A stretch of DNA of 64,000 bases. Origin: an uncultured bacterium (GTDB taxonomy: Bacteria > Patescibacteriota > Minisyncoccia > Phycocordibacterales > DATDWN01). Position 1 is the stretch's first letter. Every line of letters starts with the position of its first letter. The translations under genes and the position numbers were made by a program. Below the pieces are notes generated by a model. That model was given only the letters and a program-made list of their open reading frames with translations. It was not told where the DNA came from and searched no databases. Of this stretch, positions 1 to 64,000 are shown piece by piece. The stretch covers positions 10,243 to 74,242 of the forward strand of contig CAIOTC010000016.1 in assembly GCA_903861205.1 (NCBI GenBank), written 5' to 3'.

Positions 1-1115
1 GACAACAAAGTATCAACGTAAAAATCAATAATATGTTTCGACCTTTTTAGACAATTTTTAAGTTCCTCCAAATCTTCCTTGGCCAAGTCCGCCGGATCTT
101 TGCCTTCCGGCATCTGGGCCACTTTGAGATCCATACCGAGAGAAAGGGCCAATTTCCCGCTTCTGTCCGAGGCGGCGAAACCTGCACTGTCGCCGTCGTA
201 CGACATAATGATGCGGTTGGAAAGCCGTCGCAGTTTGATGAGATGCTCTGCCGACAGCGCCGTACCGCTCGATGCCACCGTGTTTGTGATGCCGACCTGG
301 TGGAGCATGATGAGATCCATCTGACCCTCCACAAGAATCGAATAATCTTTGATCCGAATATCTTTCTTGGCTTTGTCGAGACCAAACAAAATTTCCGATT
401 TGTTGAAAAGTTGCGTCTCCGGACTGTTCAAATATTTTGGCGACTTATCGTCAGCAACCAAAATTCTGCCGGAAAACCCAACTACTCGGCCGGACGAATC
501 ATTAATCGGAAACATGATGCGTCCGCGAAAAGTATCGTAATAAGTAACTTGGTCGTGCGACGAAGTCGCCTCAACTTCTTTACCTTTTATCACTCCCACC
601 GCCAGCATGTCTTTCTTTGACACACCTTTTGAAAGCAAGAAATCGTGAAGCTCCCTCCAATCGTTCGGAGCGAAACCTATCCTGAAATTTTTAATAGTAC
701 TATCATTAACACCTCGTGAATGAAGATAGTCTAAAGCCTGGCTATTCTCCGAAAGCTGTTTTTCAAAGAAAAATAGCGCTTGTTCCAAAACTGAAAACAA
801 TCTGTCTTTTTCCGTTTTTTCCTCGCGGTTGAAGTGGTCAAGTGTGACTCCGGCTTTTTCGGCCAAAACCTTGAGCGAACCGACAAAATCAAGCCCTTCG
901 AATTCCTGAACAAATGTGAAAATGTCGCCTTTGGCGTGACAACCGAAACAGTAGTAATTTCCGCGATCAGGTGACACAAAAAACGACGGCGTTTTTTCGT
1001 TGTGGAACGGACACCTCCCCTTCCAGTTCGCGCCGGCCTTGTCCAACTTTATGTACGAACCGACGAGCGAAACAATGTCTATTTTTGATTTGATTTGATC
1101 GACGGAAGAAGACAT
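1..1115 (-). CDS. dnaG: DNA primase DnaG (partial; 3' end runs off the window start)
   Basis: Minus-strand ATG at 1115 opens MSSSVDQIKSKIDIVSLVGSYIKLDKAGANWKGRCPFHNEKTPSFFVSPDRGNYYCFGCHAKGD (CHC2 zinc finger), then a TOPRIM-like EGQMDLIMLHQVG...MSYDGDSAG. The frame stays open to position 1. Confidence 0.85.
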   Translation of the reverse strand, partial: MSSSVDQIKSKIDIVSLVGSYIKLDKAGANWKGRCPFHNEKTPSFFVSPDRGNYYCFGCHAKGDIFTFVQEFEGLDFVGSLKVLAEKAGVTLDHFNREEKTEKDRLFSVLEQALFFFEKQLSENSQALDYLHSRGVNDSTIKNFRIGFAPNDWRELHDFLLSKGVSKKDMLAVGVIKGKEVEATSSHDQVTYYDTFRGRIMFPINDSSGRVVGFSGRILVADDKSPKYLNSPETQLFNKSEILFGLDKAKKDIRIKDYSILVEGQMDLIMLHQVGITNTVASSGTALSAEHLIKLRRLSNRIIMSYDGDSAGFAASDRSGKLALSLGMDLKVAQMPEGKDPADLAKEDLEELKNCLKRSKHIIDFYVDTLL

Positions 1116-1120
1116 GGGAA

Positions 1121-1254
1121 TAATTTCCAATTAACAATTTCCAATTTCCAATAAATTTTTCAATGAATCAATTTGCAAACAAACACAATTTCCGTTTGTC
1201 TCATTGGAAAATTGTTAATTCATTGGAAATTGTAAATTGAAAATTGATAATTTA
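1121..1254. repeat. AT-rich palindromic intergenic repeat (ttccaat / attggaa arms) between rpoC and dnaG
   Basis: The 24-mer caatttccaataaatttttcaatg (1142-1165) is identical to 18326-18349. Inverted cattggaaa motifs follow. Confidence 0.6.
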
Positions 1255-4200
1255 CTATTGTTCCACCATTTCCCGATTCTCTGCATAGTATTCTGCCTGT
1301 TTGGTTTTTTTCATATCTTCGATCATCTTTTGTTTCTTGCTTCCAGCAAAACCTGAACCGGCAGGAATGAGTCGTCCGAGAATAACATTTTCCATCAATC
1401 CTGAAAGTTTGTCATCATTACCGCGAATGGCGCTCGAGATGAGCATACGAGTGGTGTGTTGGAACGAAGCGGCTGCCAAAAACGATTTGCGAGAAAGCGA
1501 GACGTCGGTAATACCCATGACCACGCCCTCGGCTTTGGCCTCCTGGCCTCCTGACAATCTGACGCGCGCATTTTCTTCGGCCAAAAACGCCGATTCGACG
1601 ATGTCGCCATACGAGAAGACAGTGTCGCCGGCATCTTTGATCAATTTTCTAGCGAACATCTGGCGAACAATCGTCTCGATGTGTTTGCGCGAAACCGTCT
1701 CTCCTTGGAGCTCATACGGTTTGTTGATTTCGTGAATAATATAGTCGACAGTTTTGTCTTTGCCGGCATATTTGAAGAGTTCGTCGATGTCGGCCGAACC
1801 GTCAGTGATGATGTCACCCTTTTTGATTTCATCGCCGACTTTGACCAAAATCACTCTGTTTGGCGGAATCGAATATTCGATTTGTTGTTTGTTTTTCACT
1901 CTGTCTTCCAAATTCGGAGTGATGACAATAATCTTTTCTTTGTTGGAAAGTTTGATGTCGGAAATAGTTCCGGAAACAGAAGAAACGACGGCCGGGCTTT
2001 TTGGTTTGCGCTTCTCGAAAAGTTCCTCGACGCGAGGCAAACCGGACGTAATGTCTCCGCCGACGGAAGCGGTGCCTCCGGTGTGGAAAGTACGCATGGT
2101 CAGCTGAGTTCCCGGCTCGCCGATAGCTTGTCCGGCAACCGTACCGACAGCTTCGCCGAGTTCAACCACTTTGTTTTTACCCAAATCAGCACCGTAACAT
2201 TTAACGCAAATTCCATTTTGAGTTTTACATGTGAGCGGCGAGCGAACCCAGACTTCGGAAACTTTTTCCGCTTCGATTTTTTGAGCGTCTTTTTTGGAAA
2301 GGAAAGTATCTTTTTTGAAAAGCATTTCGCCGGATGGAGAAACAACATCGGCCGCCAAAAATCTGCCGCGGATGTGTTTGCCGATGGAAATCTCGATGCC
2401 GGAAATGGCGTTTTTGCTGATCTTGATGCTATCTTTCGTTCCACAATCCTCCTCCGTAATAATAGTGTCCTGCGCCACAACGAAAAGTTTGCGCGTCAAA
2501 TATCCGGCCTTGGCGGTGTTGAGCGCGGTGTCGGTCAAACCTTTGCGCGAGCCGTGCGTAGTGATGAAATATTCGATCGGAGTCAATCCCTCTTTCGAGC
2601 ATGACAGAATCGGAAACTCGATTGTCTCGCCGGCGGTGTTGGTGATAAGGCCAATCATGCCTCCCATTTGAGTGATATTTCCCATCGAACCTCGAGCGCC
2701 GGAAAGAACCATGTCGGCCACAGAACCGTTGACTTCAAGTGTCGCCGGCATCAATTTTTCCACTTTGTCTTTGGCGCCGTGCCAAATTTCAGTCGTTTGT
2801 CGCAATTTTTCTTCCTTGGAAATCAGTCCAGCATTATAGTGTTCCATGACTGCATCAGATTTTCCTTTGGCTTCGCTAATGACACCTTTTTTGCCTTCCG
2901 GAACCATAATGTCATCAATGCCCCAGGTCACGCCGGAATGAGTGGCAAATTTAAATCCAAACGATTTTATTTTGTCGATAATCGGCGGAATATTTTCGAT
3001 GCCGTATCTTTCGATCAGCTCGTCGACAATGCCGGCCGTTTTCTTGCGGTCAATGGTTGTGTTGATGAAAGGATAATCGCTCGGCAAAACGCTGTTGAAC
3101 AAAAGTCGCCCAACAGTTGTCTCAAATAATTTTCCTTCAAAGCCGGCATACTTGACGGACTTGGTCGGCAAAACTTTTATTTTTGATCTGAACGAAATAA
3201 CGCCGAAATCGTAAGCGGTAATGGCGTTGTTCGGAGTGGCAAAAATCTTGCCTTCGCCAACTTCGCCCGGAACATCTTTGGTCATCCAGTAGCAACCGAG
3301 AACGATATCGAGAAGTTTGGCCACGATGGTCGGATCGCCGGAGCCAGGTTTCAAAAGATTTTTGTCCGAGGCCATGATTTCGCGAGCTTCGGTTTGAGCT
3401 TCGTCGGACAGCGGAACGTGCACAGCCATCTGGTCGCCGTCGAAGTCCGCGTTGAAAGCCGAGCAAACCATCGGGTGAAGTTGAATAGCATTACCCTCGA
3501 TCAGAATCGGTTGGAAAGCTTGAATGCCGAGTCGGTGCAAAGTCGGAGCGCGGTTGAGCAACACATATTTATCGGCGATGACTTCTTCAAGAATGGCCCA
3601 AACTTCCGGAATACCGTCTTCGATCAGTTTCGACGCTCCGCGAATGTTGTAAGCCAATTCTTTTTTCAAAAGTTGTGAAATGATGAATGGTTTGAAAAGT
3701 TCGAGGGCCATGTGTTTCGGCAAACCGCACTGATGCAGTTTCAAATCCGGACCGACAACAATAACCGAACGGCCGGAATAGTCCACTCTTTTTCCGAGCA
3801 AGTTCTGGCGGAAAATGCCGCGCTTGCCTTTGAGGTTGTCGGAAAGGGATTTGAGTGGTCGTCGCTGAGTAAGGTTAACGGCCGAACCGCTGTTGCCGTG
3901 ACGAATCGAGTTGTCGATGAGAGCGTCAACAGCCTCCTGCAAAATTCTTTTTTCGTTGCGCAAAATAACATCCGGAGCGTGAATATCCTTCAGTTTTTTC
4001 AGTCGGTTGTTTCGGTTAATCACTCGTCGGTACAAATCGTTAACGTCCGATGTGGCATAACGGCCTCCATCAAGCGGAACCATCGGGCGAAGCGCTGGAG
4101 GAATAACCGGAATGTGCGTGAGGAACATCCACTCCGGACGCGTGCCGGAATGAACCATGGCCGCGACAGTCGAGATGCGCTTGTTTATTTTGGCTGATTC

Positions 4201-4941
4201 CATGCTGCCGGCTTTTTCCAGATCGGTTTCAAGTTGCTTCAGCAGTTTGTGCATGTCCACTTTTTTGAAAATTTCGTAGATAGCTTCGGCGCCAATTCCC
4301 GCTTCGAACATCGTGCCGTATTTCATCGAAAAATTGTGATATTCCACTTCGTCGAGAACTCTGCCCTCCTGAATTGATTGAATTTCTGTTTTGGCAGTCA
4401 GCAACATTTCCTTGACCGCTTCTTTTGTTTTTTCATCCTGCAAAGATTTGACCTTGGCTTTGTATTCGGAATCCAAATCTTTCAGATATCTGGTGCGATC
4501 TTCCTCGGAAACTTTGGTGATGATGTAGCCAGCAAAATAAACCACTTTTTCAATTTCAATAGTTGGAATGCCGAGGACCAAAGAAATTCGCGATGGCATC
4601 GACTTCAAAAACCAGATGTGAGAGACGGGCGAAGAAAGCTCAATGTGTCCCATTCTTTCGCGTCTGACGATTGAGCGGGTAATTTCAACTCCGCACTTTT
4701 CGCAGACGATACCTTTAAATCTGATACCGCGATATTTTCCGCAGTAACACTCGTAGTCTTTGTCCGGACCGAAAATTTTCTCGTCGAAAAGACCGGCTTT
4801 CTCGCTGCGCTGGGTTCGATAGTTGATCGTTTCCGGTTTGGTCACCTCGCCGAAAGACCACTCCTTGATGCGTTCCGGAGAAGCGATCTTGAGAGCGATG
4901 GTTTCGAAATCGTTTGCGTTTTGTGATTTTGGTTTTATCAT
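1255..4941 (-). CDS. rpoC: DNA-directed RNA polymerase subunit beta'
   Basis: 1228-aa ORF. It has the beta' zinc-binding CYCGKYRG...CEKCGVE and the catalytic NADFDGDQMAVHVPLS motif. Confidence 0.95.
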   Translation of the reverse strand: MIKPKSQNANDFETIALKIASPERIKEWSFGEVTKPETINYRTQRSEKAGLFDEKIFGPDKDYECYCGKYRGIRFKGIVCEKCGVEITRSIVRRERMGHIELSSPVSHIWFLKSMPSRISLVLGIPTIEIEKVVYFAGYIITKVSEEDRTRYLKDLDSEYKAKVKSLQDEKTKEAVKEMLLTAKTEIQSIQEGRVLDEVEYHNFSMKYGTMFEAGIGAEAIYEIFKKVDMHKLLKQLETDLEKAGSMESAKINKRISTVAAMVHSGTRPEWMFLTHIPVIPPALRPMVPLDGGRYATSDVNDLYRRVINRNNRLKKLKDIHAPDVILRNEKRILQEAVDALIDNSIRHGNSGSAVNLTQRRPLKSLSDNLKGKRGIFRQNLLGKRVDYSGRSVIVVGPDLKLHQCGLPKHMALELFKPFIISQLLKKELAYNIRGASKLIEDGIPEVWAILEEVIADKYVLLNRAPTLHRLGIQAFQPILIEGNAIQLHPMVCSAFNADFDGDQMAVHVPLSDEAQTEAREIMASDKNLLKPGSGDPTIVAKLLDIVLGCYWMTKDVPGEVGEGKIFATPNNAITAYDFGVISFRSKIKVLPTKSVKYAGFEGKLFETTVGRLLFNSVLPSDYPFINTTIDRKKTAGIVDELIERYGIENIPPIIDKIKSFGFKFATHSGVTWGIDDIMVPEGKKGVISEAKGKSDAVMEHYNAGLISKEEKLRQTTEIWHGAKDKVEKLMPATLEVNGSVADMVLSGARGSMGNITQMGGMIGLITNTAGETIEFPILSCSKEGLTPIEYFITTHGSRKGLTDTALNTAKAGYLTRKLFVVAQDTIITEEDCGTKDSIKISKNAISGIEISIGKHIRGRFLAADVVSPSGEMLFKKDTFLSKKDAQKIEAEKVSEVWVRSPLTCKTQNGICVKCYGADLGKNKVVELGEAVGTVAGQAIGEPGTQLTMRTFHTGGTASVGGDITSGLPRVEELFEKRKPKSPAVVSSVSGTISDIKLSNKEKIIVITPNLEDRVKNKQQIEYSIPPNRVILVKVGDEIKKGDIITDGSADIDELFKYAGKDKTVDYIIHEINKPYELQGETVSRKHIETIVRQMFARKLIKDAGDTVFSYGDIVESAFLAEENARVRLSGGQEAKAEGVVMGITDVSLSRKSFLAAASFQHTTRMLISSAIRGNDDKLSGLMENVILGRLIPAGSGFAGSKKQKMIEDMKKTKQAEYYAENREMVEQ

Positions 4942-5025
4942 AATAGTTTTATAAGTTTAATAAGGTGTATAAGTTTAATAAGTTTTGCATTCTGACTTAT
5001 TCAACTTTTTAAACTTTTTCAACTT
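4942..5025. repeat. rpoB-rpoC intergenic hairpin element with multi-frame stop motif (gttgaaaaagtttaaaaagttgaataag on the coding strand)
   Basis: The motif overlaps the rpoB stop. Related copies follow infB (19931-19958) and rpsA (56008-56035). It is followed by inverted cttattaaact repeats. Confidence 0.5.
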
Positions 5026-8000
5026 CCCCTCCTCCTCTTTTAATTTGAACATCCAATGCCAGACCTCGCAGGTTGTTCAGAAGCACGTTAAATGACGCCG
5101 GTGTGTTGAGCTGGGTAATCGGTTCGCCTTTGACGATGGCGTCGAATGCCGCCGATCGTCCCAAAATGTCGTCCGACTTGATCGTCAAAATTTCCTGCAA
5201 AGTGTGAGCCGCGCCGTGTCCGAGAAGAGCCCAGACTTCCATTTCTCCGAATCGCTGTCCTCCGTTTTGAGCTTTTCCGCCGAGCGGTTGCTGAGTAATG
5301 AGTGAGTACGGTCCAATCGAACGCATGTGGATTTTGTCTTCCACCATGTGATGCAATTTCAAAATGTACATGTAGCCGACAGCAATATCTTTTTCGAATT
5401 TTTCTCCGGTGCGTCCGTCGTAAAGCGGAATTTTTCCATTCTCGGGAAAACCGGCTTTCTTCAATTCAGATTTTATTTCTTCATCCGTTGCTCCGACGAA
5501 TGGTGGAACAATAGCCTGGTAGCCGAGAGTGTTGGCCGCCAGTCCCAGGTGAATTTCCAAAATTTGTCCGAGGTTCATACGCGAAGGCACGCCAAGCGGT
5601 GTCAAAATGACATCGATCGGAGTTCCGTCCGCCATGTATGGCATGTCTTCCTCCGGCAAGATTCGCGAGATGACACCTTTGTTGCCGTGTCGTCCTGCCA
5701 ATTTGTCGCCGACAGAAATGTTTCTGACCTGCGCCACTTCTATATAAATTTGTTTGATGATTCCCGAATCAAGTTTGTCGCCTTTTTCGCGCGAGAAAAC
5801 TTGAACCTTGATGACACGTCCGCGCTTTCCGCCCTCCATTCTCTTTGACGTATCTTTGACGTCGCGGGCTTTGTCGCCGAAAAGCGATCGAAGTAGCCTC
5901 TCCTCCGGTGTCAGTTGTGTTTCGCCTTTCGGTGTGATTTTGCCGACCAGAATGTCGCCTGGACGAACCTCGGCTCCGACGCGAACGATGCCATCCTCGG
6001 CCAAGTTTTTCAGTTTCAGTTCACCGACGTTCGGAATGTCGCATGTCGTCACTTCCGGTCCGAGTTTGGTGTCGCGAACGTTGACCACGAATTCCTCGAT
6101 GTGAATTGAGGTGAATTTGCTGTTTTTGATAACGCGTTCAGAAAGAATAATAGCGTCTTCATAGTTTGATCCGCTCCATGACATGAAAGCCACCAGCATA
6201 TTTTGGCCGAGCGCGGTCTGGCCGTTTTCCGAAGCGGATGTGTCCGCCAAAACGTCGCCTTTCTTGACTTTGTCGCCGATCGAAACCGACGGTCGCTGAT
6301 GAAAACATGTAAAACCGTTTGTTCTTGAAAAATGAATCAGTTTATAAATAGTATCCTTGCCTTTGTTATCTTTGACGGTCACTTTGGTACTGTCGGCGCT
6401 TGTTACTATTCCGCTTTCGGCGGCAACAACCAAACGTCCGGTGTCTTTCAGGGCGTGAGTTTCCATGCCGGTAGCCACGAGCGGTGCTTCCGGAATGATG
6501 CACGGTGTGGCTTGCTTCTGCATGTTGGAAGCCATCAACGCTCTGGTTGAGTAGTCGTGATTGAGAAACGGAATCATCGACGTGGCAATCGAAAAGGCTT
6601 GATTGGTGGCCACATCCATGAAATCCACTTTGTTTTTTGGCGTCGTACTTGGATTTCCTTCGAAACGCACTTCAACTTCGTCCACCAAAATTTTTCCTTC
6701 ATCGTCATAAGGCGTGGCGGCGTGAGCGATGGCGAAGCTTTCCTCCTCCGACGCGTTCATATAAACAATCTCGTCGGTGATTTTTCCGTTTTTAACTTTG
6801 ACGTATGGAGTTTCAATCATGCCAAAATTGTTCAGTCGCGCATAAATAGCCAAACGCAAAACGAGACCGATGTTCGGGCCTTCCGGCGTGTGGATCGGAC
6901 AAATGCGTCCGTAGTGAGAATGGTGCACGTCGCGAACTTCAAAACCGGCGCGAGCGCGATTCAGTCCTCCGGCTCCGAGCGCGGAGAGCATTCGCAAATG
7001 TTCGATTTCGGCCAACGGATTTTCCTGTTGCATCAATTGAGCCAGCTGGTTGGTCGTGAAAAATTCTTTCATTCTGGCCTGAAGCGGTTTCGGAGAAATA
7101 AATTGGACAGGCAGTGTGACATCGGTATCGATGGTCGACATTCTGTTTTGAATGTTTCGTTTGATTTGCGCCATACCGGTGCGAATTTTTTGCTGGAAAA
7201 GTTCTCCGACAAAACGAACGCGTCGCGATCCGAGGTGATCGATATCGTCTTCCATCGCGCCGACTGTGTTATTAAGCAAAGCAATGTGAGAAACGATGGT
7301 CGTGACATCCTCGAGAGAAACTGTTTTTCGTTTCAACTCCTTTTCGCCCATGTCCTTGCCGAAGCGTTTGTTGAATCGGTATCGTCCGACAGGCGAAAGG
7401 TCGTATCTTTCGGTATCAAAAATGGAATTGACGAAATCGCGAGCATTTTCGGCCGTGGCCAAATCCCCGTCGCGAAGTCGTTTGTGTATGTCTATAAATG
7501 CGTCATCGAGCGTTTTGGCATGATCCTTGGCCAGCGTTTTTTCGATGGCTGTTTTGGTGTTTAGATCACCCTCAAAAAGTTTGACAATGTCTGTATCGGT
7601 GTGCGCGCCCAAAATACGCAGAAGTGCCGTGGCGGAAAACTTTCGCTTGCGGTCGATGCGAACGTAAATCAGTCCATCGGCGTCAGATTCGATTTCCACC
7701 CAAGCTCCGCGAGCCGGAATTATTTTGGCGCCAAAAAGTTTTCGCCCTTTGACTTCCGATGCGGTGAAAAATACTCCATATGATCGGGCCAGTTGGGGCA
7801 CAACCACGCGCTCGATGCCGGAAATAATGAAAGTTCCATGCGAAGTCATCAGTGGAAAATCAGCCATGAAAATTTCCTGCTCTTTGGTCGAGTTCAAAAT
7901 GAGATTTTTCAGGCGGACTTTGACTTTGAGCGGAGCTTCGTAGGAGAGTTTGTTGTCCTTGGCGTAATATTCGTCGTATTTTGGAGAGGCAAGCTCAAAA

Positions 8001-8209
8001 CCGGTGAAATCCAGCTGGAATTTCTTTTCCGAGTAGTCTTTGATCGAGGAAAATTCCTCGAAAACTTCTTTCAGTCCTTTTTCAATCAGCCACTTGAATG
8101 ATTCCACTTGCGGTTCAACAAAATTCGGCGCTTTGACAAAAGGCTCTTTGAACCTTCCAAAAAACTTTTGCGGTCGTGCACTTTGTGCGGTGTGTGTGGA
8201 TGTGGACAT
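5009..8209 (-). CDS. rpoB: DNA-directed RNA polymerase subunit beta
   Basis: 1073-aa ORF (GTG at 8230 or ATG at 8209, MSTSTHTAQ...). It has conserved beta-subunit blocks such as GGQRFGEMEVWALLGHGAAHTLQE. Confidence 0.95.
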   Translation of the reverse strand: MSTSTHTAQSARPQKFFGRFKEPFVKAPNFVEPQVESFKWLIEKGLKEVFEEFSSIKDYSEKKFQLDFTGFELASPKYDEYYAKDNKLSYEAPLKVKVRLKNLILNSTKEQEIFMADFPLMTSHGTFIISGIERVVVPQLARSYGVFFTASEVKGRKLFGAKIIPARGAWVEIESDADGLIYVRIDRKRKFSATALLRILGAHTDTDIVKLFEGDLNTKTAIEKTLAKDHAKTLDDAFIDIHKRLRDGDLATAENARDFVNSIFDTERYDLSPVGRYRFNKRFGKDMGEKELKRKTVSLEDVTTIVSHIALLNNTVGAMEDDIDHLGSRRVRFVGELFQQKIRTGMAQIKRNIQNRMSTIDTDVTLPVQFISPKPLQARMKEFFTTNQLAQLMQQENPLAEIEHLRMLSALGAGGLNRARAGFEVRDVHHSHYGRICPIHTPEGPNIGLVLRLAIYARLNNFGMIETPYVKVKNGKITDEIVYMNASEEESFAIAHAATPYDDEGKILVDEVEVRFEGNPSTTPKNKVDFMDVATNQAFSIATSMIPFLNHDYSTRALMASNMQKQATPCIIPEAPLVATGMETHALKDTGRLVVAAESGIVTSADSTKVTVKDNKGKDTIYKLIHFSRTNGFTCFHQRPSVSIGDKVKKGDVLADTSASENGQTALGQNMLVAFMSWSGSNYEDAIILSERVIKNSKFTSIHIEEFVVNVRDTKLGPEVTTCDIPNVGELKLKNLAEDGIVRVGAEVRPGDILVGKITPKGETQLTPEERLLRSLFGDKARDVKDTSKRMEGGKRGRVIKVQVFSREKGDKLDSGIIKQIYIEVAQVRNISVGDKLAGRHGNKGVISRILPEEDMPYMADGTPIDVILTPLGVPSRMNLGQILEIHLGLAANTLGYQAIVPPFVGATDEEIKSELKKAGFPENGKIPLYDGRTGEKFEKDIAVGYMYILKLHHMVEDKIHMRSIGPYSLITQQPLGGKAQNGGQRFGEMEVWALLGHGAAHTLQEILTIKSDDILGRSAAFDAIVKGEPITQLNTPASFNVLLNNLRGLALDVQIKRGGGEVEKV

Positions 8210-8587
8210 ATATATAGTGTAAATTAACACTGTTAATTAATTTGCAAAAACAAAAAACACACAAACGAAAATGAGCTCTTCCCCAAGAGCTTGTTTATTT
8301 TATTGGTCTTTAGCGATTGTTTCGCAAAATAGTATTTAAAATAGGGACCAATACCTGTTAATCCTCTTTTCTTCGGACGAAACTCAATCGGATGAAGTTA
8401 GGTTGAAGTATACTCTAAAGCTCCACCTCTTGTCAACCCTTTTATCACTTTATCGAAGTCAAGTCCAGCTTGTGCATATCTTTTTCGTTAAATAATGGCT
8501 AATAATATAAATATATTCGCATAATAATGATTGAAACCACTCAAATTAAGTCAACCAACTTATCCACATGTAATGCACAGGAGATTA

Positions 8588-8744
8588 GATTGCAATGTAT
8601 TTTTCCTCGACCGACCGTCGTCTCCTGCGGACGACGGTCTCTGATCCTCGGCCTGAACTTGTCAATGAGCCCCGCCCAAAAAGCGGGGTCGTTGACAAGT
8701 CCAAGCTTCAGGCCTGCGGAGCCGAGGAAAAATACATTGCAATC
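8588..8744. mobile_element. MITE-like palindromic element with 22-bp perfect terminal inverted repeats
   Basis: gattgcaatgtatttttcctcg (8588-8609) is the exact reverse complement of cgaggaaaaatacattgcaatc (8723-8744). Internal GC hairpins gaccgtcgtc/gacgacggtc and ccccgc/gcgggg. The TIR shares tcgaggaaaat with the 17614/52781 element. Confidence 0.5.
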
Positions 8745-8778
8745 GAATCTTCCGTGGTGAATTTGCATTCGCATTCAA

Positions 8779-8816
8779 GGTCTGGCCTTGGGAAATTGGG
8801 CATTAAAGGCCAGACC
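8779..8816. repeat. 38-bp hairpin repeat ggtctggccttgggaaattgggcattaaaggccagacc (copy 1), overlapping the MGMT 3' end
   Basis: 11-bp stem GGTCTGGCCTT/AAGGCCAGACC. A second copy (36/38 identical) sits at 16849-16886 inside iscS. Here it encodes the last five codons QRSGL and the TAA stop of the MGMT gene. Confidence 0.8.
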
Positions 8817-9081
8817 TTTGGAGAATTTTGCACCCCTCCTCTTCCAGTATTTTTCTTTTCTTTATAGTTCCCTTATTGTACCCGCCCAACTTCCCATCCG
8901 ACCGAATCACTCGGTGACACGGAATGTCCGGATCATGATTTGTATGCAAGATATTCCCCACAGCTCTAGACGCCAGTGGACTACCAGCTTTTTCCGCCAC
9001 TTCTTTATACGTTAAAACTTTTCCCTTCGGGATCTTCCTCACAACTTCAAAAACCCTTTCTGTAAATGTTTTCTTTGTCAT
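8803..9081 (-). CDS. Methylated-DNA-protein-cysteine methyltransferase (O6-alkylguanine alkyltransferase) DNA-binding/active-site domain protein
   Basis: 92 aa with the PCHRV active-site motif (HTNHDPDIPCHRVIRSDGKLGGY) typical of Ogt/MGMT C-terminal domains. Confidence 0.7.
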   Translation of the reverse strand: MTKKTFTERVFEVVRKIPKGKVLTYKEVAEKAGSPLASRAVGNILHTNHDPDIPCHRVIRSDGKLGGYNKGTIKKRKILEEEGCKILQRSGL

Positions 9082-9109
9082 AGAACCCTATATCATACCA
9101 ACATGAATT

Positions 9110-10813
9110 TTACAAAAACAACCTCACCAACCGAATTTTAAGATATGTAGATTTTTTCTTGTGTTTGGCCAGATAATTATAAATAGGTGCCAAAGTTTCG
9201 GTTTTGACTGTTTCAAATGCCTCGACAATATCGTCAAACTCACCGCGACGCAATTCCCTTTTGAGATAATCAACATCGGGGCACTGTTTTTTCTCTCTCA
9301 ATTTTTCAATGTGCGAAATAATGGTTTCCGGCGTGACCACTCGCCTGTCGGCAATTTCCGAAAGTGGCAGTTCTTGTTCCAAAAGTTCCTTGGTAAGCAT
9401 TTCCGTCGACTTTTTTGTTTTTTTCTCCAGCAATTTCACTTTCTTTTTTTCATCCGGCTCAATTTTACTCATAAATTCTCTCTGCTTTCCCAAAATTTCC
9501 TCGCCGGACATTAGAGTTAAATCGTTTTCCGCGTCCTCCGACAATTCTCTGAAATATTTGTCCTTTTCCAAAACTTCCGGATCAACACGCAGAGCCATTT
9601 CGTTGAAACCAATGAGCTTCATGCCGGCAAGCGATCGGACACGCGACAAGGCGACATATCCCATTCCAGCCACGAACGATTTCGACAAATCCACTTCCAT
9701 GGCATCAAGCGACATCCCCTGGCTTTTGTGCACGGTGATAGCCCAAGCCAAGCGAAGTGGAAACTGGGTAATTTCGGCTTTTGTTTTTCCATCCTCCTCG
9801 ATTTGCCATGACGTCGGCGAAACACTGATGAGCTCGCGACTGACCAGACGCACCTCAGGTTCGCCGTACTGATTGAAACGTTCCACCACGCCGAGCGTGC
9901 CGTTGACGTATTTTCCCTCCTGATGATTTTTGGTAAACATGACTTTGGCGCCGACTTTCAGCGACAAAACTTCCGGTGACAAACAATTTTTCTTCATCGT
10001 CTCCACCAAATGCCGCGAACCTGTCCAGATCATCTCGAAATCTTTTTGCTCGGCGGAAATGAGCGAGAGATATTTGTTGTTGATGATGTCCACATCAATA
10101 TTGTGTGTGAAAAGTTTTGTCGGCCCGGCTGCGACGAGACTCTCACCTGGTGTCCACGGCGTAGCAACGTTACACCCTGGTGTGAGTCCGGTCGCCTTTC
10201 TTTCCAACAGCTCACGAGTTTTATTACTAACTCTATTTTCCCTAATCTCATTTAAAATTTGCAAATATGCTTTGTCTTTTTGGCGGAACTGCTCGGAAAT
10301 ATAACAAACGGTAAAACCGGAATCCTGCCAGCTGTCCGCCTTGAAGGCAAACTGCGATTCTAAAATTTCTCCGCGTGTTACCGGTGGCAGTTGAAAAAAA
10401 TCTCCGCAGAGAACGATTTGCATTCCACCAAAAGGTTTTTCATTTCGTTTGAATTGCCGGCAAATCCAGTCGATCATATCGAGACGAAAATGGTGGAGCA
10501 TGGAAACTTCGTCGATAACCAAAACTTTAGCATTTTCAAAACGTTTGTAGAGATAGGCCTTTTGCATCATGTCGTCGATGTCGCGGTCGGTCAAAGTGTC
10601 GCGCACGCCAAGCCCCGACCACGAGTGAATGGTTTGCCCGCCGATATGAGTGGCCGCAATGCCCGTCGAGGCCGTAACCGCCACCGAAACCGCGTGCGAT
10701 TTGAGGTAGTCGATGTACTCGCGAAGCACATACGTTTTTCCGCTCCCCGCCGCGCCAGTCAAAAAAACATTCTTACCCATCTTCAAAATATCCAGCGCTT
10801 CTTTTTGTAACAT
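9110..10813 (-). CDS. PIF1-family ATP-dependent DNA helicase with C-terminal HTH-like extension
   Basis: Walker A FLTGAAGSGKT, VLVIDEVSML, CGDFFQLPPV, TVHKSQG. The C-terminal ~110 aa are basic and helical. Confidence 0.8.
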   Translation of the reverse strand: MLQKEALDILKMGKNVFLTGAAGSGKTYVLREYIDYLKSHAVSVAVTASTGIAATHIGGQTIHSWSGLGVRDTLTDRDIDDMMQKAYLYKRFENAKVLVIDEVSMLHHFRLDMIDWICRQFKRNEKPFGGMQIVLCGDFFQLPPVTRGEILESQFAFKADSWQDSGFTVCYISEQFRQKDKAYLQILNEIRENRVSNKTRELLERKATGLTPGCNVATPWTPGESLVAAGPTKLFTHNIDVDIINNKYLSLISAEQKDFEMIWTGSRHLVETMKKNCLSPEVLSLKVGAKVMFTKNHQEGKYVNGTLGVVERFNQYGEPEVRLVSRELISVSPTSWQIEEDGKTKAEITQFPLRLAWAITVHKSQGMSLDAMEVDLSKSFVAGMGYVALSRVRSLAGMKLIGFNEMALRVDPEVLEKDKYFRELSEDAENDLTLMSGEEILGKQREFMSKIEPDEKKKVKLLEKKTKKSTEMLTKELLEQELPLSEIADRRVVTPETIISHIEKLREKKQCPDVDYLKRELRRGEFDDIVEAFETVKTETLAPIYNYLAKHKKKSTYLKIRLVRLFL

Positions 10814-10865
10814 GCAAACATTGTATCAACCTTAAGTTCTCAAGTCTATTAAATTTAAATATTAT

Positions 10866-10895
10866 CAATCTACGCTATAGCTGAGATTGAGGAAT
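10866..10895. repeat. Left copy of direct repeat caatctacgctatagc..gattgaggaat flanking the Cas2-like ORF
   Basis: caatctacgctatagctgagattgaggaat. The right copy at 11306-11377 contains a perfect 22-bp palindrome. Confidence 0.6.
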
Positions 10896-11283
10896 TGTAA
10901 GATTTTGCTAATTTGAATGTTTTGAGTTTGTCTCCAATTTTTATTTCTTTCAAATATTCTAAAAAATCCTTAGGCAAAGGAGATGGTCCAACCCAGACAC
11001 TTTTCTGTATCATCACATATCCGAATCTTATCAGGTGTCGCCTAAACCAATCCCGTTCTTTCTTTTGATTTTCAGGAATATCATACATCAAAATTAAATT
11101 TTTCGGAGAACTTTTCTGAAATGGAGAATTGAAAGATGAATTATAATACGCTAGCTGTTTTTTAGTGATTGGAAAATTATTAGATGATTTTGATATTTGT
11201 TGATTCTGAGATTTATGTGATTTTTTCGAAACAGGAATTCCAAAAGCATTTACTCTTATTCCTTTGTAATAATAATTACTCAT
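10870..11283 (-). CDS. Cas2-like (VapD/Cas2 fold) small protein with low-complexity N-terminal extension; no CRISPR array nearby
   Basis: The C-terminal half NLILMYDIPENQKKERDWFRRHLIRFGYVMIQKSVWV...LKTFKLAKS matches the Cas2 pattern (beta1 YD[IV], KR..L.k.L..yG.R.Q.SVf, terminal l.fYRL). This is pattern recognition only. Confidence 0.35.
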   Translation of the reverse strand: MSNYYYKGIRVNAFGIPVSKKSHKSQNQQISKSSNNFPITKKQLAYYNSSFNSPFQKSSPKNLILMYDIPENQKKERDWFRRHLIRFGYVMIQKSVWVGPSPLPKDFLEYLKEIKIGDKLKTFKLAKSYNSSISAIA

Positions 11284-11305
11284 GTCTAAATTATACTACA
11301 TATTA

Positions 11306-11377
11306 CAATCTACGCTATAGCGTAGATTTGTATAAAAAAATGTTCTTCATTGGGTACCTCGATGAAGATTGAGGAAT
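11306..11377. repeat. Right copy of the direct repeat; contains the perfect palindrome aatctacgctatagcgtagatt (11307-11328)
   Basis: caatctacgctatagcgtagatt...gattgaggaat. It shares both ends with 10866-10895 but has about 40 extra bp between them. Confidence 0.6.
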
Positions 11378-11378
11378 A

Positions 11379-12122
11379 CTACGCTTGAATTCTTTTGAAA
11401 AACTCCGCGCCGATGTAGAGGCAAACGAAAGCGATAACAAAAAGAATAAGTGCATCAAGACCAAAAGAGAAAACATGTTGGCCGATGAGCGCTCCGCGAA
11501 TGCCGTCAACGGCATAGGACAAGGGATTGGCGTGCACTATTATATTAAACACCGTCGGCAATCCAACAATCGGAAAAAGCGCGCCGGAGAGAAAGAACAG
11601 TGGCATGACCAAAAAGTTGATGATGAGCGGAAAACTTTGCATGTCGTCGAGCTTGCTGGCAATCATTGTGCCGAACGCGGTGAAAAACAACGCCAGTAAA
11701 AACATGAAAACAATGGCCAGCGGAACTCCGGAAAGCGCCGGTTTAAATCCGGCCAAAAGCGTGATGAGCAAAACGATAATACCTTGAATAAAGGCCACCG
11801 TTGTCCCGCCTAGCGTTCGGCCGAGCATAATATTGAAACGCGACACCGGCGCAACAAGAGTTTCTTTCAAAAATCCGAATTGCTTGTCCCAAATAATTTC
11901 AATGCCGGAAAAAACGGCCGTGAACATGACAGTCATGGCAATAATACCCGGCGCTAAAAATTGGATGTAGCTTCCTTCGCCCGCTTTGGCAAAAGTGGAG
12001 CCAAATCCAAAACCGAAAGCAAAAAGAAAAAGCAGTGGTTGAGCCAGCGAGGCAAACATACGCTGTTTGCTTCTAACATATCTTTTCAATTGTCGTAACC
12101 ACAAAATGTAAATAGTAGACAT
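11379..12122 (-). CDS. ABC-2 type transporter permease
   Basis: Six predicted TM helices. The best start is ATG at 12122 (MSTIYILWLRQLKRY). The GTG-extended ORF to 12218 reads through the upstream repeat (FPRRRESRYLKLDSRLRGNDK) and is rejected. Confidence 0.7.
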   Translation of the reverse strand: MSTIYILWLRQLKRYVRSKQRMFASLAQPLLFLFAFGFGFGSTFAKAGEGSYIQFLAPGIIAMTVMFTAVFSGIEIIWDKQFGFLKETLVAPVSRFNIMLGRTLGGTTVAFIQGIIVLLITLLAGFKPALSGVPLAIVFMFLLALFFTAFGTMIASKLDDMQSFPLIINFLVMPLFFLSGALFPIVGLPTVFNIIVHANPLSYAVDGIRGALIGQHVFSFGLDALILFVIAFVCLYIGAEFFKRIQA

Positions 12123-12134
12123 TTTATTGTATTT

Positions 12135-12198
12135 GTCATTCCCGCGAAGGCGGGAATCTAATTTTAAATATCTGGATTCCCGCCTTCGCGGGAATGAC
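12135..12198. repeat. Composite REP-like palindrome: gtcattcccgcgaaggcgggaatc plus its inverted copy gattcccgccttcgcgggaatgac
   Basis: Each unit is itself a hairpin (ATTCCCGC / GCGGGAAT). The same family is at 54118-54207 and 56129-56190. Confidence 0.8.
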
Positions 12199-12205
12199 AG
12201 AAACA

Positions 12206-12994
12206 CTACCTGCCCCACATTCTATTTGTTAATCTTTTCGCATCCATACCCGTGCTTTCTTCGCGAATATGCTTCCCCGTCAATTCCAAAAAGGCATCTT
12301 CCAACGTGGCTGATTTGGTACTTTCTTTCAATTCTGCCGGCGTGCCAGAAGCCACGATGACACCCTGATCGATGATCGCCACTCTGTCGGCATTTTTGTC
12401 CGCCTCCTCCATGTAATGCGTGGTGAAAAAAACAGTCAGGCCTTCTTTTTGGTTGAGATTTTTTATATAACTCCACATGTGATTGCGCGTTTGAGGATCG
12501 AGACCAAGTGTCGGCTCGTCGAGAAACAGCACTTTCGGATGATGCAAAAGTCCGCGGGCAATTTCCAAACGACGCTTCATTCCGCCGGAAAAATCTTTGA
12601 CCAAACTGTCCTTCCTATCCCACAAATCGACAAGTTCGAGCAACTCCTGTATGCGCGGTTTGTAAACAGATTTCGGCACGGCGTACATGACAGCGTGCAG
12701 TTCCATGTTTTCGTATGCAGTCATTTCGGTATCGACGGACGGATCCTGAAAGACAATTCCGAACGAATGTCTAGCCTCGTCCGGATATTTGATGACATCA
12801 AAACCATTGAGCACGACAGACCCAGATGTAGGCTCGAGAAGCGTGGTCAACATTTTTATGCTCGTTGTTTTGCCGGCGCCATTGGGTCCCAGAAAAGCAA
12901 AATTCTCGCCTTGTTTGACGGAAAAAGTGATGTTGTTGACGGCTGTAAAATCTCCAAACTTTTTGGTGGCATCCTTGACTTCTATGATATTCAT
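12206..12994 (-). CDS. ABC transporter ATP-binding protein
   Basis: Walker A GPNGAGKTT, signature LSGGMKRRLEIA, Walker B LFLDEPTLGLD. It is the partner of the downstream permease. Confidence 0.9.
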   Translation of the reverse strand: MNIIEVKDATKKFGDFTAVNNITFSVKQGENFAFLGPNGAGKTTSIKMLTTLLEPTSGSVVLNGFDVIKYPDEARHSFGIVFQDPSVDTEMTAYENMELHAVMYAVPKSVYKPRIQELLELVDLWDRKDSLVKDFSGGMKRRLEIARGLLHHPKVLFLDEPTLGLDPQTRNHMWSYIKNLNQKEGLTVFFTTHYMEEADKNADRVAIIDQGVIVASGTPAELKESTKSATLEDAFLELTGKHIREESTGMDAKRLTNRMWGR

Positions 12995-13015
12995 CAAAGT
13001 ATCATATCACAAAAT

Positions 13016-13744
13016 CTAAAGTTTCGATGAAGAATTTTTTGACTTTTTCCACTTTTCTATCTCGGCGCGGTTTCCAGACAGTAATATTTTTGGCACTTTG
13101 TATTTTTTTCCTTTATATTCCAAAACTTCCGGACGAGTGTAAACGTCACTGCTCGCTGTGCGTGATTCCTCGAGTGAGTCAAAATTGCCGAGAACGCCCT
13201 CGACTTGGCGCGAAATACAATCAATCAAAATCATGGCTGGCAATTCCCCTCCGGTCAGCACAAAAGGTCCGACGGAAATTTCTTCCGTTTTGAAAATCTT
13301 TTTGACTCGCGCGTCAATCCCCTCGTACCTGCCGGAAATTAAAATGATGTCGGTGAATTTTGTCGCAACTTTTTTCGCATAGGTTGTATCAAATTGTTTG
13401 CCAGATGGAGAAAACCAAATAATAGAGATTCGAGATGAGAGTTTAGAGGTTAGAGATTTATTTTTTGTTTTTGTGTTTTTTCTAGACTCTTGTCTCTTGA
13501 CTCTTATCTCTATTTTCTTGAGCGCTGCTTCCACCGCTTTTACAACCGGAAGCGCTTGTATGACCATGCCTGGTCCGCCACTGTATGGCTTTTGGTCAAT
13601 ATGTCGAAATTTGTTGTCAGAAAAATCTCTCGGGTTGTAAAATTTTACCGAAATTTTCTTATCTTCAATGGCCCGCTTCAAAATCGACTCACCGAGGTAG
13701 GAGGTGAAACTGTCGGGAAATAATGTGATGATATGGAAATGCAT
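13016..13744 (-). CDS. trmD: tRNA (guanine37-N1)-methyltransferase TrmD carrying an in-frame low-complexity insertion
   Basis: MHFHIITLFPDSF...GRYEGIDARV...LTGGELPA are TrmD hallmarks. An extra about 35 aa (KKIEIRVKRQESRKNTKTKNKSLTSKLSSRISIIW) is encoded by an imperfect agag/ctct palindrome around 13425-13525. Confidence 0.85.
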   Translation of the reverse strand: MHFHIITLFPDSFTSYLGESILKRAIEDKKISVKFYNPRDFSDNKFRHIDQKPYSGGPGMVIQALPVVKAVEAALKKIEIRVKRQESRKNTKTKNKSLTSKLSSRISIIWFSPSGKQFDTTYAKKVATKFTDIILISGRYEGIDARVKKIFKTEEISVGPFVLTGGELPAMILIDCISRQVEGVLGNFDSLEESRTASSDVYTRPEVLEYKGKKYKVPKILLSGNRAEIEKWKKSKNSSSKL

Positions 13745-13840
13745 GAGAACAATTTGTAATTTTGTAATTTTTAATTTTTAAATAATTTTCAAATGTCCAA
13801 ATTTTTAAAAGAATACAATATTTTTGTGATTTAATCAAAT

Positions 13841-14196
13841 TCACCCTGTGATATTGCCCGGAGGGCACCCGTATCACAGGGTAAAATTTTTGCAAACAAA
13901 CAGACGGCCACGAATGGTCGTCTTTTTTAGCGGGAGTGGGGAGATTCTTACTGGAGGACTTCCCCACCCCTAATGGTTTCAACTCGGCTGCAGACCGAGG
14001 GCGGGCACCAGTAACCCCGCGCCAAGCGAAAACATAAAATTTTTTTATCCTCCGGAACATTTCGCAGTGCCGGTCGGACAGGCGTGTCGTAGGCCTAAAA
14101 TGGCCATCACTACCTTCCACTATCTATCCTAGCATACCCCACATTTTTTGTCAAGCGATTTTGGTGGAAAAATAAAAATACTTTTTCAAAATCAAA
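13841..14196. ncRNA. GC-rich, heavily structured intergenic segment where rimM would normally sit; candidate structured RNA of unknown class
   Basis: Nested perfect hairpins accctgtgata/tatcacagggt (13841-13881), gtggggag/cttccccac, ctcgg/ccgag and ggcc/ggcc. A plus-strand terminator-like hairpin (13902-13927) lies inside the span and a bidirectional terminator closes it at 14192-14224. No credible ORF. GC content is far above the local average. Confidence 0.3.
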
Positions 14197-14224
14197 AAAC
14201 ACGGCTTAAAACCGTGCTTTTTTG
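14192..14224. terminator. Bidirectional rho-independent terminator downstream of rpsP-khpA
   Basis: aaaaaacacggcttaaaaccgtgctttttttg: a CACGG/CCGTG stem with an A-tract 5' and a T-tract 3'. Confidence 0.7.
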
Positions 14225-14244
14225 ATAATCAAATTTTATTGAGA

Positions 14245-14568
14245 TTATAGTTTCAAATCGGCCATGGCTTCGTCAACGGTCTTGCTAGCTGAAACTGGTG
14301 ATTTAACTTCTCTCACCATTCCACCTTCCGGCTCGCTAATCTTTAGGTTAACGCGGGCGTTGTTTTTCATTCCAACAACGCGCAAAAGCGTTCTGATCGC
14401 TTTGGCGGTGTTGCCTTCTCGGCCAATAATTTTGCCCATATCAGCTCGGTTGACATCGAGTGTCATGAGCACGCCCATTTCGTCGACTGTTCTGGTAATC
14501 TTGACGTCTGCCGGATTCTCCACCAACGCTTTGACAACGAAATCCAAAAATTGTGTATCTTGTTCCAT
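14245..14568 (-). CDS. khpA: KH-domain RNA-binding protein (KhpA/YlqC family)
   Basis: VENPADVKITRTVDEMGVLMTLDVNRADMGKIIGREGNTAKAIRTLL is a KH GxxG motif. It sits in the conserved position after rpsP. Confidence 0.75.
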   Translation of the reverse strand: MEQDTQFLDFVVKALVENPADVKITRTVDEMGVLMTLDVNRADMGKIIGREGNTAKAIRTLLRVVGMKNNARVNLKISEPEGGMVREVKSPVSASKTVDEAMADLKL

Positions 14569-14628
14569 GAATTCTATCGTTATATTAATAAAGTCTTACT
14601 GCCTATAAGTATAGTATGAACGAAATCT

Positions 14629-15009
14629 CTATGCAACAGGTGTTTCTGTCGGCTCTTCTACTGGCGCTTCCGGAGCAGATTCCTCCGCCGCGACTTCCGC
14701 TTTGGTTTCCTCCGCAACAACTTCTTTCTTGATCGCCTTCTTCAGAGGCAATTTGTTTATTTTCTTGCCGGAAATTATTTTTTTGTCCACAAGCAGATTG
14801 TGAACGGTATCGGAAAGGCCTGCGCCTTTGGACATCCAGTGTGTTATTTTCTCTGTATCAAACTTTGCATCCTGTCCGTGTCGCGCATCGAAATTGCCCA
14901 GCACTTCCAAATATTTTCCGCTCTTAGTCGAGTTTTTCGAGTCAGTCAAAACGAGCCTGAATATCGGTTCGTGTATGCGTCCAACTCTTTGTAGTCGTAT
15001 TTTTAACAT
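14629..15009 (-). CDS. rpsP: 30S ribosomal protein S16 with Lys/Glu/Ala-rich C-terminal tail
   Basis: MLKIRLQRVGRIHEPIFRLVLTDS...LEVLGNFDARHG. The ORF track extends the N-terminus from a TTG at 15045. Confidence 0.9.
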   Translation of the reverse strand: MLKIRLQRVGRIHEPIFRLVLTDSKNSTKSGKYLEVLGNFDARHGQDAKFDTEKITHWMSKGAGLSDTVHNLLVDKKIISGKKINKLPLKKAIKKEVVAEETKAEVAAEESAPEAPVEEPTETPVA

Positions 15010-15049
15010 GTTTGCAATGGTATCAGAATAAAGCGTCGCGGTCAACCTG

Positions 15050-15871
15050 CTATTGGTTTACAATATTCTGCTCTTTATGAATAACAGCTACCGGTGTAAA
15101 CGATCCGGAAACGCCCGAGGACAATTTCATTCCCACCAAATCACCTGACAAATTGAAAAATGGACTGCCTGAAACCAAATCTTTGGTTGAAACATCCGAC
15201 TGAACCCCGGAAATATATTTGACCGTCGACGTTCCCGTGCCAGACTCCTTCATCACAAACGACGACACTCTGCCGACAGCCACGGCGTTTTGCGTTTCGC
15301 CGCCAAGGCCTACAACCGTTTGGCCAAGCTGTAAATCGGCAGAGGCGATAGTGGCCGGCGAGAAATCATATTTTGTTTTTTCCGGCAAATTTACTTTGAA
15401 GAAAATACTGTTCGTGTCTTTGTCGACGCCGAGCGGTACCAGCTTCCACTCGCTTCCGTCGCTCCAAACCGCGCTGTAAACGCTGTCAGCGACGATCGTT
15501 TGTCTGTCCGCCGCGATCAACCCATCTTTACTCACAACCACGCCAATACCGTAGAAAATTTTGGTACCAAGGGAATTCGTTTCGCTGATGCGGACAATAC
15601 TTTTGATGTTTTTGTTTATCGAGCTGATAATCATGTCCTCTTCCTTGACCACCACGGTCGTCACATCTTTCGACGGCGGATTGATGGCCGAGGAAATGCT
15701 GTCCGGCACAACAGTCTGGATGGTGCGTTCAACGACGTTGTTTATGTTGCGCGTCACTTCCACCGGCGCCTGCTGGAGAAGCGAGACAGTCATAATACCG
15801 GTGGCGATTGACGTCACAAAAGTGATGAGGAGAACGAGGAGAATTAGTTGGTGTCTGTTAAGATGTTCCAT
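15050..15871 (-). CDS. Membrane-anchored trypsin-like (S1C/HtrA-like) peptidase-domain protein, possibly catalytically degenerate
   Basis: N-terminal TM. GIGVVVSKDGLIAADRQTI aligns to the HtrA GSGFII..TNNHVV block with Q at the His position. LVSGSPFFNLSGDLVGM aligns to GNSGGPLVNLNGEVIG. No PDZ domain. Confidence 0.45.
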   Translation of the reverse strand: MEHLNRHQLILLVLLITFVTSIATGIMTVSLLQQAPVEVTRNINNVVERTIQTVVPDSISSAINPPSKDVTTVVVKEEDMIISSINKNIKSIVRISETNSLGTKIFYGIGVVVSKDGLIAADRQTIVADSVYSAVWSDGSEWKLVPLGVDKDTNSIFFKVNLPEKTKYDFSPATIASADLQLGQTVVGLGGETQNAVAVGRVSSFVMKESGTGTSTVKYISGVQSDVSTKDLVSGSPFFNLSGDLVGMKLSSGVSGSFTPVAVIHKEQNIVNQ

Positions 15872-15893
15872 TTTTGTGTTCGAATGAATTATA

Positions 15894-17168
15894 TCACATC
15901 ACAATTTTTTTCAAAGCTTTGACCAATACGTCAATGTCTTTTTTTGTCGTCGTTCGGCCGAGCGTGACGCGCAAACTGGAGGCGCTACAATTTTTGCGAC
16001 CAAGTTCGGAGATGACGTACGACGAAGAATTTTCTTTGCTCGTTTGACACGACGACGAATATGAAGTAGCGATGCCCTCCACATCCAAAGCGACGACGAT
16101 GTACTCACTGTCTGGCGCAGGCATATCAGCCATGGCTGAAAAACAAATATTGATGTTGTTTGGCAATCTGTCAGTCTGCGAGCCGTTCAGTTTGGCGTTC
16201 GGGAAAGCCTGGCAAATTTTTTCGATTCCGTAATCACGGATTTTTTGTAGTCGAGCCGATTCCGACTGGCGCAAATTTTCTGCCAGCTCTAGCGCTTTGG
16301 CCATGCCAACCATTCCCTCGACATTTTCCGTACCGCTGCGCAATCCGCCTTGCTGTCCACCGCCAAACATGATCGATTTTATTTTCACGCCCGTTCGCAC
16401 GTACAAAATTCCCACACCTCGCGGACCATGCATTTTGATACCATCGAGTGTCATCAAATCCACGCCAAGTTTTGCAACATCCAGCGGACAATACAAACCG
16501 GCTTGGCAGGCGTCAACATGAAAAATTGGAAATTTTTCATCAATTTTCAATTTACAATTTTTAATTTTTAATGAATTTTTTAATTTCTCAATTTTCCAAT
16601 TTTTAATTGCTTTTCCGATTTCTTTGATTGGCTGGATTGTGCCGATTTCGTTGTTGGCGTACATGACCGAAACCAAAACTGTGTTTTCTTTGATCGCAGC
16701 CAAAATATCTTTCGGCGAAACAAGTCCATCCTCCGAAACTCCAACGTAAGTTACTTCCCCACCGCGTCGTTCAATTTCCTTGCAAACTTCCAAAATAGCC
16801 GGATGCTCGATTCTGGTAGTAACAATGTGCGGAATGAATTTAGCACCCGAGGTCTGGCCTTGGGAAATTGGGCACCAAAGGCCAGACCTCTGGATCTCCT
16901 CAAACACACCCAAAAGCGCCAAGTTGTCCGACTCGGTTCCTCCGGAAGTGAAAATAATTTCGTTGGCTCGCGTGCCCAAAACCCTGGCGATTTTTTCTCG
17001 CGACTCCTTCATCACTTCCTTCGCCTTCATCCCCTCGCCATACAACGCTGACGGATTGGCAAAATTTTTCGCAGAATATTTCGCCATCGCCCCACTCACC
17101 TCTTTGGCCACAGGTGTAATCGACACATAATCCAAAAATATTCTTTTTTTGTTTTTTCGAGAAATCAT
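15894..17168 (-). CDS. iscS: Cysteine desulfurase (IscS/NifS family) with two in-frame repeat-derived insertions
   Basis: TSGGTESDN, HVDACQAG, HKMHGPRGVGILYV, GGGQQGGLRSGTENV. Best start is ATG at 17168 (MISRKNKKRIFLDY); the track extends from a TTG at 17291. Insert 1 (QRSGLWCPISQGQTSGA) is encoded by the 16849-16886 hairpin repeat. Insert 2 (NWKIEKLKNSLKIKNCKLKIDEK) is encoded by AT-rich repeat 16521-16616. Confidence 0.85.
   Translation of the reverse strand: MISRKNKKRIFLDYVSITPVAKEVSGAMAKYSAKNFANPSALYGEGMKAKEVMKESREKIARVLGTRANEIIFTSGGTESDNLALLGVFEEIQRSGLWCPISQGQTSGAKFIPHIVTTRIEHPAILEVCKEIERRGGEVTYVGVSEDGLVSPKDILAAIKENTVLVSVMYANNEIGTIQPIKEIGKAIKNWKIEKLKNSLKIKNCKLKIDEKFPIFHVDACQAGLYCPLDVAKLGVDLMTLDGIKMHGPRGVGILYVRTGVKIKSIMFGGGQQGGLRSGTENVEGMVGMAKALELAENLRQSESARLQKIRDYGIEKICQAFPNAKLNGSQTDRLPNNINICFSAMADMPAPDSEYIVVALDVEGIATSYSSSCQTSKENSSSYVISELGRKNCSASSLRVTLGRTTTKKDIDVLVKALKKIVM
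16849..16886. repeat. Hairpin repeat ggtctggccttgggaaattgggcaccaaaggccagacc (copy 2), in-frame inside iscS
   Basis: Differs from copy 1 only at cattaaagg versus caccaaagg. Those two changes remove the TAA that terminates the MGMT gene in copy 1. Confidence 0.8.
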
Positions 17169-17199
17169 TATGTCAATAGAATAACATGAAAAATGAGAC

Positions 17200-17228
17200 T
17201 TGACAAAAAATTGGTGGTGGGTAATATA
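17200..17228 (+). promoter_or_regulatory. Sigma70-type promoter for ORF 17245 (TTGACA, 17-nt spacer, AATATA), with GGAGG RBS at 17235-17239
   Basis: cTTGACAaaaaattggtggtgggtAATATAaaaatcGGAGGtaaatATG. Confidence 0.6.
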
Positions 17229-17244
17229 AAAATCGGAGGTAAAT

Positions 17245-17541
17245 ATGTCGACAAAAAACGTTCCATTGATAATGACGGACGAAATTGCCAAGGCACTTTA
17301 CAACGAACTTTCCATGTTTGGTCGTGTTCAAGTAACCGATGAGTTGGCATTTGTAGCTGCGAGATGGCAGAAAAACCGAATTATTCAAGAGCTAAAGGTT
17401 TTTTTAGCTCACCACCAAAAAAACTTGGATGAGTTGAATAGAAACCCAAGACCTCAGCTCGCGACAACAACGACCTATATAAAAGGAATTACTGAAGGAA
17501 AAATTGAAACGTTAAAATCTTTGATCGCTATCTTGGAATAA
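17245..17541 (+). CDS. Hypothetical protein (98 aa)
   Basis: Clean ORF with a consensus promoter and RBS and a downstream terminator. No motif recognised. Confidence 0.5.
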   Translation: MSTKNVPLIMTDEIAKALYNELSMFGRVQVTDELAFVAARWQKNRIIQELKVFLAHHQKNLDELNRNPRPQLATTTTYIKGITEGKIETLKSLIAILE

Positions 17542-17558
17542 AATGCAAACCTTCCCCA

Positions 17559-17583
17559 CCCGCCATCTCGGCGGGATTTTTTT
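17559..17583 (+). terminator. Rho-independent terminator (cccgcc atctc ggcggg then a T-run)
   Basis: GC stem immediately after the ORF 17245-17541 stop, followed by attttttt. Confidence 0.7.
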
Positions 17584-17613
17584 GCAAAATAAATTCGAAA
17601 ATGACACTAAACA

Positions 17614-17793
17614 AATTTTGTCGAGGAAAATCATTTTGGGCGCATTGCGGAATGCGTGAAGACATGAGCAGGAAGAAAAATCCCAGCAGGGATTTATTCT
17701 GGCGACCAAAATGATTTTCCTCGACAAAATTTGTGGTCTCGAATAGTTCGCTCACACCCGGTGATCACGTTGCTGCGCCGTGGACACCAGGTG
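17614..17793. mobile_element. MITE-like palindromic element, copy 1 (25-bp TIRs aaattttgtcgaggaaaatcatttt / aaaatgattttcctcgacaaaattt) plus adjacent cacccggtg...caccaggtg hairpin module
   Basis: Core 17614-17732, hairpin module 17755-17793. The core and hairpin module recur in inverse orientation at 52726-52969, with about 85-90% core identity. Confidence 0.7.
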
Positions 17794-17824
17794 AGAGCTC
17801 CGGTTTTGCAAATGTGAAGTTTAG

Positions 17825-18307
17825 ATGTATAATGACGCCATGGTCTTTGACCCGCTTATTTTGATATATGTGCTGGGAGCAATCATCATTTTGTTGCTCG
17901 GTTTCATTTTGCGCCTAGAAATCAAACTGCGACGACTCTCAGCGGGCAAAAACGGCAAATCGCTCGAGGACACCATTTTGGAAGCGCACAAAGCCATCGG
18001 CGATCTGCACGAGTTCCGCAAAGATTCGATCGAATATTTCAAAGACGTCGAAAAAAGATTGTCGCGAAGCATTCAGGCAGTGGAGACAATTCGCTTCAAC
18101 CCATTCAAGGGCACGGGCGAGGGTGGCAGTCAGAGTTTTTGCACGACATTTTCGAACGAGCGAGGCGATGGAGTGGTCATTTCCAGCCTTTACTCGCGCG
18201 ATCGCGTGAGCATCTTTTCAAAGCCGCTCCAAAAATTCGAAAGCACGTTTGAACTGACGCCGGAAGAAGCAGAAACGTTGGAGACAGCGAGAAAGAATCT
18301 TCAATAA
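17825..18307 (+). CDS. DUF4446-like membrane-anchored protein
   Basis: N-terminal TM then IRFNPFKGTGEGGSQSFCTTFSNERGDGVVISSL. The family assignment is from memory of DUF4446 architecture. Confidence 0.4.
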   Translation: MYNDAMVFDPLILIYVLGAIIILLLGFILRLEIKLRRLSAGKNGKSLEDTILEAHKAIGDLHEFRKDSIEYFKDVEKRLSRSIQAVETIRFNPFKGTGEGGSQSFCTTFSNERGDGVVISSLYSRDRVSIFSKPLQKFESTFELTPEEAETLETARKNLQ

Positions 18308-18420
18308 TTTTCAAGTAACAATTTTCAATTTCCAATAAATTTTTCAATGTCACAATGTTTCAATTGAAGAATTGTTTTATTGCTTCATTCATTGGAAATT
18401 GGAAATTGGAAATTTTTTAA
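18301..18420. repeat. AT-rich palindromic intergenic repeat (same family as 1121-1254)
   Basis: Shares the exact 24-mer caatttccaataaatttttcaatg (18326-18349) and inverted cattggaaattggaaattggaaat. Confidence 0.6.
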
Positions 18421-18425
18421 ATGCC

Positions 18426-19925
18426 ATGGTTACAACAGAATCGAACACAAAAACAGAACGCTCTCCGGTCGTGGCCATCATGGGTCATATTGATCATGGA
18501 AAAAGTACCATTCTCTCTTTCATTCGCAAGAACACCAAGGAGCTAAACGAAGCGGGTGGCATTACTCAACACGTCTCTGCTTACGAGGTCACTCACACTG
18601 ACGAATCCGGCGCCGTGCGCAAAATCACTTTTCTGGACACACCCGGTCATGAGGCTTTTTCCGGCATTCGCCGACGCGGGGCAAAGGTGGCCGACATTGC
18701 CGTACTGGTTGTTTCAGCCGAGGATGGCGTCAAACCGCAAACGCTCGAAGCGCTCAAATCAATTACCGACAGCAAAACACCCTACGTTGTAGCCATAAAC
18801 AAAATCGACAAACCGGATGCCAGCGTCGAACGAACAAAGCAATCGTTGGCCGAAAATTCAATATTCGTCGAAGGTTACGGCGGAGACATTCCGGTGGTGT
18901 CAGTTTCCGGAAAAACCGGCGAGGGCATCGGCGAGCTACTCGACATGATCTTGCTCGTGGCGACCATTTCAGAGCTCACCGGCGACCCTTCCCTGCCCGG
19001 CCAAGGCGTCATCATCGAAAGCAATCGCGACATAAAAAAGGGCATCTCGGCCGTCTGCGTTATCAAAAACGGCACTTTGAAAAAAGGAACTTTCATCGCC
19101 TCAAGCGGTGCTGTCGCCCCCGTGCGAATCATGGAAAATTATTTGGGCGAGCAAATTTCGGAGACGTCATTTTCCAGTCCGGTCAGAATTATCGGCTGGG
19201 ACAATTTGCCTATTGTCGGCAGCGAATTTATGACATTTGATACTCGCGAAGAAGCTACCAGCTACGCAAATAATGAAAAAAATAAAGCACAAGCTACAAC
19301 TGCGACAGAAAGAGATTCAGAGCACAAAATTCCACTCATCGTCAAAGCTGACACCAGCGGAAGCCTTGAAGCTGTCTTGCAAGAAATAAAAAAAATGGCG
19401 AACGATCGCGTTGGCGCGCAAGTTATTTTCTCCGGCATTGGAGAAATTTCGGAAAGCGATGTTAAACTGGCGGGCGGTTCGCAAAAAGCCGTGGTCATTG
19501 GTTTTAACACCAAAGTCAGTTCACTAGCCAAGCAAGTAGCCGAGAGATCCGAAATCCAGGTTGAAACATTCACCATTATTTACAAAATGAGCGAGTGGCT
19601 TTCGGAATTTCTGACAACGCAGACGCCGAAAAAATCAGTCGAGGAATCAACCGGCGAAGCAAAAGTTCTGAAAATTTTCAGCAAAATAAAAGACAAGCAA
19701 ATAATCGGATGTCGAGTGGAGACCGGATCCATTTCCGTTGGCTCCATTTTCAAAATCAAACGCCGCGACGAGGAAATCGGTCAGGGAAAAATAAAAGGAT
19801 TGGAATTGCAAAAAAACAAAACCGACCAAGTGAGCGAAGGCAAAGAATGCGGAGTGATGGCGGAAGCCAAAATCGAAATCGCCCCTGGAGATAAGATTGA
19901 AAGCTTTATTATTGTTGAAAAATAA
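18426..19925 (+). CDS. infB: Translation initiation factor IF-2 (compact form lacking the long N-terminal region)
   Basis: G domain GHIDHGKSTIL, DTPGHEAF, NKIDK. ATG at 18426 (MVTTESN); the track ORF starts at an upstream alternative start, 18372. Confidence 0.9.
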   Translation: MVTTESNTKTERSPVVAIMGHIDHGKSTILSFIRKNTKELNEAGGITQHVSAYEVTHTDESGAVRKITFLDTPGHEAFSGIRRRGAKVADIAVLVVSAEDGVKPQTLEALKSITDSKTPYVVAINKIDKPDASVERTKQSLAENSIFVEGYGGDIPVVSVSGKTGEGIGELLDMILLVATISELTGDPSLPGQGVIIESNRDIKKGISAVCVIKNGTLKKGTFIASSGAVAPVRIMENYLGEQISETSFSSPVRIIGWDNLPIVGSEFMTFDTREEATSYANNEKNKAQATTATERDSEHKIPLIVKADTSGSLEAVLQEIKKMANDRVGAQVIFSGIGEISESDVKLAGGSQKAVVIGFNTKVSSLAKQVAERSEIQVETFTIIYKMSEWLSEFLTTQTPKKSVEESTGEAKVLKIFSKIKDKQIIGCRVETGSISVGSIFKIKRRDEEIGQGKIKGLELQKNKTDQVSEGKECGVMAEAKIEIAPGDKIESFIIVEK

Positions 19926-20020
19926 ATTTAGTTGAATAAGTTTAAAAAGTTGAATAAGGAAATGCAAGAAACTTATACAACTTATTAAACTAAAGCGAAG
20001 CGTAACTTATTAAACTTGCC

Positions 20021-20341
20021 ATGAGCATACGAAACGAAAAAATTACCGGAATAATTCGCGACCTGGCCGCGCGTTTTTTGGAAGAGGAAAACAACGGCTC
20101 GTCACTCATTACCGTCACGTCCGTGGAGCTGTCAAAAGACGCCAAATATGCTACCATTTTATTTACGGTATTTCCCGATTCGCATCAGAAAACCGCGCTT
20201 GAATTCGCCAAGCGAAAACGCAGCGATTTCAAGAAATATGTCCGTGACAATTCAACTCTCGGCCGAATTCCACTGTTCGATTTCGCAATCGATTTCGGCG
20301 AAAAAAATAGGCAAAAAATAGACGGGTTGTTGAATCAGTAG
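20021..20341 (+). CDS. rbfA: Ribosome-binding factor A
   Basis: Conserved position after infB. RbfA-like 106 aa (RDLAARFLEEE...ITVTSVELSKDAKYATILFTV). Confidence 0.75.
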   Translation: MSIRNEKITGIIRDLAARFLEEENNGSSLITVTSVELSKDAKYATILFTVFPDSHQKTALEFAKRKRSDFKKYVRDNSTLGRIPLFDFAIDFGEKNRQKIDGLLNQ

Positions 20342-20374
20342 ATATTGTTAGACACTGAGTGTCTAACAAATTAA

Positions 20375-20446
20375 GGCCTGGTAGCCAAGTAGAAAGGCGT
20401 TCCTCTGCAAAAGGAATATGCGCGGGTGCGATTCCCGCCCAGGCCT
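20375..20446 (+). tRNA. tRNA-Cys (GCA)
   Basis: Acceptor ggcctgg/ccaggcc, anticodon loop ctGCAaa, T-arm gcgggtgcgattcccgc, discriminator U. CCA is not encoded. Confidence 0.75.
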
Positions 20447-20477
20447 CAGAAAAAGCAAAACTTTTTCTAACAAGTTT

Positions 20478-20559
20478 GCCCGAGTGGCGGAATTGGCATA
20501 CGCGCACGACTTAAGATCGTGTTCCGAAAGGAATGTGGGTTCGATGCCCACCTCGGGCA
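20478..20559 (+). tRNA. tRNA-Leu (TAA)
   Basis: Acceptor gcccgag/ctcgggc, E. coli-like D-arm tggcggaattggcatacgcg, anticodon stem cacga/tcgtg with loop ctTAAga, long variable arm ttccgaaaggaa, T-arm gtgggttcgatgcccac. The anticodon loop is uninterrupted, so there is no intron. Confidence 0.8.
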
Positions 20560-20612
20560 CTTTGAAAAGAAAAACTGTAAATGAAAATTTCTTTAAGATA
20601 TGGACTCATGAA

Positions 20613-21302
20613 ATGAGTTATGTTTTAGGCTATGTTGCGGCAGATGGATGTATATTCAAAGATAAAACAAGAGAAAATTCTTGGGTTTTTACTATAACCT
20701 CAAAAGACAAAAGCCATTTATATAAAATTAAAAAAGTATTAAGTTCAGAATATAAAATTTCTCAAAAACCAAACGGTACGGGTGGCATAGCTTACCATAT
20801 ACAGATTCGTAATAATACCCTTTGTAAAGATTTGTTAAATCTTGGTATTACACCCAAAAAAACTTACGATTTGAAACCACTTTTAATACCAACAAAATTT
20901 TTAAGTGATTTTGTACGTGGCTTTTTTGATGGCGATGGAAGTGTATATATTTATGAGGTTAATAATACACCACAAATCAAACTTGGATTTGTTAGTGTAA
21001 GCCTACCTTTTATTAAAGATTTAAATGATAAACTTTGTAAAAAATTAAAGATACCTCTCAAAATAATCCACTCTTATGAAATGAGTGGAAGAGCAACTAA
21101 ATACACTGTTGATTTTTATGTAGATGATAGTAAAAAATTTTACAAATATATTTATGGTAACGAACCAACCATTTATCTTTCTAGAAAAAGAAAAATATTT
21201 GAAAAATGGAATCGAATAAATAGAAGGTCTTATTCTAAAAAATCATATCCGTCTAAAATAGGATGGCACCTGAATTCAAGTAATGTAGAAATTACAAAAT
21301 AA
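20613..21302 (+). CDS. LAGLIDADG-family homing endonuclease (two-motif, free-standing between tRNA genes)
   Basis: MSYVLGYVAADGCIF (motif 1) and VRGFFDGDGSVYI (motif 2). The track ORF from 20418 overlaps both upstream tRNAs, so the start was trimmed to ATG 20613. Confidence 0.8.
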   Translation: MSYVLGYVAADGCIFKDKTRENSWVFTITSKDKSHLYKIKKVLSSEYKISQKPNGTGGIAYHIQIRNNTLCKDLLNLGITPKKTYDLKPLLIPTKFLSDFVRGFFDGDGSVYIYEVNNTPQIKLGFVSVSLPFIKDLNDKLCKKLKIPLKIIHSYEMSGRATKYTVDFYVDDSKKFYKYIYGNEPTIYLSRKRKIFEKWNRINRRSYSKKSYPSKIGWHLNSSNVEITK

Positions 21303-22943
21303 TTATGCTATAAATATATTATTGCACCCGTAGCTCAGCAGGTAGTAGCAGCTCGCTCTTAACGAGACGGTCGTTGGTTCGATTCCAACCGGGTGCACCA
21401 TAGTAGAATTTGGAGTATCAATTAGCTGTTTTAGCGTGTAAATATGGGCTGTTTTTGTGGTTCCAAATGCCGAATAGTCGTATAAAACGCCTTCTGGAAA
21501 AATCATCTCTTGAAACTTAATCTTATCGGTCAGTTTTACCTCGTACCAAAGCTTGTAAATGTTGACCATAAAGTACAGGCAGTAGTTGACGCAAGTTTCC
21601 ACATCAAATTCCTCGATCTGCAAGTCATTCCGGTTTAATCGGAGTACGGTTATTTTTTCTTTGATGCGATCCAGCTCCTCTTTGGCCGTCTCACTATCAA
21701 AGACATTTTGTTTGGTTAATTCAACGACTCTCACTTTCTCCTCCTCAACTTTCTCAATGTTCCGGTCGATGGTAGCTATGTCGGTATTGAGTTCAGTGTG
21801 CTTGCCTTCCCAATAATCAATAATTAAAGATCGGAACATGCCCATTTCCTCTTTCTTGGGAGCAAGCCGAGTAAGAAATTCCATGAAATGTTCCTCGAAC
21901 ACTTCTTTCTTGACGCTTTTCTTGTGGCACTTGGCACAGTGGTAATAGGCATAGCGACCGCCCAGCTGGCCTCGTGACCAGCTTCCGGTAAATCTGCCAC
22001 CGCACACGCACCGGGCAGTCACTCGGAGAGGAAAGTCTGGATTGAGTGCGCGTTTCGGATGGTTGGTGAGTCGGCCACTTTTAGTGCGTATATAAAACTG
22101 GACCCGTTCAAATAGTTCGGTAGTAATCAACGGCTCAAACACGCCCTGGTTTTCTTTGCCTTTATGCATGAAGGTGCCAGTATAGATTTTGCTTCGAAGC
22201 ATTTTGTGGATGACCTGCTGTCTGATTTTATTTCCTTTACCAGTAGTGAATCCTAACTGATTGGCCATTCTGGTGATCTCCGACTCTTTGTAAATTCCTT
22301 TGGCGTATTCCTCAAAAAGTTTTTTCACCATCGGCGCACGTTCCGGATCGGGTACGATAGTTTTATATCCGCCCGGCTTCATGACATTGTTATAGCCAAC
22401 CGGGGCGACCCATGAAATCTCTCCTTTGCTCACTCTTTTATTTATGCCGTCTTTGGTGCGTTCGCTTTTGGCATCGTTATCAAACTGGGCAAACGAGGCC
22501 ATGACGTTTTCCAAAAGTTTGCTCGTGGAGTTGTCACCGCCGATCGGTTCGGTCACCGAGTAAATTCTCACGCCATACTGGCTTAAGAGGGACCGGATCG
22601 CGACGTGGTCGGCCATGTTCCGGGCAATGCGATCTATTTTGTAAATTAGGACGGCATCTACTTTGCCTTTGTGTGTTCGGCAGTATTCCAAAAGTCTCAC
22701 TAGAGCTTTCCTATTCATGGTCTTGGCCGATTCACCGGCATCGATGAATGGTTCGCAGGCCAGTTTGAAGTGATGGTCAATAACCCATTTTCTGGAGAGA
22801 TCGACTTGCGACTCCAAGCTGAAGTTATGCTTGGCCTGTTCCTCGGTGGAGACACGTGCATAAATCACCGCTCGCATCGTTGTATTTTTTTGTTCAATCT
22901 GCTCATTCATAGGTTTTTCTTTGAAAGGGCTCGGCAACAACAC
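21303..22943 (-). CDS. Large serine recombinase (phage-integrase type)
   Basis: N-terminal resolvase catalytic block AVIYARVSTEEQ...SLESQ, a recombinase domain, and the zinc-ribbon CVCGGRFTGSW...YYHCAKCHKKS. The last about 25 codons are antisense to tRNA-Lys. Confidence 0.8.
   Translation of the reverse strand: MLLPSPFKEKPMNEQIEQKNTTMRAVIYARVSTEEQAKHNFSLESQVDLSRKWVIDHHFKLACEPFIDAGESAKTMNRKALVRLLEYCRTHKGKVDAVLIYKIDRIARNMADHVAIRSLLSQYGVRIYSVTEPIGGDNSTSKLLENVMASFAQFDNDAKSERTKDGINKRVSKGEISWVAPVGYNNVMKPGGYKTIVPDPERAPMVKKLFEEYAKGIYKESEITRMANQLGFTTGKGNKIRQQVIHKMLRSKIYTGTFMHKGKENQGVFEPLITTELFERVQFYIRTKSGRLTNHPKRALNPDFPLRVTARCVCGGRFTGSWSRGQLGGRYAYYHCAKCHKKSVKKEVFEEHFMEFLTRLAPKKEEMGMFRSLIIDYWEGKHTELNTDIATIDRNIEKVEEEKVRVVELTKQNVFDSETAKEELDRIKEKITVLRLNRNDLQIEEFDVETCVNYCLYFMVNIYKLWYEVKLTDKIKFQEMIFPEGVLYDYSAFGTTKTAHIYTLKQLIDTPNSTMVHPVGIEPTTVSLRASCYYLLSYGCNNIFIA
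21324..21400 (+). tRNA. tRNA-Lys (CTT), CCA encoded
   Basis: Acceptor gcacccg/cgggtgc, anticodon loop ctCTTaa, T-arm gttggttcgattccaac, then a-cca. It lies entirely inside the 3' end of the opposite-strand recombinase ORF. Confidence 0.75.
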
Positions 22944-22949
22944 ACTATG

Positions 22950-23174
22950 CTATCCCTCGGCACAAGCCAAGCTAATGTTACCCACAATGCTAAACCGGTA
23001 AGTAATCTCGATAGACACCTTGACCAAAACTGGATGCCTCTTTCGTTCGTGCCATACGTCGAACATGAAAGCGGCCATTTGGTAGTATTGGTTTCGCATG
23101 AGCTCAATTTCTTTGTCGCTTTTTGAAGCGTAGGATTTTGGCAGTAATTTTCTGCAAGCGTTGATCGTTAACAT
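22950..23174 (-). CDS. Hypothetical protein (74 aa) in phage-like cluster
   Basis: Same strand as, and contiguous with, the recombinase cluster. Confidence 0.3.
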   Translation of the reverse strand: MLTINACRKLLPKSYASKSDKEIELMRNQYYQMAAFMFDVWHERKRHPVLVKVSIEITYRFSIVGNISLACAEG

Positions 23175-23178
23175 ATAT

Positions 23179-23721
23179 TTATTTTATCTTTCCTTCCGCT
23201 ACCCAGTGCAAAACTTTCTCTTTGACCTCTTTTGAGTACTGGTCTCTGGAAAGTCGTAGTCGCATTTCGTACGGGATAAGATTCCAACGGTCTTCATGAG
23301 ATAGCTCTGCCAATTCCTGTTCGCTCACATGAATGGTTTCTTTCGGCTTGCCCTCGACTCGATCCAAAATCTCTTTGATAGCGGCCAACTTTACCCCGTC
23401 ACTAGAGCTACCCATCAGAGCTACGAGCATCTCGTTGGCTAGACGGAAATTCTGCTCTCTAATTCTTGCCCCGGCTCGGCGGACAACAGCCATTGTCTCA
23501 GTATGGATTTGATCCATTTCCTCCTCGTACATGCGATAGGCTTCATGTAATGTTCCAGCTTCTTTGAACCAGTCTTTGACACTTTGCTCGGTAAACTTGG
23601 CATTTCTACTTTTTGGCCCCTTCTTATTAAGAGTTTCGGCAATGCTTTGGTATGAATTACCTTTGTACTTCAGCTCAAATGCCAATTTGTGGTACTCAGA
23701 TAGATGTTTAATTCTTGGCAT
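23179..23721 (-). CDS. HTH DNA-binding protein (possible terminase small subunit or regulator), phage-like
   Basis: N-terminal HTH-like NSYQSIAETLNKKG, then a coiled-coil-rich remainder. Confidence 0.3.
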   Translation of the reverse strand: MPRIKHLSEYHKLAFELKYKGNSYQSIAETLNKKGPKSRNAKFTEQSVKDWFKEAGTLHEAYRMYEEEMDQIHTETMAVVRRAGARIREQNFRLANEMLVALMGSSSDGVKLAAIKEILDRVEGKPKETIHVSEQELAELSHEDRWNLIPYEMRLRLSRDQYSKEVKEKVLHWVAEGKIK

Positions 23722-23732
23722 AAAAAGTTGGG

Positions 23733-23945
23733 TTAAGTAGACCTTTTTAGGTGGTTATATCTATCAACCACGAGAATAATCGGCCTACTGGTGATTTTCT
23801 CGATAACATAATTAGTGGCAGACATTCTGACTCTCTCGTCTCTGCTATTTAGAAGTGAGATCATCGTCTCGGCCGCTTTGACTAAGTTTTTCTCGAATAT
23901 TTCATCGGATTGTTCTATCGGTGTTTTGCGTTGTGATTTTTTCAT
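23733..23945 (-). CDS. Hypothetical protein (70 aa)
   Basis: Small ORF inside the phage-like gene string. Confidence 0.3.
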   Translation of the reverse strand: MKKSQRKTPIEQSDEIFEKNLVKAAETMISLLNSRDERVRMSATNYVIEKITSRPIILVVDRYNHLKRST

Positions 23946-23953
23946 AGATTTAA

Positions 23954-24736
23954 TTATTGGTTAGTTTGTAATAAGAAATTAAAATACGCACCTTTCTTTT
24001 GGATCGACCTCTCCGGACTATCTCTCATCAGCTTGTATATTTGCTCGAGCTTCATCAGTCCATATTTCTTGAGAGCCGAAAGCATAAAGCTCATGTCTGT
24101 CTCCTCGAGGTATCGGGCGATCTCCAGACAACGTTCCTCTTCAAAGGTTCTAGGACTAAAACTTCTTACGGGACGACGACTCGATCGATTGTTTTTGTTT
24201 TCTTTCTCGTTATCGTTCTTAGGACTTCTGCCGAACGAACTTTTTTGATTGAATGAAAACCGCTCTACCAAAGCACTTTTATCACTTTCCAACTTCTGCC
24301 GAACATCACCGACTTCTGTCGGCACTTCTGCCGGTGATTGCTGGTCTATATCATTCTCACTTCTGCCGGACTTCTGTTTGCGACAGTGTTCAAGGTCTGT
24401 AAATGTGCCATTGGATAAAGGATAATTGGCAATATCCACATGGAAGGAACTTCTGCGACCTTGCTGTCCGGTAAACCATATCCACTCCTTACGTTTAAGG
24501 TTCAGCATCAATCGGTTGATGTGATTTTTGGAATACTTTTCTTTGAAATCTTTTGAAAGACCAGCGTAGCTCACATGAGCTTTGCCGTTCCGAGGATTGG
24601 CATTGATCCAAAGCCAGACGAGCACGGAGTATTCCTCAAACCGCAAATAGCCGTCTATAAGGGCGGTCTTTATGCTTCGAGGAAGCTTTACATAATCGTT
24701 ATTGTCTATTTCGAATGGTAGATTTTCCATATTCAT
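23954..24736 (-). CDS. Hypothetical protein, possible winged-helix replication or regulatory protein
   Basis: N-terminal wHTH-like region (YLRFEEYSVLVWLWINANPRNGKAHVSYAGLS...INRLMLNLKRKEWIWF), then a low-complexity Ser/Arg/Lys linker. Confidence 0.3.
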   Translation of the reverse strand: MNMENLPFEIDNNDYVKLPRSIKTALIDGYLRFEEYSVLVWLWINANPRNGKAHVSYAGLSKDFKEKYSKNHINRLMLNLKRKEWIWFTGQQGRRSSFHVDIANYPLSNGTFTDLEHCRKQKSGRSENDIDQQSPAEVPTEVGDVRQKLESDKSALVERFSFNQKSSFGRSPKNDNEKENKNNRSSRRPVRSFSPRTFEEERCLEIARYLEETDMSFMLSALKKYGLMKLEQIYKLMRDSPERSIQKKGAYFNFLLQTNQ

Positions 24737-24755
24737 ATTCCATGTTGGACCGGTT

Positions 24756-25016
24756 TTAGCTCATGGCATCGTTATACATGAGCGACTTCAGCTCTTTGAT
24801 TGCCGTCACGAACGATTTAGCGTTGACCTCGACTAAACCAGCAAAGAAAGCACTTACGAGCTGGGGGCGATCGGGTTCATTGGTAAAAATAAAATGAAAC
24901 CGGCGCGAATCGGCTTTGTCTATGCCCAGCAACTTATATCCCTTGGCCACAAGAAAAGCGGCCGCGTAGAAGTCGCTAGTAGTAAAATTTTTATCAGTTA
25001 CATTTTTCATACTCAT
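24756..25016 (-). CDS. DUF5659-like small phage-associated protein
   Basis: SDFYAAAFLVAKGYKLLGID...RFHFIF resembles the DUF5659 consensus as I recall it. Confidence 0.35.
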   Translation of the reverse strand: MSMKNVTDKNFTTSDFYAAAFLVAKGYKLLGIDKADSRRFHFIFTNEPDRPQLVSAFFAGLVEVNAKSFVTAIKELKSLMYNDAMS

Positions 25017-25020
25017 TGCT

Positions 25021-25058
25021 TATAAATTAAAAAACAGACTGCTTTCTTTCAGTCTGCT
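25021..25058 (-). terminator. Rho-independent terminator (cagactg / cagtctg stem, T-run on the minus strand) after ORF 25092-25802
   Basis: ggagagcagactgaaagaaagcagtctgttttttaattt read on the minus strand. Confidence 0.55.
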
Positions 25059-25091
25059 CTCCGGTCGCTGATTCACTTTTGATTCACCGAT

Positions 25092-25802
25092 TCACTTTGA
25101 GTGATTGACCCATACTCTGCCCGCATTCCACTTAAAGAGTTTCTCTATGCCGAGATTTTGCTTAGCTTTTTTATTCACAGCAAGCATGGCGTCATAGACG
25201 CTTCGCTTCGTATCTCTTGCCCAGTCGATCATATCTAGAATGTCTATTTCCTTTACCGGTGTACCTAATGCAACGCTGAACATTTTCCTGCAGAGGAAGT
25301 ATTGATTGGTGTTAATGGGTATCTGGCATCGAATACTACCAAAAAGAATTTGACCGGTTTCCTCGTTAAACTGCAGTTTACCTGTCACTGGTTTGTCTGC
25401 ACGACTAGGAATGACTTCCGCTTCGAGGTCGGAGAGATATTTGAGCAGGACGTTTTTGGCTGGCTTGGATATGACGAATCCGTCCTGATCCTGACGATAA
25501 TTAAGTATGGCCTTTATCTTTTTTAAGTCCTTGATGACCTGCTTTTGCTGTTCAATGCCAAAACCCGGGTAATAGAAATTAATAATTACCTTATCTACTC
25601 TGACTCCGGCATCTATACCAATACGTACCTGCTCAATCAGGTCTTTAATAAAAACTAATTTTCCATGCTCTTTTTTCATTTTCATTTTTGAGAGTGAATA
25701 AGGTCTATTTTTTAGCCTCCATTCACTAATCCTTGCATCATGTCTAAAACCCTTGCATTCCCTTACTTTATGCATTATAATGCTTGTACTGGACAAAAAC
25801 AA
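25092..25802 (-). CDS. Hypothetical protein (236 aa)
   Basis: No motif recognised. It is the last minus-strand gene of the phage-like block. Confidence 0.35.
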   Translation of the reverse strand: MFLSSTSIIMHKVRECKGFRHDARISEWRLKNRPYSLSKMKMKKEHGKLVFIKDLIEQVRIGIDAGVRVDKVIINFYYPGFGIEQQKQVIKDLKKIKAILNYRQDQDGFVISKPAKNVLLKYLSDLEAEVIPSRADKPVTGKLQFNEETGQILFGSIRCQIPINTNQYFLCRKMFSVALGTPVKEIDILDMIDWARDTKRSVYDAMLAVNKKAKQNLGIEKLFKWNAGRVWVNHSK

Positions 25803-25831
25803 GGTATTCTGTCCAACACAAGTAAAATAAT

Positions 25832-27115
25832 ATGCTTAAAAACATAGTTTCTAACCAAAAACTGCAAAAAGAGCAACTTTTAACTCTTTCGTATATAGGC
25901 CGAACCAAAGAGCCATTTGCTAGAAAATGGCTGGATTCAAATTTAATAAAAGTTGTTTTGGGACCTCGCCGAGCTGGGAAATCGGTATTTTCTCTTATGC
26001 TCTTAAGGGATCGTCCGTTCATGTATTTCAACTTTGATGATGAGGTGTTGTCGAGTGCAGGCGGAATAGCCACCGATGAATTAATGAAAGAACTGCACGC
26101 CGCGTATGGCCAAGTGAAAACCGTTCTGTTTGATGAAATACAAAATCTTCCAAATTGGGAACTCTTTGTTAACCGGCTACACCGGGAAGGATACAATCTC
26201 GTACTCACCGGATCGAACGCACATCTCCTCTCAAAAGAACTCGCCACGCATTTGACCGGCAGACACATGCCGATAGAAATACTGCCGTTTGATTTCAATG
26301 AATTTCTCCGCGCAAAGAAGTTTCAAATAAACGAAGAGTACATTGCTCTACCGCAACAGCGCGGCGAGCTTTTAAATCTCATGGAAAACTATCTTGTCAA
26401 CGGCGGATTTCCTGAAGTGGCGGTTAATAACGTTGATCCTAAAGATTATCTTGAAGTCTTGTTTGATGCTTTGGTTTTCAAAGATGTGGTTAAAAGGCAC
26501 AGGGTTAAATTTTCGACTCAAGTAGCAAATTTGGGAGGACATTTAATAAACAATTTTGCAAATCTATACACAATACGAAAGATTCTTGAAATTCTAAATT
26601 TAAAGAGCGCATCCACTATAGAGAAGTACATAAAATACTTAGAAGAAGCATACCTCATATTTTCTCTGCTCCGGTATTCGCCAAAATCCATACAACGGAT
26701 AAAGTCTCCCCGAAAAGTGTACGCAGTCGACAACGGTTTTATAACCGCAAAAGCAATTCAACACTCTCCGGACAAAGGCAAACTCATGGAGAATCTTGTT
26801 TTTACCGAGCTGGTAAAACGAGGAGTGAAGCCAAATCGGGAACTGTTTTACTACAAAACCCGAAATGACAAGGAGATTGATTTTGTTGTAAAAAAAGGGA
26901 CGGAAGTAACCGAATTGATACAGGTATGCTACGAGTCCATAAATTCTGACGTTGAGCAGAGAGAAACAAAGGCGTTAGTTGAAGCAAGCGGCGAATTAAA
27001 AGTAGAAAAACTTACCGTACTTACCTGGGATGAAAAGCGAGAGATAAAAAGGGACGGCAAAGTAATACAGCTCATACCTCTCTGGGAATGGTTGCTTGAA
27101 GAGACTCAAAAATAA
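25832..27115 (+). CDS. AAA-type ATPase with DUF4143-like C-terminal domain
   Basis: Walker A VVLGPRRAGKS, Walker B VLFDEIQ. The overall layout matches the widespread ATPase/DUF4143 family. Confidence 0.65.
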   Translation: MLKNIVSNQKLQKEQLLTLSYIGRTKEPFARKWLDSNLIKVVLGPRRAGKSVFSLMLLRDRPFMYFNFDDEVLSSAGGIATDELMKELHAAYGQVKTVLFDEIQNLPNWELFVNRLHREGYNLVLTGSNAHLLSKELATHLTGRHMPIEILPFDFNEFLRAKKFQINEEYIALPQQRGELLNLMENYLVNGGFPEVAVNNVDPKDYLEVLFDALVFKDVVKRHRVKFSTQVANLGGHLINNFANLYTIRKILEILNLKSASTIEKYIKYLEEAYLIFSLLRYSPKSIQRIKSPRKVYAVDNGFITAKAIQHSPDKGKLMENLVFTELVKRGVKPNRELFYYKTRNDKEIDFVVKKGTEVTELIQVCYESINSDVEQRETKALVEASGELKVEKLTVLTWDEKREIKRDGKVIQLIPLWEWLLEETQK

Positions 27116-27119
27116 ATTT

Positions 27120-27578
27120 ATGCCACAGGAAATCGCCATCAAAAACTTAATATTCGTGGATTGCGAGGGACACGGACCGGCACCGACATTGAATGATCCG
27201 GTGGGTTTTGAATTTGGCGCGGTCGCGTATCCCTCAAAGCAAACATTTCATGGAACTGGGGCGACAAAAGAAACGTTTGAGGATTTCGACAAATGGATTT
27301 CGTCCGTGGTAGAGAAAGGTTTCAGGCCTCTATTTGTCAGTGATAATCCGGCATACGACTGGCAGTTCATAAACTATTACTTCCACTTGCATCTCGGCAA
27401 AAACCCGTTCGGCCACTCGGCACGAAGGATCGGTGATTTTTATGCCGGACTTGTCGGTGACTTTACCAATGCGAGCTCATGGAAAAAGCTACGGGTTACG
27501 GCGCATGATCACAATCCGGTAAACGATGCTATGGGTAATCTCGAGGCATTCGAGAGGATACTAAGCGGAGAAAGATAA
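27120..27578 (+). CDS. DEDDh 3'-5' exonuclease domain protein (DnaQ-like)
   Basis: FVDCEGHG (Exo I), VSDNPAYDWQFI (Exo II), HDHNPVNDA (Exo III, H-x4-D). Starts TAAatttATG directly after the ATPase stop. Confidence 0.6.
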   Translation: MPQEIAIKNLIFVDCEGHGPAPTLNDPVGFEFGAVAYPSKQTFHGTGATKETFEDFDKWISSVVEKGFRPLFVSDNPAYDWQFINYYFHLHLGKNPFGHSARRIGDFYAGLVGDFTNASSWKKLRVTAHDHNPVNDAMGNLEAFERILSGER

Positions 27579-27583
27579 AATAT

Positions 27584-27775
27584 ATGCCAAAGGAAATCGC
27601 CAACAAAATCAAAGGAGAGACTTACTACAAATGCGCTCATTGCGGAGATGAGATTTTTTGGAACACCCATAAAAAATTTACTTACTGCAAGTGCAAGAAA
27701 ATCTGGGTTGATGGTTGCGAGGATTATGTCCGGGTTGGTGGCAACGAGGAAGACCGTAAGGTGATCAAAAAATAA
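27584..27775 (+). CDS. Small zinc-ribbon protein (CxxC...CxC)
   Basis: YYKCAHCGDEIFWNTHKKFTYCKCKK. It shares its first about 27 nt with the flanking genes. Confidence 0.5.
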   Translation: MPKEIANKIKGETYYKCAHCGDEIFWNTHKKFTYCKCKKIWVDGCEDYVRVGGNEEDRKVIKK

Positions 27776-27779
27776 ATTT

Positions 27780-30101
27780 ATGCCCAAAGAAGCCGCCAAC
27801 AATCAAAATCAGACATTCACCGAGCAGGACGCTCGTATTGTTATTAATCGTAAACTTCAGGATGCTGGATGGATTTTGGAGGGACCGGACAAAAATGTTC
27901 TGACTGAACAACACTCCGAAGCTGGTTTTATGGACTATCTCTTACTGGACCGGAATGGTCGTAATCTTGCGCTAGTAGAAGCAAAGAAAGATACGATTGA
28001 TCCATACACGGCAAAGAATCAGGCACGCGGTTATGCGGATGCAAACAAATGCAGGTATGTATTTCTCGCTAATTCCGAACAGCTGTATTTTTGGGACATT
28101 GAGGATGGTGATGCAAATCCGATTGAACGCTTTATTTCTCCTCAAGATTTGCAACGTCGGCACGACCTCAAGCTATCTCGCAAACCCATCTCATCAGTGC
28201 CACATGATACCAAGATTTCTGATCGGCCGTATCAAGTCGAAGCTTCAAATATCATTGCCAAAGAATACGACGAGGGCAAACGTTCGTTTCTTTTGGAAAT
28301 GGCAACGGGGACCGGTAAGACTCGATTAGCCGCGGCTATCATTGACCGTTTTCTTAAAGCTCATCAGGCAGAGCGAATACTTTTTATCGTTGATCGAATA
28401 GAACTTGCTAAACAAACGCTGGATGCTTTTCAAGTTGCCTTCAAAGATGACTACCGCGCTGTTCGTTATAAACCCGGCAAACATGCGGTATTTGGTGGGG
28501 CAAATATTGTTGTCGCTACAATCCAAAGTTTGAATATTCACTTCAAAAAAGATTTTACGCCTGGCTATTTCGATCTGGTTTTTAACGACGAAGCCCATCG
28601 ATCTATTTATGGTGAACTGCCACGTCAGGTGGTGGAATATTTTCAAGCAGTTCGGATAGGCCTTACCGCTACTCCAAACGATTTTCTCAAAAATATCGAT
28701 GTTGAGAAATTGCAGGACAATGATCCACTGAAGCTGGAGTATCGCTACACGCGCGATACTTACAAGCACTTCGGATGCGAAATGAGCACCCCCACGTTCC
28801 GCTATACCATTCAGGATGGTGTTCGCGAGGGGTTCTTGGTTGCTCCCAAAATTGCCCGAATGGTTTCTTTAATTACTAAAGAAGCAGTATCCGAGGAGGG
28901 TTGGAAAATTGAGATAGACGGAGAAGATTACACATATAGAATCTCTCAGCTTGAAAAACAGGTACTCATACCAAAGCGCAATGAGCTTATCTGCCGACAG
29001 TTTTTGGAGAACGCACTAAAAACTCCGGACGGTGCAATTGGTAAATCGATTATTTTTGCGGTCTCACAAAATCATGCTGTTGCTCTTGCTCGAGAACTGA
29101 ATCGTCTAACTCCTGAACATAATGGCAAATTTGCGGAAGTCATCACCTCTCGTGTTAAAGGAGCTTCTGATCTCGCTAAACAATTCCGCAAAGATGAAAA
29201 CTTCTATCCTCGCGTGGCGGTAAGTGTAGACATGCTCACAACTGGCTTTGATTGTCCGGAAGTATTGAATATCGTCCTTGCTCGTCCGATCGCCTCGCCG
29301 ACCTCATACATTCAGATCAAGGGTCGCGGCACTCGCAAATACACCTTTCCGGACGGGACTGAGAAAAAGCAATTTCTAATCCACGACTTTTGTGAAGTAG
29401 TTAAATATTTTGAGGAAGAATATGACTTTGAAGCCCCTCTCCCAACTCCAACCGGCGGTACTGGGACCGGCGGAGGAACGCCGCCCCCACCTCCACCGCC
29501 CGTGGAAGTAAAAACGTATGAAGGTGCAGATGTGCTGGCTTTTACCGAGATGATGGAGATCGGCCCGGAGGGAGAAAAAGTTGATCGTCTAAGCTACATC
29601 ACAAAGTGGGAGAAAACCATCAAACAGGTTATTGCCGAAAACCCCGGCTTTGAAGAAAAAATCAAAGTGGGCGGTGAAGACGAAGAAATAAGCGAGTACT
29701 TGAGAGTAAATGTGTTTGATAAACCCACTGAATTTTTCAATGAACGCAATCTTTCGCGTGCTTATAGAGTATTTGCTGACCTATTGGATTATGTTCGGGC
29801 TGGACTTGGCATTGAAAAGCTACCAACGAGAGAAGAGCAACTCACAGAACTTATTGAGAGCATTAAAGCTGACCATGATCTTGATCTCGAGCAAGCACGG
29901 CTATTAAAAATTCTCGTTCGTCAGCTAAGTCAGAGCCCTCGTCTTATCACGCAGTTTGAGCAGGGCGATTATTCATTCCTTGATCAGCCGCCGTTTACGC
30001 AATTCGGTGGCACGCGTATGTATGTGTCCCGTTTTGATGGCAAGATAAAACCGGTATTTGAAGCCGTGCGAACCAGTCCGGCTTTTACCATAGTCCAATA
30101 A
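27780..30101 (+). CDS. hsdR: Type I restriction enzyme R subunit (HsdR)
   Basis: N-terminal PD-(D/E)xK nuclease MDYLLLDRNGRNLALVEAKK. SF2 helicase motifs EMATGTGKT, FNDEAHR, LTATP. A Pro/Gly linker PTPTGGTGTGGGTPPPPPPP and a C-terminal region follow. Confidence 0.85.
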   Translation: MPKEAANNQNQTFTEQDARIVINRKLQDAGWILEGPDKNVLTEQHSEAGFMDYLLLDRNGRNLALVEAKKDTIDPYTAKNQARGYADANKCRYVFLANSEQLYFWDIEDGDANPIERFISPQDLQRRHDLKLSRKPISSVPHDTKISDRPYQVEASNIIAKEYDEGKRSFLLEMATGTGKTRLAAAIIDRFLKAHQAERILFIVDRIELAKQTLDAFQVAFKDDYRAVRYKPGKHAVFGGANIVVATIQSLNIHFKKDFTPGYFDLVFNDEAHRSIYGELPRQVVEYFQAVRIGLTATPNDFLKNIDVEKLQDNDPLKLEYRYTRDTYKHFGCEMSTPTFRYTIQDGVREGFLVAPKIARMVSLITKEAVSEEGWKIEIDGEDYTYRISQLEKQVLIPKRNELICRQFLENALKTPDGAIGKSIIFAVSQNHAVALARELNRLTPEHNGKFAEVITSRVKGASDLAKQFRKDENFYPRVAVSVDMLTTGFDCPEVLNIVLARPIASPTSYIQIKGRGTRKYTFPDGTEKKQFLIHDFCEVVKYFEEEYDFEAPLPTPTGGTGTGGGTPPPPPPPVEVKTYEGADVLAFTEMMEIGPEGEKVDRLSYITKWEKTIKQVIAENPGFEEKIKVGGEDEEISEYLRVNVFDKPTEFFNERNLSRAYRVFADLLDYVRAGLGIEKLPTREEQLTELIESIKADHDLDLEQARLLKILVRQLSQSPRLITQFEQGDYSFLDQPPFTQFGGTRMYVSRFDGKIKPVFEAVRTSPAFTIVQ

Positions 30102-30105
30102 ATTT

Positions 30106-31584
30106 ATGGCACTTCAATTCACAAATTCAGATATAAAACAAAAAGTAGATCGCATTATGGACGAGCTTTTTGCTGGTGGCGTAAATAACCCCATGACTGC
30201 TATTGAGCAAGTGAGCTATCTGATGTTTTTAAAATCTCTAACTGAACTTGATGAACACCAGCAGAAGATCGCTGAACTATCCGGCAAAAAATACGAGAGT
30301 ATATTTAACGGTAAAATCAGCAAATTCGGCTGGCGTGTTTTGAGCCGATTGTCCGGAGATGAACTGTATAACACGCTCACAGAAGTGTTTGAACATTTAC
30401 ATGAACTGCCAAATCTTACCCAAACTGGCAAGACGCTTTTTCGGCAGGCGCATCTTAAAATCTACAATCGACCAACACTCAAGTCGGTAGTGAGTATTAT
30501 CGACGGAATGGATTTCAACAACACTGAAAAATATGACACCGATGTTAAGGGCGACATGTATGAGTATCTTTTAAATCGTATCGCGGTCTCCGGTACAAAT
30601 GGCCAATTTCGCACACCACGCCATATTATCAAGATGATGATTGAGCTGGTAAAACCAAAACCCTCGGACCTCATTCTCGATCCTGCTTGTGGTACAGCTG
30701 GTTTTCTTATTGAAGCCTACAAATATATTCTCCGTGCCAACACGAGCGAAGAAGAGCTCTCTAGTGGCCATGACACCGGAGACAAGCTCACACAAGCCCA
30801 GCACGAATTTTTACGCACGAAGGCTATCAACGGTTTCGATAACGATGCCGACATGATTAAGGTGGCGATTATGAACCTCTATCTCCATGATCTTTCTCAG
30901 TCCAACGTTCTAAATTTTGATCCCCTTACTCTTCCTGAAGAGAAGAAGCGCAAGTATGACCTCGTGCTCGCTAACCCTCCATTTGCCGGGACTATCAATT
31001 CCGAAGCAATTCAGGAGGATATAAGCCTGACCACCTCAAAAACCGAATTACTCTTTTTGAAATACATGTATGACCATTTGGTGGATGGCGGTCGCTCGGC
31101 GGTAATCGTTCCCGAAGGAGTTTTGTTTGGTTCAACCGGAGCACACAAGAAAATGCGTGAGCTTTTGGTGGATACCTGCAAAATTGATGCCGTTGTCAGC
31201 TTGCCGTCCGGAGTCTTTAAGCCATACGCCGGAGTGAAGACGGCGATTATTTTCTATACCAAAGGCGGTAAAACCGACAAAGCTTGGTTTTACGAAGTTA
31301 TTGGTGACGGATTCACCCTTGATGATAAACGCCAGCCGGACGAGAAAAATAATAATCTCAAGGACTTGCCGACGGCATACGAGAAAAAAGAAGTCAGTCC
31401 TTGCAGTTGGTTTGCCGCGCGCGAGCAGATTATTGCCGAGGATTACAATCTTACCGCTTCACGCTACAAGCCGGTAACAGTTGACCAAACAAGTCATCGC
31501 GATCCGAAAGAGATCATCGCCGAAGTTCAAGAACTTGAAGCTGAGATTGTCGATGGACTTAAAAAGCTTGGCAACAAAATATGA
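30106..31584 (+). CDS. hsdM: Type I restriction-modification methyltransferase subunit (HsdM, N6-adenine)
   Basis: Motif I LDPACGTAGFL, motif IV LANPPFAG. Confidence 0.9.
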   Translation: MALQFTNSDIKQKVDRIMDELFAGGVNNPMTAIEQVSYLMFLKSLTELDEHQQKIAELSGKKYESIFNGKISKFGWRVLSRLSGDELYNTLTEVFEHLHELPNLTQTGKTLFRQAHLKIYNRPTLKSVVSIIDGMDFNNTEKYDTDVKGDMYEYLLNRIAVSGTNGQFRTPRHIIKMMIELVKPKPSDLILDPACGTAGFLIEAYKYILRANTSEEELSSGHDTGDKLTQAQHEFLRTKAINGFDNDADMIKVAIMNLYLHDLSQSNVLNFDPLTLPEEKKRKYDLVLANPPFAGTINSEAIQEDISLTTSKTELLFLKYMYDHLVDGGRSAVIVPEGVLFGSTGAHKKMRELLVDTCKIDAVVSLPSGVFKPYAGVKTAIIFYTKGGKTDKAWFYEVIGDGFTLDDKRQPDEKNNNLKDLPTAYEKKEVSPCSWFAAREQIIAEDYNLTASRYKPVTVDQTSHRDPKEIIAEVQELEAEIVDGLKKLGNKI

Positions 31585-31585
31585 T

Positions 31586-32758
31586 ATGGCAACAAAATGG
31601 AAACAATTCAATCTGTCGGATATCACTACAATCTCTGAGCATAGAGTATCTCATTTCGATGGAGAAAAAGACTATATTGCGACTGGTGATATATATTTGA
31701 ACAAAATTATCGGTAATCAGCGAGTGAGTTACGAGAATCGGCCAAGTCGTGCCGATTTAATCATGAGTGAAAACGATGTGCTGTTTGCCAAAATGAAAGA
31801 TACGGTAAAAGTTTTGGTCGGCTCAAAAGATACCTCGGATAAGATATTTTCGACTGGTTTCTACATCCTAACGCCGCACAAAGATGTTTCGAAAGAATTC
31901 CTATATTTCAATTTTCTGTCTGATGATTTCAATCGCCAAAAGAATTTACTCTGCACCGGGGCAACAATGTCTGGCTTGAATAATGTTGGGTTAAAAAAAA
32001 TAACTCTTCAACTTCCTGTAAAAAGTGACGGAAGTCCTGACATTGATGAGCAGAAACGGATCGTCGCTATGCTTGAAGAAGCGGAAACATTAAAAAAGAA
32101 ACGTGCTGAAGCAGATCAGAAAATGAATGAGTTGGCCCCAGCACTTTTCTCAGAGATGTTTAGTGGAAATAAATTCGATGATCCTAAGCTGGGGACATAT
32201 ATTACGAACTTAACGAGTGGTGCTCGTGGATGGGCAAAGTATTACACTGGCGTGCCTGGCTACAAATATATTCGTATTCAGAATGTAAAAAACGCTAAGT
32301 TACATTTCGATGACGTGCAATATGTTGAGGTGCTGGATTCTGCCGAATCAAAAAGGATAAAAGTACAAGAGGGTGATCTGCTTATCAGTATTACGGCTGA
32401 TCTGGGTCGTACTGCTGTAGTTGATAGAAAAACCGCAAATGAAGGTGCCTATATAAACCAGCACATTGCACTGGTACGGCTTAATAATGAGTACAACCCT
32501 CTGTTTGTAGCTCACTATCTTGAAAATGATGGCAAGGGACAATTTTTGAAATACGGACAAGCCGCCTCAAAAAAGGGCTTAAATTTTGACTCTATAAGAT
32601 CACTCAGGATTCCGAAACCACCTATTGAATTGCAAAACAGTTTTGTAGATAAGGTAAACGAAATTGAGATGCAAAAAGAGAAGCAAAAACAATCCGCCAT
32701 TCAGCTGGAAGTTCTTTTCTCATCGCTATTGTCGAGAACTTATAGTGGTCAATTATAA
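31586..32758 (+). CDS. hsdS: Type I restriction-modification specificity subunit (HsdS, two target-recognition domains)
   Basis: ATG at 31586 overlaps the hsdM TGA (ATGATATGG). Repeated TRD/coiled-coil architecture and the conserved C-terminal SRTYSGQL. Confidence 0.8.
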   Translation: MATKWKQFNLSDITTISEHRVSHFDGEKDYIATGDIYLNKIIGNQRVSYENRPSRADLIMSENDVLFAKMKDTVKVLVGSKDTSDKIFSTGFYILTPHKDVSKEFLYFNFLSDDFNRQKNLLCTGATMSGLNNVGLKKITLQLPVKSDGSPDIDEQKRIVAMLEEAETLKKKRAEADQKMNELAPALFSEMFSGNKFDDPKLGTYITNLTSGARGWAKYYTGVPGYKYIRIQNVKNAKLHFDDVQYVEVLDSAESKRIKVQEGDLLISITADLGRTAVVDRKTANEGAYINQHIALVRLNNEYNPLFVAHYLENDGKGQFLKYGQAASKKGLNFDSIRSLRIPKPPIELQNSFVDKVNEIEMQKEKQKQSAIQLEVLFSSLLSRTYSGQL

Positions 32759-32760
32759 TT

Positions 32761-33657
32761 ATGTCGACTATATCTGCAACAAGAAGAGGATTTTTATATC
32801 AAGATCGTTTTGCAACCGCGACCTATCTTGAGCAGTGGCAAAGTAAGAATATCAAGCAGTTTTTCATTGATTATCCATTACCAAATCAAAAATCAATTGA
32901 TGTCCGGCATATTGATGTTTTGGATCAAGAAAATGTATATGAGGTAAAATCTGGCGAAGAATTCAAAAAAGATAAGCGCAAAAAAGAGTCATCAGGGATA
33001 AGAGATGCACTAATAAACTTAAAAGAATATTTTGATTCAAGAAATTCATGTTTACTAAATTTAGTGATTCGAAAGGGTTTTAGAGGCAACATAACCACTT
33101 ATTGGGATCATATAACACAAGTTCAGACGCATTCTTTTTCACTACCGCAAACAAAAACTCAAGTTACGTGGTTGTTCAATAAATTACTATTACCTGGAAT
33201 TAATTCCCATAAAGAATTATTTGATTTTTGTAAAATCGTAAAAGTTGCTGACTTTGCTGACGACGAACCGAATAATGGCAATGATCCATTCCCAGATATT
33301 GATGACTTTGTTATGGGGAAAATAACGGATATAACGAAGGAATTTAACGCACAAGTGTCTTGTGTTGAATATCCAGATCAAATTTTGATGAATGACTTAT
33401 ATCACAAATGTAGATTATATGCTGGAACAGGAGAGGATGTGCATGAGATTTTTACTTCTATCATAATTGATTTTATTACACACAGAGTTTTTCTAGATGC
33501 AAACTATACCCCCAATTCAAATAGAGGTAAGAGTAGAGATGACATAAAGAAAGAAATCGATAAAAAAGTCAATCAATATTTGAATGGAAACTTGGCGGCG
33601 AATATGAATAGTACGAACGCAGATCCACGTCTTACAAACGAAGGAAAAACACCATGA
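32761..33657 (+). CDS. Uncharacterised protein with predicted PD-(D/E)xK-like nuclease core
   Basis: N-terminal helix RRGFLYQDRFATATYLEQW, then hydrophobic strand plus D (HIDVLDQ) and E-V-K (NVYEVKSGEE). Start is 3 nt after the hsdS stop; stop overlaps the next start (ATGA). Confidence 0.4.
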   Translation: MSTISATRRGFLYQDRFATATYLEQWQSKNIKQFFIDYPLPNQKSIDVRHIDVLDQENVYEVKSGEEFKKDKRKKESSGIRDALINLKEYFDSRNSCLLNLVIRKGFRGNITTYWDHITQVQTHSFSLPQTKTQVTWLFNKLLLPGINSHKELFDFCKIVKVADFADDEPNNGNDPFPDIDDFVMGKITDITKEFNAQVSCVEYPDQILMNDLYHKCRLYAGTGEDVHEIFTSIIIDFITHRVFLDANYTPNSNRGKSRDDIKKEIDKKVNQYLNGNLAANMNSTNADPRLTNEGKTP

Positions 33658-36600
33658 AAAAAATAACGAGCGGACAAGCTAATATAGCAGGAATAAATGC
33701 ACAAGCATGGGCTTCGATGTCTCTGTTTTTACAGTATTTGCGTGATCCACGATTTTCGCATATTCATCTCGAAGTACCTAACTTTCAAGACTTTAATCTT
33801 GTTTTTAATGATGGTCATAAAATTATTTGCGAATCAAAGGATAGAAAAGTTAATTTTAATTACGGACATTTAAGGCCTATCTTAGAGAATATAAACAGGA
33901 GCAAGGCTATTGGTGATCAAGATGAAATTCTTATCGTGTGTCGTAACGCAAATAAAAGCTTAATCTCTGACGTGGAGCATGTAAAGTATTTTGAAGAACT
34001 AAAAAATAAATTTAAGAAAAAAGGTTATGCCGGGACAGAAATTGCATTGCTTCCGAAGGTAAAATTTTGGGTAGTGCCACCCTCTTTTAATTCAGAGGTA
34101 ATTTATTCTTTATTTTCGGAATTAATAAATTTTTGGCTTCCTCCCGAGGATGTCAAGAGATTTATTGACAGTATTTTGATCCAAAAGATTTACAAAGGCT
34201 CGGCAAGTGGGGCTACTTATAGTCGTTCCGATATTCTTAAAGAAATAGAAGAATTCAAAAAAGAAGTTCAGAAAGGGAGTGATTATTTCAATTTACGAAC
34301 AAAGAAAGATAAGCAATTCAAGGAGCTAGAAAAGATTGTTAAGAGCAATGGAAAAGTCACTCTAGGGAGCCGTTCGCTTTCTGCTTTTTCAACCCGATGG
34401 GATTTAATGTCATTTGCGATGGATAGACTCAAGGCTAGGAGCGATCTTGATTTAAAAAAATGGGGTGATCTATGGCAGTTGAACCGGGTTTATTATTTTA
34501 CCTTCGGTATTTTCCACGTCTTTGAAGCCAACCTACAAACAGACAAAAATCGGAAGTATATTTTGGGCTATATAAAAAAATACACAAAAACAATCCGAGG
34601 TTTTTACCGATCTGATTTTTTTGATGTGGATGTCGTAAAGATTGTCACCAAAATTATAGAGGGGCCTGATGGTGAAAAATACTTCAATGATGCTTTTGCT
34701 ATCATCAAGGATTTAATCACTTTTAACGAAAAGGAGTTTTTCTATCTTAAGGATAGCGGTTATGATCGTGGCGAATGGGAAAAAGGAGAACTTTGTAAGC
34801 TCCTACATAAGATTTACACCCGTGCAGATGCGGTTCTGAAGCAAAAGATTTTCGATCTGCTTGTTTCGGGATTTAATGTCACAGAGGACGACGGAGAATT
34901 CATTCACCATGCACCGACTGATGTGTACGGGATACTTCGTGAATGGCTGGATGACGATTTCAAGGGCAGATTTAAGAAAATAGTGAAACTCGCCAGCGAT
35001 CAATATCAGCGTTACTACAAGAAATTTGGTAGCAAAATTGAGTTTAAGGGCTGGGAACATATGGGTGGAGGCACATCCTTTGGTCCGGGTGGCCACCATG
35101 TTGGGGATCGCCATTTTGTCGGCTTTATCCTTGCACCAGCTATTCGTAAATATTACGACACGGATAAAATTAAGGGGTGGAATTTTATCAAACAGCAGTG
35201 CATTACCACAACAGCAAAGGTCAGCAAAACGAGACCGGATTTTCTTAATCGCTCAGTATACGAAATAGTCTTAAGCCGTTATGCAGATTCCAATAAGAAA
35301 ATATCAAATGAGGCGTTTGGCATCTTGAAAGAGTTTATTCTTTCCAGAAGAGGCATACCCCACAAGACCGACTTAATCTACCAAGCGGTCGTTGGTTCTG
35401 ATATGCCGGATGAAAAAAAATGGAGACTGGTTGAAATTACCACTAAGAAATATGGGATACCGGTCAATCCTTTTGCCGAGCTGATAGTCACTGATCTTGC
35501 AAAGAAGAGTTACGGACCGGCAAAAACCACACTGAAGCAGTGGTTTGCCGATCCAAAGTATTATAAGAACTTCAGATTTGATCTCGACTCAGTTTCGAGT
35601 ATTAAGGCGCTCCTTGATAGCGACCTAACTTTTGCTGTCGAATTATTCAAGGCACTTATCACAAGTGACTATATAAAAAATGGAAAGAGCGACCACTTTG
35701 GTGCTTATACTGTCGCGGCTTTGTTAAACGATATCATCAGGAGAGATTACGCTATGGGATTGTCCATAATTCGCCTACTGGAGAAGGAGGAGAAGTTGAG
35801 CGATGACCAGCAAATTATTTATTCATTCAGCCTGTTCAACCATCACGGAAACGATGATTCAGATGATCAGGAATTGTTATTAAAAACATATGATGAAGTA
35901 GTTGACCCATTCTTAAAAAAATACAGCGATGATATCTCTAAAATCTGCCAAAGATTAACAGATGCCAATTGCAGAGAAGCTTTTGTTCAGTTTGCGGCTA
36001 GACTGGCGGTCAAGAAAAAAATGGCAGATGCATTAAGGATTGTTCGTACTTTCGTAAACGATCCCGATCCATATCTCCCAGGCAAAGACCCCCATGACCT
36101 CGAAGATAAATACAATGAGCATAAGAGCGTGATGGAAGGTAAAGAGCCGAGCTCAATTAGGTCGGTTCGTGGTTGGTGTGGTTGGGTTCTTATGAAATGT
36201 TCCGTTCTTGATGGACGAGATCAGGTTCCAGAAGTTATTGAGCTTACTAAAAAGTTAATCAACGATGAAAATTACTATGTGATTCACATGGCTTGTTTTG
36301 CTCTCGGTCAAATAGCAAGAAATCGCCTTACTGTTTTACCGTCTGATAAAAACACACTCTTTTTTAATGATGATAAAGAAAAAGCTCTCCGCATGGCTAA
36401 AGAAGTTGAGGTCATTGCTTTCGGCCTTTTGGACAGTCTTATTTCGTGGCTACCGTTAGTGCAGAAAGCTATGACCAAGAGTGTTTTGCATGTATTTGAC
36501 CCACTCAGAGCACTCAACGAAAAAGACTCGCTTAGACTTATAACCGCCCTCGCCAAACTTCCAGCTGACGCGACGGAGGAATCTGCCCCATTATTTGTTT

Positions 36601-37295
36601 TTTGTGCTGAATTCAGAAAAAATGCTTATAAGGACTGGCGATTTGGTATGCCTGGGTTATATGACGATCTTGGGCCGGAAAAATATGATGAGAAGAAATT
36701 TAAAGCTATTTTGATGGACACTATCAAAGAGCTACAAAAGAAGGACTCGGACAATTGTTTCCGGTTTGCTTCATCTGTTGAGCATGCAATGAGAGAAGCC
36801 TCACCAGAAAACGGCGAGCTCGAAAAGAATACAGAGATTGCTCTTGAATATCTCGATCTACTTTCAAATGTTTATGCCCATAATGTTTTCAACTTGATCT
36901 ATCAGATTATGGAGACAAAATTCGGTACTCCGGATAAATATGTTGAGAAGTGGTATAGCTTATTGATCAAATGTTTGAGTGTTGAAAAAGGATTCTACGA
37001 AGAGCAGGCTAAAAAAGGCAACATGGCAAATGTCTATTGGTATCCTGCTCTATATCACTCTCGAATAATGGAGTTAGTCCATGAAAAGCTTGGTCAAGAC
37101 AAATTTATGCAAGCGGCCAAGATATTCTTTTCTTTCCCGAAAGAACTCGATCTCCACGAGACAGCTAACTTGGTTTCAATTATCCAAGAGCTAGCGAAAA
37201 CCGATAAAGATGCAAAGGCGATTATAAAAACACTTATCGATAAAAATCCGAGCAAATATTGGTCGTTGAAAGATAAATCTAAAAAATCAAAATGA
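33654..37295 (+). CDS. Large (1213 aa) uncharacterised protein: N-terminal module paralogous to ORF 32761 fused to about 1100 aa of alpha-helical repeat-like sequence
   Basis: The N-terminus SGQANIAGINAQAWASMSLFLQYL...NLVFNDGHKIICESKDRK repeats the helix / D / E-x-K layout of the preceding ORF. The remainder has no recognisable catalytic motif. ATGA overlaps at both ends. Confidence 0.4.
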   Translation: MKKITSGQANIAGINAQAWASMSLFLQYLRDPRFSHIHLEVPNFQDFNLVFNDGHKIICESKDRKVNFNYGHLRPILENINRSKAIGDQDEILIVCRNANKSLISDVEHVKYFEELKNKFKKKGYAGTEIALLPKVKFWVVPPSFNSEVIYSLFSELINFWLPPEDVKRFIDSILIQKIYKGSASGATYSRSDILKEIEEFKKEVQKGSDYFNLRTKKDKQFKELEKIVKSNGKVTLGSRSLSAFSTRWDLMSFAMDRLKARSDLDLKKWGDLWQLNRVYYFTFGIFHVFEANLQTDKNRKYILGYIKKYTKTIRGFYRSDFFDVDVVKIVTKIIEGPDGEKYFNDAFAIIKDLITFNEKEFFYLKDSGYDRGEWEKGELCKLLHKIYTRADAVLKQKIFDLLVSGFNVTEDDGEFIHHAPTDVYGILREWLDDDFKGRFKKIVKLASDQYQRYYKKFGSKIEFKGWEHMGGGTSFGPGGHHVGDRHFVGFILAPAIRKYYDTDKIKGWNFIKQQCITTTAKVSKTRPDFLNRSVYEIVLSRYADSNKKISNEAFGILKEFILSRRGIPHKTDLIYQAVVGSDMPDEKKWRLVEITTKKYGIPVNPFAELIVTDLAKKSYGPAKTTLKQWFADPKYYKNFRFDLDSVSSIKALLDSDLTFAVELFKALITSDYIKNGKSDHFGAYTVAALLNDIIRRDYAMGLSIIRLLEKEEKLSDDQQIIYSFSLFNHHGNDDSDDQELLLKTYDEVVDPFLKKYSDDISKICQRLTDANCREAFVQFAARLAVKKKMADALRIVRTFVNDPDPYLPGKDPHDLEDKYNEHKSVMEGKEPSSIRSVRGWCGWVLMKCSVLDGRDQVPEVIELTKKLINDENYYVIHMACFALGQIARNRLTVLPSDKNTLFFNDDKEKALRMAKEVEVIAFGLLDSLISWLPLVQKAMTKSVLHVFDPLRALNEKDSLRLITALAKLPADATEESAPLFVFCAEFRKNAYKDWRFGMPGLYDDLGPEKYDEKKFKAILMDTIKELQKKDSDNCFRFASSVEHAMREASPENGELEKNTEIALEYLDLLSNVYAHNVFNLIYQIMETKFGTPDKYVEKWYSLLIKCLSVEKGFYEEQAKKGNMANVYWYPALYHSRIMELVHEKLGQDKFMQAAKIFFSFPKELDLHETANLVSIIQELAKTDKDAKAIIKTLIDKNPSKYWSLKDKSKKSK

Positions 37296-37804
37296 CAATC
37301 TTTTACATCATCATCGGCATTATCATAGTCACCGCTATAGTAATCGCTATCTCGCGTGGAGGTCTTGCTGATGTAGAGGAAAAAGCTAAATATCGCTATA
37401 ACCGCAAGAACTTTTTTCTTACTCGAGCGGAGCATGAATGCTACGACGCTCTCGTCGAAGCTGTCGGTGCCGAGTATCACATCTTTGCCCAAGTGCATTT
37501 GCCTACTTTGGTCGATCATACAGTTCGAGGACAGGACTGGCGTGCGGCTTTGGCGCATATCAATCGGAAGTCTGTTGATTTTGTGCTTTGTGACAAAGCA
37601 TATCTCTCGCCAAAACTTGCTATCGAGCTTGATGATAAATCGCACGAACGCGCGGACCGGCAGGAACGTGATCGTGAAGTAGAACGTATCTTGCGTGAAG
37701 CCGGTGTATCGCTCTTGAGACTTGAAAATCGCGGCAGTTTTAGCCCCAGCGAATTGGCTCAAAAAATCAAAGAGACACTTAACCCCAAGTCGACATCATT
37801 ATGA
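37292..37804 (+). CDS. Membrane-anchored DUF2726-like (nuclease-related) protein
   Basis: N-terminal TM. YRYNRKNFFLTRAEHECYDAL...IFAQVHL...DFVLCDK...AIELDDKSH matches the DUF2726 pattern. ATGA overlap with the upstream gene. Confidence 0.5.
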   Translation: MTIFYIIIGIIIVTAIVIAISRGGLADVEEKAKYRYNRKNFFLTRAEHECYDALVEAVGAEYHIFAQVHLPTLVDHTVRGQDWRAALAHINRKSVDFVLCDKAYLSPKLAIELDDKSHERADRQERDREVERILREAGVSLLRLENRGSFSPSELAQKIKETLNPKSTSL

Positions 37805-38274
37805 AAATCAACAACACATTCAAACTCATCATTTCGCTTATTATCCCGCAGTTGGCAGGAGGACTGGGTAGCTACTTTACCATCGGTTCGGTGAAAGATT
37901 GGTATCCGGTGCTGGAGAAGCCCGTTCTCAATCCACCGGCATGGATATTCGGACCGGTTTGGACGACGTTGTTTCTTTTGATGGGCTATGCACTTTATCT
38001 TGTCTGGAAGGACGAGAGTGGAAAAAGCAAAGGCCTGGCCTATTGGGCTTTTGGAATTCAAATGGTTTTAAACGCGCTATGGTCGATCATCTTTTTCGGC
38101 CTGCATAGCCCGGGCGGAGCACTTTTTGAGATGATTTTTCTTTGGCTAGCCATTCTCGCCACGATCATCGCTTTTGCTAAAATATCAAAACCGGCCGCAT
38201 GGCTCCTCGTGCCCTATATTCTCTGGGTCAGCTTTGCCGGGTATCTTAACTACGCCATCTGGGCATTAAATTAA
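37801..38274 (+). CDS. tspO: TspO/MBR family tryptophan-rich sensory protein
   Basis: Five TM helices with Trp/Pro-rich loops (NPPAWIFGPVWTTLF...AYWAFGIQMVLNALWSIIFF). ATGA overlap with the upstream gene. Confidence 0.75.
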   Translation: MKINNTFKLIISLIIPQLAGGLGSYFTIGSVKDWYPVLEKPVLNPPAWIFGPVWTTLFLLMGYALYLVWKDESGKSKGLAYWAFGIQMVLNALWSIIFFGLHSPGGALFEMIFLWLAILATIIAFAKISKPAAWLLVPYILWVSFAGYLNYAIWALN

Positions 38275-38275
38275 A

Positions 38276-38452
38276 ATGAGCACCGACGATCCAATCAAAG
38301 GCGAGCCTAGCGAAGAAGCTCCGGACGAGGATGTTAAGGATCTGATGGAAAGTCACGATCTCGATAAGGACACGGCCGAGCGCGTGCAAGAAATCATGGA
38401 CGATCTTGGTGTGGACGAGGACGACGCCGTTGAGATCGAGGAAAACTCATAA
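38276..38452 (+). CDS. Small acidic protein (58 aa), hypothetical
   Basis: ATG 2 nt after the tspO stop. MSTDDPIKGEPSEEAPDEDVKDLMESHDLDKDTAERVQEIMDDLGVDEDDAVEIEENS. Below the ORF-track size cutoff. Confidence 0.4.
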   Translation: MSTDDPIKGEPSEEAPDEDVKDLMESHDLDKDTAERVQEIMDDLGVDEDDAVEIEENS

Positions 38453-38457
38453 GACAT

Positions 38458-38664
38458 ATGCCAGAAACAAAAAAGAGCAACAAAAAGGAATGGAGACCTC
38501 GCACATTGCCTAAAGGCATGACAGTTAAGCAGATGGAGGAAATTTTTACTGATCGCTTGGCCAATCTGATTGTCCGACTTTTGGATTACCGGCACGAGCA
38601 GAAACTCAAGGCTCAAACCACGGGAGAAAGTAAGCCGGAAGATAACAATAAAAATCATGCTTAG
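38458..38664 (+). CDS. Small basic hypothetical protein (68 aa)
   Basis: ORF with an ATG 5 nt after the previous stop. Confidence 0.35.
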   Translation: MPETKKSNKKEWRPRTLPKGMTVKQMEEIFTDRLANLIVRLLDYRHEQKLKAQTTGESKPEDNNKNHA

Positions 38665-38845
38665 CGTTGAACGAGTAAAAGAGTTGATAAACGATCCGAA
38701 GCTCTCCGATAAGGAGGTTGAGGAAATTCGGGATCAGCTGTACATGCTTTCCGAGATTATGTTCGAACAGTGGCAGGCGGAAAGGATAAAAGCTAAAAAA
38801 GCCGAGCAAAAAGACAATGAGAAAAAAGAGGAACCCAAAATTTAA
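38657..38845 (+). CDS. Small hypothetical protein (62 aa)
   Basis: MLSVERVKELINDPKLSDKEVEEIRDQLYMLSEIMFEQWQAE. The ATG overlaps the previous stop. Confidence 0.35.
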   Translation: MLSVERVKELINDPKLSDKEVEEIRDQLYMLSEIMFEQWQAERIKAKKAEQKDNEKKEEPKI

Positions 38846-38997
38846 GGTTGAAGTGGAATACAGGGAGGTGCCGGATAAGAAAGACCGGGTGCGCCAGCTT
38901 TGGGATTTATTGGTTGTCTTACCCGATCCGGATAAAGCACCAAAAGAAACCGGTGAGTCGAGCAAGTAAGGCTGGCAGAATTTACTATGTCACTACG

Positions 38998-39027
38998 TTG
39001 ATATAGTAAGGCCGGTTACTATATCAA
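38998..39027. promoter_or_regulatory. 12-bp perfect inverted repeat ttgatatagtaa-ggccgg-ttactatatcaa upstream of ORF 39034; operator-like
   Basis: The arms are exact reverse complements around a 6-bp centre, 7 bp before the ATG of the zinc-ribbon protein. Confidence 0.35.
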
Positions 39028-39033
39028 TCGAGT

Positions 39034-40128
39034 ATGATAGAAGTCGCAAATACAGCTAAAGACACTTTGCATAGCGATGAATACGATCGAGAGACGGTTG
39101 AGGAATGCCGTCGGCTTGAACAGCGTTTTAGTGATAAGGAAAAAGAGGGAGACAAACCAGCCCCTTGGTACGGCTTAACTCGTGATCTAGCCCTTTATGC
39201 TTTGCGTGGCGAGAGATATCGCCGGAAGGAAGAAACCATCGCCCGACGTAGGAATGCGATGGCTGAATATCACGAGAAGCTGGACAAAGCAAAACCGGCA
39301 TCAATTGTGTATTGTCTGGCATGCCGATCGCAGATGAATGTTGTTGAGAAGGATTTACGAGGGTTTGGTAAAAAAGAACAAATTCTATTCTATTTTCGCT
39401 GTCCGGAGTGCAACGAGATGAGACGATTCTTTGATAACGGTGAGGAATACCGGCCAGCTCCACCATCGTGCATTAAATGCAGTACTCCGGTTGATCAGAC
39501 GTTCAAACGAGAAGGTTCTAAGCTGATCCATTCTTACACATGCGCCAAGTGTGGCTACCACGAGGACGACGTTATTGATCTCGATGAGAAACCGAAGGCT
39601 CCCAAAATTGATAAAGACTTCATCAAAGACCGAGAGAAGTATTGCATGAGTAAAAAGGAGGGCGACGATTACGTTAACTGGATAGTCCTCATGGAGCTTC
39701 CGCAGACAAAAGAAATGCTGGAAAGATATTCAGACGATCCTAAAGCCGACGTTATAAGCCAGATTAAAAAATTAAACATCGCTCAAGTTGAGGCTCTTTT
39801 GAAACCGGCCGTTGAGAAGGAAAAGTATCAGGACCTAGTTTTCGGCAAGCCAGAAATATATCAAGGGACTGTTATCTTGCCGTTTACGATTCAAGATACT
39901 TCGGCCGATAGGAACGACTACGACAGCCAGCTTTTTCTTAAACGTTTGATCGACGAGGCACTCGGCGAGACTAACTGGCGTGCCATGAGCGATGACTTTG
40001 GTTATAAGCTTGGATTGCTTAACGGACGGATACGAGGCGTGGAGAGTGAGAAGGACTTGGCCGAGTTGGCAAGGGTGCGACAGAAAAAACAGGACAAAGT
40101 ATCCGGTTCGGTTGAGGACAAAAGTTAA
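39034..40128 (+). CDS. Multi-zinc-ribbon hypothetical protein (364 aa)
   Basis: Four CxxC pairs (CLACRS, CPECNE, CIKCST, CAKCGY). No other motif recognised. Confidence 0.45.
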   Translation: MIEVANTAKDTLHSDEYDRETVEECRRLEQRFSDKEKEGDKPAPWYGLTRDLALYALRGERYRRKEETIARRRNAMAEYHEKLDKAKPASIVYCLACRSQMNVVEKDLRGFGKKEQILFYFRCPECNEMRRFFDNGEEYRPAPPSCIKCSTPVDQTFKREGSKLIHSYTCAKCGYHEDDVIDLDEKPKAPKIDKDFIKDREKYCMSKKEGDDYVNWIVLMELPQTKEMLERYSDDPKADVISQIKKLNIAQVEALLKPAVEKEKYQDLVFGKPEIYQGTVILPFTIQDTSADRNDYDSQLFLKRLIDEALGETNWRAMSDDFGYKLGLLNGRIRGVESEKDLAELARVRQKKQDKVSGSVEDKS

Positions 40129-40511
40129 GCAATTATGACTCGGTGCAATTTGCTTAACATTGTTTGAGTTAAGCAAATCGTCCCACGTTCTCAAATTTGG
40201 TTTTACGGCTCGTCAGTGTCTCAATTGGTGCAAAGCTCTTACTCTCGGCACAAAGCTCGCCACAAGGGCAAACACGTGGCAACAACCGGGGCGTTTATTT
40301 GGGAGCCGATGTGGTCTGGAATGATCCCGATTTTTCTGATAAAATTACGGTTGTAAAAGGCAGGTTCCATGTGTTTAGGCATAAAGCGTTGAAAAGTCCG
40401 GAATTATGCCTGCCTCCGGGAGGACGACCGTTAAAAGGTCTTTAATCTCTCGGATATTTCGGAGAATTCCGTTCCAATTCAATTCCTTGATGGGCACTAG
40501 CATTTTTTATT

Positions 40512-40594
40512 GGGCGAGTGGTGCAACTGGCTAGACACGCTAGTCTTAGGAACTAGTGGAGTAATCCTTGGAGGTTCGAATCCTCTCTCGCCCA
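40512..40594 (+). tRNA. tRNA-Leu (TAG)
   Basis: Acceptor gggcgag/ctcgccc, anticodon stem ctagt/actag with loop ctTAGga, long variable arm, T-arm gaggttcgaatcctc, discriminator A. Confidence 0.7.
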
Positions 40595-40627
40595 CAAAAT
40601 TTGAAACCGCGAAAGCGGTTTTAATTT

Positions 40628-40670
40628 TGTGGACGAGAGCAAAGCATTGCTTTGCGAAGAGGATTCGAAC
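40628..40670 (-). repeat. Inverted partial copy of the tRNA-Leu(TAG) 3' end (T-arm plus acceptor) interrupted by a short hairpin; candidate att-site remnant
   Basis: The minus strand reads gttcgaatcctct[tcgcaaagcaatgctttgc]tctcgtccaca, against gttcgaatcctctctcgcccaca in the tRNA. A small hairpin aaaccgc-gaaa-gcggttt lies between the two. Confidence 0.45.
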
Positions 40671-40849
40671 GACGGAGCGGGTACCAGCTTAGCAAAGCTG
40701 GTCGCGAGTCGGTGCCCAGCCTAAAATTTTCTGGCGAGAAAATTTTAAGGCGAGGGAGACATCCCCCTCGCCCACTGGACAAAATAACTTTTTGTGATAC
40801 AATGCACCCCAGAGTGTCGTTCTTTGACACTTGAAAGGAAAGGACAAAA

Positions 40850-42151
40850 ATGGCAACAACACCGCCAAGTCTTCCGCCGCCCAACACTCCAGTTGTGGCT
40901 ATTAGTTATGCTGCTGGAATTTCCGCGACAGCGTTGGTAACCAACTTGGTCTTCCTCGCTTTATCGGCGTCGATGATCTTCACAGGAGTATTTCTTGGAC
41001 AACATAAGTCCATCTCAACTCTTGTCACGATTAACGTGTTCTCGCTAGGTATTACGCTTTTGCTTTTGCAAGCAATACATCTCGGATTGAGTTTGCAGAT
41101 AGTACTGGAAAATCGTTCTGCCATGCTGCTCCGATTCGGAGCATACGCCGGAAACGTAAAACCTGGTCTGGTATATGTTATGTGGCCGCTCTATCAACTG
41201 ATTTCGGTTACAAAAAACATGATCGAGTTCGATATTCCGGATTCGCCAGAAAAAATATTTCACGGTGATCTCACCGAAGACACCAGTGACGGTGTTGTGC
41301 CAAAAGGCTACACACCGGCATTAAGAATTACATTTGCACCTCCGCAACCACTTGAAAAGGACAAGGATGGCTACGAGGTGACTATCAAGGATCCAATCAA
41401 GGGCGGTCAGGAGACAAAATCACTGATCATTCCCAAAGATGATGCCTATTACAAACGAAACACGACGGAAATTGAAGCCTCAGTCGGTTTTTGTGTGACA
41501 AACCTGCGAACTTTCTACGAAAAAATTGGGAGTGTAGACAACGCCAGCCGCAGCATGAACGATCATGCTGTCTCCGGTCTGAACAGTCGACTTCCAAAAT
41601 TCACATTAGCCGAAGCTTTGCTCCGACTCGACGAATTTGCCTTCGGTATGATAGAGGATCTGACTCAGTACTCCAACGATTGGGGTATCTGCGTGGTTTT
41701 CTTCCGCTTCAAACACCCCGGCGTTAGCCACACCTTAAACGCTGCTGTGTCCGGTGTCGCTGTTGCGGGCGAAAACCTGAAGACAACAAGGCTCGCGGCC
41801 GAAGGAATAAAAACAACGTTGACACAAACCGGTCTTGGCAAAGCAAATGCTGAGTTCGATCTCCTGTCAGCTAGAGGTCATGCATTAAAAGAAATGGCCG
41901 ATGTCGCGGCTACTCCCGGTGGCGCGCTCGCAATGACCGTCAACGCAACGCAGGAAGCATTAGTTGCGGCAAAAACCGTGATCGTTCCGACTGATAACAT
42001 CATGGGAATGATTGCCGGAGCATCAGGAATGCTCAAAAATATTCCGGATATACCAACCGCAAATCAGGATCAAACTCCTCCGAAAAAAGAGCAGGAGTAT
42101 GGAGCTGACGTGAAGAAATACGGTGGCAAGAAAGGAAAGGATAAGAAATGA
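40850..42151 (+). CDS. SPFH/Band-7 domain membrane protein
   Basis: N-terminal TM helices, then LRFGAYAGNVKPGLVYVMWPLYQLISVTKNMIEFDIP, the SPFH beta-region pattern. Lys-rich C-terminal tail. Confidence 0.55.
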   Translation: MATTPPSLPPPNTPVVAISYAAGISATALVTNLVFLALSASMIFTGVFLGQHKSISTLVTINVFSLGITLLLLQAIHLGLSLQIVLENRSAMLLRFGAYAGNVKPGLVYVMWPLYQLISVTKNMIEFDIPDSPEKIFHGDLTEDTSDGVVPKGYTPALRITFAPPQPLEKDKDGYEVTIKDPIKGGQETKSLIIPKDDAYYKRNTTEIEASVGFCVTNLRTFYEKIGSVDNASRSMNDHAVSGLNSRLPKFTLAEALLRLDEFAFGMIEDLTQYSNDWGICVVFFRFKHPGVSHTLNAAVSGVAVAGENLKTTRLAAEGIKTTLTQTGLGKANAEFDLLSARGHALKEMADVAATPGGALAMTVNATQEALVAAKTVIVPTDNIMGMIAGASGMLKNIPDIPTANQDQTPPKKEQEYGADVKKYGGKKGKDKK

Positions 42152-43323
42152 TTCCAATCCTAATCTTGATCGCTTTTGTGGCAGTGATTATCATTGCTAT
42201 ACGTAGATTTTTTCCAAAACTTGGATCGACGGAGGACCTTGATTCAAAACCAAAGCCCCCGTCTCAAAACAAACAAAACGAGGATGAGACTAAAGCGCCT
42301 GCAAAAACTCCACCAAAGCCTCGGTGGAAAACTTCGTGGAACTCTACATGGGCCAAAATCCAAGAAAATTGGCAGGTGCTAGCTGGTATAGTAATATGCC
42401 ACGTACTTCTGTTGATTTTCTTTTACCGCCGATTTGAGTGGTATAGAGATCTCTTTTGGTGCTGGCTCTATTGGTTTGATCACCTAGTGATTCTTGTCGC
42501 TCTTGTGTTTTTTCGCAAGCGCGACGATAAAGGCAAACCAACCAAAGAATTGCATGCGTTTGGAAGTTTAATGCTGGTTCTGCTTCTCATCGGAAATTGC
42601 TTTGCCTTGGCAGAGTGGAACTGGGGACCGCACGAAACTTGGTGGATGTTCAGCCCTTCGGCCTCACATTCTCCAAGCGTTCAAAACGAAAGGGCCCCCG
42701 AATCTCCCGTAATCTCCGCCAAGTTGTCAGCCGCGAATCCGGATGGCGAAATCAGGGTGCGGGAGTTCTGGGACAAAAATCCGCCAAAGGGTCCGGTGAT
42801 CGAAATCGCAAACGTCGCCTGGATGGAATCGGACTTTCAACAGTTCAATCCGACTGATAGGACAGAGCCGTTTATCCATGTGAACGATGACGGGAGTAAG
42901 GATATCGGAGTTTACATGATCAACGACGTCCAGTGGAAAAAAGAACTTGCTTCGCCGAAAATTCCACCCGAGATCAGGTCATACGATTTGACAACTTGGG
43001 AAGGAAATTTGGCGGCAGCACATTACCTCGAAAATAAGTACGGGGCAAAGAACTGGAGCACGTACGACGATGTCAGGCTCAGATTGTCTGGTGAGCCATA
43101 CACTAGAACCGCTCCGGTGGATGGTTGGAGTAAGCGTGTTTACGCTCACCCAGATATTGTCGTAAACATTTACGTCGACGGCGATGTGGTAGTTCGAAAC
43201 GACAAAGGCCAATTTTTCAAGGGCGGGCCAAAAATATTTCAAAACTATGGTCTGTCGAAATGGGTTCAGTACCAGTCCGCAACCGGACAGCCAGTAACAT
43301 TGTCCATAAAACCTTTCAAGTAA
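42148..43323 (+). CDS. Membrane protein with C-terminal lytic transglycosylase (VirB1/SLT-like) domain
   Basis: ANVAWMESDFQQFNP...GSKDIGVYMINDVQW matches the family-1 SLT/VirB1 ES-x-F-x-P...D-x-G-L-M-Q-I-N block. N-terminal TM segments. Confidence 0.5.
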   Translation: MIPILILIAFVAVIIIAIRRFFPKLGSTEDLDSKPKPPSQNKQNEDETKAPAKTPPKPRWKTSWNSTWAKIQENWQVLAGIVICHVLLLIFFYRRFEWYRDLFWCWLYWFDHLVILVALVFFRKRDDKGKPTKELHAFGSLMLVLLLIGNCFALAEWNWGPHETWWMFSPSASHSPSVQNERAPESPVISAKLSAANPDGEIRVREFWDKNPPKGPVIEIANVAWMESDFQQFNPTDRTEPFIHVNDDGSKDIGVYMINDVQWKKELASPKIPPEIRSYDLTTWEGNLAAAHYLENKYGAKNWSTYDDVRLRLSGEPYTRTAPVDGWSKRVYAHPDIVVNIYVDGDVVVRNDKGQFFKGGPKIFQNYGLSKWVQYQSATGQPVTLSIKPFK

Positions 43324-43330
43324 AACAAAA

Positions 43331-43366
43331 CCACGCAACCCGAACGGGATGCGTGGCTTTTTTTAT
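43331..43366. terminator. Bidirectional rho-independent terminator (ccacgca...tgcgtgg with flanking A/T runs)
   Basis: Lies between the convergent ORF 42148-43323 (+) and the pilin array (-). Confidence 0.65.
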
Positions 43367-43377
43367 TTTTTATTTTC

Positions 43378-43644
43378 CTACAACGTCAGGTTACTCGGCT
43401 TTGGGATCCCGAATGATGTCAGAACAAAATTTATGATGCCGTAGACCGAAAACATAATGACCATGCCGACAATCCCATATATTATTGCGTCTCTTGCCTC
43501 CGTTCTCTTGCTGTCGCCGGCTTCCAAGTTTAAAAACTTGAAAATGCCGTAAACAAAATACAAGAAAGAAAGCGCAAACAAAAGCAAGATGAGTGGATTT
43601 AGGATTAAATCACTGACCTTTTGAAGAAATGGGACAATTGACAT
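43378..43644 (-). CDS. VirB2/TrbC-like pilin-family small membrane protein (paralog 1, no signal peptide)
   Basis: Two hydrophobic helices around the charged loop EAGDSKRTEARDAIIYG. Same family as the five upstream ORFs. Confidence 0.4.
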   Translation of the reverse strand: MSIVPFLQKVSDLILNPLILLLFALSFLYFVYGIFKFLNLEAGDSKRTEARDAIIYGIVGMVIMFSVYGIINFVLTSFGIPKPSNLTL

Positions 43645-43657
43645 GCAGGATTATGGA

Positions 43658-44020
43658 TTATTGCAATGGAACCTGAGGGAGAGATCCGGGTATGGCAGTA
43701 CCCGTCAAGCCAGTTGCATTAACAAGAAACGTAACCAGACCGAATATTGCGATAATAACAACCAAACCGATAATACCCCAGAGCATAGCTTGCTTGCCTT
43801 CTTTTCGTTTTTCCTCATCACCGGCGTTCATAACGAATTTGACCACACCGTAGATGAAGTAGACGATAGCGACAGCGAACAAAATTGGAATGATTGTGCT
43901 GTTTATAAAGGTCAGTATCGTACCGCCAAAACTAGTTAAACTGCCAGCTACAGCTGACGGTGCCTGTGCAAGAGCCAAAACTGGACCAAATGCCAACAAA
44001 CCATAAATAATTTTTTTCAT
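43658..44020 (-). CDS. VirB2/TrbC-like pilin-family protein (paralog 2)
   Basis: Signal peptide MKKIIYGLLAFGPVLALA, then TM-loop-TM with NAGDEEKRKEGKQAMLWGI. Confidence 0.45.
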   Translation of the reverse strand: MKKIIYGLLAFGPVLALAQAPSAVAGSLTSFGGTILTFINSTIIPILFAVAIVYFIYGVVKFVMNAGDEEKRKEGKQAMLWGIIGLVVIIAIFGLVTFLVNATGLTGTAIPGSLPQVPLQ

Positions 44021-44145
44021 TTGTTAATTAATTATTAATAAAACTAATAATAGTAAACCTCAAAACACACCGACCACTTTTGATAAAGTTATGTATAAAT
44101 TATAATACTTGCCGGACTGCAAGACAAGAGACCTGTGGATAGCGA

Positions 44146-44523
44146 TTAACAACCTGGAATAGTCCATGATTCGGCTACATTGCAATTTGGATTACCACTT
44201 CCCACGCTTGGCTTTATACCTGTTGTATTTCCAATAAATGTCAAAATACCATAAATGGAAACAATGACAAAAAGCGCCACGATGCCCCAAAGCATGCGCT
44301 GTTTGCCTTCCTCGCGAGCATCCTTGTCATCGGCATGCAAAATAAATTGCGCCATACCCCAGAAAAAGAAAATCAGGGCTATACCGAAAACAATCGGAAT
44401 GGTCAGATTAATTAATTTTGTTGCTGATGTCAGCAAATCCGTCAGGCCTTGCAGGGCGGCGAAGGAAACGACTGGTGTGATAATGCTCAAAACAAAAGCG
44501 ATTGATATTATATTTTTTTTCAT
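44146..44523 (-). CDS. VirB2/TrbC-like pilin-family protein (paralog 3)
   Basis: Signal peptide, then IPIVFGIALIFFFWGMAQFILHADDKDAREEGKQRMLWGIVALFVIV. Confidence 0.45.
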   Translation of the reverse strand: MKKNIISIAFVLSIITPVVSFAALQGLTDLLTSATKLINLTIPIVFGIALIFFFWGMAQFILHADDKDAREEGKQRMLWGIVALFVIVSIYGILTFIGNTTGIKPSVGSGNPNCNVAESWTIPGC

Positions 44524-44536
44524 ATTAATAAATAAG

Positions 44537-44971
44537 TTACTTAATTTTTATTTGTGGCACAATCCCGCCAGTGTTGTCGATAAAGCGATTATCCGGAGTT
44601 GTCTGGTTACTTCCAGGCAAAAGCGGTTTGACAATGTCGTTTTTGCCGAAAAATTCGTTGGAAACTATGCCCAGAATACTGCGAACCGAAACAAGAACAA
44701 ACAGCACGACCGCGCCCCAGATCATATATTGCCTGCCGGTTTTTAATTCGTCTTTGTTGCCGGCGTTTATGAGAAATTTGGTCAAACCCCAGAAAAAAGC
44801 GATAAAACAGAGAACGTAAAGAATCGGAATGACCAAGTAGATCAGGTTAGTGGCTTCCTCGACAACGCCTTTAAACGTCATGCCACCGGTCGAAAGACTG
44901 AAATCGGCAAAAAGCGGAAGCGGAGTCAAGAAAAACAAAAATAATAAATATTTTTTCATTTTAATGGGCAA
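44537..44971 (-). CDS. VirB2/TrbC-like pilin-family protein (paralog 4)
   Basis: Signal peptide, then IPILYVLCFIAFFWGLTKFLINAGNKDELKTGRQYMIWGAVVLFVLV. Confidence 0.45.
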   Translation of the reverse strand: MPIKMKKYLLFLFFLTPLPLFADFSLSTGGMTFKGVVEEATNLIYLVIPILYVLCFIAFFWGLTKFLINAGNKDELKTGRQYMIWGAVVLFVLVSVRSILGIVSNEFFGKNDIVKPLLPGSNQTTPDNRFIDNTGGIVPQIKIK

Positions 44972-45377
44972 TAAAAGAATTAACTGTGGTTTGAACGACC
45001 GCCGATATTCCGGCCGCGCCGAGCAGAACCCCCGCGCCTATGAGCGCCCACAACAAATTACGATTTGCATCCTCGATGGCTTTTGGATTGCCTTGGGCTT
45101 GAACATATTTCCAACCGGCCCAGATGATATAGCAGACCACCGCCACCGCGGCGATAGGCATGATGATGTTGTTTAGGATGGCCGTGATAAGTCCCAGAAG
45201 AGTGCTGCAATCCTGGCCGTCGCATTTGAGAGGGTTTGATATGGTGATTTGTTGGTTAACAGGAGTAGGGTTGTTATCGCCCGCTGGATTGAGTTGGCCT
45301 TGGGAATAAGCGACAAAAGGCAAAATAAAAAATACAAGTGTTGAACAAAACAATAAAATTCCTTTAAATTTTTTCAT
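44961..45377 (-). CDS. VirB2/TrbC-like pilin-family protein (paralog 5, divergent, Cys-containing N-domain)
   Basis: Signal peptide, then IMPIAAVAVVCYIIWAGWKYVQAQGNPKAIEDANRNLLWALIGAGVLL. Confidence 0.4.
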   Translation of the reverse strand: MKKFKGILLFCSTLVFFILPFVAYSQGQLNPAGDNNPTPVNQQITISNPLKCDGQDCSTLLGLITAILNNIIMPIAAVAVVCYIIWAGWKYVQAQGNPKAIEDANRNLLWALIGAGVLLGAAGISAVVQTTVNSFIAH

Positions 45378-45388
45378 AAATAATTTAT

Positions 45389-45856
45389 TTACTTCATAAG
45401 ATTAGTTACTTTACTCGGATCCACCAGCGCCGTGACGATTAGGTTCACGATGAGCCATGCCGCCAGAACCCAGCCGATGCCCCAGGCCACCTTTTCGAAC
45501 ATTGCATTTGCTTTGGTTCTTTTGGCTGGTTCGCCGCCGGATGTCATATATTGCCAACCTGCCCAAGCGATAATGACCACCGAAAAGGCCAGAGCCAGGG
45601 CAACGACTGTGTTGATGACATTTTTGACGGCTTGGATGAGCTGAAAAAAGCTATCGCATGGCACTTCCTTACCGCTTTGTTGGCAACCGGTCACGATCCC
45701 GGACTGAAATGTCACTGTTCCTTGAGTCGGTCCGACTGGAATATTCTGGGCATATAAAACAAACGCTGGTACAAAAAACATTAGAAAAAATAACCCGCTA
45801 ATTATTATATTTATTTTGTATTTATTCGTAGCCATTCGTAGATTCGAATCATTCAC
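45389..45856 (-). CDS. VirB2/TrbC-like pilin-family protein (paralog 6)
   Basis: Signal peptide, then VVALALAFSVVIIAWAGWQYMTSGGEPAKRTKANAMFEKVAWGIGWVLAAWLIV. Confidence 0.4.
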   Translation of the reverse strand: MNDSNLRMATNKYKINIIISGLFFLMFFVPAFVLYAQNIPVGPTQGTVTFQSGIVTGCQQSGKEVPCDSFFQLIQAVKNVINTVVALALAFSVVIIAWAGWQYMTSGGEPAKRTKANAMFEKVAWGIGWVLAAWLIVNLIVTALVDPSKVTNLMK

Positions 45857-45868
45857 AGATTCGTATAT

Positions 45869-47155
45869 TTATTTTAAAAGCAATGAATCAATGCTACTGT
45901 TCGCATTCCCCAACGCCTCCGAAACCCTGGCCTGACCGCTTGTGATTGATTCAATCATATCACGAAATGTGTTCCCGGTAGCTGTGGAATCCGGATCAAG
46001 CCATGATCGGCTGACTAGTGCCGAGCTGTAAAAAACCGAGCGGAAAGGATCGCTGGGCTTGTTGGCTAAAAGGTCGCGCCTCACCGGTGGCAGATTGGTC
46101 GCCGCTTCCATCGCGGTCTGGGCCGCCGGTTCTGTGAGCGCTATAATGACGCTGAAAGCCGCACTGGCCGATTTGGACTGTTTGACGATGGCCCCGGCGT
46201 ACATGTGAGCAAAATCTATTTTTGTTTTGGACTGGCGATCTTGCGGAATGTTGGTTACGTCAAAATTCAGATTCGGATTTTTCTGCTGGATGGAAAAAAT
46301 CTCGCTGGCAAAACCGACATAAAGCGACAAATTGCCGGAGAGGAAAAAGTTGAGCGATGACGGCAACGAGCGGTTCCACGAATACGCGGCCGATGTCGGA
46401 TTGGAAAATTGAGTGTAGTAATCCAGCGCGGCCTGACCCGGCAGGACCTGACTGTTTAATTGTGATGACAAAACGGACAAATACGCGCCGTTTGTGTAAC
46501 TGACTATCGGCGTGCCGGCCTGCAGAAACAAAAGCGACAAAATGGCCTTGGCGTTCGTCACATTGTTGTATTCGCCAAAGGAAATCGCGCTTTGCATGAC
46601 GTTTCCGGAGCTGTCGCGCCTGGTCATGGTCTTAACCAGTCCGTAAATTTCGTCCCAATATTTTGGCGGTTGCGAGACCAGGTTGTTTGTAAAAATGTCG
46701 CGATTCCAATACATGACCAGCGGATCAATCGCCAAAGGAACGGCCATAACACCCTCGTCTTTCAAAAACATTTCGCCTTCCTGAATAAATTGATCTTTGA
46801 AAGTTCGCTCGGAATAGGTGGCGTACGGAATGGTTAAAAACTTGTTGCGGTTTTTGTAAATGGAATCTTCGCGCAAGATAACCGCGTCCGGACCGGCGCC
46901 ATCAGCCAGTGCCTCGACAAAATCAGCGTCGAAACTGTCAGCGTCTTTTTTGACGTAATTGACCGTGACATATTTATTGCCTGAAATGGACGAAGCTTTG
47001 TAAGCCGCGTTGAAAGCTTGGCCTGGAATCGTTCCCCAAATAGTAATGTTAGCAGTAGTTTGTCCCGCGCCGGCTTTGTACATGGCAAAAAGAACAATAC
47101 CAACGACGAAGCAAACGGAGAAAATGGCGATAACAGCGATTTTAAAATTGGACAT
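45869..47155 (-). CDS. Membrane-anchored extracellular solute-binding-protein-like protein
   Basis: N-terminal TM, then a 400-aa periplasmic-type domain with the general look of ABC family-1 substrate-binding proteins. Weak call. Confidence 0.35.
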   Translation of the reverse strand: MSNFKIAVIAIFSVCFVVGIVLFAMYKAGAGQTTANITIWGTIPGQAFNAAYKASSISGNKYVTVNYVKKDADSFDADFVEALADGAGPDAVILREDSIYKNRNKFLTIPYATYSERTFKDQFIQEGEMFLKDEGVMAVPLAIDPLVMYWNRDIFTNNLVSQPPKYWDEIYGLVKTMTRRDSSGNVMQSAISFGEYNNVTNAKAILSLLFLQAGTPIVSYTNGAYLSVLSSQLNSQVLPGQAALDYYTQFSNPTSAAYSWNRSLPSSLNFFLSGNLSLYVGFASEIFSIQQKNPNLNFDVTNIPQDRQSKTKIDFAHMYAGAIVKQSKSASAAFSVIIALTEPAAQTAMEAATNLPPVRRDLLANKPSDPFRSVFYSSALVSRSWLDPDSTATGNTFRDMIESITSGQARVSEALGNANSSIDSLLLK

Positions 47156-47257
47156 GATAATAGTTTATAAAGTTAAAAGTCCTTAAAGTCTATAAAGTCA
47201 GGAATCTAAAAATTTTTGCATTTTCTTTATAGACTTTTGACTTTACGGACTTGTGAC

Positions 47258-47785
47258 TTATAGTTTCTTAAATATTATACCATAATGGTGGCTCCCCGCA
47301 GAGATCTCGCGGTCCATATGAAAACCATTTTTCTCCATCATTTCCAAAACGGTTTCTTTTTTGACCACTACATCGGGTTTTGGCCCAATTCCGCCGAACG
47401 AATCCGCCCAATCCACAACCAAAACTCGTCCGGCCGGTTTCAAAATGCGCTTGATTTCCGCGACGGCCGATTGTTTGTTTTCCAGCTGAAAAAGGACGTT
47501 GCAAATCAGCGCCAAATCGATCGATGCGTCACGCAAATGCGTTCCGCCGACTTTTTCGATGTCGCCCCAAATGACTTCGACGTTGTATAGTCCCTCGCGG
47601 ACAGCGTTATTTTTTATTTTGGTCAGCAAATCTTTCTGCGCGTCAATAGCGTAAACCCGGCCGGTGGCGATCAGCGCCTTGGCCGCCGACATAGTATAAA
47701 ATCCCGATCCGGCGCCGAGATCGGCAATTTCCATACCAACCTGAATCCCGCACTGCTCGATATTTTTTTGAGGATCCGAGAACAT
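47258..47785 (-). CDS. Class I SAM-dependent methyltransferase
   Basis: Motif I IADLGAGSGFYT. Post-I acidic residue and RILKPAGRVLVVDW. Confidence 0.75.
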   Translation of the reverse strand: MFSDPQKNIEQCGIQVGMEIADLGAGSGFYTMSAAKALIATGRVYAIDAQKDLLTKIKNNAVREGLYNVEVIWGDIEKVGGTHLRDASIDLALICNVLFQLENKQSAVAEIKRILKPAGRVLVVDWADSFGGIGPKPDVVVKKETVLEMMEKNGFHMDREISAGSHHYGIIFKKL

Positions 47786-47848
47786 GACTATATTATACCA
47801 CCCAATTTCCTAATTCAAAAATTTTCTGTTGAAAAGTTTAAATACGAA

Positions 47849-47892
47849 GGACTGCCCTTTGTATTTTTGGGTAATTGCTACAAAGGGCAGTC
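47849..47892. repeat. REP-like hairpin upstream of the RAYT gene (ggactgccctttgta ... tacaaagggcagtc)
   Basis: Perfect 15/14-bp inverted arms with a 15-bp loop. The unit tacaaagggcagtc recurs at 48579. Confidence 0.7.
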
Positions 47893-47910
47893 TTTTGTAT
47901 AATTATTGGT

Positions 47911-48567
47911 ATGAATAACAGAGACTACAAAGAATTTGCTTCCGGAGGTGTTTATCACATTTTTAACCGAGGTAATAATAAGGAAAACATTTTTCTTAAT
48001 GAAAATGATTATGGAGCCTTTCTTTTTAGATTAGCAATCTCTTTGGGTTTCGATATGAACGATCTTAAAAATTATAAGCTGATGTATTTTCCCTACTCAC
48101 GGATGGCAATTTCTGAAACTAGCAAAAACAATTTTAAGTTACATTCTTTTTGTCTCATGCCAAACCATTTTCACTTGGTTATCGAGCAATGTAAGGACGT
48201 GCCCGTATCAAAGCTAATTTCAAAAACTTGCACAAGTTATTCGATGTATTTTAATAAAAAATACACCAGAGTTGGGCACTTATTTCAAGATCGATTCAAA
48301 GCAGTTTTAATAGATAACAACCCCCAACTAATGTGGACATCATCATACATTCACATGAACCCGGTCAAAGACGGATTAGTAAAATCACCCGAAGATTATG
48401 TTTGGAGTAGTTACAGAGACTACACTGAAGAAAGAAATTTACCTATTGTGTCAAAAGAATTTTTACTGGAATTATTTGGTGGTGAAAAATTTTTAAAAAA
48501 AGAAACTTTGGCTTATTTTTCCAAAGAAAACTCTGCTATGATTGATATTCTTGATGATGATAATTAG
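47911..48567 (+). CDS. REP-associated tyrosine transposase (RAYT; IS200-like Y1 HUH transposase)
   Basis: HUH motif FCLMPNHFHLVIE and catalytic Tyr region SSYIHMNPVKDGLV...YVWSSYRDY. Flanked on both sides by REP-like hairpins. Confidence 0.75.
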   Translation: MNNRDYKEFASGGVYHIFNRGNNKENIFLNENDYGAFLFRLAISLGFDMNDLKNYKLMYFPYSRMAISETSKNNFKLHSFCLMPNHFHLVIEQCKDVPVSKLISKTCTSYSMYFNKKYTRVGHLFQDRFKAVLIDNNPQLMWTSSYIHMNPVKDGLVKSPEDYVWSSYRDYTEERNLPIVSKEFLLELFGGEKFLKKETLAYFSKENSAMIDILDDDN

Positions 48568-48578
48568 AAAACCATAAT

Positions 48579-48618
48579 TACAAAGGGCAGTCCTTTGTAA
48601 CTTTGTAACCTTTGTACA
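48579..48618. repeat. REP-like hairpins downstream of the RAYT gene (tacaaagggcagtcctttgta, then repeated ctttgta units)
   Basis: acaaagg-gcagtc-cctttgt palindrome sharing the unit with 47879-47892. Confidence 0.65.
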
Positions 48619-48672
48619 GAAAGCAAAAAAGTGGAAAAGAAAAAGTGCCGGTTCCCCGACACTCTGATTTGC

Positions 48673-49011
48673 TTATTTATTTGGACAAGAACATTGTTCC
48701 AAATTTTCACTGGGTTGCCCAGATTCTATACCATGACAATCCTGACAAAAAGTTCTTTTGCACATATTGCATTTATGATCTTCCACTTCACCAATCCTGC
48801 AAACCGGGCAACTTCCTTCGCACCAACATTTTACCGCAACAACCTCCTTTTTTGGTTTGTGGCAATGGCAATTACAAAAAACTGTTCTGCCCCCGCCATC
48901 ATCGAATTCGTGCAAACAGTTTTCGTGTTTGTTTAAGTTGCATTTCCGCGAGATCCACTCATCTTTGTCGTTTAAAGGCATGGCAATCCTTTCCGTTACC
49001 GATATTAGCAA
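48673..49011 (-). CDS. Cys/His-rich small protein (zinc-binding, hypothetical)
   Basis: CNLNKHENCLHEF...CNCHCHKP...CWCEGSCPVCRIG...HKCNMCKRTFCQDCHG. The opposite-strand ORF 48612-49286 has no motifs and runs into gyrA, so it is rejected. Confidence 0.4.
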   Translation of the reverse strand: MLISVTERIAMPLNDKDEWISRKCNLNKHENCLHEFDDGGGRTVFCNCHCHKPKKEVVAVKCWCEGSCPVCRIGEVEDHKCNMCKRTFCQDCHGIESGQPSENLEQCSCPNK

Positions 49012-49015
49012 AATG

Positions 49016-52000
49016 TTATAGGCAAATCAAACTGGCGATCGAGTCGCCGTCGCGGAGCTTCATGATGCGGACGCCTTGGGTCTGGCGGCCGAGAACCGGC
49101 ACTTCCTTGGCGTCGACGCGGATGACTTGCGATTTTTTGGACATGGCTACGATTTCCACTTCCTCGCCTTCGAAAACTTTGGCCGAAATGAGCGGGCCGG
49201 TTTTGGCGGTAACATTAGCCGTTTTGATACCGGAGCCACCGCGGTTTTGGATTTTGTATTCGTCGACATCCGAGCGCTTGCCGTAGCCGTTTTGCGAAAT
49301 AACCATCAGTGTCGGCACGTCAGACTCCTTGAGCACCACCTCGGAAGCAATAACGTAGTCTCCCTTGCCGAGCTTCATACCGCGTACGCCCATGGCTGTT
49401 CGGCCCATCTCACGGATGTCAGACTCTTTGAAATGAATCGATTGCCCCTTGGCCGTGACCACGATATTGGTGTCACCTTTCTTGACAAAGCTGGCAGAAA
49501 TAAGTTCATCACCCGCGTCGAGCTTGATAGCGATAATGCCGGAAATGCGCACATCGTGGAAGCTAGCCGCACTACATTTTTTGGCCACGCCGTGTTTAGT
49601 AACCATAAGAAGCGAAGCGTCGGATTTTTTGATTTCTTTCGGCATCGGCAAAATGGAGGTGATTTTCTCGCCTTCGGACAGTGGCAAAAAGTTCTGAACG
49701 GATTTGCCACGCGTCGCTCGCCTTCCCTCCGGAATATCATACATTTTGGTTTGGTAAGCCTTGCCTTTGTCGGTGAAGAAAAGCAAATCGCTGTGCGTCG
49801 AAGTGATGAGAAGCGTCGTCACAAAATCCTCTTCCTTTGTATCAAGATCCACCACGCCAACTCCCCCGCGTCGCTGTTTGCGGAATTCGTCCGGGTTGGT
49901 GCGTTTGATGTAACCACCGGCCGTCAGCACCAGCGCGTTTTCCTCGTCGGCGATCAAATCCTCCACCGACAAAACCGCTGCGCCGCCTTTGATGATTTTC
50001 GTTTTGCGCTCATCGCCGTATTTTTCCTTAATCTGTTTGCATTCGTCTTTGATGATGGCTAAAATTTTCTTGGCGCTGCCCAAAATGGCTTTCAATTCCT
50101 CAATCAAAAGTTGCACCGCTTTGAGTTCGTCCTCCACTTTTTTGCGTTCCAGTCCGGCCAAGCGCTGCAATTTCATTTCCAAAATAGCCGTGGCTTGGAT
50201 AGCCGAGAATTTAAACTCTTTCATCAAATTCCTGTGTGCTTCAGGCGTGTCTTTGCTGGCGCGGATCAGTTTGATGATAGCGTCGATATGATCGAGTGCT
50301 TTTTTGAGGCCGAGCAAAATGTGCTCACGCTCCAGCGCCTTTTTCAAATCATATTCCGTGCGGCGTTTGATAATTTCCTTTCGGTGGATGATAAATTCCT
50401 CCAAAATTCCCTTGAGCGACAATGTTTGTGGCACGCCGTTAACCAGCGCCACCATGTTGTAATGAAAAGCTTCCTCGAGCTGAGTGTGTTTGTACAAATA
50501 ATTCAAAACGGTCTGCGGATGAGCAGTGCCTTTGAGGTCGAGGACCACGCGAATATCCTCGGCCGATTCGTCGCGGATATCCTTGATGCCTTCCAATTTT
50601 TTGTCGTGAATGAGGTCGACAATTTTGACAATCAGATCGGATTTGTTGACGCGAAACGGAATGGAAGTGATGATAATCTGAAACTGGCCGGCTTTGTTTT
50701 CCACAATCTCGGCCGTTCCGCGCACCACCACGCCACCACGACCGGTCGAGTAAGCGTGTGCAATATCTTTTGCATTGAAAGCGATACCGCCGGTCGGAAA
50801 ATCCGGACCTTTGACAAATTGCAAAAGGTCTTCGTTGGTCGCGTCGGGATTATCGACAAGGTGTGTCAGCGCGTCCATCACTTCGCCCAGATTGTGTGGC
50901 GGAATGTTCGTGGCCATACCGACGGCGATTCCCAGTCCGCCGTTAAAGAGCAAATTGGGCACTCGGCTCGGCAAAACGGTCGGCTCTTTGCGCGTACCTT
51001 CGTAGTTCGGAATCCAATCCACCGTTTCCTTGTCGATGTCAGCCAAAAGTTCGCTGGTGATGCGGGACATTTTGGCCTCGGTATACCTGTCAGCCGCCGC
51101 ACCATCACCGTCGATCGAGTTGTGGACAAATACTCCCGCAGATAAAGCAAAGTTATGGGTGTCATCAACAGTCAAATCATAAACGTCTTCTTTCGCATCT
51201 AAAAATTCCACCCCAATAACCTTGTGATTATAGAATACATCCTTAGAAATTCGCGAGACACCGCCATTTGAATAATATTTAGGAAAAGCAGACCCCCATT
51301 TTGGAGCACTTCCGTAAGGGTACACTTCGTTTCTGTATTTTTCATATAAAATCTCGTCGATCAAACCTTCTTTCTCAATAACTCTTTTGCATATTGCCAA
51401 AAATTTTTTCTTGCCTGTCAGATTTGTGGTGTGATTCTTGTTTCCCTTCAAAATTTTATCGTGCATTAACACTCGATATTCCGGATCTTGCCACAATCTT
51501 TTCAGAGTTTTTGTAATGCGTTTACTTATAATTTCCCTTAGCTCAGGATGATTCTTGTAGTGATTTTTATTCACACGGCTAAGAGTTTCTCTCATATATT
51601 CGGCGTATTTCTCATCTTGCCAATTTTCAATATTTCTAGCTGACAGGCGCGCAGAATAAGCATCTCGATTTTTCTGATCAGACCAAAAATTTTCTCTTCC
51701 CTCTTTCAATCTCTGAACATATGTCTGATCATTTTTATGACGGTTCTTGGAAAGATTGGCATGCATCATCCAGTGGTCTTTCCAATGCATTCTTTGAATA
51801 TTGTCTGGATTTGAATTTAATTTATTGAAATCTTTGTGATGTCTGACTCGGCCGGCTGAAAGAGAATATTCCCCCATTATTATATTTAACTTATCGGCAA
51901 GGTGATGGGCAAAATCCCATTTATCATTTTTCGGCTGGAGTATCATTGGATATCCGATAAGTTCTGGTTTTGCATCAGATATGGCGGATAGTTTTTTGTA

Positions 52001-52657
52001 CAAAGGCATAAGAGAATCTCCTGTTTTTAATTCTTTAGCCTCCTTATATTTTCCGTCACGAAGCATAAATCTGTGATTTGTAGTGCAACGAATCTCTTTT
52101 CCATTATCAAGAACCACTCTCATAATTTCCGCGTTTTTGATCGTCAAACGAGGATTTCTTATTTTAGCGATTTTTATCAATCCGTTACTACCGACAGTAT
52201 ACGTGTAATTTTTTCTTCCTTGCTTTTCTTCTTCAATTAAATCGCTGAACGATAACGCGCGACCATCCGAAAGTTCCACCTTTGTATCTTTCGTAAAACA
52301 ACCAAAATTTCCCTGGCCGATGACCAACTTGTACCTCATCGAAAAATCCTGCGCCAAAACAACCAGCGCGCCGTAAGCGGCGGCTGTGCCGTGAGGATGA
52401 TAGTTACCGGTCACATCTCCGATGATTTTGGCCGATTTTCTGGTTTTCCCGCCGGCGGTCAGGCCGAGTTCGTGCATGGTGTAAAGGATCCTGCGTTGAA
52501 CGGGTTTCAGTCCGTCGCGAACGTTCGGTAAAGCGCGGTCGGTAATAACCGACATGGAATAGTCGAGAAAAGACTTCTTCATCTCGTCCGTAATTTCCCG
52601 GGGAATAACGTTGATATGGGCGGGTTTTATCGGTTCTGATTCTTCCTTTTTGGCCAT
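49016..52657 (-). CDS. gyrA: DNA gyrase subunit A interrupted by a 394-aa intein
   Basis: GyrA blocks [24 protein letters not shown], then GQGNFG | intein | [18 protein letters not shown], and the C-terminal beta-pinwheel repeats. Extein length is about 819 aa. Confidence 0.9.
51119..52300 (-). other. GyrA intein (mini-intein splicing blocks plus HNH homing-endonuclease domain)
   Basis: Begins with Cys ([13 protein letters not shown]), ends VFVHN followed by the +1 Ser. Internal HNH motif [31 protein letters not shown]. Confidence 0.8.
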
Positions 52658-52725
52658 AGAATAAAAAGCTTAGTGGCTTCATTATATCATATCCACACAT
52701 TGAATTCAAAGCTTTTTGGAGCACT

Positions 52726-52969
52726 CACTCGGTGTATGTTGGTAATCCAACTTCACCGAGTGCGGGCAAACTTATATCGCAAATTTCTTACGAGAAAACT
52801 CATTTTGGTCGCCAGAATAAATCGCTGCTGCGATTTTTCTTCCTGCTCGTGTCTTCACGCACTCCGCAATGCGCCCAAAATGAGTTTTCTCGCCAAAATT
52901 TGCTTAGTGGTGAATCGAAAAATTTTTTCTCACCCGGTGTCGGCGGCGAAGCAACGCAGTCACCGGGTG
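52726..52969. mobile_element. MITE-like palindromic element, copy 2 (inverse orientation of 17614-17793) with flanking hairpin modules
   Basis: Core 52781-52902 with TIRs aaatttcttacgagaaaactcatttt / aaaatgagttttctcgccaaaattt. Hairpins cactcggtg...caccgagtg (52726-52762) and cacccggtg...caccgggtg (52931-52969). Confidence 0.7.
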
Positions 52970-52977
52970 TGGAAAAA

Positions 52978-53313
52978 TTATTGAGTAGTTGAAGCAGTCG
53001 CTTCAGGAGTTGTTGTCGCCAGATTATAATAATCCGCTCCACCGTAAAGACTGGAGCCAAGTTGTTTAATTTTGGAAATTTGCTCGCCGATGGCCGAGGT
53101 GCTTTGGGACAAAATAGCGGTGAATGTCGAAAACGGACTTGTTTCGCTCGCCGAGATACGGTCAGAAATACTTTTTTCCTGTCCAAACTGCGGATAAATG
53201 GCCGTAATCCAAACAACAAAAATAATTCCAACGCACAAAAAAGAAACGAGAAAAGCAATCCGCTTTTTCGCCCCATCCGGCTTCTGTCTCAATTTTTCCA
53301 AGTAGTTGAACAC
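52978..53313 (-). CDS. Small membrane protein, hypothetical
   Basis: One TM helix (IAFLVSFLCVGIIFVVWITAIY), then a Ser/Thr-rich tail. Confidence 0.35.
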   Translation of the reverse strand: MFNYLEKLRQKPDGAKKRIAFLVSFLCVGIIFVVWITAIYPQFGQEKSISDRISASETSPFSTFTAILSQSTSAIGEQISKIKQLGSSLYGGADYYNLATTTPEATASTTQ

Positions 53314-53319
53314 AATAAT

Positions 53320-53410
53320 AATTTAGAATTTTTAATTTAGAATTTAAAATAAATTTAAAATGATTAAATTTAAAAATTATAAATTCTAAATTTATTTTAA
53401 ATTATAAATT
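53320..53410. repeat. AT-rich tandem/palindromic repeat (aatttagaat / attctaaatt units)
   Basis: Nearly palindromic across its centre. Related tracts at 54067-54105 and 58669-58768. Confidence 0.5.
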
Positions 53411-54070
53411 CTAAATTTGTTGCAAAACCGTCACCTCCCCTTCCTTGCCCTCCAAATCTTTCTTTTTGATCGTCAATTTGTCCAGCGATTCTGCTTTTTC
53501 CTCGCCGGCTTCTTTTAGGAATTTTTTCAGCGCGTCCTTTTCGCCGACTTCACCGTAATGGCTGGGAATAATCAGTTTCGGTTCAAATTGCAGAGCCAAC
53601 TTGTGCGCCACGGCCGGTGACAAAACTCCGTCGCCTCCGATCGGCACGAACAAAATATCCACGCCGTCGATTGCCTCCACCACATTAGCCGGAATTTTTT
53701 CATCGCCGAGCGCGCCAAAAAAACAGAGGGTAATGCCTTCCAGATTTATCGTATATATAGTATTGATTCGCTCCTCGCCTCCGTAGGACGATTTGGACAA
53801 AAAGCCTTTGATAAAAACTCCGCGCACTTCGTATTCGCCGGGACCGTTTATGATGAAGGATTCTTTTTCTCCGCGAGATGTCACGTCCGTGCCGTTGTGT
53901 TCAGGGCTGTTCAAAAGCGAAACGAGCGTAATGTCACTGCCAAACCGCGTGCTCTTGACCGGCGAATCTTTGGAAATCGGATTAACCGCCAAAGTGGTGT
54001 CGCCGAATGTAACCTTAAAAAAGTCTGCGCCGTGGTAAGTGATGATCATAATGTGCTTATTATATAGCAC
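53411..54070 (-). CDS. MBL-fold metallo-hydrolase (UPF0173/YtkL-like)
   Basis: MIITYHGADFFKV start region, then conserved His/Asp blocks ILFVPIGGDGVLSP...IIPSHYGEVG. Confidence 0.6.
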   Translation of the reverse strand: MLYNKHIMIITYHGADFFKVTFGDTTLAVNPISKDSPVKSTRFGSDITLVSLLNSPEHNGTDVTSRGEKESFIINGPGEYEVRGVFIKGFLSKSSYGGEERINTIYTINLEGITLCFFGALGDEKIPANVVEAIDGVDILFVPIGGDGVLSPAVAHKLALQFEPKLIIPSHYGEVGEKDALKKFLKEAGEEKAESLDKLTIKKKDLEGKEGEVTVLQQI

Positions 54071-54117
54071 AAAATTTTAAATTTCAAATTCTAAATTTTA
54101 AATGAATTTTTAGTTCT

Positions 54118-54207
54118 GTCATTCCCGCATAACTTTCTGTCATTCCCGCGAAAGCGGGAATCCAGACCCTGTTCAATCACCCAGATTTCCGCCTACGCGG
54201 GAATGAC
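54118..54207. repeat. REP-like gtcattcccgcg family, locus 2 (one partial plus an inverted pair of units)
   Basis: gtcattcccgcgaaagcgggaatc (54139-54162) and gatttccgcctacgcgggaatgac (54184-54207). Confidence 0.75.
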
Positions 54208-54278
54208 ACAAAACACAAAACAAAAGCCGTCATCCCGAAGGGTAACGGCTGTGCAGGGCCTAAACCTTGCGTATTAGA

Positions 54279-54641
54279 TTACTCGTGATCTGCGTCAGGA
54301 ACATATTCCCCGGACGCAATCATGTTCAGAACAGCCTCTTCGCCGAGCAACTCGTGCATATGCTTCTTTTGGCAGAGATCGTCTGTGCACGCCGGCTTAC
54401 CGTGAAGTTCCTTCTTACGAAGACAAGCCTGGGCTTCGTTCCAAAGTGGATTGCTCTTCCTCACGTCAGTGTAATTCTCGTCGCAGATAGACGTGACGTT
54501 CACATCCGCCGCGAAGGCCGGCTTTGCTCCGCAGAAGCGACAAGATTCAGTTGAATCGGCACACTGTTGCTTCGAGTAATAAACTGCCAATTCTCTGCCA
54601 CGAACCGAGAGATTCTGATGCCAGATCTGTATGCTTTCCAT
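54279..54641 (-). CDS. Cys-rich hypothetical protein
   Basis: The ORF from ATG 54641 (MESIQIWHQNL...) has nine Cys in 120 aa. No family recognised. Confidence 0.3.
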   Translation of the reverse strand: MESIQIWHQNLSVRGRELAVYYSKQQCADSTESCRFCGAKPAFAADVNVTSICDENYTDVRKSNPLWNEAQACLRKKELHGKPACTDDLCQKKHMHELLGEEAVLNMIASGEYVPDADHE

Positions 54642-54841
54642 TTGTACTCTCCTACACACTATTATACACCTAAACGATTTTATTGTCAAGTAGCAAAAAG
54701 TCCTTATTTTTGTTATACTTTTCGCCAGTTCTTATTAACAATAATAACGCTAAATTCACCTCGCTCATTTAAAATGAGTTGCGAATCTTTTTGGGACTTA
54801 CTCAAAAACATTACGAGATGAACCATTATTATTAAATTATT

Positions 54842-56005
54842 ATGATTAAAAAATTAAAGGACGACGAGGTAATAAATCCTACTTCGCCAGAGGCTACGCA
54901 GGACGAGTCCGAAAAGGCTCGGAAAGAAAATTTGATGGACAAGGTGCTAAACTCGAGCGCCAATCCCCCGTCGGTTGATGATGTTATCGAAGGCACAGTT
55001 ATCGGCATAGAAAAATCAAAAGTTTACATTGATATACCGCCGTTCGGGACGGGTATTATTTTTGGCCGTGAATACATCAACGCTCGCGACATTATCAAGA
55101 AAATCAACATTGGTGACAGCGTGGCCGGCAAGGTGGTCAGCGTCAGCAACAAAGACGGCTACATTGAAATTTCATTAAAGGAGGCTCGCCAAGCGCTCAT
55201 CTGGAGCGAAGCCGAGGACGCTATCCGCGACAAGAAAATTTTCGAACTTCCGGTGATCGAGGCCAACAAAGGCGGTTTGATTTTGGTTTGGCAGGGCATT
55301 TCCGGTTTCTTGCCGGCTTCCCAGCTCAAAACCGAGCACTACCCGCGTGTAGCTGACGGCGATAAAGACAGAATTTTGGAAGAATTGCGCAAATTGGTCG
55401 GACAGAAAATTTCGGTGGCTATCATTGGCGCATCACCAAAGGAAGGCAAGCTCATTTTCTCCGAGAAAAATCCGGAGCAGAAAAATAAAGATCATATTAT
55501 CGGCAAGTACGCTCTCGGCGACGAGCTGACCGGCGAAGTGACCGGCATGGTTGACTTCGGTGTGTTCGTTAAACTCGAGGAAGGCTTGGAGGGACTGGTG
55601 CACATCTCGGAAATCGACTGGGCGCTGGTGGAGAATCCAAAACTACTCTTCCATATCGGTGAGAAAGTGAAAGTCAAAATAATCGAAATCAAGGAAGGTA
55701 AAATTTCCCTGTCCATCAAAGCCCTGAAAGAAAATCCGTGGCATGACGCCGAGAAGAAATATAAAAAAGATGATGTGGTGGATGGCGTAGTCATCAAATT
55801 CAACAAACACGGCGCACTGGCCTCGATCGAGGAAGGCATCGCCGGCTTGGTCCACATTTCCGAATTCGGCTCGGATGAAAAACTGCACTCAACACTCGAA
55901 CTTGGCAAATCGTACAAATTCAAAATCACACTCTTTGATGCAAAGGAGCAGAAGATGACACTGAGTTTCATTGATCCAAGCAAGAAAGCAGAAGAAGTTA
56001 AATAA
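54842..56005 (+). CDS. rpsA: 30S ribosomal protein S1 (four S1 domains)
   Basis: Four repeats of the S1 fold: GTVIGIEKSKVYIDI, GKVVSVSNKDGYIEISLK, GEVTGMVDFGVFVKL, GVVIKFNKHGALASI. Confidence 0.8.
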   Translation: MIKKLKDDEVINPTSPEATQDESEKARKENLMDKVLNSSANPPSVDDVIEGTVIGIEKSKVYIDIPPFGTGIIFGREYINARDIIKKINIGDSVAGKVVSVSNKDGYIEISLKEARQALIWSEAEDAIRDKKIFELPVIEANKGGLILVWQGISGFLPASQLKTEHYPRVADGDKDRILEELRKLVGQKISVAIIGASPKEGKLIFSEKNPEQKNKDHIIGKYALGDELTGEVTGMVDFGVFVKLEEGLEGLVHISEIDWALVENPKLLFHIGEKVKVKIIEIKEGKISLSIKALKENPWHDAEKKYKKDDVVDGVVIKFNKHGALASIEEGIAGLVHISEFGSDEKLHSTLELGKSYKFKITLFDAKEQKMTLSFIDPSKKAEEVK

Positions 56006-56036
56006 GTTTAAAAAGTTGAATAAGTAAAAATCATTC

Positions 56037-56072
56037 GCCTTGGACGGCGAATGATTTTTTGTAAAAGAAAAA
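56037..56072. terminator. Rho-independent terminator after rpsA (atcattcgcc ttggac ggcgaatgat then a T-run), preceded by the multi-frame stop motif
   Basis: 10-bp perfect stem. The 5' A-tract could also let it act on the minus strand. Confidence 0.7.
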
Positions 56073-56128
56073 CGCAAGGACTGTCCATGCGAGTTTGAAA
56101 TTTTTCCGTCACTAGAATATTAATTCAT

Positions 56129-56190
56129 GTCATCCCCGCGAATACGGGGATCCAGTCCAAACTCTAGATTCCCGCATTCGCGGGAATGAC
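56129..56190. repeat. REP-like gtcattcccgcg family, locus 3
   Basis: gtcatccccgcgaatacggggatc (56129-56152) and gattcccgcattcgcgggaatgac (56167-56190). Confidence 0.75.
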
Positions 56191-56219
56191 AAAATCGCGC
56201 AAGTGGCTCGCCGAAATTT

Positions 56220-56573
56220 TTATTTTTTATCTTCCCAATATGGTTTAAAATATTCTTGTTCCTTTTTTATAAAAACATTAGCCTCATCTTCAGTTACAAA
56301 AGTTACACCATTGATTTGACCTGATCTGTGATAATAATTTACCTTTGCATATTGAACTGTACCATCACTTTCGGTGACTTTGACTACCGCATCATCGTCA
56401 CGACTAGTGCCAGTTTCTGGTTCCGTTCCTGTATCGTACACACACTCAATTTTATAATCACCTTGATCCTCTGGTTCACAATAATTGCCAACGATAACAC
56501 CTTCCAATAAAACTGATTTAATTTTAGCAAGATTTTCAGGTAACTTTTCTTCCTCTGATCCTTCAAAATTCAT
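56220..56573 (-). CDS. Acidic hypothetical protein (117 aa)
   Basis: No motif recognised. Confidence 0.35.
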   Translation of the reverse strand: MNFEGSEEEKLPENLAKIKSVLLEGVIVGNYCEPEDQGDYKIECVYDTGTEPETGTSRDDDAVVKVTESDGTVQYAKVNYYHRSGQINGVTFVTEDEANVFIKKEQEYFKPYWEDKK

Positions 56574-56633
56574 AGATTTATAATTAAGTATTAATAATTA
56601 TATTTTAACACCGACACAGATTTTTACAAACCA

Positions 56634-57248
56634 CTAGTTAAACTCTGTCATCGCTGAACCAAGACCAGATTCTACGAAAGTGGTTAGTGCTACGGAGACT
56701 TTTTTGGAAAGTTTTTTGAGGACCAACATTTCTTCGGGTTTGAATTTGCCGAGAATGACTTTCATCACTTTTTCCTCGCCTTGGGGTTTGCGAAGTTTGC
56801 CGGTGGGAGATGTCGGTGAAATGCCGATGCGAATGCGGGCGAATTTTTCGGTTTTGAGCGCTTTGATGATTGACTCGAGACCTTTGTGTCCACCAGATGA
56901 TTTGTTGAAAGAAATTTTGGATGAGCCGAATGGCAAATCCAAGTCGTCATAAACGACCACCAGTTTCTCCGCTGCTTTCTCCACCTTCTTTTTGTCCCAG
57001 GTGACACCTGGGACCAACAAGGGTTTGACTGATTTGCCGGAATTATTCATAAAAGTGTCGGGCAAAAGCAAGGTTGCCGAAGTTTTGCCGATTTTTACCT
57101 TGGCTGTTTGACCATTCAGCTTCTTGTCGTACTTCCACTCGGCTTTCATTTCCTTGGCGAAAAATTCTATCATCATTCGCCCGGTGTTATGACGCGTCCC
57201 AACGTATTCCTCGCCCGGATTGCCCAAACCAACAAAAATGTATGTCAT
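56634..57248 (-). CDS. pth: Peptidyl-tRNA hydrolase
   Basis: MTYIFVGLGNPGEEYVGTRHNTG, the canonical Pth N-terminal motif. Confidence 0.85.
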   Translation of the reverse strand: MTYIFVGLGNPGEEYVGTRHNTGRMMIEFFAKEMKAEWKYDKKLNGQTAKVKIGKTSATLLLPDTFMNNSGKSVKPLLVPGVTWDKKKVEKAAEKLVVVYDDLDLPFGSSKISFNKSSGGHKGLESIIKALKTEKFARIRIGISPTSPTGKLRKPQGEEKVMKVILGKFKPEEMLVLKKLSKKVSVALTTFVESGLGSAMTEFN

Positions 57249-57362
57249 CCTGATAGTAGAAAATGGCATCGCTCTTCGAGCGAAATGTCATTTCAATAAT
57301 TATTTTCTATTAATTTAAATTTGTTACATAACCACGTAGTCAATGTAATTAATGCCATTTTC

Positions 57363-57433
57363 ACTACGGGATGAACCCTGTAGTGAAGTTAGTGTCTTAT
57401 TTCCTGTGCGGTATTCCGCACAACACTAACTTC
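57363..57433. other. Nested perfect hairpins upstream of pth (cactacggg...ccctgtagtg; gaagttagtgt...acactaacttc enclosing tgtgcgg...ccgcaca)
   Basis: Stems of 10, 11 and 7 bp within 70 nt in an otherwise AT-rich spacer. Regulatory or terminator function is unresolved. Confidence 0.4.
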
Positions 57434-57502
57434 TACTACCGGGTCATATAATATATAGTATCAAAAACAATTTTTAAAAACAAAGCCGCCTATTTGAGAC
57501 GG

Positions 57503-57793
57503 CTAGTGAAAAATGATGTGAAAAGCGCAAACGCCTTTTTTGACTTCTCTCATCCCATGTTCGAGACACCTTAAATTCAATCTTCGAATTTCGGCCAGAG
57601 GCATTATTTTCAAAATAATTTCTATTTCACCGTACTCGGACAGACCAAACCCCCATTCACGCTGGTCGTCCGGAATGTTGGTAAGCCCGTTGGCCACCAC
57701 CCATCTTTTTTCCAATTTACCCTTATATTCAAAGCTAAGTTCGGCAAAAACCAGTTCAACTTTTCTTGTGCGTCTCATACAACTCTCCGACAA
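57503..57793 (-). CDS. Hypothetical protein (about 90 aa)
   Basis: No motif recognised. Confidence 0.3.
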   Translation of the reverse strand: MSESCMRRTRKVELVFAELSFEYKGKLEKRWVVANGLTNIPDDQREWGFGLSEYGEIEIILKIMPLAEIRRLNLRCLEHGMREVKKGVCAFHIIFH

Positions 57794-57855
57794 TAGAATA
57801 CCGCGAACCCCAAAACTGTCAACCCGTCCAAAAAAGTGGCACGACGATGTTTAAA

Positions 57856-57964
57856 AAAAATAAAAAATCTTGCTTGCTTGCATTTTTTCGGAGACTCCGG
57901 ACGCCGGCGGGCGGAGGCTTGAGGAATTTTTCAGCAGAAAAATATCCGTGCTCCGAAAAAATGC
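57856..57964. repeat. 26-bp perfect inverted repeat tcttgcttgcttgcattttttcggag / ctccgaaaaaatgcaagcaagcaaga separated by 57 bp
   Basis: Arms are at 57856-57881 and 57939-57964 with exact reverse-complementarity. The spacer contains a GC-rich ccggacgccggcgggcgg. It lies about 90 bp upstream of lepB. Confidence 0.7.
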
Positions 57965-58050
57965 AAGCAAGCAAGAAATTTTTTTTGAAAATCGTCATAC
58001 CACGCCAAACTCTATTGTGTCAAGCCAATCAATACTGTATACTTGATTTC

Positions 58051-58668
58051 ATGAATGACGAACAAATCATTGAACCTATTGCACAAAACGAGAAAAAACC
58101 AAGTGGACTGATGAGCTTGCTAAAGGAAGTTCTGATTTTTGCAGTCATCGCTTTTTGTATCATCCTACCCTTCCGCGCTTTTGTAGCCGAGCCTTACATC
58201 GTCTCCGGCGCTTCAATGGATCCGACGTTCGCTACCGGCCACTATCTCATTGTGGACAAAATTTCGCATGAGCTAGGCGCACAACTGCAGAGAAATTCCG
58301 TCGTTATTTTTCAATTTCCAAAAAGCGCCAATATTCCTTCCGAAGACGGCAAAAACCTGATAAAACGCGTTATCGGCCTGCCCGGCGACACCGTAATCGA
58401 GACCGGAAACACCGTCACCATCAAAAACGCGTCAAATCCCGACGGCTTCGTTTTGGACCAATCATACGTCACTCACCCGCTGCCGGGATCTTTTGCCATC
58501 ACACTGAAACCGGGCGAATATTTTGTCATGGGCGACAATCGCGCCGAAAGTTTTGACTCGCGAAGCTGGGGAGTTTTGCCATCAAGCGATGTTATCGGAC
58601 GGCCGATTCTGCGACTATGGCCGCTTTCGGAAATAGGAGTTTTGCCGGGACAGGACAATACAAAATAA
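58051..58668 (+). CDS. lepB: Signal peptidase I
   Basis: SGASMDPTF (Ser box), KRVIGLPGD, GDNRAESFDSR. The track ORF from TTG 57766 reads through the inverted repeat, so the start was trimmed to ATG 58051. Confidence 0.85.
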   Translation: MNDEQIIEPIAQNEKKPSGLMSLLKEVLIFAVIAFCIILPFRAFVAEPYIVSGASMDPTFATGHYLIVDKISHELGAQLQRNSVVIFQFPKSANIPSEDGKNLIKRVIGLPGDTVIETGNTVTIKNASNPDGFVLDQSYVTHPLPGSFAITLKPGEYFVMGDNRAESFDSRSWGVLPSSDVIGRPILRLWPLSEIGVLPGQDNTK

Positions 58669-58768
58669 TTTTTAATTTTTAATTTAAAATTTTTAATGAA
58701 TTTTCAATGTCAAATTTTTAAATTCAATAAAAATTCTAAATTTTAAATTTTAAATTTTTATATTTACA

Positions 58769-59968
58769 ATGCCCAAAATCTCGGAAAAGGAAAATCAAAA
58801 ACCCTACCTGGCTTGCGAGTGCGACAAAATCGGAGAAACCGCCATCAGTTACGGTTTTAGCGTTGTCACCGCTCCCCATATCGCGCCGGAAGACATTTCC
58901 AAAGCCAAGCAATTCAAAGAATTTGACATTTACGAAGATTGCGAGGAAAAAGTGGCCTTGATGAAATGGTTTGAGCAGAACAGCTTGGCCTCGGAACCTC
59001 TGCCAATGATGGTTCATTACAAAAAACCTCTCCACGGCAGCGCGGCCAAAAAGAAACCAAGTGAAGAAATGTATGGTTTTGAAATAATGGGAAGCACTCG
59101 CTCGACCTCCGAAGCCGTCCTCATCAAAACCGCGCTATCGCTCCTGTCCGACCTCGGTTATAAAGATTTGTATGTCGATATAAACAGCATGGGCGACAAA
59201 GAATCGATCGCCAAATTTGACCGCGAACTCGGAAGCTACTACCGCAAGCACGGTAGCGAATTGCCGGCCAAAATGCGAGAATCTTTCAAAAAAAATCCAT
59301 ATTTATTTTTGGCAAATAATTCTCCCGAGTCGGAAGTTTTCGTCCAAGGCGCTCCGCAAACCATCGCCACTTTGTCGGATTTGAGCCGAGCGCATTTCAA
59401 GGAAGTTTTGGAATATCTCGAATCGTTCGACTGCGTTTACAAAATCCGCCACAACCTATTGTCGAACAAAACTTTCGCCTCCGGAACAGTTTTTGAAATC
59501 AGACAGATGACCGAAAATCCAAAGGAAGATTCTTTGCTGGCCTACGGTTATCGCTACAACTACCTGGCCAAAAAAATCGGCGGCAAAAAAGACGTGCCAA
59601 GCGTCGGACTGACCGTCATCGTCAAAAAAACCGACATTGCCAGCAAAAAAGTTGTCATTAAAAAATTGAAAAAGCCGTGCCTGTATTTGGTCCAACTAGG
59701 GAGCACTGCTAAACTGAAAGCGCTCAATGTTGTTGAAACTTTGCGCAAAAATCGAATCACCATTTGCCACTCCATCACCAAGGACAAAATCGGCGGACAG
59801 CTTTCCGGCGCCGACTACATGCACGCCTCGCACTTGCTCATTATCGGACAAAAGGAAGCCATTGAAAACACTGTGGTCGTCCGCAACGCAGTGACCCGCG
59901 AACAAGAAACAGTTTGCGTTTCCGAGCTGGCTGAATTTTTGAAACAATTGGATAAGGGAACGAAGTGA
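58769..59968 (+). CDS. Histidyl-tRNA synthetase-like class II protein with anticodon-binding domain and degenerate motif 2
   Basis: HisRS-like motif 1 region (ISYGFSVVTAPHIAPE), motif 3-like YGYRYNYLAKKIGGKKDVPSVGL (cf. GGGRYDGL...PAVGF), and a C-terminal HGTP-anticodon-like domain. Motif 2 Arg residues are replaced: HYKKPLHGSAAKKKPSEEMYGFE where HisRS has fRYErPQ.GRyReFhQ. Confidence 0.45.
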   Translation: MPKISEKENQKPYLACECDKIGETAISYGFSVVTAPHIAPEDISKAKQFKEFDIYEDCEEKVALMKWFEQNSLASEPLPMMVHYKKPLHGSAAKKKPSEEMYGFEIMGSTRSTSEAVLIKTALSLLSDLGYKDLYVDINSMGDKESIAKFDRELGSYYRKHGSELPAKMRESFKKNPYLFLANNSPESEVFVQGAPQTIATLSDLSRAHFKEVLEYLESFDCVYKIRHNLLSNKTFASGTVFEIRQMTENPKEDSLLAYGYRYNYLAKKIGGKKDVPSVGLTVIVKKTDIASKKVVIKKLKKPCLYLVQLGSTAKLKALNVVETLRKNRITICHSITKDKIGGQLSGADYMHASHLLIIGQKEAIENTVVVRNAVTREQETVCVSELAEFLKQLDKGTK

Positions 59969-60016
59969 ACACTTATGCCGAGGTAAGGGCACACTTATGC
60001 AAAGCTAATTCGAGGC

Positions 60017-60053
60017 AAAAAAATAAAGCTCGCACATTTCTGTGCGAGTTTTT
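60017..60053. terminator. Rho-independent terminator (ctcgcaca tttc tgtgcgag then a T-run) after ORF 58769-59968
   Basis: 8-bp perfect stem with an A-tract upstream and a T-tract downstream. Confidence 0.7.
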
Positions 60054-60067
60054 CCACCGAAGCAGTC

Positions 60068-60373
60068 TCAGTTCTCAAATCTGAAAACCAAGTCTTTTGT
60101 GCAAACAGAATCTTTCTGTTGGGTTGCGCCTTTGGCAAACGGGATGGTAATTCCTGAAATTACATATACATCCCACGTGTCATGCCTGAGAGATTTTATA
60201 GGCAACGTTGCCAAAAACTCTGTCAGATTGTGACCGTCGCCAGATTGATTTTTTACGGCAGACCATCTGGCCGAACTATATTCAAAGTAGGCCCTCAATC
60301 CACTTTCAAACTGAATATACATTGGTTCTCCCAAAATAGCGTGCAAAGTTGCTTTTTGTTCAGCAATTCTCAT
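60068..60373 (-). CDS. Hypothetical protein (101 aa)
   Basis: No motif recognised. Confidence 0.3.
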   Translation of the reverse strand: MRIAEQKATLHAILGEPMYIQFESGLRAYFEYSSARWSAVKNQSGDGHNLTEFLATLPIKSLRHDTWDVYVISGITIPFAKGATQQKDSVCTKDLVFRFEN

Positions 60374-60459
60374 ATAAAGAACCTCCGCCAGTTATTATCC
60401 ACACTTTCGCTTCTCTGTCAATATCTCGCTTATTTTAAAAAAATGTTATTATATTTTAT

Positions 60460-62283
60460 ATGGAAACACAAAATTTAGAAAATCAGCGACACTCGCTTTC
60501 GCATCTCATGAGTATGGCGGTTTCCGAGCTGTACCCAAATGTCGGACTCGGTGTTGGACCAGTTATTGAAAACGGTTTTTATCAGGACTACGATTTGCCG
60601 GAAGTTATCACACCGGAAATTTTGCCGAAATTGGAAAAACGGATGAGAGAACTGATCAAAAAAGACATCAAATTCGAACAGCACGACATGAATTTTGACC
60701 AAGCGCTTGACCTTTACAAAAACGACCCATACAAAACAGAACTGGTGAACGACCTGAAAGCTCGTGGCGAGGAAAAAGTCAGTTTTTATAAATCAGGGAG
60801 TTTTGACAATCTATGCGCGGGTCCTCACGTCGAATCAACCAAAGAAATCGATCCAAACGCTTTCAAACTGACAACCATTGCTGGCGCATATTGGCGAGGC
60901 GATGAGAAAAACAAAATGCTCACTCGCATTTACGGTTTGGCTTTCGAGTCAAAGGAAAAGTTGGATGAATATATCACTCGACAGGAAGAGGCCAGAAAGC
61001 GCGACCACAGAGTTTTGGGTAAAGAACTTGGGCTTTTCGTGTTCTCCGACTTGGTGGGCAAAGGACTGCCAACATTTGGACCAAAAGGCGCCACAATCAA
61101 AAGAATACTGGAGCGCTTCACCATCGATGAAGAATTGAAGCGTGGTTATCATCATATCGTTACTCCAGACTTGGCTAAAGTTGATCTTTATAAAAAGTCC
61201 GGACACTACCCATACTACAAAGACACCATGTACCCTGTAATGAAAATTGACGAGGAAGAATTGATTCTCCGCCCGATGACTTGTCCCCACCATTTCATGT
61301 TCTACAAATCAGAGCCGCACAGCTATCGAGATTTGCCGTACCGCATAGGCGAAATCGCTCACCAATACCGCTACGAAAAAAGTGGCGAGCTGTCCGGACT
61401 GACTCGTGTCAGAATGTTTTGCCTGGCTGACGCTCACATTATCGCCGCAAAAGACCAGGCCAAACAAACGATTAAAGAAGTTCTCGAGTTGATTGATTTT
61501 ATAAACGAAACGCTTGGGTTGGTCAAAGGTGTCGATTACCGTTATCGCCTCTCGCTAGGTGATCTTTCCGACACAAAAAAATATTACAAGGATGACGCCT
61601 CGTGGAATTATGCCGAAAATGTTTTGCGTGAAGTTCTGACAGAAGTCAAAGCGCCATTCTATGAAGCCAGTAATGAAGCCGCTTTTTACGGTCCGAAAAT
61701 TGATATTCAAGTGAAAAAAGTTGATGGCAAAGAAGAAACCGCGTTCACTGTCCAATATGACTTTGTTATGCCAGAACGTTTTGATTTGTCATTCACTAAC
61801 AAAAATGGAGAGGAGGAAAAACCGATTGTCATTCACCGTTCTTCAATCGGCTGTCTGGAAAGAACGATGGCTTTCTTGATTGAGAAATACGCCGGGAATT
61901 TCCCTCTTTGGCTCTCGCCGGTGCAGGTCAAAGTCATTCCTGTGCGCGAAACGCACAACGAGTACGCGGAGAAAATTCATGACGCACTTTTGGAAGCCGG
62001 CGTGCGAAGCGAGTTCGACGATCGCGATCAAAACCTCGGCAAAAAAGTGCGCGAAACGAAAAACGAACACGTGCCATACTGGATTGTCATCGGCGATAAG
62101 GAGGTGGAGTCCGACACGGTTACTTTGGAATCCCGCGACGCCGGCCGAAGCGTTAGCGGAGGTGCATCAGATGAACAATCTGAAAGTAAGAAAGCAAACA
62201 AAAATAACAACGAGTCTGATGCCCAAATGAAATTATCTGAACTTTTGGAAAAATTAACTAAGGAAATCAAGGAGAAAAAGTAA
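60460..62283 (+). CDS. thrS: Threonyl-tRNA synthetase (no TGS domain; N-terminal editing-type domain present)
   Basis: RDHRVLGKELGLF, motif 2 HQYRYEKSGELSGLTRVRMF, motif 3 region, and a C-terminal anticodon-binding domain with an acidic/Lys-rich tail. Confidence 0.85.
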   Translation: METQNLENQRHSLSHLMSMAVSELYPNVGLGVGPVIENGFYQDYDLPEVITPEILPKLEKRMRELIKKDIKFEQHDMNFDQALDLYKNDPYKTELVNDLKARGEEKVSFYKSGSFDNLCAGPHVESTKEIDPNAFKLTTIAGAYWRGDEKNKMLTRIYGLAFESKEKLDEYITRQEEARKRDHRVLGKELGLFVFSDLVGKGLPTFGPKGATIKRILERFTIDEELKRGYHHIVTPDLAKVDLYKKSGHYPYYKDTMYPVMKIDEEELILRPMTCPHHFMFYKSEPHSYRDLPYRIGEIAHQYRYEKSGELSGLTRVRMFCLADAHIIAAKDQAKQTIKEVLELIDFINETLGLVKGVDYRYRLSLGDLSDTKKYYKDDASWNYAENVLREVLTEVKAPFYEASNEAAFYGPKIDIQVKKVDGKEETAFTVQYDFVMPERFDLSFTNKNGEEEKPIVIHRSSIGCLERTMAFLIEKYAGNFPLWLSPVQVKVIPVRETHNEYAEKIHDALLEAGVRSEFDDRDQNLGKKVRETKNEHVPYWIVIGDKEVESDTVTLESRDAGRSVSGGASDEQSESKKANKNNNESDAQMKLSELLEKLTKEIKEKK

Positions 62284-62284
62284 T

Positions 62285-62503
62285 ATGGAAATTTCATTCA
62301 CCCATCATGCAAAATATCGCATAATGGAAAGAAACATTTCTGTTTTGAACGTCAGACAAACAATCAAACATCCCGATAGTCAAAGAATAGACGAGTATGG
62401 TATGATAGTCGCGAGAAAGAAAATAGCTGGAAAACTTTTGGAAGTAGTTTATCGTATTAAAGGCAGTAAACGTATTGTAATAACCGCATATTATGAAAAT
62501 TGA
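62285..62503 (+). CDS. DUF4258-like small protein (putative toxin of a two-gene pair)
   Basis: FTHHAKYRIMERNISVLNVRQTI...VVYRIKGSKRIVITAYY fits the DUF4258 pattern. The start is 2 nt after the thrS stop. Confidence 0.45.
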   Translation: MEISFTHHAKYRIMERNISVLNVRQTIKHPDSQRIDEYGMIVARKKIAGKLLEVVYRIKGSKRIVITAYYEN

Positions 62504-62708
62504 ATATGACAAAACAGCAGACGCTGTCTACATAAGAATAAAAAAAGGGGTTGTTAAAAAAACAGCCCGTCTTTCAAACTTGATAAATGCTGATTTGGAT
62601 AAAAATGGCAAAGTACTGGGAGTGGAAATATTAAAGGCTTCTCTAAAACTTTCAAAAGATAAAAATCTAAAATCTATCTTGAGTATTCCAGTTTCCGTGA
62701 CTATTTAG
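62493..62708 (+). CDS. DUF2283-like small protein (partner of the DUF4258 gene)
   Basis: MKIEYDKTADAVYIRIKK...DLDKNGKVLGVEILKAS is the typical DUF2283 signature. Overlaps the upstream gene by 11 nt. Confidence 0.5.
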   Translation: MKIEYDKTADAVYIRIKKGVVKKTARLSNLINADLDKNGKVLGVEILKASLKLSKDKNLKSILSIPVSVTI

Positions 62709-62710
62709 TT

Positions 62711-64000
62711 TTAAATATCTAGTGTCGCTTTTGTTGCATTCGACTGAATGAAAGATTTTCGAGACGGCACGTCGGTGCCCATGAGCATGTCAAAAACTTT
62801 GTCAGCAGAAACGGTGTCCTCGATTGTCACTTGTTTCAAAATGCGTCGCGCCGGATCCATGGTCGTTTCCCACAGTTCATCGGCGTTCATTTCTCCGAGA
62901 CCTTTGTAGCGCTGAATCATCACTTTTGTAGTTTTCGGTTTGCCGGAAGCAGTATTCGGTGAATTTTCTTCCGTTTCTTCTTCATTCTCATTTTCGCTTT
63001 CTGAAACGGTCAGATCTTCTGTCTTGGTTTTATCGAGGCCATGTTTTTTCTTGAAAACTTCCATGTCGCCCTCGGTGTAAACATAGTGAATCTCCTTGCC
63101 CATTTTTATTTTGTAAAGCGGCGGTTGAGCGATGTAAATATAACCGGCATCCAAAATCGGTCGGAAAAATCTGTAGAACAGCGTCAAAATCAAAGTGCAA
63201 ATGTGCGCGCCGTCCACGTCGGCATCGGCCGCGATGATTATTTTGTGATAACGGATTTTGGACAGGTCGAATGTGTCGCCGATAGCTGTACCAAGCGCCA
63301 CTACGATATTTTTGATCTGCTCCGACTCGAGCATTCTATCCAGTCGCGCCCGTTCGATGTTCAAAATTTTTCCGCGCAGTGGCAGAATGGCTTGCGTTCG
63401 TCTGTCGCGTCCGGTCTTGGCCGTACCGCCGGCCGAATCTCCCTCCACAATAAACAGCTCCGATTCACTGGCAGATTTCGACTGGCAGTCGGCCAGCTTG
63501 CCGGGCAAGGTCATGCCCTCCAGCGCGCCTTTGCGCAAGACGGAATCCTTGGCCGCTTTGGCCGCTTTGCGAGCCTTGAGAGCTAGCACCACCTTGTTTA
63601 TGATTGCTTTGGCGTCGTCCGGATTTTCCTCCAAAAAGTAGTTGAACGCCTCGGAAAAAACCGTGTTGACGGAGGCCTGCGCCTCGACCGTACCGAGCTT
63701 GGCCTTGGTTTGGCCCTCGAATTGAATCTCCTGAAGTTTGACCGAAATAACCGCAGTCAGTCCCTCCAGCACGTCATCGCCGGTGAAGTTGTCCTCGCTT
63801 TCTTTGATCAAATTATTTTTTCGGCCATATGCGTTCAGCGTACGAGTCAGGGCCGTTTTGAAACCAGTGACATGCGTGCCACCTTCTGACGTGTAAATGT
63901 TATTGGCGAAAGGCAAGATGCGCGATGAAATGTCATCAACGTACTGAAGCGACACTTCGACCGATTCCCATTCGTTCGTTTTCTTTTCGATGTAAAAAAC
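62711..64000 (-). CDS. gyrB: DNA gyrase subunit B (partial; 5' part beyond window end)
   Basis: TOPRIM block LFIVEGDSAGGTAK, GKILNIERARLDRM, and the C-terminal tail domain. The frame is still open at 64000 (..VFYIEKKTNEWESVEVSLQYVDD). Confidence 0.85.
   Translation of the reverse strand, partial: VFYIEKKTNEWESVEVSLQYVDDISSRILPFANNIYTSEGGTHVTGFKTALTRTLNAYGRKNNLIKESEDNFTGDDVLEGLTAVISVKLQEIQFEGQTKAKLGTVEAQASVNTVFSEAFNYFLEENPDDAKAIINKVVLALKARKAAKAAKDSVLRKGALEGMTLPGKLADCQSKSASESELFIVEGDSAGGTAKTGRDRRTQAILPLRGKILNIERARLDRMLESEQIKNIVVALGTAIGDTFDLSKIRYHKIIIAADADVDGAHICTLILTLFYRFFRPILDAGYIYIAQPPLYKIKMGKEIHYVYTEGDMEVFKKKHGLDKTKTEDLTVSESENENEEETEENSPNTASGKPKTTKVMIQRYKGLGEMNADELWETTMDPARRILKQVTIEDTVSADKVFDMLMGTDVPSRKSFIQSNATKATLDI

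Follow-up and report, generated by a model that had tools for sequence, protein, structure and literature searches.

Studies of REP/REPIN-RAYT systems have dealt almost exclusively with Proteobacteria, in which the repeats are extragenic and their cellular role is still debated. A GTAG or CGTC tag marks most described REP families (PMC3733652), and RAYTs are described as single copy and vertically inherited (PMC5581495). Intragenic GTAG/CGTC REPs have been reported from Opitutus terrae, Thioalkalivibrio, and Rickettsia conorii (Di Nocera et al. 2013, PMC3733652), and Rickettsia palindromic elements (RPEs), of ~100 to 150 bp, are restricted to Rickettsia (PMC10969869). The repeat analyzed here, found in a cysteine desulfurase gene and at the end of an MGMT-family gene, is probably a REPIN-like mobile hairpin of a Patescibacteria (CPR) family, spread by a RAYT and tolerated in a loop of IscS. 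As intragenic REPs are already described in other phyla (PMC3733652), the repeat is less novel than the preliminary description assumed and, with RPEs also published, its novelty is moderate.

Two hairpin copies, in iscS and at the end of an MGMT-family gene

In the window (the whole 64-kb stretch of DNA analyzed), the 38-mer GGTCTGGCCTTGGGAAATTGGGCA[TT/CC]AAAGGCCAGACC is present at exactly two places, 8779-8816 (copy 1) and 16851-16888 (copy 2), against 0.00 occurrences expected (100 shuffles). The reported presence of two near-identical hairpins, one per gene, is therefore real, and the previous placement of copy 2 at 16849-16886 was 2 bases off. The copies agree at 36/38 core bases; their sole difference, TT/CC in the loop, gives TAA in copy 1 and TGG in copy 2 when read on the minus (coding) strand. 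The perfect palindromes reach from 8777 to 8818 and from 16849 to 16890, and the two copies form stable folds, with energies of -31.8 kcal/mol (z -4.9) and -21.8 kcal/mol (z -4.3). As judged by homology to L031 (221-270), an intergenic relative, the full elements, to which no strand is assigned, probably extend over ~8771-8820 and ~16843-16892. The arms of copy 1 lie at 8777-8789 (AAGGTCTGGCCTT) and 8806-8818 (AAGGCCAGACCTT) and those of copy 2 at 16849-16861 (GAGGTCTGGCCTT) and 16878-16890 (AAGGCCAGACCTC), enclosing a 16-nt loop; the minus-strand reading of copy 2 is QRSGLWCPISQGQTSGA. No degenerate copies (≤3 arm mismatches) were found in the window, where the two dispersed copies amount to 4 arms per 64 kb, and the core AGG-N-CTG/CAG-N-CCT has seven matches in total, including the arms flanking a RAYT-like gene and one orphan. 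An Rfam scan of the window returned tRNAs only and, on the element, just subthreshold generic hairpin matches.

Copy 2 is located in a gene for a cysteine desulfurase of the IscS/NifS family (15894..17168, minus strand; 424 aa from ATG, MISRKNKK...), whose open reading frame (15894..17291, minus strand) contains ...EEIQRSGLWCPISQGQTSGAKFIPHIVTT. An alignment with the closest IscS of known structure, 9wep (E 5.8e-75), runs over the full length and has a 16-residue gap exactly at the insert, and the corresponding segment has 18 to 19 residues in 97/120 IscS orthologues, including the nearest relative (P0002), but 32 in the window protein. The insert is thus an extra loop of 13 to 16 residues, and the in-frame insertion relative to orthologues proposed earlier is borne out by the 9wep gap and the short orthologues. 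As first described, the two substitutions abolish the stop in the iscS copy, the change presumably having run from TAA to TGG. The preliminary description had named equally long loops without the repeat as counterevidence; long-loop orthologues do exist, but those examined at the DNA level are also hairpins.

The other reservation raised earlier, that iscS might be a pseudogene, was rejected because the gene is a single open frame that keeps the invariant residues (H103, D208, Q211, K234, and C363), aligns end to end with 9wep, and is predicted to encode the IscS fold (TM 0.80 to 0.89 versus solved structures). In this model, the insert forms a low-confidence coil (residues 87 to 102; pLDDT of <50 at residues 89 to 96) between helix 66-86 and strand 103-107. 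The model therefore places the insert where the preliminary description had suggested looking for it, on a predicted surface loop, and toleration in such a loop is the best reading. The insert is presumably translated and harmless. Its predicted tryptic peptide is SGLWCPISQGQTSGAK, and no record of the exact window IscS protein was found.

Copy 1 forms the end of an MGMT-family (PF01035) gene encoding 92 aa (8803..9081, minus strand), to which it supplies (L)QRSGL and the TAA stop. The protein terminates in ...KILQRSGL*, with the TAA within the hairpin loop. In MGMT orthologues, typically 33 residues follow PCHRV (57/120), whereas 39 do so in the window protein, the six added codons being LQRSGL, followed by the new TAA. 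The claim that the repeat provides this stop codon thus holds, since the stop lies in the loop and orthologues end six residues sooner. An identical MGMT 3' end with the hairpin was found in six independent assemblies, and so the hairpin is not an assembly artifact. Copy 1 lies exactly where the gene ends and upstream of the rpoB promoter region. Its role as an intrinsic (rho-independent) terminator is unsupported: it has a 16-nt loop, is followed by UUGAAUGCG rather than a U-tract, and was not called in a terminator scan.

The repeat family and its residence in coding regions

Related copies number in the hundreds elsewhere, with flanks in common. In all 128 copies compared, two inverted 13-bp arms (AAGG-N5-CCTT, mostly AAGGTCNGACCTT) are separated by a spacer of 4 to 24 nt, giving elements of 29 to 50 bp, and the arms are themselves 13-bp palindromes (AAGGTC-N-GACCTT). 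Spacer length and loop sequence are highly variable across copies. The central stem pair is complementary in 111/128 copies, the four possible base pairs being of roughly equal frequency, and a second variable stem pair is complementary in 115/128; this covariation shows constraint on the hairpin itself. Arms are also found singly and in arrays, and copies are clustered in L031. A stem-only metagenome scan returned at least 120 loci, mostly on contigs from Rifle and Hainich groundwater (CPR rich), and host-gene homologues carry the names Paceibacterota/Parcubacteria.

The family can be searched for by AAGG-N5-CCTT doublets and by peptides such as RSDLKNSKRSDL. Among 7 loci returned from representative genomes with the pattern GGTCTGGCCTT..AAGGCCAGACC, only L005 (Paceibacterota, intergenic, downstream of prfA) was clearly related; matches in Rhodococcus and other representative genomes were unrelated longer hairpins. 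Viral contigs scanned for the repeat gave zero matches. In a literature search, the 13-mers were not found in any paper, and palindromic coding insertions in CPR were not described. All six frames of the window element were searched against 5.8 billion proteins with a tool that is insensitive to short peptides, and yielded six word-sharing candidates, none of which gave a score; this suggests that the loop variant in the window is not widely translated elsewhere.

Open frames of ≥450 nt contain 47% of copies, versus 74% of random positions, and intergenic positions are ~2-fold enriched among copies. Open reading frames of ≥600 nt contain 57 copies, in codon phases 31/19/7, and the genes hosting intragenic copies include those for LepA, TopA, PurL, PheT, ArgS, LigA (two contigs), and PriA. 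The copies in one LigA correspond to exact 12-residue gaps relative to Escherichia coli LigA (2owo). Insertion sites are common to two ligA genes and to two lepA genes, and copies at the ligA “FPP” site have the central pairs A-T, C-G, and G-C at the orthologous position. The preliminary description had likened the repeat to RPEs in colonizing coding regions in frame, and at least 57 family copies do lie in frame in long open reading frames, including housekeeping genes.

The same iscS loop is filled in at least five lineages. In the orthologue tree, the five iscS genes that bear the element have scattered positions, each beside an element-free sister, and relatives with 90 to 93% nucleotide identity lack the element. 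The filled loops of L008, L011, and L012 are each exactly 18 codons long and replace an ancestral loop of 8 codons. In two close filled/empty pairs, the old 8-codon loop was replaced and not merely interrupted, an outcome not expected of simple transposition; the site is rearranged there, and no target-site duplication is visible. Inspection of junctions for a target-site motif or duplication revealed nothing consistent. Lateral transfer of a filled loop with a co-conversion tract was also sought, with a negative result, as 164 informative sites back the species grouping and 2 back a grouping of filled with filled. Other iscS orthologues carry unrelated perfect hairpins at the same loop.

It is conceivable, if rather doubtful, that the hairpin is a minimal site-seeking element that has repeatedly and independently invaded the same iscS, ligA, and lepA surface loops across CPR as a fixed-length cassette overwriting the old loop, through either sequence-specific RAYT insertion or homing-like short-patch conversion. 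If so, a RAYT/REPIN system would routinely be providing the essential proteins encoded in minimal genomes with new peptide loops. Should the recurrence at the iscS loop be due to target specificity, this would be a novelty among such elements.

RAYT-like genes and the origin of the repeat

A gene for a RAYT-like Y1 (HUH) transposase of 218 aa (47911..48567, plus strand), with the HUH motif HFH and YIHMNPVKDGLV, is present in the window and is a candidate for the mobilizing enzyme. The protein exceeds the threshold of Pfam Y1_Tnp (44.1 versus 23), and its sole PDB match is TnpArep (4er8; E 0.0018), but its NF047646 score of 64.9 bits is below the curated RAYT family cutoff of 80. Directly upstream is a hairpin doublet (47843..47899, unstranded) consisting of TACGAAGGACTGCCCTTTGTA, 15 nt, and TACAAAGGGCAGTCTTTTGTA, which has the AAGG-N5-CCTT architecture and a spacer similar to that of the iscS and MGMT copies (TTGGGTAATTG versus TTGGGAAATTG). 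A single arm, TACAAAGGGCAGTCCTTTGTA (48579..48599, unstranded), lies 12 nt 3' of the stop codon. In architecture, the flanking arms (AAGGACTGCCCTT / AAGGGCAGTCCTT) match the iscS and MGMT arms, but they are not identical to them: 16/21 bases and the spacer core TTGGGWAATTG are in common, and 2/13 core bases differ.

Homologues of the Y1 protein were found by tblastn in the window and six element-bearing loci, and their sole NCBIfam match was to the REP-associated tyrosine transposase (E 7e-18 to 4e-9). The RAYT-like gene is flanked by its cognate repeats at the family level, with AAGGTCNGACCTT hairpins on both sides in L032 and L123 and, in L092, on the only side that the contig covers. AAGG-N5-CCTT arms also occur on both sides of the gene, within 12 to 45 nt, in L069 and in the window. 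Altogether, five of eight Y1 homologues have such arms within ~45 nt of a gene end, four of them on both sides, and the chance rate is ~0.002 per side. A syntenic RAYT-like gene in L008 has an unrelated flanking hairpin; in the same genome, iscS bears a decayed copy of the family repeat. A UbiE-type methyltransferase adjoins the RAYT-like gene both in the window and in L008, an arrangement that fits the single-copy, vertically inherited pattern of RAYTs.

These associations are consistent with the favored REPIN-like origin, in which two inverted 13-bp REP-like arms (AAGGTCTGGCCTT / AAGGCCAGACCTT) around a 16-nt spacer would form the mobile unit. Most likely, a RAYT-type Y1 HUH transposase recognizes the folded single-stranded DNA hairpin and spreads the family, with the RAYT-like enzyme of the window, given its related flanking hairpins, being the candidate mobilizer. 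One copy would have landed in the helix-strand loop of IscS and survived because its length keeps the frame, it has no stop (TGG versus TAA), and its peptide may form a flexible surface loop. The other would have landed at the end of the MGMT-family gene, displacing the original stop and adding LQRSGL and a TAA from its own loop. Counted against a RAYT/REPIN origin are the lack of a GTAG/CGTC tag, the RAYT-like proteins scoring below the cutoff, the nonidentical arms in the window, the presence of only two copies in 64 kb, the failure to find this loop variant translated in any other of the 5.8 billion proteins, the unrelated hairpin in L008, and the replacement of the old loop in the two filled/empty iscS pairs.

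Several of these points would suit an RPE/MITE-like selfish palindrome spread by a non-RAYT route, namely, another transposase or replication-linked hairpin insertion, for which proximity to RAYT-like genes would mean that hairpins are preferred landing sites or accumulate in the same intergenic spots. The missing tag and the different hairpin in L008 fit this explanation, as do RPE-like residence in frame in unrelated housekeeping genes (PMC10969869) and the status of REPs as known targets of other insertion sequences (PMC3733652). We consider it unlikely, given the frequency of arms beside Y1 genes relative to chance, the lack of any other recurrently seen transposase, and the lack of a target-site duplication in the two filled/empty pairs; the arms could count as the terminal repeats of a MITE, with the caveat that both of these iscS pairs are rearranged. 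It is improbable that the hairpin is instead a host-functional structure (a terminator, an mRNA stability or processing hairpin, or a site for a dimeric protein) kept by selection and not mobility. The self-palindromic 13-bp arms would then be a protein recognition site, and this explanation gains from the strong covariation even at orthologous sites (ligA “FPP”), the intergenic enrichment, the position of copy 1 exactly at the MGMT gene end and ahead of the rpoB promoter region, and the co-option of REPs elsewhere for termination and translation control (PMC5581495). It accords poorly, however, with the terminator result for copy 1, the location of approximately half of the copies within genes in any of three phases, the very variable loops and spacer lengths, and the patchy occurrence in iscS, including its absence from relatives with 90 to 93% nucleotide identity.

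Filling of the same iscS loop in unrelated lineages would be accounted for by homing-like spread, through natural transformation and very short-patch gene conversion, with the hairpin perhaps acting as an uptake or recombination signal. CPR bacteria presumably rely on DNA uptake, and the scattered element-bearing iscS genes with element-free sisters, the uniform 18-codon loops, and the insertion sites common to two ligA and two lepA genes all point in this direction. Uptake sequences have a density of ~1 per kb and originate through point mutation and recombination, whereas the window has far fewer arms, copies are insertions relative to homologues and not point-mutational motifs, and no co-conversion tract was detected; homing-like spread is therefore very improbable. 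A local origin in each gene by chance or by template switching at a quasi-palindrome, with no repeat family, might be suggested by the left-arm RSGL, which resembles ancestral residues in some orthologues (RRSGV and KNSGL), and by the unrelated perfect hairpins at the same loop in others. It is scarcely credible and was rejected, as the near-identical 38-mer, including the 16-nt loop, recurs 8 kb away in an unrelated gene with 0 expected and the hundreds of relatives share flanks.

Comparison with known palindromic repeats

A CPR family with approximately half of its copies apparently translated in essential genes is a natural experiment in the reshaping of proteins by selfish hairpins in very small genomes, and it offers a simple searchable signature and a candidate enzyme for testing. 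The repeats create spurious or extended open reading frames and altered gene ends, as in the MGMT-family gene, and probably also break metagenome assemblies.

Among known motifs, the uptake sequences of Neisseria and Pasteurellaceae (DUS/USS) are also short, often lie as inverted pairs at gene ends, and occur in coding regions for genome maintenance. The family described here differs in adding 12-residue insertions relative to homologues, in its far lower density (four dispersed arms in 64 kb), and in having the paired hairpin as the conserved unit. RPEs (RPE-1 to RPE-10) are closer in behavior, being palindromic repeats in frame in unrelated housekeeping genes, with surface-compatible peptides, and also intergenic. 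The in-frame insertions in functional genes found here (iscS, ligA with its exact gaps, and other housekeeping hosts) resemble them, but these elements are set apart by their length (29 to 50 bp) and their Paceibacterota/Parcubacteria hosts, show no evident kinship to RPEs in sequence, and have a candidate mobilizing enzyme. The comparison with RPEs made in the preliminary description is therefore apt for behavior and is refined here in favor of REP/REPIN.

Intragenic REPs likewise occur as monomers or dimers in frame in known genes, often for DNA synthesis or repair, and add ~10 to 30 presumably tolerated residues. The present family is untagged and belongs to another sequence family and another phylum, and the same iscS loop is filled in several lineages that have empty sisters. 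With REP/REPIN-RAYT systems (E. coli REP-TnpArep and Pseudomonas REPINs), it shares short palindromic stem-loops (13-bp stems; z -4.3 and -4.9) whose inverted doublets fold into a longer hairpin, dispersal in the genome together with clustering (in L031), an apparently single-copy Y1 HUH transposase-like gene between repeats, and conservation of the hairpin rather than of base identity. It differs in its Patescibacteria lineage, its distant RAYT-like proteins, its self-palindromic arms, and its distribution, which is not predominantly extragenic, with approximately half of the copies intragenic in frame and two dispersed copies in the window. A tag is also lacking, as the only feature flanking the 128 copies is an A...T stem extension and GTAG lies beside one copy only (L123). 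As RAYT-like genes are flanked by these hairpins, REP/REPIN elements are closer known relatives of the repeat than RPEs are.

Hairpin copies in iscS and the MGMT gene

The 38-mer GGTCTGGCCTTGGGAAATTGGGCA[TT/CC]AAAGGCCAGACC occurs twice in the window, at 8779-8816 (copy 1, at the end of the MGMT gene) and 16851-16888 (copy 2, inside iscS), where shuffled sequences are expected to hold none; copy 2 had initially been placed two bases off. The perfect palindromes extend to 8777-8818 and 16849-16890, and the minus strand is the coding strand of both host genes. As originally described, the copies differ within the 38-mer at only two bases, giving TAA in MGMT and TGG in iscS. RNA folding is strong in both (energies of -21.8 and -31.8 kcal/mol, with z of about -4.3 and -4.9). 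No decayed copies of the element were found in the window, and the sole other match to AGG-N-CTG-N-CCT is an orphan single arm-like motif (AGGCCTGGCCT) at 38031-38041. Inverted doublets of a second hairpin-repeat family (TGTCATTCCCGCGAAGGCGGGAATC) also occur in the window (12125-12208, 56128-56191, and 54143-54160); one of them lies in the short space separating the gene of an ABC-transporter ATPase from that of its permease and artificially lengthens the permease ORF.

The iscS ORF reads through copy 2 as EEIQRSGLWCPISQGQTSGAKFIPHIVTT. An end-to-end alignment with the closest solved IscS (9wep; E 5.8e-75) leaves a 16-residue gap in 9wep precisely at copy 2. Among 120 orthologues with 55-68% identity (BLASTP), the named ones being Paceibacterota, Parcubacteria, or Zambryskibacteria, 97, including the nearest relative, have a short form of this segment, which is 13 residues longer in the window protein. 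Both comparisons bear out the in-frame insertion claimed in the preliminary description. The gene is intact and is not a pseudogene: catalytic and PLP-binding residues are conserved in the orthologue alignment, and the AlphaFold model (pLDDT 83.5) adopts the fold of IscS (TM of 0.80-0.89 versus solved structures). The insert is modeled as coil (residues 87-102) between a helix (66-86) and a strand (103-107), in keeping with the loop position considered earlier, and pLDDT falls below 50 at residues 89-96. At 16515-16590, iscS holds another in-frame insert (IEKLKNSLKIKNCKLKIDEKF), about 19-21 residues long. It is an AT-rich palindromic repeat with a period of roughly 7 nt, and repeats of this kind also occupy several intergenic stretches of the window (1122-1240, 18319-18408, 53320-53417, and 58664-58761), and variable inserts occupy this second site in other orthologues too.

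The MGMT-family ORF (8803..9081; 92 amino acids) ends in KILQRSGL*, with the TAA inside the hairpin loop. In 57 of 120 MGMT orthologues, the stop lies 33 residues past PCHRV (…EGxKI*), and the window protein runs 6 residues further, into the hairpin; the proposal that the repeat supplies the stop codon therefore holds. The gene end is identical in 6 independent assemblies. Directly downstream of copy 1 is a 150-nt nested inverted repeat (8590-8742), in which 18-bp perfect termini (GCAATGTATTTTTCCTCG and CGAGGAAAAATACATTGC) enclose two hairpins (predicted RNA energy, -99.9 kcal/mol), and assemblies often break there. In the strain-level contig L139, the inner hairpin differs about 190 nt past the MGMT stop, and dnaB replaces rpoB downstream.

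Distribution of the hairpin family

A metagenome scan with the stem only (AGGTCNGNCCTT and AAGGNCNGACCT, separated by 4-24 nt) matched at least 120 loci. Contigs among the matches listed derive mostly from Rifle and Hainich groundwater (G+C, 0.28-0.57), and the element in these matches most often consists of two 13-bp palindromes, each AAGGTC-N-GACCTT. Between the arms, the central pair is complementary in 111 of the 128 listed copies, the four base pairs being about equally frequent. A second free pair is complementary in 115 of 128; 94 copies have A-T there and 13 have G-C, which is the type found in the window. Spacers vary, with recurring types, e.g., RRGAATTYAAA and GGGAAT…. Some contigs hold more than one copy (several have two or three), and on L031 there are single-arm arrays, which resemble REP clusters (BIMEs). 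These tandem arrays (L031 positions 121-270 and 1210-1380; period, 34-40 nt; GAGCCCAAGGTCTGGCCTTTCTGTATTGCATCGT…) flank a response-regulator gene pair.

Among the matches listed, open frames of ≥450 nt contain 47% of copies, versus 74% of random positions on the same contigs, indicating about twofold enrichment in intergenic DNA. Intragenic copies are nevertheless common: at least 57 lie in ORFs of ≥600 nt, in all three codon phases (31, 19, and 7), and encode peptides such as RSDLKNSKRSDL, QGQTL…QGLTF, and KVRP…. Eight host ORFs were identified with NCBIfam (LepA, TopA, PurL, PheT, ArgS, LigA on two contigs, and PriA), and the in-frame copies in these genes support the suggested likeness to Rickettsia palindromic elements (RPEs). 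In one LigA, two copies correspond to exact 12-residue gaps and a third to a shorter gap relative to Escherichia coli LigA (2owo).

Three other genomes (L008, L011, and L012) carry a homologous hairpin at the same iscS site (CAAAGGTCYGACCTT…AATTCC…AAGGTCRRACCTTGGGG in the orthologue DNA), and a fourth (L144) carries the GGCC arm variant found in the window. In L144 (10180-10260; P0090), the hairpin is nested in a palindrome of about 78 nt (predicted energy, -49.7 kcal/mol) and adds 18 residues. The five element-bearing genes are scattered on a neighbor-joining tree of the 120 IscS orthologues built without the loop, each beside an element-free sister. In two close filled/empty pairs (L008 versus L136, 93.2% nucleotide identity; L011 versus L137, 90.3%), an ancestral 8-codon loop (KHKTKIFK or KCITKNFI) is swapped for an 18-codon loop of one layout, and the L012 loop also has 18 codons. 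A co-conversion tract around the filled loop was rejected, as 164 informative sites outside the loop favor the species grouping and 2 group filled with filled genes. Relatives in L031, L005, and L144 suggest that the element may really span about 52-56 nt, (A)TYCAAAGG…CCTYGGGTGCTAAA, which would explain part of the shared iscS “flank.” Simple transposition does not predict such recurrent exchange of one loop for another of constant length; targeted insertion or homing would be a less likely reading of it. Insertion sites are also shared between two ligA genes and between two lepA genes. Unrelated inserts occupy the same loop in other iscS orthologues, including two perfect hairpins (stems of 12 and 10 bp) in P0105 (L015 2219-3511), and two distant orthologues (P0034 and P0109) have the peptide QLGHRMSKL in common. 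Palindromic insertions of various kinds seem to accumulate in this loop.

RAYT-like genes and known repeat systems

A tblastn search of the window and collected loci, with the Y1_Tnp gene beside iscS in L008 as the query, found homologues at 47911-48567 in the window and in six element-bearing loci. Their sole NCBIfam match is the REP-associated tyrosine transposase (RAYT; E 7e-18 in the window and 1e-13 to 4e-9 elsewhere), every protein falling below the curated cutoff. The window protein passes Pfam Y1_Tnp, and its sole PDB match is 4er8, the structure of E. coli TnpArep. Family hairpins flank the gene on both sides in L032 and L123 and on the single side contained in the contig in L092; AAGG-N5-CCTT arms lie within 12-45 nt of both gene ends in L069 and the window, and other palindromes flank it in L112 and L094. 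The doublet upstream of the window gene matches the iscS and MGMT copies at 16 of 21 arm bases and has their spacer core, TTGGGWAATTG; this similarity is suggestive, but not proof, of flanks cognate to the two dispersed copies. A UbiE-type methyltransferase adjoins the gene in both the window and L008. In L008 (378-470 and 1-377), the hairpin ahead of the syntenic gene is long, perfect, and of another kind, with GTAG, the classical REP tag, directly 5′ of the stem (GTAGCTGTCAAGTCGCGTTCTTGACAT…).

In published REP/REPIN-RAYT systems, the RAYT gene is flanked by its own repeats, and the flanking repeats, apparently single-copy gene, and syntenic position are all matched here (PMC5581495, PMC3733652). 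Unlike known REP families, the family has no GTAG or CGTC tag in the flanks of the listed copies, its arms are in themselves 13-bp palindromes, and its intragenic share is high; its RAYT-like proteins are only distantly related to curated RAYTs. The preliminary observation is confirmed and its interpretation supported, with one refinement: the description that suits the element best is a REPIN-like hairpin from a RAYT-associated family in Patescibacteria. It would be tolerated in IscS as a translated surface loop, and in MGMT as an extension of the C-terminus that also brings the stop codon. Intragenic REPs inserted in frame, often into DNA repair genes, have been reported from Opitutus, Thioalkalivibrio, and Rickettsia (PMC3733652); RPEs, too, are a textbook case (PMC10969869). 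What is new is therefore not the phenomenon itself but the lineage, the sequence family, and the scale of that family.

What the first reader, a model, noticed from the sequence alone, without database searches (positions are those of the whole stretch)
25832..30101. Three consecutive genes start with the same about 27-nt sequence and peptide (MPKEIANK-like) behind a conserved TAAATTTATG junction
The DEDDh exonuclease (27120), the zinc-ribbon gene (27584) and hsdR (27780) begin ATGCCACAGGAAATCGCCATCAAAAAC, ATGCCAAAGGAAATCGCCAACAAAATC and ATGCCCAAAGAAGCCGCCAACAATCAAAATC. Each is placed 4-5 nt after the previous stop, inside an aaTAAatttATG junction; hsdM has the same junction but not the shared start. 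Direct repeats covering the junction and the first nine codons of unrelated proteins are not expected from descent. They suggest serial cassette insertion or recombination at a fixed site, as in a shufflon or integron, or a shared translational coupling and enhancer element. The AAA(DUF4143) ATPase, the exonuclease and the zinc-ribbon gene appear to be accessory modules grafted onto the RM operon.
Basis: seen in the sequence. Interest (0 to 1): 0.55.

Follow-up and report, generated by a model that had tools for sequence, protein, structure and literature searches.

The report
Shared gene-start linker joining defence-island modules
Three neighbouring, unrelated genes begin with copies of one short DNA sequence, which in many related uncultured bacteria (Patescibacteria) marks the exact point where defence-gene modules are gained, lost or swapped in frame, so a small piece of coding DNA acts as a connector for building defence islands.

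Summary
A 35-nt direct repeat (stop codon, AT-rich spacer, ATG and 7-8 codons) occurs three times, at 27108, 27572 and 27768, with none expected by chance and none elsewhere in the 64 kb.

The leader (ATGCCAAAGGAAATCGCCAACAA) is native to the small zinc-ribbon gene DUF7695: 70 of 120 homologues start with it. Only the nearest relatives of the exonuclease (6/120) and of HsdR (4/120) carry it.

Scans of genome and metagenome contigs found the same leader on DUF7695 (85), the exonuclease (30), HsdM (6) and HsdR (6). These genes sit behind at least nine unrelated upstream gene families.

Related loci differ from the window by exactly one leader-bounded unit, the 464-nt exonuclease cassette. Some pairs have 96-99.6% identical upstream genes.

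The point where the leader meets the body of the recipient gene varies from nt 18 to 33. All copies are direct, and no recombinase sits at the site, so this is not an integron or a shufflon.

Synonymous sites in the leader are nearly invariant, and the RNA is unstructured.

Best reading: a portable gene-start linker, spread by short-homology recombination and kept because it preserves coupled translation. The RM operon is the variable cargo, and AAA-(exonuclease)-DUF7695 is the scaffold. This is a new variant of boundary-sequence modular shuffling.

The parts
27108..27142 (+). Repeat copy 1: the end of the AAA gene, TAA, ATTT, then ATG and the first 7-8 codons of the exonuclease gene (MPQEIAIK)
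27572..27606 (+). Repeat copy 2: the end of the exonuclease gene, TAA, AATAT, then ATG and the first codons of DUF7695 (MPKEIANK). This is the native, consensus form of the leader, ATGCCAAAGGAAATCGCCAACAA
   Evidence: native status
27768..27802 (+). Repeat copy 3: the end of DUF7695 (VIKK*), ATTT, then ATG and a leader fused to HsdR's own N-terminus (MPKEAAN|NQNQTF)
30097..30112 (+). Junction-only copy (AATAAATTTATG) between hsdR and hsdM, with no leader
27145..27608 (+). The 464-nt leader-bounded unit (exonuclease body, stop, spacer and next leader). It is absent, to the nucleotide, from L055, L098, L070 and L091
   Evidence: The same indel occurs in other contexts: L237/L142 and L245/L048
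25832..27115 (+). AAA_14 + DUF4143 ATPase-nuclease (PADLOC candidate PDC-S01), the first gene of the scaffold
   Evidence: Pfam; PDLC04787, E 9e-104
27120..27578 (+). 152-aa 3'-5' exonuclease-like protein, a member of a large Patescibacteria family. It is an optional cassette
27584..27775 (+). 63-aa DUF7695 zinc-ribbon gene, the native owner of the leader and the usual adaptor gene in front of RM modules
27780..30101 (+). hsdR (type I restriction subunit; best NCBIfam match is the EcoAI family, below cut-off). Its start carries the third leader copy
30106..31584 (+). hsdM
31481..32758 (+). hsdS. These are the ORF limits; the true start is uncertain and probably lies near the hsdM stop
32761..38274 (+). 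The rest of the block downstream of hsdS: a 298-aa unknown protein, a 1213-aa unknown protein with a HEAT-like repeat, a DUF2726 protein and TspO. The window segment from about 27737 to 38655 (from inside the 3' end of DUF7695) has no counterpart in L008. In L055, TspO follows DUF7695 directly
21303..22943 (-). Large serine recombinase abutting tRNA-Lys (21324-21400), the probable end of the island. No leader-like site is present here

Best explanation
The three repeats are paralogous copies of a portable gene start: the stop codon of the previous gene, a 2-15-nt AT-rich spacer, ATG, and the first 6-8 codons.

The element is native to the DUF7695 zinc-ribbon gene. DUF7695 usually sits directly in front of type I or type III RM modules, in a family of Patescibacteria defence islands built on a serine-recombinase element.

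Across this family the leader is the point at which modules are joined in frame. Upstream genes are swapped up to a few nt before the ATG. Downstream gene bodies are swapped 18-33 nt after it. The exonuclease gene behaves as a cassette flanked by two leader copies.

In the window the array reads leader-exonuclease, leader-DUF7695, leader::hsdR, where '::' marks an in-frame fusion.

Shown: the copies share DNA-level ancestry. The leader is native to DUF7695. Indels and module swaps are bounded by the leader in many independent genomes. Synonymous sites are nearly invariant. The RNA is unstructured.

Inferred: copies spread, and cassettes are gained or lost, by short-homology recombination or template switching between leader copies (19-37 nt of identity), not by a dedicated site-specific enzyme. 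Arrangements that survive are those that keep an open reinitiation start, with no Shine-Dalgarno sequence at canonical spacing, for tightly coupled genes.
For: Repeat statistics.

The leader is native to DUF7695. 70 of 120 homologues start with it, and their bodies are only 51-94% identical. Only 6 of 120 exonucleases and 4 of 120 HsdR proteins have it, and non-leader relatives of those two reach 93% and 87% identity.

The genome and metagenome scans found 127 leader-like gene starts (85 DUF7695, 30 exonuclease, 6 HsdM, 6 HsdR). The 98 whose upstream ORF could be read fall behind at least nine unrelated upstream families. Six families carry both exonuclease-first and DUF7695-first versions.

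Exact leader-bounded indel: the two matches of L055, L098, L070 and L091 to the window overlap by 27-33 nt, which equals the leader, so the window has an extra 464 nt. L237 and L142 share 96% of the last 245 nt of the upstream gene and a 94% identical zinc-ribbon gene, and differ by presence or absence of the exonuclease. L237 and L134 share 99.6% of the last 245 nt upstream, then similarity ends just after the leader.

Independent fusions at different points: HsdR after nt 21 or so; HsdM after codon 8 (L152, L213, L067) or codon 11 (L030, L078); a 16-codon mini-ORF in L181; a GIY-YIG fusion in L222.

Mosaic histories: the synonymous divergence (dS) of DUF7695 is 0.3-0.5, while the dS of the adjacent AAA gene is 1.3 (L098) or saturated (L070, L091).

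Synonymous diversity is 0.07-0.10 in leader codons 2-9 against 0.41 (exonuclease) and 0.28 (DUF7695) in the rest of each gene. Permutation gives p = 7e-5 and 0.017. The search pattern allowed all synonymous variants.

The junctions are less structured than shuffled sequence.

The same leader polymorphisms (AAG to CAG, ATC to GTC) occur on both exonuclease and DUF7695 leaders.
Against: No recombination intermediate was seen. None of 30 exonuclease loci shows a circle junction or a tandem exonuclease copy. The same-strain contigs L001-L007 show one arrangement only.

The leader copies in the window now share at most 11-19 nt of uninterrupted identity, which is short for RecA-type recombination.

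The hybrid-leader test for deletion products was inconclusive: the isoleucine form of codon 7 occurs in 8 of 51 DUF7695 genes that directly follow the upstream gene, against 1 of 13 that follow the exonuclease.

Gene-boundary breakpoints can also arise from random illegitimate recombination followed by selection.

Weak KEI-like N-termini on some non-leader relatives (MANKEIKNLIF; MSTKEINHNTT in L251) mean the direction and age of some transfers are uncertain.

Most loci were found by a leader pattern, so leader-less relatives are under-sampled.

The translational benefit is untested.
Confidence: 0.6

Rival explanations
1. A purely translational element. The leader is an optimal, unstructured reinitiation start for genes placed 4-5 nt after a stop codon without a well-spaced Shine-Dalgarno sequence. 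It is retained or copied only because it gives good coupled expression, and recombination at it is incidental.
For: Stop-start spacing is 4-5 nt and the upstream Shine-Dalgarno-like motifs are absent or badly spaced. The junction RNAs are less structured than 193-198 of 200 shuffles. Synonymous sites are nearly invariant while the adjacent non-coding spacer varies freely. Leader changes are mostly non-synonymous, so the peptide is not what is conserved.
Against: Selection for expression does not by itself create identical 23-nt sequences on four gene families. A copying mechanism is still needed. Most genes directly downstream of DUF7695 use the same junction without the leader (MASLNW.., MSTNYRE.., MQKQPKK..), and so does hsdM in the window. 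The leader is therefore not required for coupling. Leader-bounded indels and swaps show that it is a recombination boundary as well.
Confidence: 0.2
2. A dedicated cassette system. The leader is an attachment or cleavage site for a site-specific recombinase or a homing endonuclease, for example the island's serine recombinase or the small GIY-YIG genes found next to the leader. That enzyme would insert or excise [gene body + spacer + leader] cassettes, as an integron does.
For: The exonuclease and DUF7695 units are flanked by leader copies exactly as a Campbell-type single-crossover insertion at a repeated site would give. The leader DNA is extremely conserved while the flanks diverge. GIY-YIG genes lie 4-23 nt upstream of the leader, or fused to it, in 4 loci by the motif scan (L053, L109, L182, L222); L098 has one directly after DUF7695. 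That is a minority of the 125 loci. A serine-recombinase backbone recurs in several loci.
Against: Fusion points differ between events, from nt 18 to 33. The leader has no dyad symmetry or hairpin. There are no inverted copies, and no leader-like site at the island end next to the recombinase. Only two gene types are ever flanked on both sides. No circle junction was found. GIY-YIG genes are absent from the window and from most loci.
Confidence: 0.12
3. A functional N-terminal peptide. MPKEIANK would be a tag (for targeting, a degron, or a partner-binding motif) shared by proteins that must act together.
For: Three adjacent proteins of one operon share it.
Against: All differences between the copies in the window are amino-acid changes, with the synonymous sites identical. 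Across loci the peptide varies (P to T/S/L, K to Q/E, I to V, N to I/T, K to T/N) while the nucleotides are otherwise fixed. In L181 the leader heads a 16-codon mini-ORF. Most family members of the exonuclease, HsdR and HsdM lack it.
Confidence: 0.03
4. Chance similarity of AT-rich, low-complexity gene starts.
For: The spacer TAAATTTATG is AT-rich, and 2 of 100 shuffles reach three copies of it.
Against: None of 100 shuffles gives even one match to the 30-mer. The same 23-mer recurs at gene starts in more than 100 independent contigs.
Confidence: 0.01

Closest known systems
PeSL (promoter-early stem-loop) cassettes of T4-type phages (Arbiol et al. 2010, PMC2839356; Comeau et al. 2014, PMC4122927)
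   Same: A short conserved sequence is repeated at gene boundaries in hyperplastic regions. Insertions, deletions and replacements between relatives are bounded by the repeats. Recombination between nearby copies can loop out single genes.
   Different: PeSLs are intergenic promoter-plus-terminator units with a hairpin. The leader here lies inside coding sequence (ATG plus 6-8 codons), is unstructured, and joins genes in frame so that unrelated proteins share an N-terminal peptide. Mini-circles have been shown for PeSLs but not here. The host is a Patescibacteria genomic island, not a phage: the one match in viral contigs was a chance hit.
Integron gene cassettes (attI/attC with IntI)
   Same: Promoterless genes in one orientation are each followed by a copy of a repeated site. 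Arrays differ between relatives by whole cassettes.
   Different: There is no IntI-type tyrosine recombinase and no attC-like imperfect palindrome. The crossover position is variable. Only two internal cassette types occur. The repeat is part of the reading frame.
Shufflons and phase-variable hsdS inversion systems
   Same: Short repeats inside or next to RM or other variable genes reshuffle coding segments.
   Different: Those systems use inverted repeats and inversion by a dedicated recombinase. Here all copies are direct, hsdS is not involved, and the variation is gain, loss or replacement, not inversion.
Genomic islands that integrate into the 5' end of a gene and carry a replacement 5' end, such as dusA-specific islands (from my own knowledge, not checked here; the literature search for it failed)
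   Same: They produce direct repeats made of a gene's 5' coding end, flanking inserted DNA and keeping the target gene intact.
   Different: Those events are catalysed by an adjacent tyrosine integrase at a fixed core site and involve a whole island. Here the units are single genes inside an operon, with no adjacent integrase.
Defence hotspots flanked by conserved core genes in P2/P4-like elements, and boundary or linker sequences of lambdoid phages (from my own knowledge)
   Same: Variable defence cargo sits between conserved scaffold genes. Exchange occurs by recombination in the conserved flanks, and the breakpoints fall at gene boundaries.
   Different: Here the conserved flank shrinks to a 23-27-nt sequence that is itself the start of the next gene and has been copied onto the cargo genes.

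Membership tests
Integron | An IntI-type tyrosine recombinase next to the cassette array | tested here: not met
   Pfam scans of all neighbouring genes. The only recombinase is a large serine recombinase at 21303-22943, 4.2 kb away on the other strand.
Integron | attC sites: imperfect inverted repeats that fold into a hairpin at the 3' end of each cassette | tested here: not met
   The junction and leader regions fold at only -2 to -4 kcal/mol, weaker than most shuffles, and have no dyad. Rfam finds nothing there.
Integron | Arrays of many different cassettes, with recombination at one fixed position | tested here: not met
   Only the exonuclease and DUF7695 are flanked by leaders on both sides, in 23 multi-leader loci. 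Fusion points range over nt 18-33.
Shufflon / invertible RM specificity system | Inverted repeats and alternative orientations of the segments | tested here: not met
   A both-strand search finds three copies, all on the + strand. All related loci keep the same orientation.
Boundary-repeat modular shuffling (PeSL-like) | A short conserved sequence repeated at gene boundaries in a variable region | tested here: met
Boundary-repeat modular shuffling (PeSL-like) | Indels and replacements between relatives are bounded by the repeats | tested here: met
   L055, L098, L070, L091 against the window; L237/L142, L237/L134, L245/L048.
Boundary-repeat modular shuffling (PeSL-like) | The repeat is an intergenic promoter plus a stem-loop terminator | tested here: not met
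   The repeat is mostly coding (ATG plus 6-8 codons) and unstructured. The promoter scan tool was not run on it.
Boundary-repeat modular shuffling (PeSL-like) | Excised mini-circles formed by repeat-repeat recombination | not testable with these tools
   This needs reads or PCR. No contig with a circle-type exonuclease-to-exonuclease junction was found among 30 exonuclease loci.
Translationally coupled operon start | The start codon lies within a few nt of the upstream stop, on the same strand | tested here: met
   Spacers of 4, 5, 4 and 4 nt at 27115/27120, 27578/27584, 27775/27780 and 30101/30106.
Translationally coupled operon start | The leader measurably enhances reinitiation | not testable with these tools
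   Only indirect support: low structure and synonymous conservation.
Type I restriction-modification system | HsdR (nuclease + SF2 helicase), HsdM (N6-adenine methyltransferase) and HsdS (two target-recognition domains) encoded together | tested here: met
   Pfam ResIII, EcoEI_R_C, N6_Mtase, HsdM_N and Methylase_S. PADLOC REase_I, MTase_I and Specificity_I. The NCBIfam EcoAI equivalog score of 250 is below its cut-off of 550, so family IB membership is not established.
PADLOC candidate system PDC-S01 | A single AAA_14 + DUF4143 protein matching the PDC-S01 models | tested here: met
   PDLC04787, E 9e-104, over the full length; Pfam AAA_14 + DUF4143. Defence activity was not tested.

The most novel reading that the evidence does not exclude
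The leader is a true attachment site of an in-frame gene-cassette system specific to Patescibacteria defence islands. In this reading a dedicated enzyme, such as a GIY-YIG homing nuclease or the island's serine recombinase, recognises the 23-nt gene start. It drives excision and insertion of [gene body + stop + spacer + leader] units, so that every inserted gene automatically receives a working start codon and N-terminus.
Probability: 0.13. Interest if true: 0.85.

Novelty: new variant of a known kind. Interest (0 to 1): 0.6.

Why it matters
Defence islands are known to be mosaic, but the sequences at which modules are exchanged are rarely resolved.

Here a single 23-27-nt sequence is at once a start codon region, the N-terminus of unrelated proteins, and the crossover point for module exchange. 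It accounts, at nucleotide resolution, for how RM systems and accessory genes are combined in Patescibacteria (the candidate phyla radiation, CPR), organisms with tiny genomes and no cultured genetics.

It gives a searchable marker for finding new cargo genes in these islands: whatever follows the leader.

It explains spurious shared N-termini in annotations.

It offers a testable model of in-frame cassette exchange that needs no dedicated recombinase.

It also draws attention to DUF7695, a protein family for which a full-text search found no paper, as the usual adaptor gene in front of RM modules.

Tried and rejected
- **Viral contigs.** The leader pattern gave one hit, a chance match in a high-GC phage. 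The element is not phage-borne in that collection.
- **Rfam.** A scan of the whole window found only four tRNAs and no RNA family at the junctions.
- **att repeat.** A search for a repeat of the tRNA-Lys end elsewhere in the window found nothing longer than 13 nt. The island's other end was not defined this way.
- **Hybrid-leader test.** Deletion products should carry the exonuclease-type isoleucine at codon 7. The count was 8/51 for DUF7695 genes directly after the upstream gene against 1/13 for those after the exonuclease, which is not significant.
- **Exonuclease as a recent transfer.** Its synonymous divergence (dS) from the window is 0.5-1.8, so it is an old, strongly conserved gene and not a fresh arrival. 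Only DUF7695 looks recently shared, with dS of 0.3-0.5.
- **GIY-YIG as a general driver.** A GIY-YIG gene lies next to the leader in only 4-5 of 125 loci, and none is in the window.
- **The 4-nt-indel alignment of the hsdR and zinc-ribbon leaders** (AACAA[TCAA]AATC). I rejected it as coincidence, because AATCAAAATCAG is HsdR's own NQNQ, present also in relatives without the strict leader.
- **The apparent leader fragment in the long exonuclease-DUF7695 spacer** (TCGCCAATAAAATTT). It is only weakly supported, because the informative five bases vary between loci.
- **Type-1 versus type-2 DUF7695 identity.** The first 27 nt are 95% identical against 55% for the body, but both sets were found by the leader pattern, so I did not use this as independent evidence.
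- **Databases and literature.** PADLOC and the PDB gave nothing for DUF7695, and no paper mentions it.
- **L001.** Its first 206 nt are a chimeric contig end, not a structural variant.

Full report
**1. Observation**

The genes lie head to tail on the + strand:

| Gene | Coordinates |
|---|---|
| AAA_14/DUF4143 gene | 25832-27115 |
| 152-aa exonuclease-like gene | 27120-27578 |
| 63-aa DUF7695 zinc-ribbon gene | 27584-27775 |
| hsdR | 27780-30101 |
| hsdM | 30106-31584 |
| hsdS | ORF 31481-32758 |

Each gene from the exonuclease to hsdM starts 4-5 nt after the stop of the previous one.

The repeat finder returns one family of three 35-nt direct copies at 27108, 27572 and 27768, with copies 2 and 3 each 83% identical to copy 1. 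A degenerate 30-mer with up to three mismatches hits only these three places on either strand of the 64-kb window, with none expected from shuffles. TAAATTTATG occurs at 27113, 27773 and 30099, against 0.2 expected.

The exonuclease and zinc-ribbon leaders differ at three bases. All three change the amino acid, and every synonymous position is identical. The similarity is therefore in the DNA and is not a conserved peptide.

**2. Who owns the leader**

- **DUF7695.** 70 of the 120 best homologues start with the leader peptide (M-P-K-E-I-A-N-K), even though their bodies are only 51-94% identical to the window's protein.
- **Exonuclease.** Its family is large, with more than 3000 hits, mostly named as Patescibacteria. 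The conserved core begins at NLIFVDCEG. Only 6 of the 120 best hits carry the leader, and relatives 93% identical in the body lack it.
- **HsdR.** The conserved core begins at TEQDARIVINRKL. Some homologues start directly there, and those annotated as non-Patescibacteria (Nitrospirae, Geomonas) do. Only 4 of 120 hits, at 87-98% identity, have MPKE..NNQNQ.

The leader is therefore old and native in DUF7695, and a narrow, mosaic feature in the other two genes.

**3. The leader elsewhere**

A synonymous-neutral pattern (ATGCCNVARGARATHGCNAWYAA) was scanned over one genome per species. A second pattern was scanned over metagenome contigs. Together they gave 127 leader-like starts (23-mers within 5 mismatches of the consensus whose ORF matched one of four family motifs; most contigs carry Patescibacteria names or no name):

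| Gene family | Leader-bearing starts |
|---|---|
| DUF7695 | 85 |
| Exonuclease | 30 |
| HsdM | 6 |
| HsdR | 6 |

The other matches were not assigned to these four families; most lie in contigs named for unrelated phyla and are mid-ORF or head short ORFs.

The 98 starts whose upstream ORF could be read fall behind at least nine unrelated upstream gene families. These include AAA_14/DUF4143, a second 477-aa family, a family with AbiEii-like sequence features (judged by eye, not scanned), a family with a Fic-like HPF motif (also not scanned), and several unknowns. Six of the families have both an exonuclease-first and a DUF7695-first version.

DUF7695 is typically followed, 4-5 nt later, by the first gene of what look like type I or type III RM modules (judged from N-terminal motifs). 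It acts as the usual adaptor in front of RM cargo.

Viral contigs gave only a chance hit.

**4. Leader-bounded structural differences**

L055, L098, L070 and L091 carry AAA followed directly by DUF7695. Their two blastn matches to the window overlap by 27-33 nt, and that overlap is the junction plus leader. The window therefore differs by exactly 464 nt: the exonuclease body, its stop, the spacer and the next leader.

The same indel recurs in other contexts. L237 and L142 share a 96% identical upstream gene and a 94% identical DUF7695, and differ only by the exonuclease unit. L245 and L048 behave the same way behind a different upstream gene. L237 and L134 share 99.6% of the last 245 nt upstream, and then lose all similarity about 35-75 nt past the ATG, where a different DUF7695 subtype begins.

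Homology of L070, L091 and L098 to the window stops at 27777-27782, which is the ATG of hsdR.

L008 (AAA-exonuclease-DUF7695, with no RM) and L055 (AAA-DUF7695-TspO) show that the hsdRMS block and what follows it, roughly 27780-38655, is cargo. The scaffold exists without it.

**5. Independent fusions**

The leader is joined to recipient genes at different points:

- Exonuclease: after about nt 18 (MPKEIA|IKNLIF).
- HsdR: after about nt 21 (MPKEIAN|NQNQTF) in the window, L182 and L127/L166.
- HsdM: after codon 8 in L152, L213/L218 and L067.
- HsdM: after codon 11, with four codons of former upstream sequence read through, in L030 and L078.
- A 16-codon mini-ORF in front of a methylase-like gene in L181.
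- A GIY-YIG gene in L222.

These are documented.

In L127 (Parcubacteria GW2011_GWA2_43_13) the hsdR leader matches the DUF7695 leader at 23 of 24 nt. It is preceded by non-coding DNA that retains only ATCACAAATAAATT, the last bases of a DUF7695 gene.

Variable fusion points, direct orientation only, no hairpin and no adjacent recombinase all argue against an integron- or shufflon-type mechanism.

**6. Constraint on the leader**

Synonymous diversity was measured in sequences found with the synonymous-neutral pattern or by protein look-up:

| Gene | Leader codons 2-9 | Rest of gene | Sliding-window rank of the leader | Permutation p |
|---|---|---|---|---|
| Exonuclease | 0.07 | 0.41 | 4 of 140 | 7e-5 |
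| DUF7695 | 0.10 | 0.28 | 3 of 53 | 0.017 |

The non-coding spacer just upstream varies in length and sequence, even behind the same upstream gene. Leader changes that do occur are mostly amino-acid changes, and the same two variants appear on both exonuclease and DUF7695 leaders.

The junction RNAs fold at only -2 to -4 kcal/mol, which is weaker than 193-198 of 200 shuffles for the first two junctions.

This fits a nucleotide-level role as an open start region for reinitiation, homogenisation by exchange between copies, or both. It does not fit a peptide tag.

**7. Mosaic histories**

The synonymous divergence (dS) from the window is 0.3-0.5 for DUF7695 in L098, L070, L091 and L054. For the adjacent AAA gene it is 1.3 in L098 and saturated (3.3 or not computable) in L070 and L091; L054 carries a different upstream gene family. 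For the exonuclease it is 0.5-1.8. Neighbouring genes thus have different histories, as expected if they were joined by recombination at the junctions.

**8. Interpretation**

The best-supported reading has three parts:

- The leader is a portable gene-start linker, native to DUF7695, that has been copied onto adjacent genes.
- It now serves as the short homology at which modules of these islands are exchanged, inserted or deleted in frame.
- Selection favours products that keep a working coupled start.

Two rivals remain:

- A purely translational role explains the conservation, but not the copying or the bounded indels.
- A dedicated site-specific or homing mechanism is not excluded. GIY-YIG genes lie next to the leader in a few loci. 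However, the variable fusion points and the lack of any site symmetry argue against it.

I saw no recombination intermediates, and contigs from the same strain show a single arrangement. Ongoing activity is therefore unproven.

**9. Context and comparison**

The island lies next to tRNA-Lys and has a large serine recombinase at its end. The AAA_14/DUF4143 protein matches the PADLOC candidate PDC-S01, and the exonuclease matches a PADLOC exonuclease effector and a solved 3'-5' exonuclease, 7t2s.

Type I RM systems on genomic islands of Patescibacteria have been reported (PMC12455944). A full-text search found no paper that mentions DUF7695.

The closest described phenomenon is PeSL-mediated modular shuffling in T4-type phages (PMC2839356, PMC4122927). 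The present case differs in three ways: the repeat is coding, it is unstructured, and it acts in frame.

Noticed in passing
L135, L153, L182, L062, L245 (DUF7695 homologues); not in the window: DUF7695 genes in other loci carry one to three 30-39-nt insertions that are near-perfect hairpins (-10 to -26 kcal/mol). Each is a multiple of three and is read in frame, giving peptides such as IHPHTKGIFGVGA, YPIRE..SNGAS and VYPVGSRSDSFGE. They look like tiny palindromic mobile elements that insert in frame. Several lie 3-5 codons past the leader (insertion points at nt 30-41).
   Followed up: partly
L053 7474-7728, L109 5511-5795, L182 1914-2246, L222 3947-4258, L098 5294-5557: Small free-standing GIY-YIG nuclease genes sit 4-23 nt upstream of the leader, directly after DUF7695, or fused behind leader codon 11. 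This is a possible homing-endonuclease link to the recombination hotspot. They are present in only 4-5 of 125 loci.
   Followed up: partly
window 20375-21400: A LAGLIDADG endonuclease ORF (about 20484-21302) is wedged between tRNA-Leu(taa) and tRNA-Lys(ctt), downstream of tRNA-Cys. The serine recombinase gene ends at the tRNA-Lys gene, which suggests the island's integration site.
   Followed up: no
L003 (same strain, sample ERZ18625396), equivalent to window 27780-29778: One population variant has small indels that split hsdR into 377-aa and 260-aa ORFs (99.6% identity to the window). This may be an inactivated restriction subunit.
   Followed up: no
window 32761-37295; L127 6601-9410; L129 5264-6848; L182 7422-11944: The slot after hsdS is variable. 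It holds a 298-aa unknown protein here and in L182, a SLFN_AlbA_2 protein in L127, and an Abi_C protein in L129. It is followed by a conserved unknown protein of about 1210 aa with a HEAT-like repeat. This may be an RM-associated accessory system.
   Followed up: partly
L131, L159, L235, L054, L170 and others: the spacer between the exonuclease stop and the DUF7695 ATG: The spacer has a short form (4-6 nt, as in the window) and a long form (15 nt, TCGCCAATAAAATTT). The long form resembles leader nt 12-26 and could be a scar of an earlier leader duplication. The informative bases vary, so support is weak.
   Followed up: partly
L001 1-206: The first 206 nt of this otherwise identical contig are unrelated high-GC DNA. 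This is a chimeric assembly end, not a variant of the locus.
   Followed up: yes
L252 4001-5202: A leader-less relative of the exonuclease (MENKDIKNLIF) is followed through TAATTTATG by a different 58-aa CxxC protein and then TspO. This suggests an older exonuclease / small zinc protein / TspO neighbourhood that predates the leader.
   Followed up: no

Follow-up and report, generated by a model that had tools for sequence, protein, structure and literature searches.

The window, by which we mean the whole 64,000-nucleotide stretch of DNA that was analysed, contains a type I restriction-modification (RM) operon that runs directly into two further genes, referred to here as A and B. The genes of this region are as follows.

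27780..30101, + strand: hsdR, type I restriction subunit (Pfam ResIII, 4.7e-39, and EcoEI_R_C; PADLOC REase_I, 6.9e-69).
30106..31584, + strand: hsdM, type I methyltransferase (Pfam N6_Mtase, 2.7e-59, and HsdM_N; PADLOC MTase_I, 3.5e-147).
31586..32758, + strand: hsdS, specificity subunit (Pfam Methylase_S in two stretches; PADLOC Specificity_I, 4e-54).
32761..33657, + strand: gene A, 298 aa, predicted Cap4-type PD-(D/E)xK nuclease, the variable "effector" (partner class c13).
33654..37295, + strand: gene B, 1213 aa, conserved core protein (AF2, Foldseek and conservation).
37292..37804, + strand: membrane-anchored DUF2726 gene, 170 aa (Pfam PF10881, 3.3e-30; N-terminal hydrophobic helix).
37801..38274, + strand: tspO, 157 aa (Pfam TspO_MBR, 3e-51).
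39034..40128, + strand: orf364, zinc-ribbon-rich protein (homologues downstream of B elsewhere).

The original prediction described a gapless hsdRMS-A-B-DUF2726-tspO order, and the open reading frames, with their 2-nt gaps and ATGA overlaps, are arranged as it stated. Read directly from the sequence, the hsdS/A junction consists of the TAA stop at 32756-32758, the dinucleotide tt and the ATG at 32761, and ATGA overlaps lie at 33654 (A/B), 37292 (B/DUF2726 gene) and 37801 (DUF2726 gene/tspO). Pfam and PADLOC also agree with the earlier naming of hsdR, hsdM and hsdS, which together encode an HsdR helicase-nuclease, an HsdM N6-adenine methyltransferase and an HsdS with two target-recognition domains. 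The mechanical reading frame of hsdS opens at TTG 31481, PADLOC Specificity_I alignments to it begin near residue 36 and hsdS orthologues are 393-394 aa; the likeliest start of the gene is ATG 31586, one base past the hsdM stop. HsdR belongs to the genomic context of the A-B module and is a possible functional partner of it. Scans for promoters and terminators were uninformative, with results at or close to shuffle expectation, and the GC content dips to 0.33-0.41 over A and B, compared with 0.44-0.48 in the DUF2726 gene.

Neither A nor B has a match in Pfam, NCBIfam, PADLOC or PHROGs. The score of A against Pfam PF14130 (DUF4297), 12.7 bits with E = 0.14 over residues 5-38 only, lies below the gathering threshold of 26.2 bits; a sister partner class, c5, clears that threshold at 30.4 bits and in hhalign aligns with the A family (2.9e-5). 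A has a fold of the Cap4/HamA/LmuA/Avs3 type and resembles solved Cap4-family nucleases in three dimensions over both the nuclease core and the helical extension. The protein has the Cap4 catalytic D...(E/Q)xK set and the N-terminal G-[FY]-x-Y-Q helix, which reads R-G-F-x-Y-Q here; its C-terminal half is helical, and the disordered tail ends in ...NEGKTP. Among 29 homologues, R8, G10, F11, Y13, Q14, D37, D47, E61 and K63 are invariant, and D47, E61 and K63, together with D37, are the predicted catalytic residues. A is probably a Cap4-type DNA endonuclease, with DNA as its presumed target.

B is a two-part protein. Residues ~1-210 form a Cap4-like nuclease-fold domain, and residues ~215-1213 form a HEAT/ARM alpha-solenoid (AF2 model, pLDDT 89.6), which is what AF2 and Foldseek make of the helical, repeat-like bulk noticed earlier. 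The motif alignment by which the original prediction related the N-terminal modules of A and B holds: G13, Q17, E40, D46, E60 and K62 of B are unchanged throughout 74 sequences of 38-92% identity, and hhalign places the A and B N-terminal sets in register (E = 5e-4 to 7e-3) and aligns the B domain with class c5 (E = 5e-3). The AF2 secondary structure of the B N-terminus (H7-28, E34-39, E47-51, E56-62, H70-83, E91-96) gives an alpha-beta-beta-beta-alpha-beta core in which strand 2 opens with an acidic residue and strand 3 carries ExK. The PD-(D/E)xK core predicted for both proteins is supported by the Cap4-type fold of A and the nuclease-like AF2 core of B, but the Pfam Cap4 model recognises the B domain in none of 26 members. 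The apparent kinship of this domain with the A family rests on hhalign E-values of ~1e-3.

The solenoid of B has four invariant loops, RPDFLNR (~527-533), GIPHK (567-571), DPDPYLPG (~801-808) and VRGWCGW (838-844). B contains no P-loop, no Walker A motif is present among the invariant residues, and no NTPase was matched by Pfam in 26 members. Short forms of B without the nuclease domain are also accompanied by a partner gene, and so the solenoid plus an effector appears to be the minimal unit. Searching PDB sequences with the B family profile gave nothing meaningful, and an exact-sequence look-up of the window's B protein returned no record. In Foldseek, B matches CAND1, karyopherins, FANCI and Pds5, and the Pfam matches of the family are confined to HEAT/Cnd1, in 13 of 26 members. 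With eukaryotic HEAT scaffolds (FANCI, Pds5 and Cnd1) as the best fold matches, B might be imagined as a housekeeping protein, a FANCI-, Pds5- or condensin-like scaffold in DNA repair or chromatin that works with a nuclease. We consider this very unlikely, since the matches to the solenoid are of a generic kind (TM 0.1-0.24), members of the family are few and patchily distributed (a solenoid-only profile gave 370 clusters in 1.84e9 representatives; the full-length hmmbuild profile has 1205-1210 positions), and B sits in variable islands where its partners are swappable domains of toxin type.

Conservation of the neighbourhood in relatives had been proposed as a check, and the A-B pair is kept across 126 related loci (101 of them non-redundant) from many phyla, a recurrence that puts the pairing far beyond chance. 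The phyla are scattered, comprising CPR groups, Delta- and Gammaproteobacteria including Legionella, Margulisbacteria, Armatimonadota, Elusimicrobia and one archaeon, and in each phylum with the B family most genomes lack it. Distant homologues of A (36-42% identical) again precede a B protein of ~1180 aa, and hsdRMS again lies upstream. Several loci have serine recombinases and prophage-like genes nearby, which places the pair in a mobile-island context. The idea that the module is typically borne by phages or plasmids was dropped, as neither tblastn of B against collections of plasmids and phages nor an IMG/VR scan gave a match. Prophage-like genes flank the module in some CPR loci.

The linkage does not extend to the DUF2726 gene and tspO downstream. 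The earlier calls of a membrane-anchored DUF2726 protein and of TspO were correct (the Pfam matches and hydrophobic helix are listed above), but the three-gene module into which the DUF2726 gene had been placed did not survive comparison. The gene is found by tblastn in 0 of the 125 other loci and is missing after B in the closest relative, L043; it adjoins the module and is not a conserved part of it. A system in which A, B and a DUF2726 membrane nuclease are joined to the type I RM operon would account for the ATGA overlaps that join B to the DUF2726 gene and the latter to tspO in the window, and DUF2726 does belong to the restriction-endonuclease-like fold family (weak MTES_1575 and DUF559 matches). 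Such a system is nevertheless highly improbable given this absence, the GC content of the DUF2726 gene, which resembles the flank and not A and B, and the fact that the gene 3' of B differs in nearly every locus. TspO is a flanking housekeeping-type gene outside the module, and its gene adjoins B in no loci other than the window and those of the L001 group. Of 66 non-redundant loci, 8 have a homologue of orf364 at 7-1742 nt downstream of B, and its start nearly abuts or overlaps B in L005, L020, L122 and L124; in the window the gene lies 1.7 kb from B, displaced by the DUF2726 gene and tspO. In the orf364 family Cys pairs are invariant and the C-terminal motif TNWRxMSDG..YRLG is conserved; the protein has no match in Pfam or the PDB, and it is a possible occasional third component ("C").

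The gene upstream of B is nearly constant in position and variable in kind. A same-strand partner gene abuts B in 73 of 77 classifiable non-redundant loci, and these partners fall into the window type (c13; 20 loci), SLFN_AlbA_2 (Schlafen; 16), Mrr-like (15), Cap4_nuclease (11), a second D..ExK class (7), a membrane protein (3) and a CHAT protease (1). Grouped by kind, the partners are two Cap4-like and two Mrr-like nucleases, Schlafen/AlbA_2, a CHAT protease and a membrane protein. Partners are exchanged on near-identical B proteins, both between L004 and L005 (92% identical) and among L001, L028 and the window (body 91-96% identical). The partner is missing in four of the 77 loci. One of the four is that of Legionella sainthelensi, the only cultured isolate, which has an integrase upstream. 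The N-terminal domain of B does not co-vary with partner class, the N-termini of L001 (c5) and L028 (c3) being 92% identical. Profile searches of PDB sequences with partner classes c12 and c9 gave nothing meaningful. The nuclease partners have a short C-terminal [ED]-G-x-x-[IVL] tail, which may be a docking peptide. Bacterial Schlafen nucleases are validated anti-phage effectors (PMC12330615, which also mentions PrrC).

Another way to read the swapping is that the pair is a toxin-antitoxin or addiction module, in which the upstream genes are toxins and B is a promiscuous neutraliser that stabilises the RM system or the island with no dedicated phage sensing. The partner classes all have folds typical of toxins (nucleases, a protease and a membrane protein), translation is coupled through ATGA overlaps, recombinases and prophage-like modules are associated with the pair, and a hyper-promiscuous antitoxin domain has precedent (PMC10440598). 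A 1200-residue antitoxin with its own conserved nuclease active site would be atypical, though, and toxin-antitoxin and abortive-infection functions can coexist; we regard this explanation as improbable.

In 33 of 58 non-redundant loci, a count that is a lower bound, RM genes of type I, IIG or III are found no more than 6 kb upstream, and in 23 of the 58 they are directly upstream on the same strand. The gap between the last RM gene and A-B is -19 to about +60 nt in many loci. The abutting system is of type I in the window, L028/L047, L043, L051 and L122, of type III in L003, L010, L050 and L066, and of type IIG in L013, L021, L085, L102 and L115; PADLOC matches among the neighbouring genes are mostly RM families. 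It is possible that A-B guards the RM system and fires when restriction is inhibited or overwhelmed, which would be a specialisation of the sensor-effector reading developed below and does not exclude it. The trigger could be a DNA-mimic anti-restriction protein, or the methyltransferase or restriction complex could be lost, in a logic that would be analogous to that of PrrC/EcoprrI or PARIS. The close abutment to three RM types and the number of loci with RM genes upstream fit this proposal. It is weakened by the 25 of 58 loci that have no RM genes upstream (e.g., L124), by the mechanistic differences among the three RM types, which make direct protein-protein coupling unlikely, and by the general tendency of defence genes to cluster with RM systems, and on balance we think a guard role rather unlikely.

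The original prediction could not assign these genes to a described system, and this stands within Pfam, NCBIfam, PADLOC v2, PHROGs, PDB sequences and the literature searched; PADLOC-DB v2.0.0 returned 0 families for A and 0 for B at E <= 0.01. PrrC, an abortive-infection effector whose gene is embedded in a type I RM locus, backs up restriction. Like RloC, it is an ABC-ATPase-HEPN anticodon nuclease, and the RM complex physically masks both proteins. The A-B pair of the window is likewise encoded at a type I RM locus, but it is unrelated to PrrC/RloC in sequence and also occurs with type IIG, type III or no RM. In Hachiman/AbpAB, DNA damage is sensed by HamB, a superfamily 2 helicase, whereas B has no helicase or P-loop, and the Hachiman effector is not exchanged among unrelated folds as the partners of B are. 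No HamB/AbpB helicase partner was found for A, hsdR being the only helicase nearby. Lamassu has LmuB, an SMC/ABC ATPase, as its sensor, while A-B has no ATPase, and the Lamassu effector domains are fused to a common LmuA C-terminal domain; an LmuA-like C-terminal adaptor domain common to the partner classes of B was sought with hhalign and none was found. The SAVED/CARF domains, CD-NTase gene and STAND NTPase of CBASS Cap4 and Avs3 systems are all missing in or near A-B, and Pfam and PADLOC detected no CBASS genes (CD-NTase, SAVED/CARF) from 25.8 to 40.1 kb. ARMADA was rejected as a match because it is a YprA-helicase system, and the A-B family is not described in the modularity-network preprint.

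Two large NTPase-free proteins invite comparison with B. DSR2, in which a HEAT solenoid directly senses the phage tail tube protein without an NTPase (PMC11850899, PMC11263360, PMC10981675), is the closest architectural analogue of B, with ~1000-1200 aa, an N-terminal effector domain and a long HEAT-type alpha-solenoid. The effector of DSR2 is a Sir2 NADase, in place of the PD-(D/E)xK domain of B, and DSR2 is a single-gene system with no swappable effector gene. No DSR2 chain was recovered in the PDB profile search of the B family or among the top 50 Foldseek matches, and Pfam found no Sir2 in B (26 members), so that the two share only the general solenoid class. Upx is a protein of ~1270 aa that combines a PD-(D/E)xK nuclease with a large NTPase-free sensor of the phage terminase (Gao 2020; PMC13601566, PMC13099982). 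B would resemble it as a large single protein that joins such a nuclease to a large NTPase-free sensor, sensing by B being our proposal. In Upx the nuclease is C-terminal, the sensor is N-terminal and beta-rich and the protein acts alone as a monomer, whereas B has its nuclease-like domain at the N-terminus and is all-alpha beyond it; B has no sequence match to Upx in PADLOC or the PDB.

What is new here is a conserved A-B gene pair that looks like a new modular anti-phage system. We favour the reading that A-B is an undescribed two-gene anti-phage module with modular sensor-effector logic, to which we give a probability of roughly 0.55. The earlier notion of a defence effector is partly upheld, with A-B as the candidate module and the DUF2726 protein no longer a component. 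The conserved core would be B, whose ~1000-residue HEAT/ARM solenoid may serve as receptor and regulator with no need of an NTPase, and the small upstream gene would supply an interchangeable toxic effector, in the window a predicted Cap4-type DNA endonuclease. Most B proteins would add a nuclease of their own, the N-terminal Cap4-like domain with its intact catalytic set. In the uninfected cell, B may keep the effector and its own nuclease domain inactive, presumably in a physical complex with A; an infection-derived ligand that binds the solenoid would be the trigger to release or oligomerise the nuclease or nucleases, leading to DNA degradation and abortive infection. The Cap4, LmuA and Avs3 nucleases are activated through oligomerisation. 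The frequent position of the module at the 3' end of an RM operon suggests that it could form a second layer behind restriction. Several points count against this scheme: one solenoid steering seven unrelated effector folds would require a generic coupling mechanism, a partner is missing in four of 77 loci, the Pfam Cap4 model does not recognise the N-terminal domain of B, plasmid, phage and IMG/VR collections gave no match to the family, RM adjacency could be mere island clustering, and genes in CPR genomes are tightly packed throughout.

A bolder and quite tentative version is that the B family comprises unrecognised NTPase-free HEAT-solenoid immune receptors that control at least seven interchangeable effector folds in trans (among them nucleases, a Schlafen RNase, a CHAT protease and a membrane protein) and are appended as guards to type I, IIG and III RM systems, firing on restriction evasion. 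If validated, the module would represent a new receptor family in bacterial innate immunity, built on a HEAT/ARM solenoid that works without ATP hydrolysis and draws on a separate menu of effectors. The "one sensor, many effectors" design of Lamassu, CBASS and Avs would then have evolved also on a pure repeat-protein scaffold, and the tail position at three types of RM operon would offer a testable case of layered or guard-type immunity. At about 4.5 kb the module is compact, and with clearly predicted catalytic residues it is testable; it occurs mainly in CPR bacteria, a group with a poorly known defence repertoire.

The 298-aa gene A and the 1213-aa gene B stand directly behind a type I restriction-modification (RM) operon. 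The ORF map of the original prediction matches our ORF calls exactly, and the junctions were read directly: hsdS ends in TAA, gene A opens with ATG two bases later, and ATGA overlaps lie at 33654, 37292 and 37801. The type I RM genes, DUF2726 protein and tspO were confirmed by Pfam and PADLOC. GC content is 0.33-0.41 across A and B versus 0.44-0.48 in both flanks, with the DUF2726 gene and tspO in the higher-GC part.

Genes of the locus in the window
27780-30101: hsdR, type I RM (Pfam and PADLOC)
30106-31584: hsdM, type I RM (Pfam and PADLOC)
31586-32758: hsdS, type I RM (Pfam and PADLOC), most likely starting at the ATG at 31586, 1 base past the hsdM stop
32761-33657: gene A, 298 aa
33654-37295: gene B, 1213 aa
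37292-37804: DUF2726 gene, 170 aa (Pfam 3.3e-30), with an N-terminal hydrophobic helix
37801-38274: tspO, 157 aa (TspO by Pfam)

Neither gene A nor gene B has a match in Pfam, NCBIfam, PADLOC v2 or PHROGs. In the AlphaFold model of gene A (pLDDT 84), the core runs alpha-beta-beta-beta-alpha-beta, the C-terminal half is helical and the tail disordered; Foldseek supports a Cap4/DUF4297 fold. R8, G10, F11, Y13, Q14, D37, D47, E61 and K63 are invariant across 29 homologue clusters. Because the predicted structure and catalytic motifs fit and the Pfam Cap4_nuclease score (12.7 bits) falls under the 26.2-bit threshold, gene A is, on its model, a divergent member of this fold family, an effector nuclease type in CBASS, Lamassu, Hachiman and Avs3.

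The B family is tightly conserved, with nearly all members 1190-1225 aa long. G13, Q17, E40, D46, E60 and K62 are invariant across 74 sequences (38-92% identical), as are the loop motifs RPDFLNR, GIPHK, DPDPYLPG and VRGWCGW in the body. In the B model (pLDDT 89.6, pTM 0.64), residues 7-96 are predicted to follow the same alpha-beta-beta-beta-alpha-beta order as the gene A core, and the two align weakly in profile-profile comparison (E 5e-4 to 7e-3) in the register first proposed. The PD-(D/E)xK core suggested for gene A is thus borne out by model, Foldseek and invariant residues; for B, the predicted core order, invariants and weak alignment are consistent with one. The large helical scaffold foreseen in B appears as an unbroken predicted alpha-solenoid from about residue 215. 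Its Foldseek matches (CAND1, karyopherins, FANCI and Pds5) are generic HEAT/ARM scaffolds; the only Pfam matches, present in 13 members out of 26, are HEAT/Cnd1 repeats around residues 861-889, and a PDB profile search gave no match. A reading of A-B as a housekeeping scaffold is less likely. No Walker A motif was seen in the B sequence.

Among 126 loci with B homologues (101 non-redundant) from GTDB genomes, JGI metagenomes and contig look-ups, a small same-strand gene lies within about 60 nt upstream of B, often overlapping it, at 73 of 77 classifiable non-redundant loci. This partner gene is not conserved and splits into discrete classes.

Partner classes upstream of B, with number of loci and basis
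Window type, Cap4-like: 20, homology to gene A
SLFN_AlbA_2: 16, Pfam 9e-13
Mrr-like, about 200 aa: 15, motif only (Pfam 0.16)
Cap4_nuclease (class c5): 11, Pfam 30.4 bits, over threshold
350-390 aa, invariant D38 and E55-x-K57: 7, motif
Membrane protein: 3, predicted transmembrane segment
CHAT protease: 1, weak (2.5e-4)

To our knowledge, all of these classes are effector types validated elsewhere, for example Cap4 nucleases. Bacterial Schlafen tRNases are likewise validated effectors (PMC12330615). Loci L004 and L005 carry B proteins that are 92% identical with partners of different classes, and the window, L001 and L028 combine B bodies that are 91-96% identical with three different partners; hsdR and hsdM of L028 and the window are 91-95% identical. 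Distant A homologues (36-42% identical) again precede a B of about 1180 aa, once also behind hsdR-hsdM-hsdS. A solenoid-only profile searched against 1.84 billion representative proteins retrieved 370 clusters, and about 20 of the best 150 matches are 950-1020-aa forms without the N-terminal nuclease-like domain (e.g., proteins P0160, P0163, P0170 and P0177 at L034-L039). All three short-B loci inspected have an upstream partner (Cap4-like, membrane protein or Mrr-like). Some long forms of about 1275 aa bear an additional N-terminal HTH_3 domain (P0211 and P0234). Since partner classes are swapped and short B forms keep a partner, the conserved minimum is the solenoid together with one effector-type gene that can be exchanged. 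A pure addiction module is a less likely interpretation.

In the window (33654-34300 compared), the first 110 residues of B are only 65-67% identical to those of L001, L002 and L028, while residues 215-900 are 91-96% identical. In more distant B proteins, no part is better conserved than the N-terminus. This suggests a putative recombination breakpoint near the start of the B gene, within its 5' end; the B N-terminus would then belong, with hsdS and the partner gene, to a shuffled zone.

Three nuclease partner classes share a disordered C-terminal tail with an [ED]-G-x-x-[IVL]-like motif, found in 24/29 of the A family, 7/10 of class c5 and 7/14 of class c12 (background in the same proteins, 0.01-0.12). 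Examples are window 33598-33654 (…TNEGKTP), L001:449-1261, L010:9036-9632 and L042:7949-8524. The tail may serve to dock the partner on the solenoid. Schlafen and c9 partners end in different conserved tails of their own.

The genes directly upstream of A-B are very often RM genes, tightly packed in the same orientation. They comprise type I systems (window, L028/L047, L043, L051, L122, L005 and L033), type III mod-res systems (L003, L010, L031, L050, L066 and L036) and type IIG fusions (L013, L021, L030, L085, L102, L115 and L001). Counted from BLAST labels only, at least 23 of the 58 non-redundant loci have RM genes directly adjacent, and at least 33 of the 58 have them no more than 6 kb away. 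The expected conservation of the neighborhood beside hsdS thus holds for both partner-B linkage and RM proximity. One possibility suggested by this strong adjacency is that A-B guards restriction and is fired by anti-restriction; we regard this more specific variant of the general model as unlikely.

Other loci have serine recombinases, a ParB-methyltransferase, terminase-small-subunit-like genes, GmrSD or a KAP NTPase nearby. In several candidate phyla radiation (CPR) genomes, A-B is flanked (L003, L004, L018, L027 and L012) by a recurrent block that suggests an integrated element or prophage: besides a large serine recombinase, it encodes a ParB-N6_N4 methyltransferase, a protein with HTH hits of the terminase-small-subunit type, and a protein of about 520 aa that carries no annotation. 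The B family had no matches in plasmid, phage (GenBank phages) or IMG/VR collections. Its spread is patchy, covering many CPR groups, Delta- and Gammaproteobacteria including Legionella sainthelensi, Margulisbacteria, Armatimonadota, Elusimicrobia and one Woesearchaeota fragment. The L. sainthelensi locus (L040; CP025491.2, 1368589-1392161), the sole B homologue found in a cultured isolate, has no small partner: a tyrosine integrase lies directly upstream of B, preceded by a 977-aa Mrr_cat_2-ResIII helicase protein, and an unannotated 559-aa gene follows B.

Just upstream of hsdR in the window, at 25832-27578, an AAA_14/DUF4143 ATPase (PADLOC candidate system PDC-S01, 9.3e-104) overlaps a 160-aa ORF that matches the PADLOC 'Effector/Exonuclease' model PDLC00753 (3.3e-20) and has a homologue at L070; together they look like a second candidate defense pair. 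Because these genes join hsdRMS, A and B, the 25.8-37.3 kb region resembles a defense island. The variable region that holds the defense genes lies between tRNA genes: tRNA-Cys, tRNA-Leu and tRNA-Lys at 20.4-21.4 kb (20375-21400), and tRNA-Leu(tag) at 40512-40595, with a strong hairpin terminator behind it (40601-40624).

Nearly every locus has a different gene behind B. DUF2726 adjoins B at none of the 125 other loci, and at L043, the closest relative (B 92% and A 87% identical, hsdRMS upstream), a convergent gene other than DUF2726 follows B; besides the window, TspO neighbors B in a single lineage only. These neighborhood data contradict the three-gene system of A, B and DUF2726 that was originally proposed. 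What stands of the novel module is a unit of A and B, possibly with the zinc-ribbon gene orf364, in which A is one interchangeable effector of known fold. The DUF2726 protein matches phrog_14167 (1.3e-15), a phage family of unknown function, and weakly the endonuclease-like models MTES_1575 and DUF559; the gene may represent a small stand-alone nuclease-fold gene derived from a phage. Genes of the orf364 type (window 39034-40128; L005:13658-14764; L020:3753-4841; L122:11444-13114; L124:11431-12522) lie 7-1742 nt after B at 8 of 66 non-redundant loci and abut it directly in four; in the window, DUF2726 and tspO intervene. These zinc-ribbon-rich proteins, mostly around 360 aa long, share invariant Cys pairs and, C-terminally, the motif TNWRxMSDG..YRLG; one version, of 556 aa, has an additional C-terminal domain, and orf364 has no Pfam or PDB relatives.

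Known systems were each ruled out as the identity of A-B by a missing defining feature: A-B lacks the CD-NTase and SAVED domain of CBASS, the SMC/ABC ATPase of Lamassu, the helicase of Hachiman and the STAND NTPase of Avs, and its proteins are unrelated to PrrC/RloC. DSR2 has its effector at the N-terminus, under the control of a HEAT-type solenoid to which a phage tail-tube protein binds (PMC11850899, PMC11263360, PMC10981675). This NTPase-free arrangement is the nearest working precedent for B; unlike DSR2, A-B has no Sir2, is not single-gene and shows no homology. Upx is an NTPase-free nuclease-sensor precedent (PMC13601566), but the domain order of B is opposite and the sensor fold different. 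Literature searches turned up no report of swappable effectors combined with a HEAT-solenoid protein, and PADLOC v2 was the defense catalogue compared. The modular sensor-effector design and the Cap4-type fold of A are known, and the predicted system of a B-type solenoid with a swappable partner appears to be new.

Around the observed folds, conserved catalytic residues, gene linkage, effector swapping and context, we infer a complex, a trigger, a substrate and an outcome. The B solenoid would bind and restrain both the partner effector and B's own nuclease domain, an infection-derived ligand would lift the restraint or drive oligomerization, and the released nucleases would destroy DNA. This model draws on the modular anatomy and, as B lacks an NTPase, on the NTPase-free precedents DSR2 and Upx. 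With one conserved large component and a choice of toxic effectors, the anatomy fits the modular sensor-effector plan seen in numerous anti-phage systems, and we give this general model a probability of roughly 0.55.
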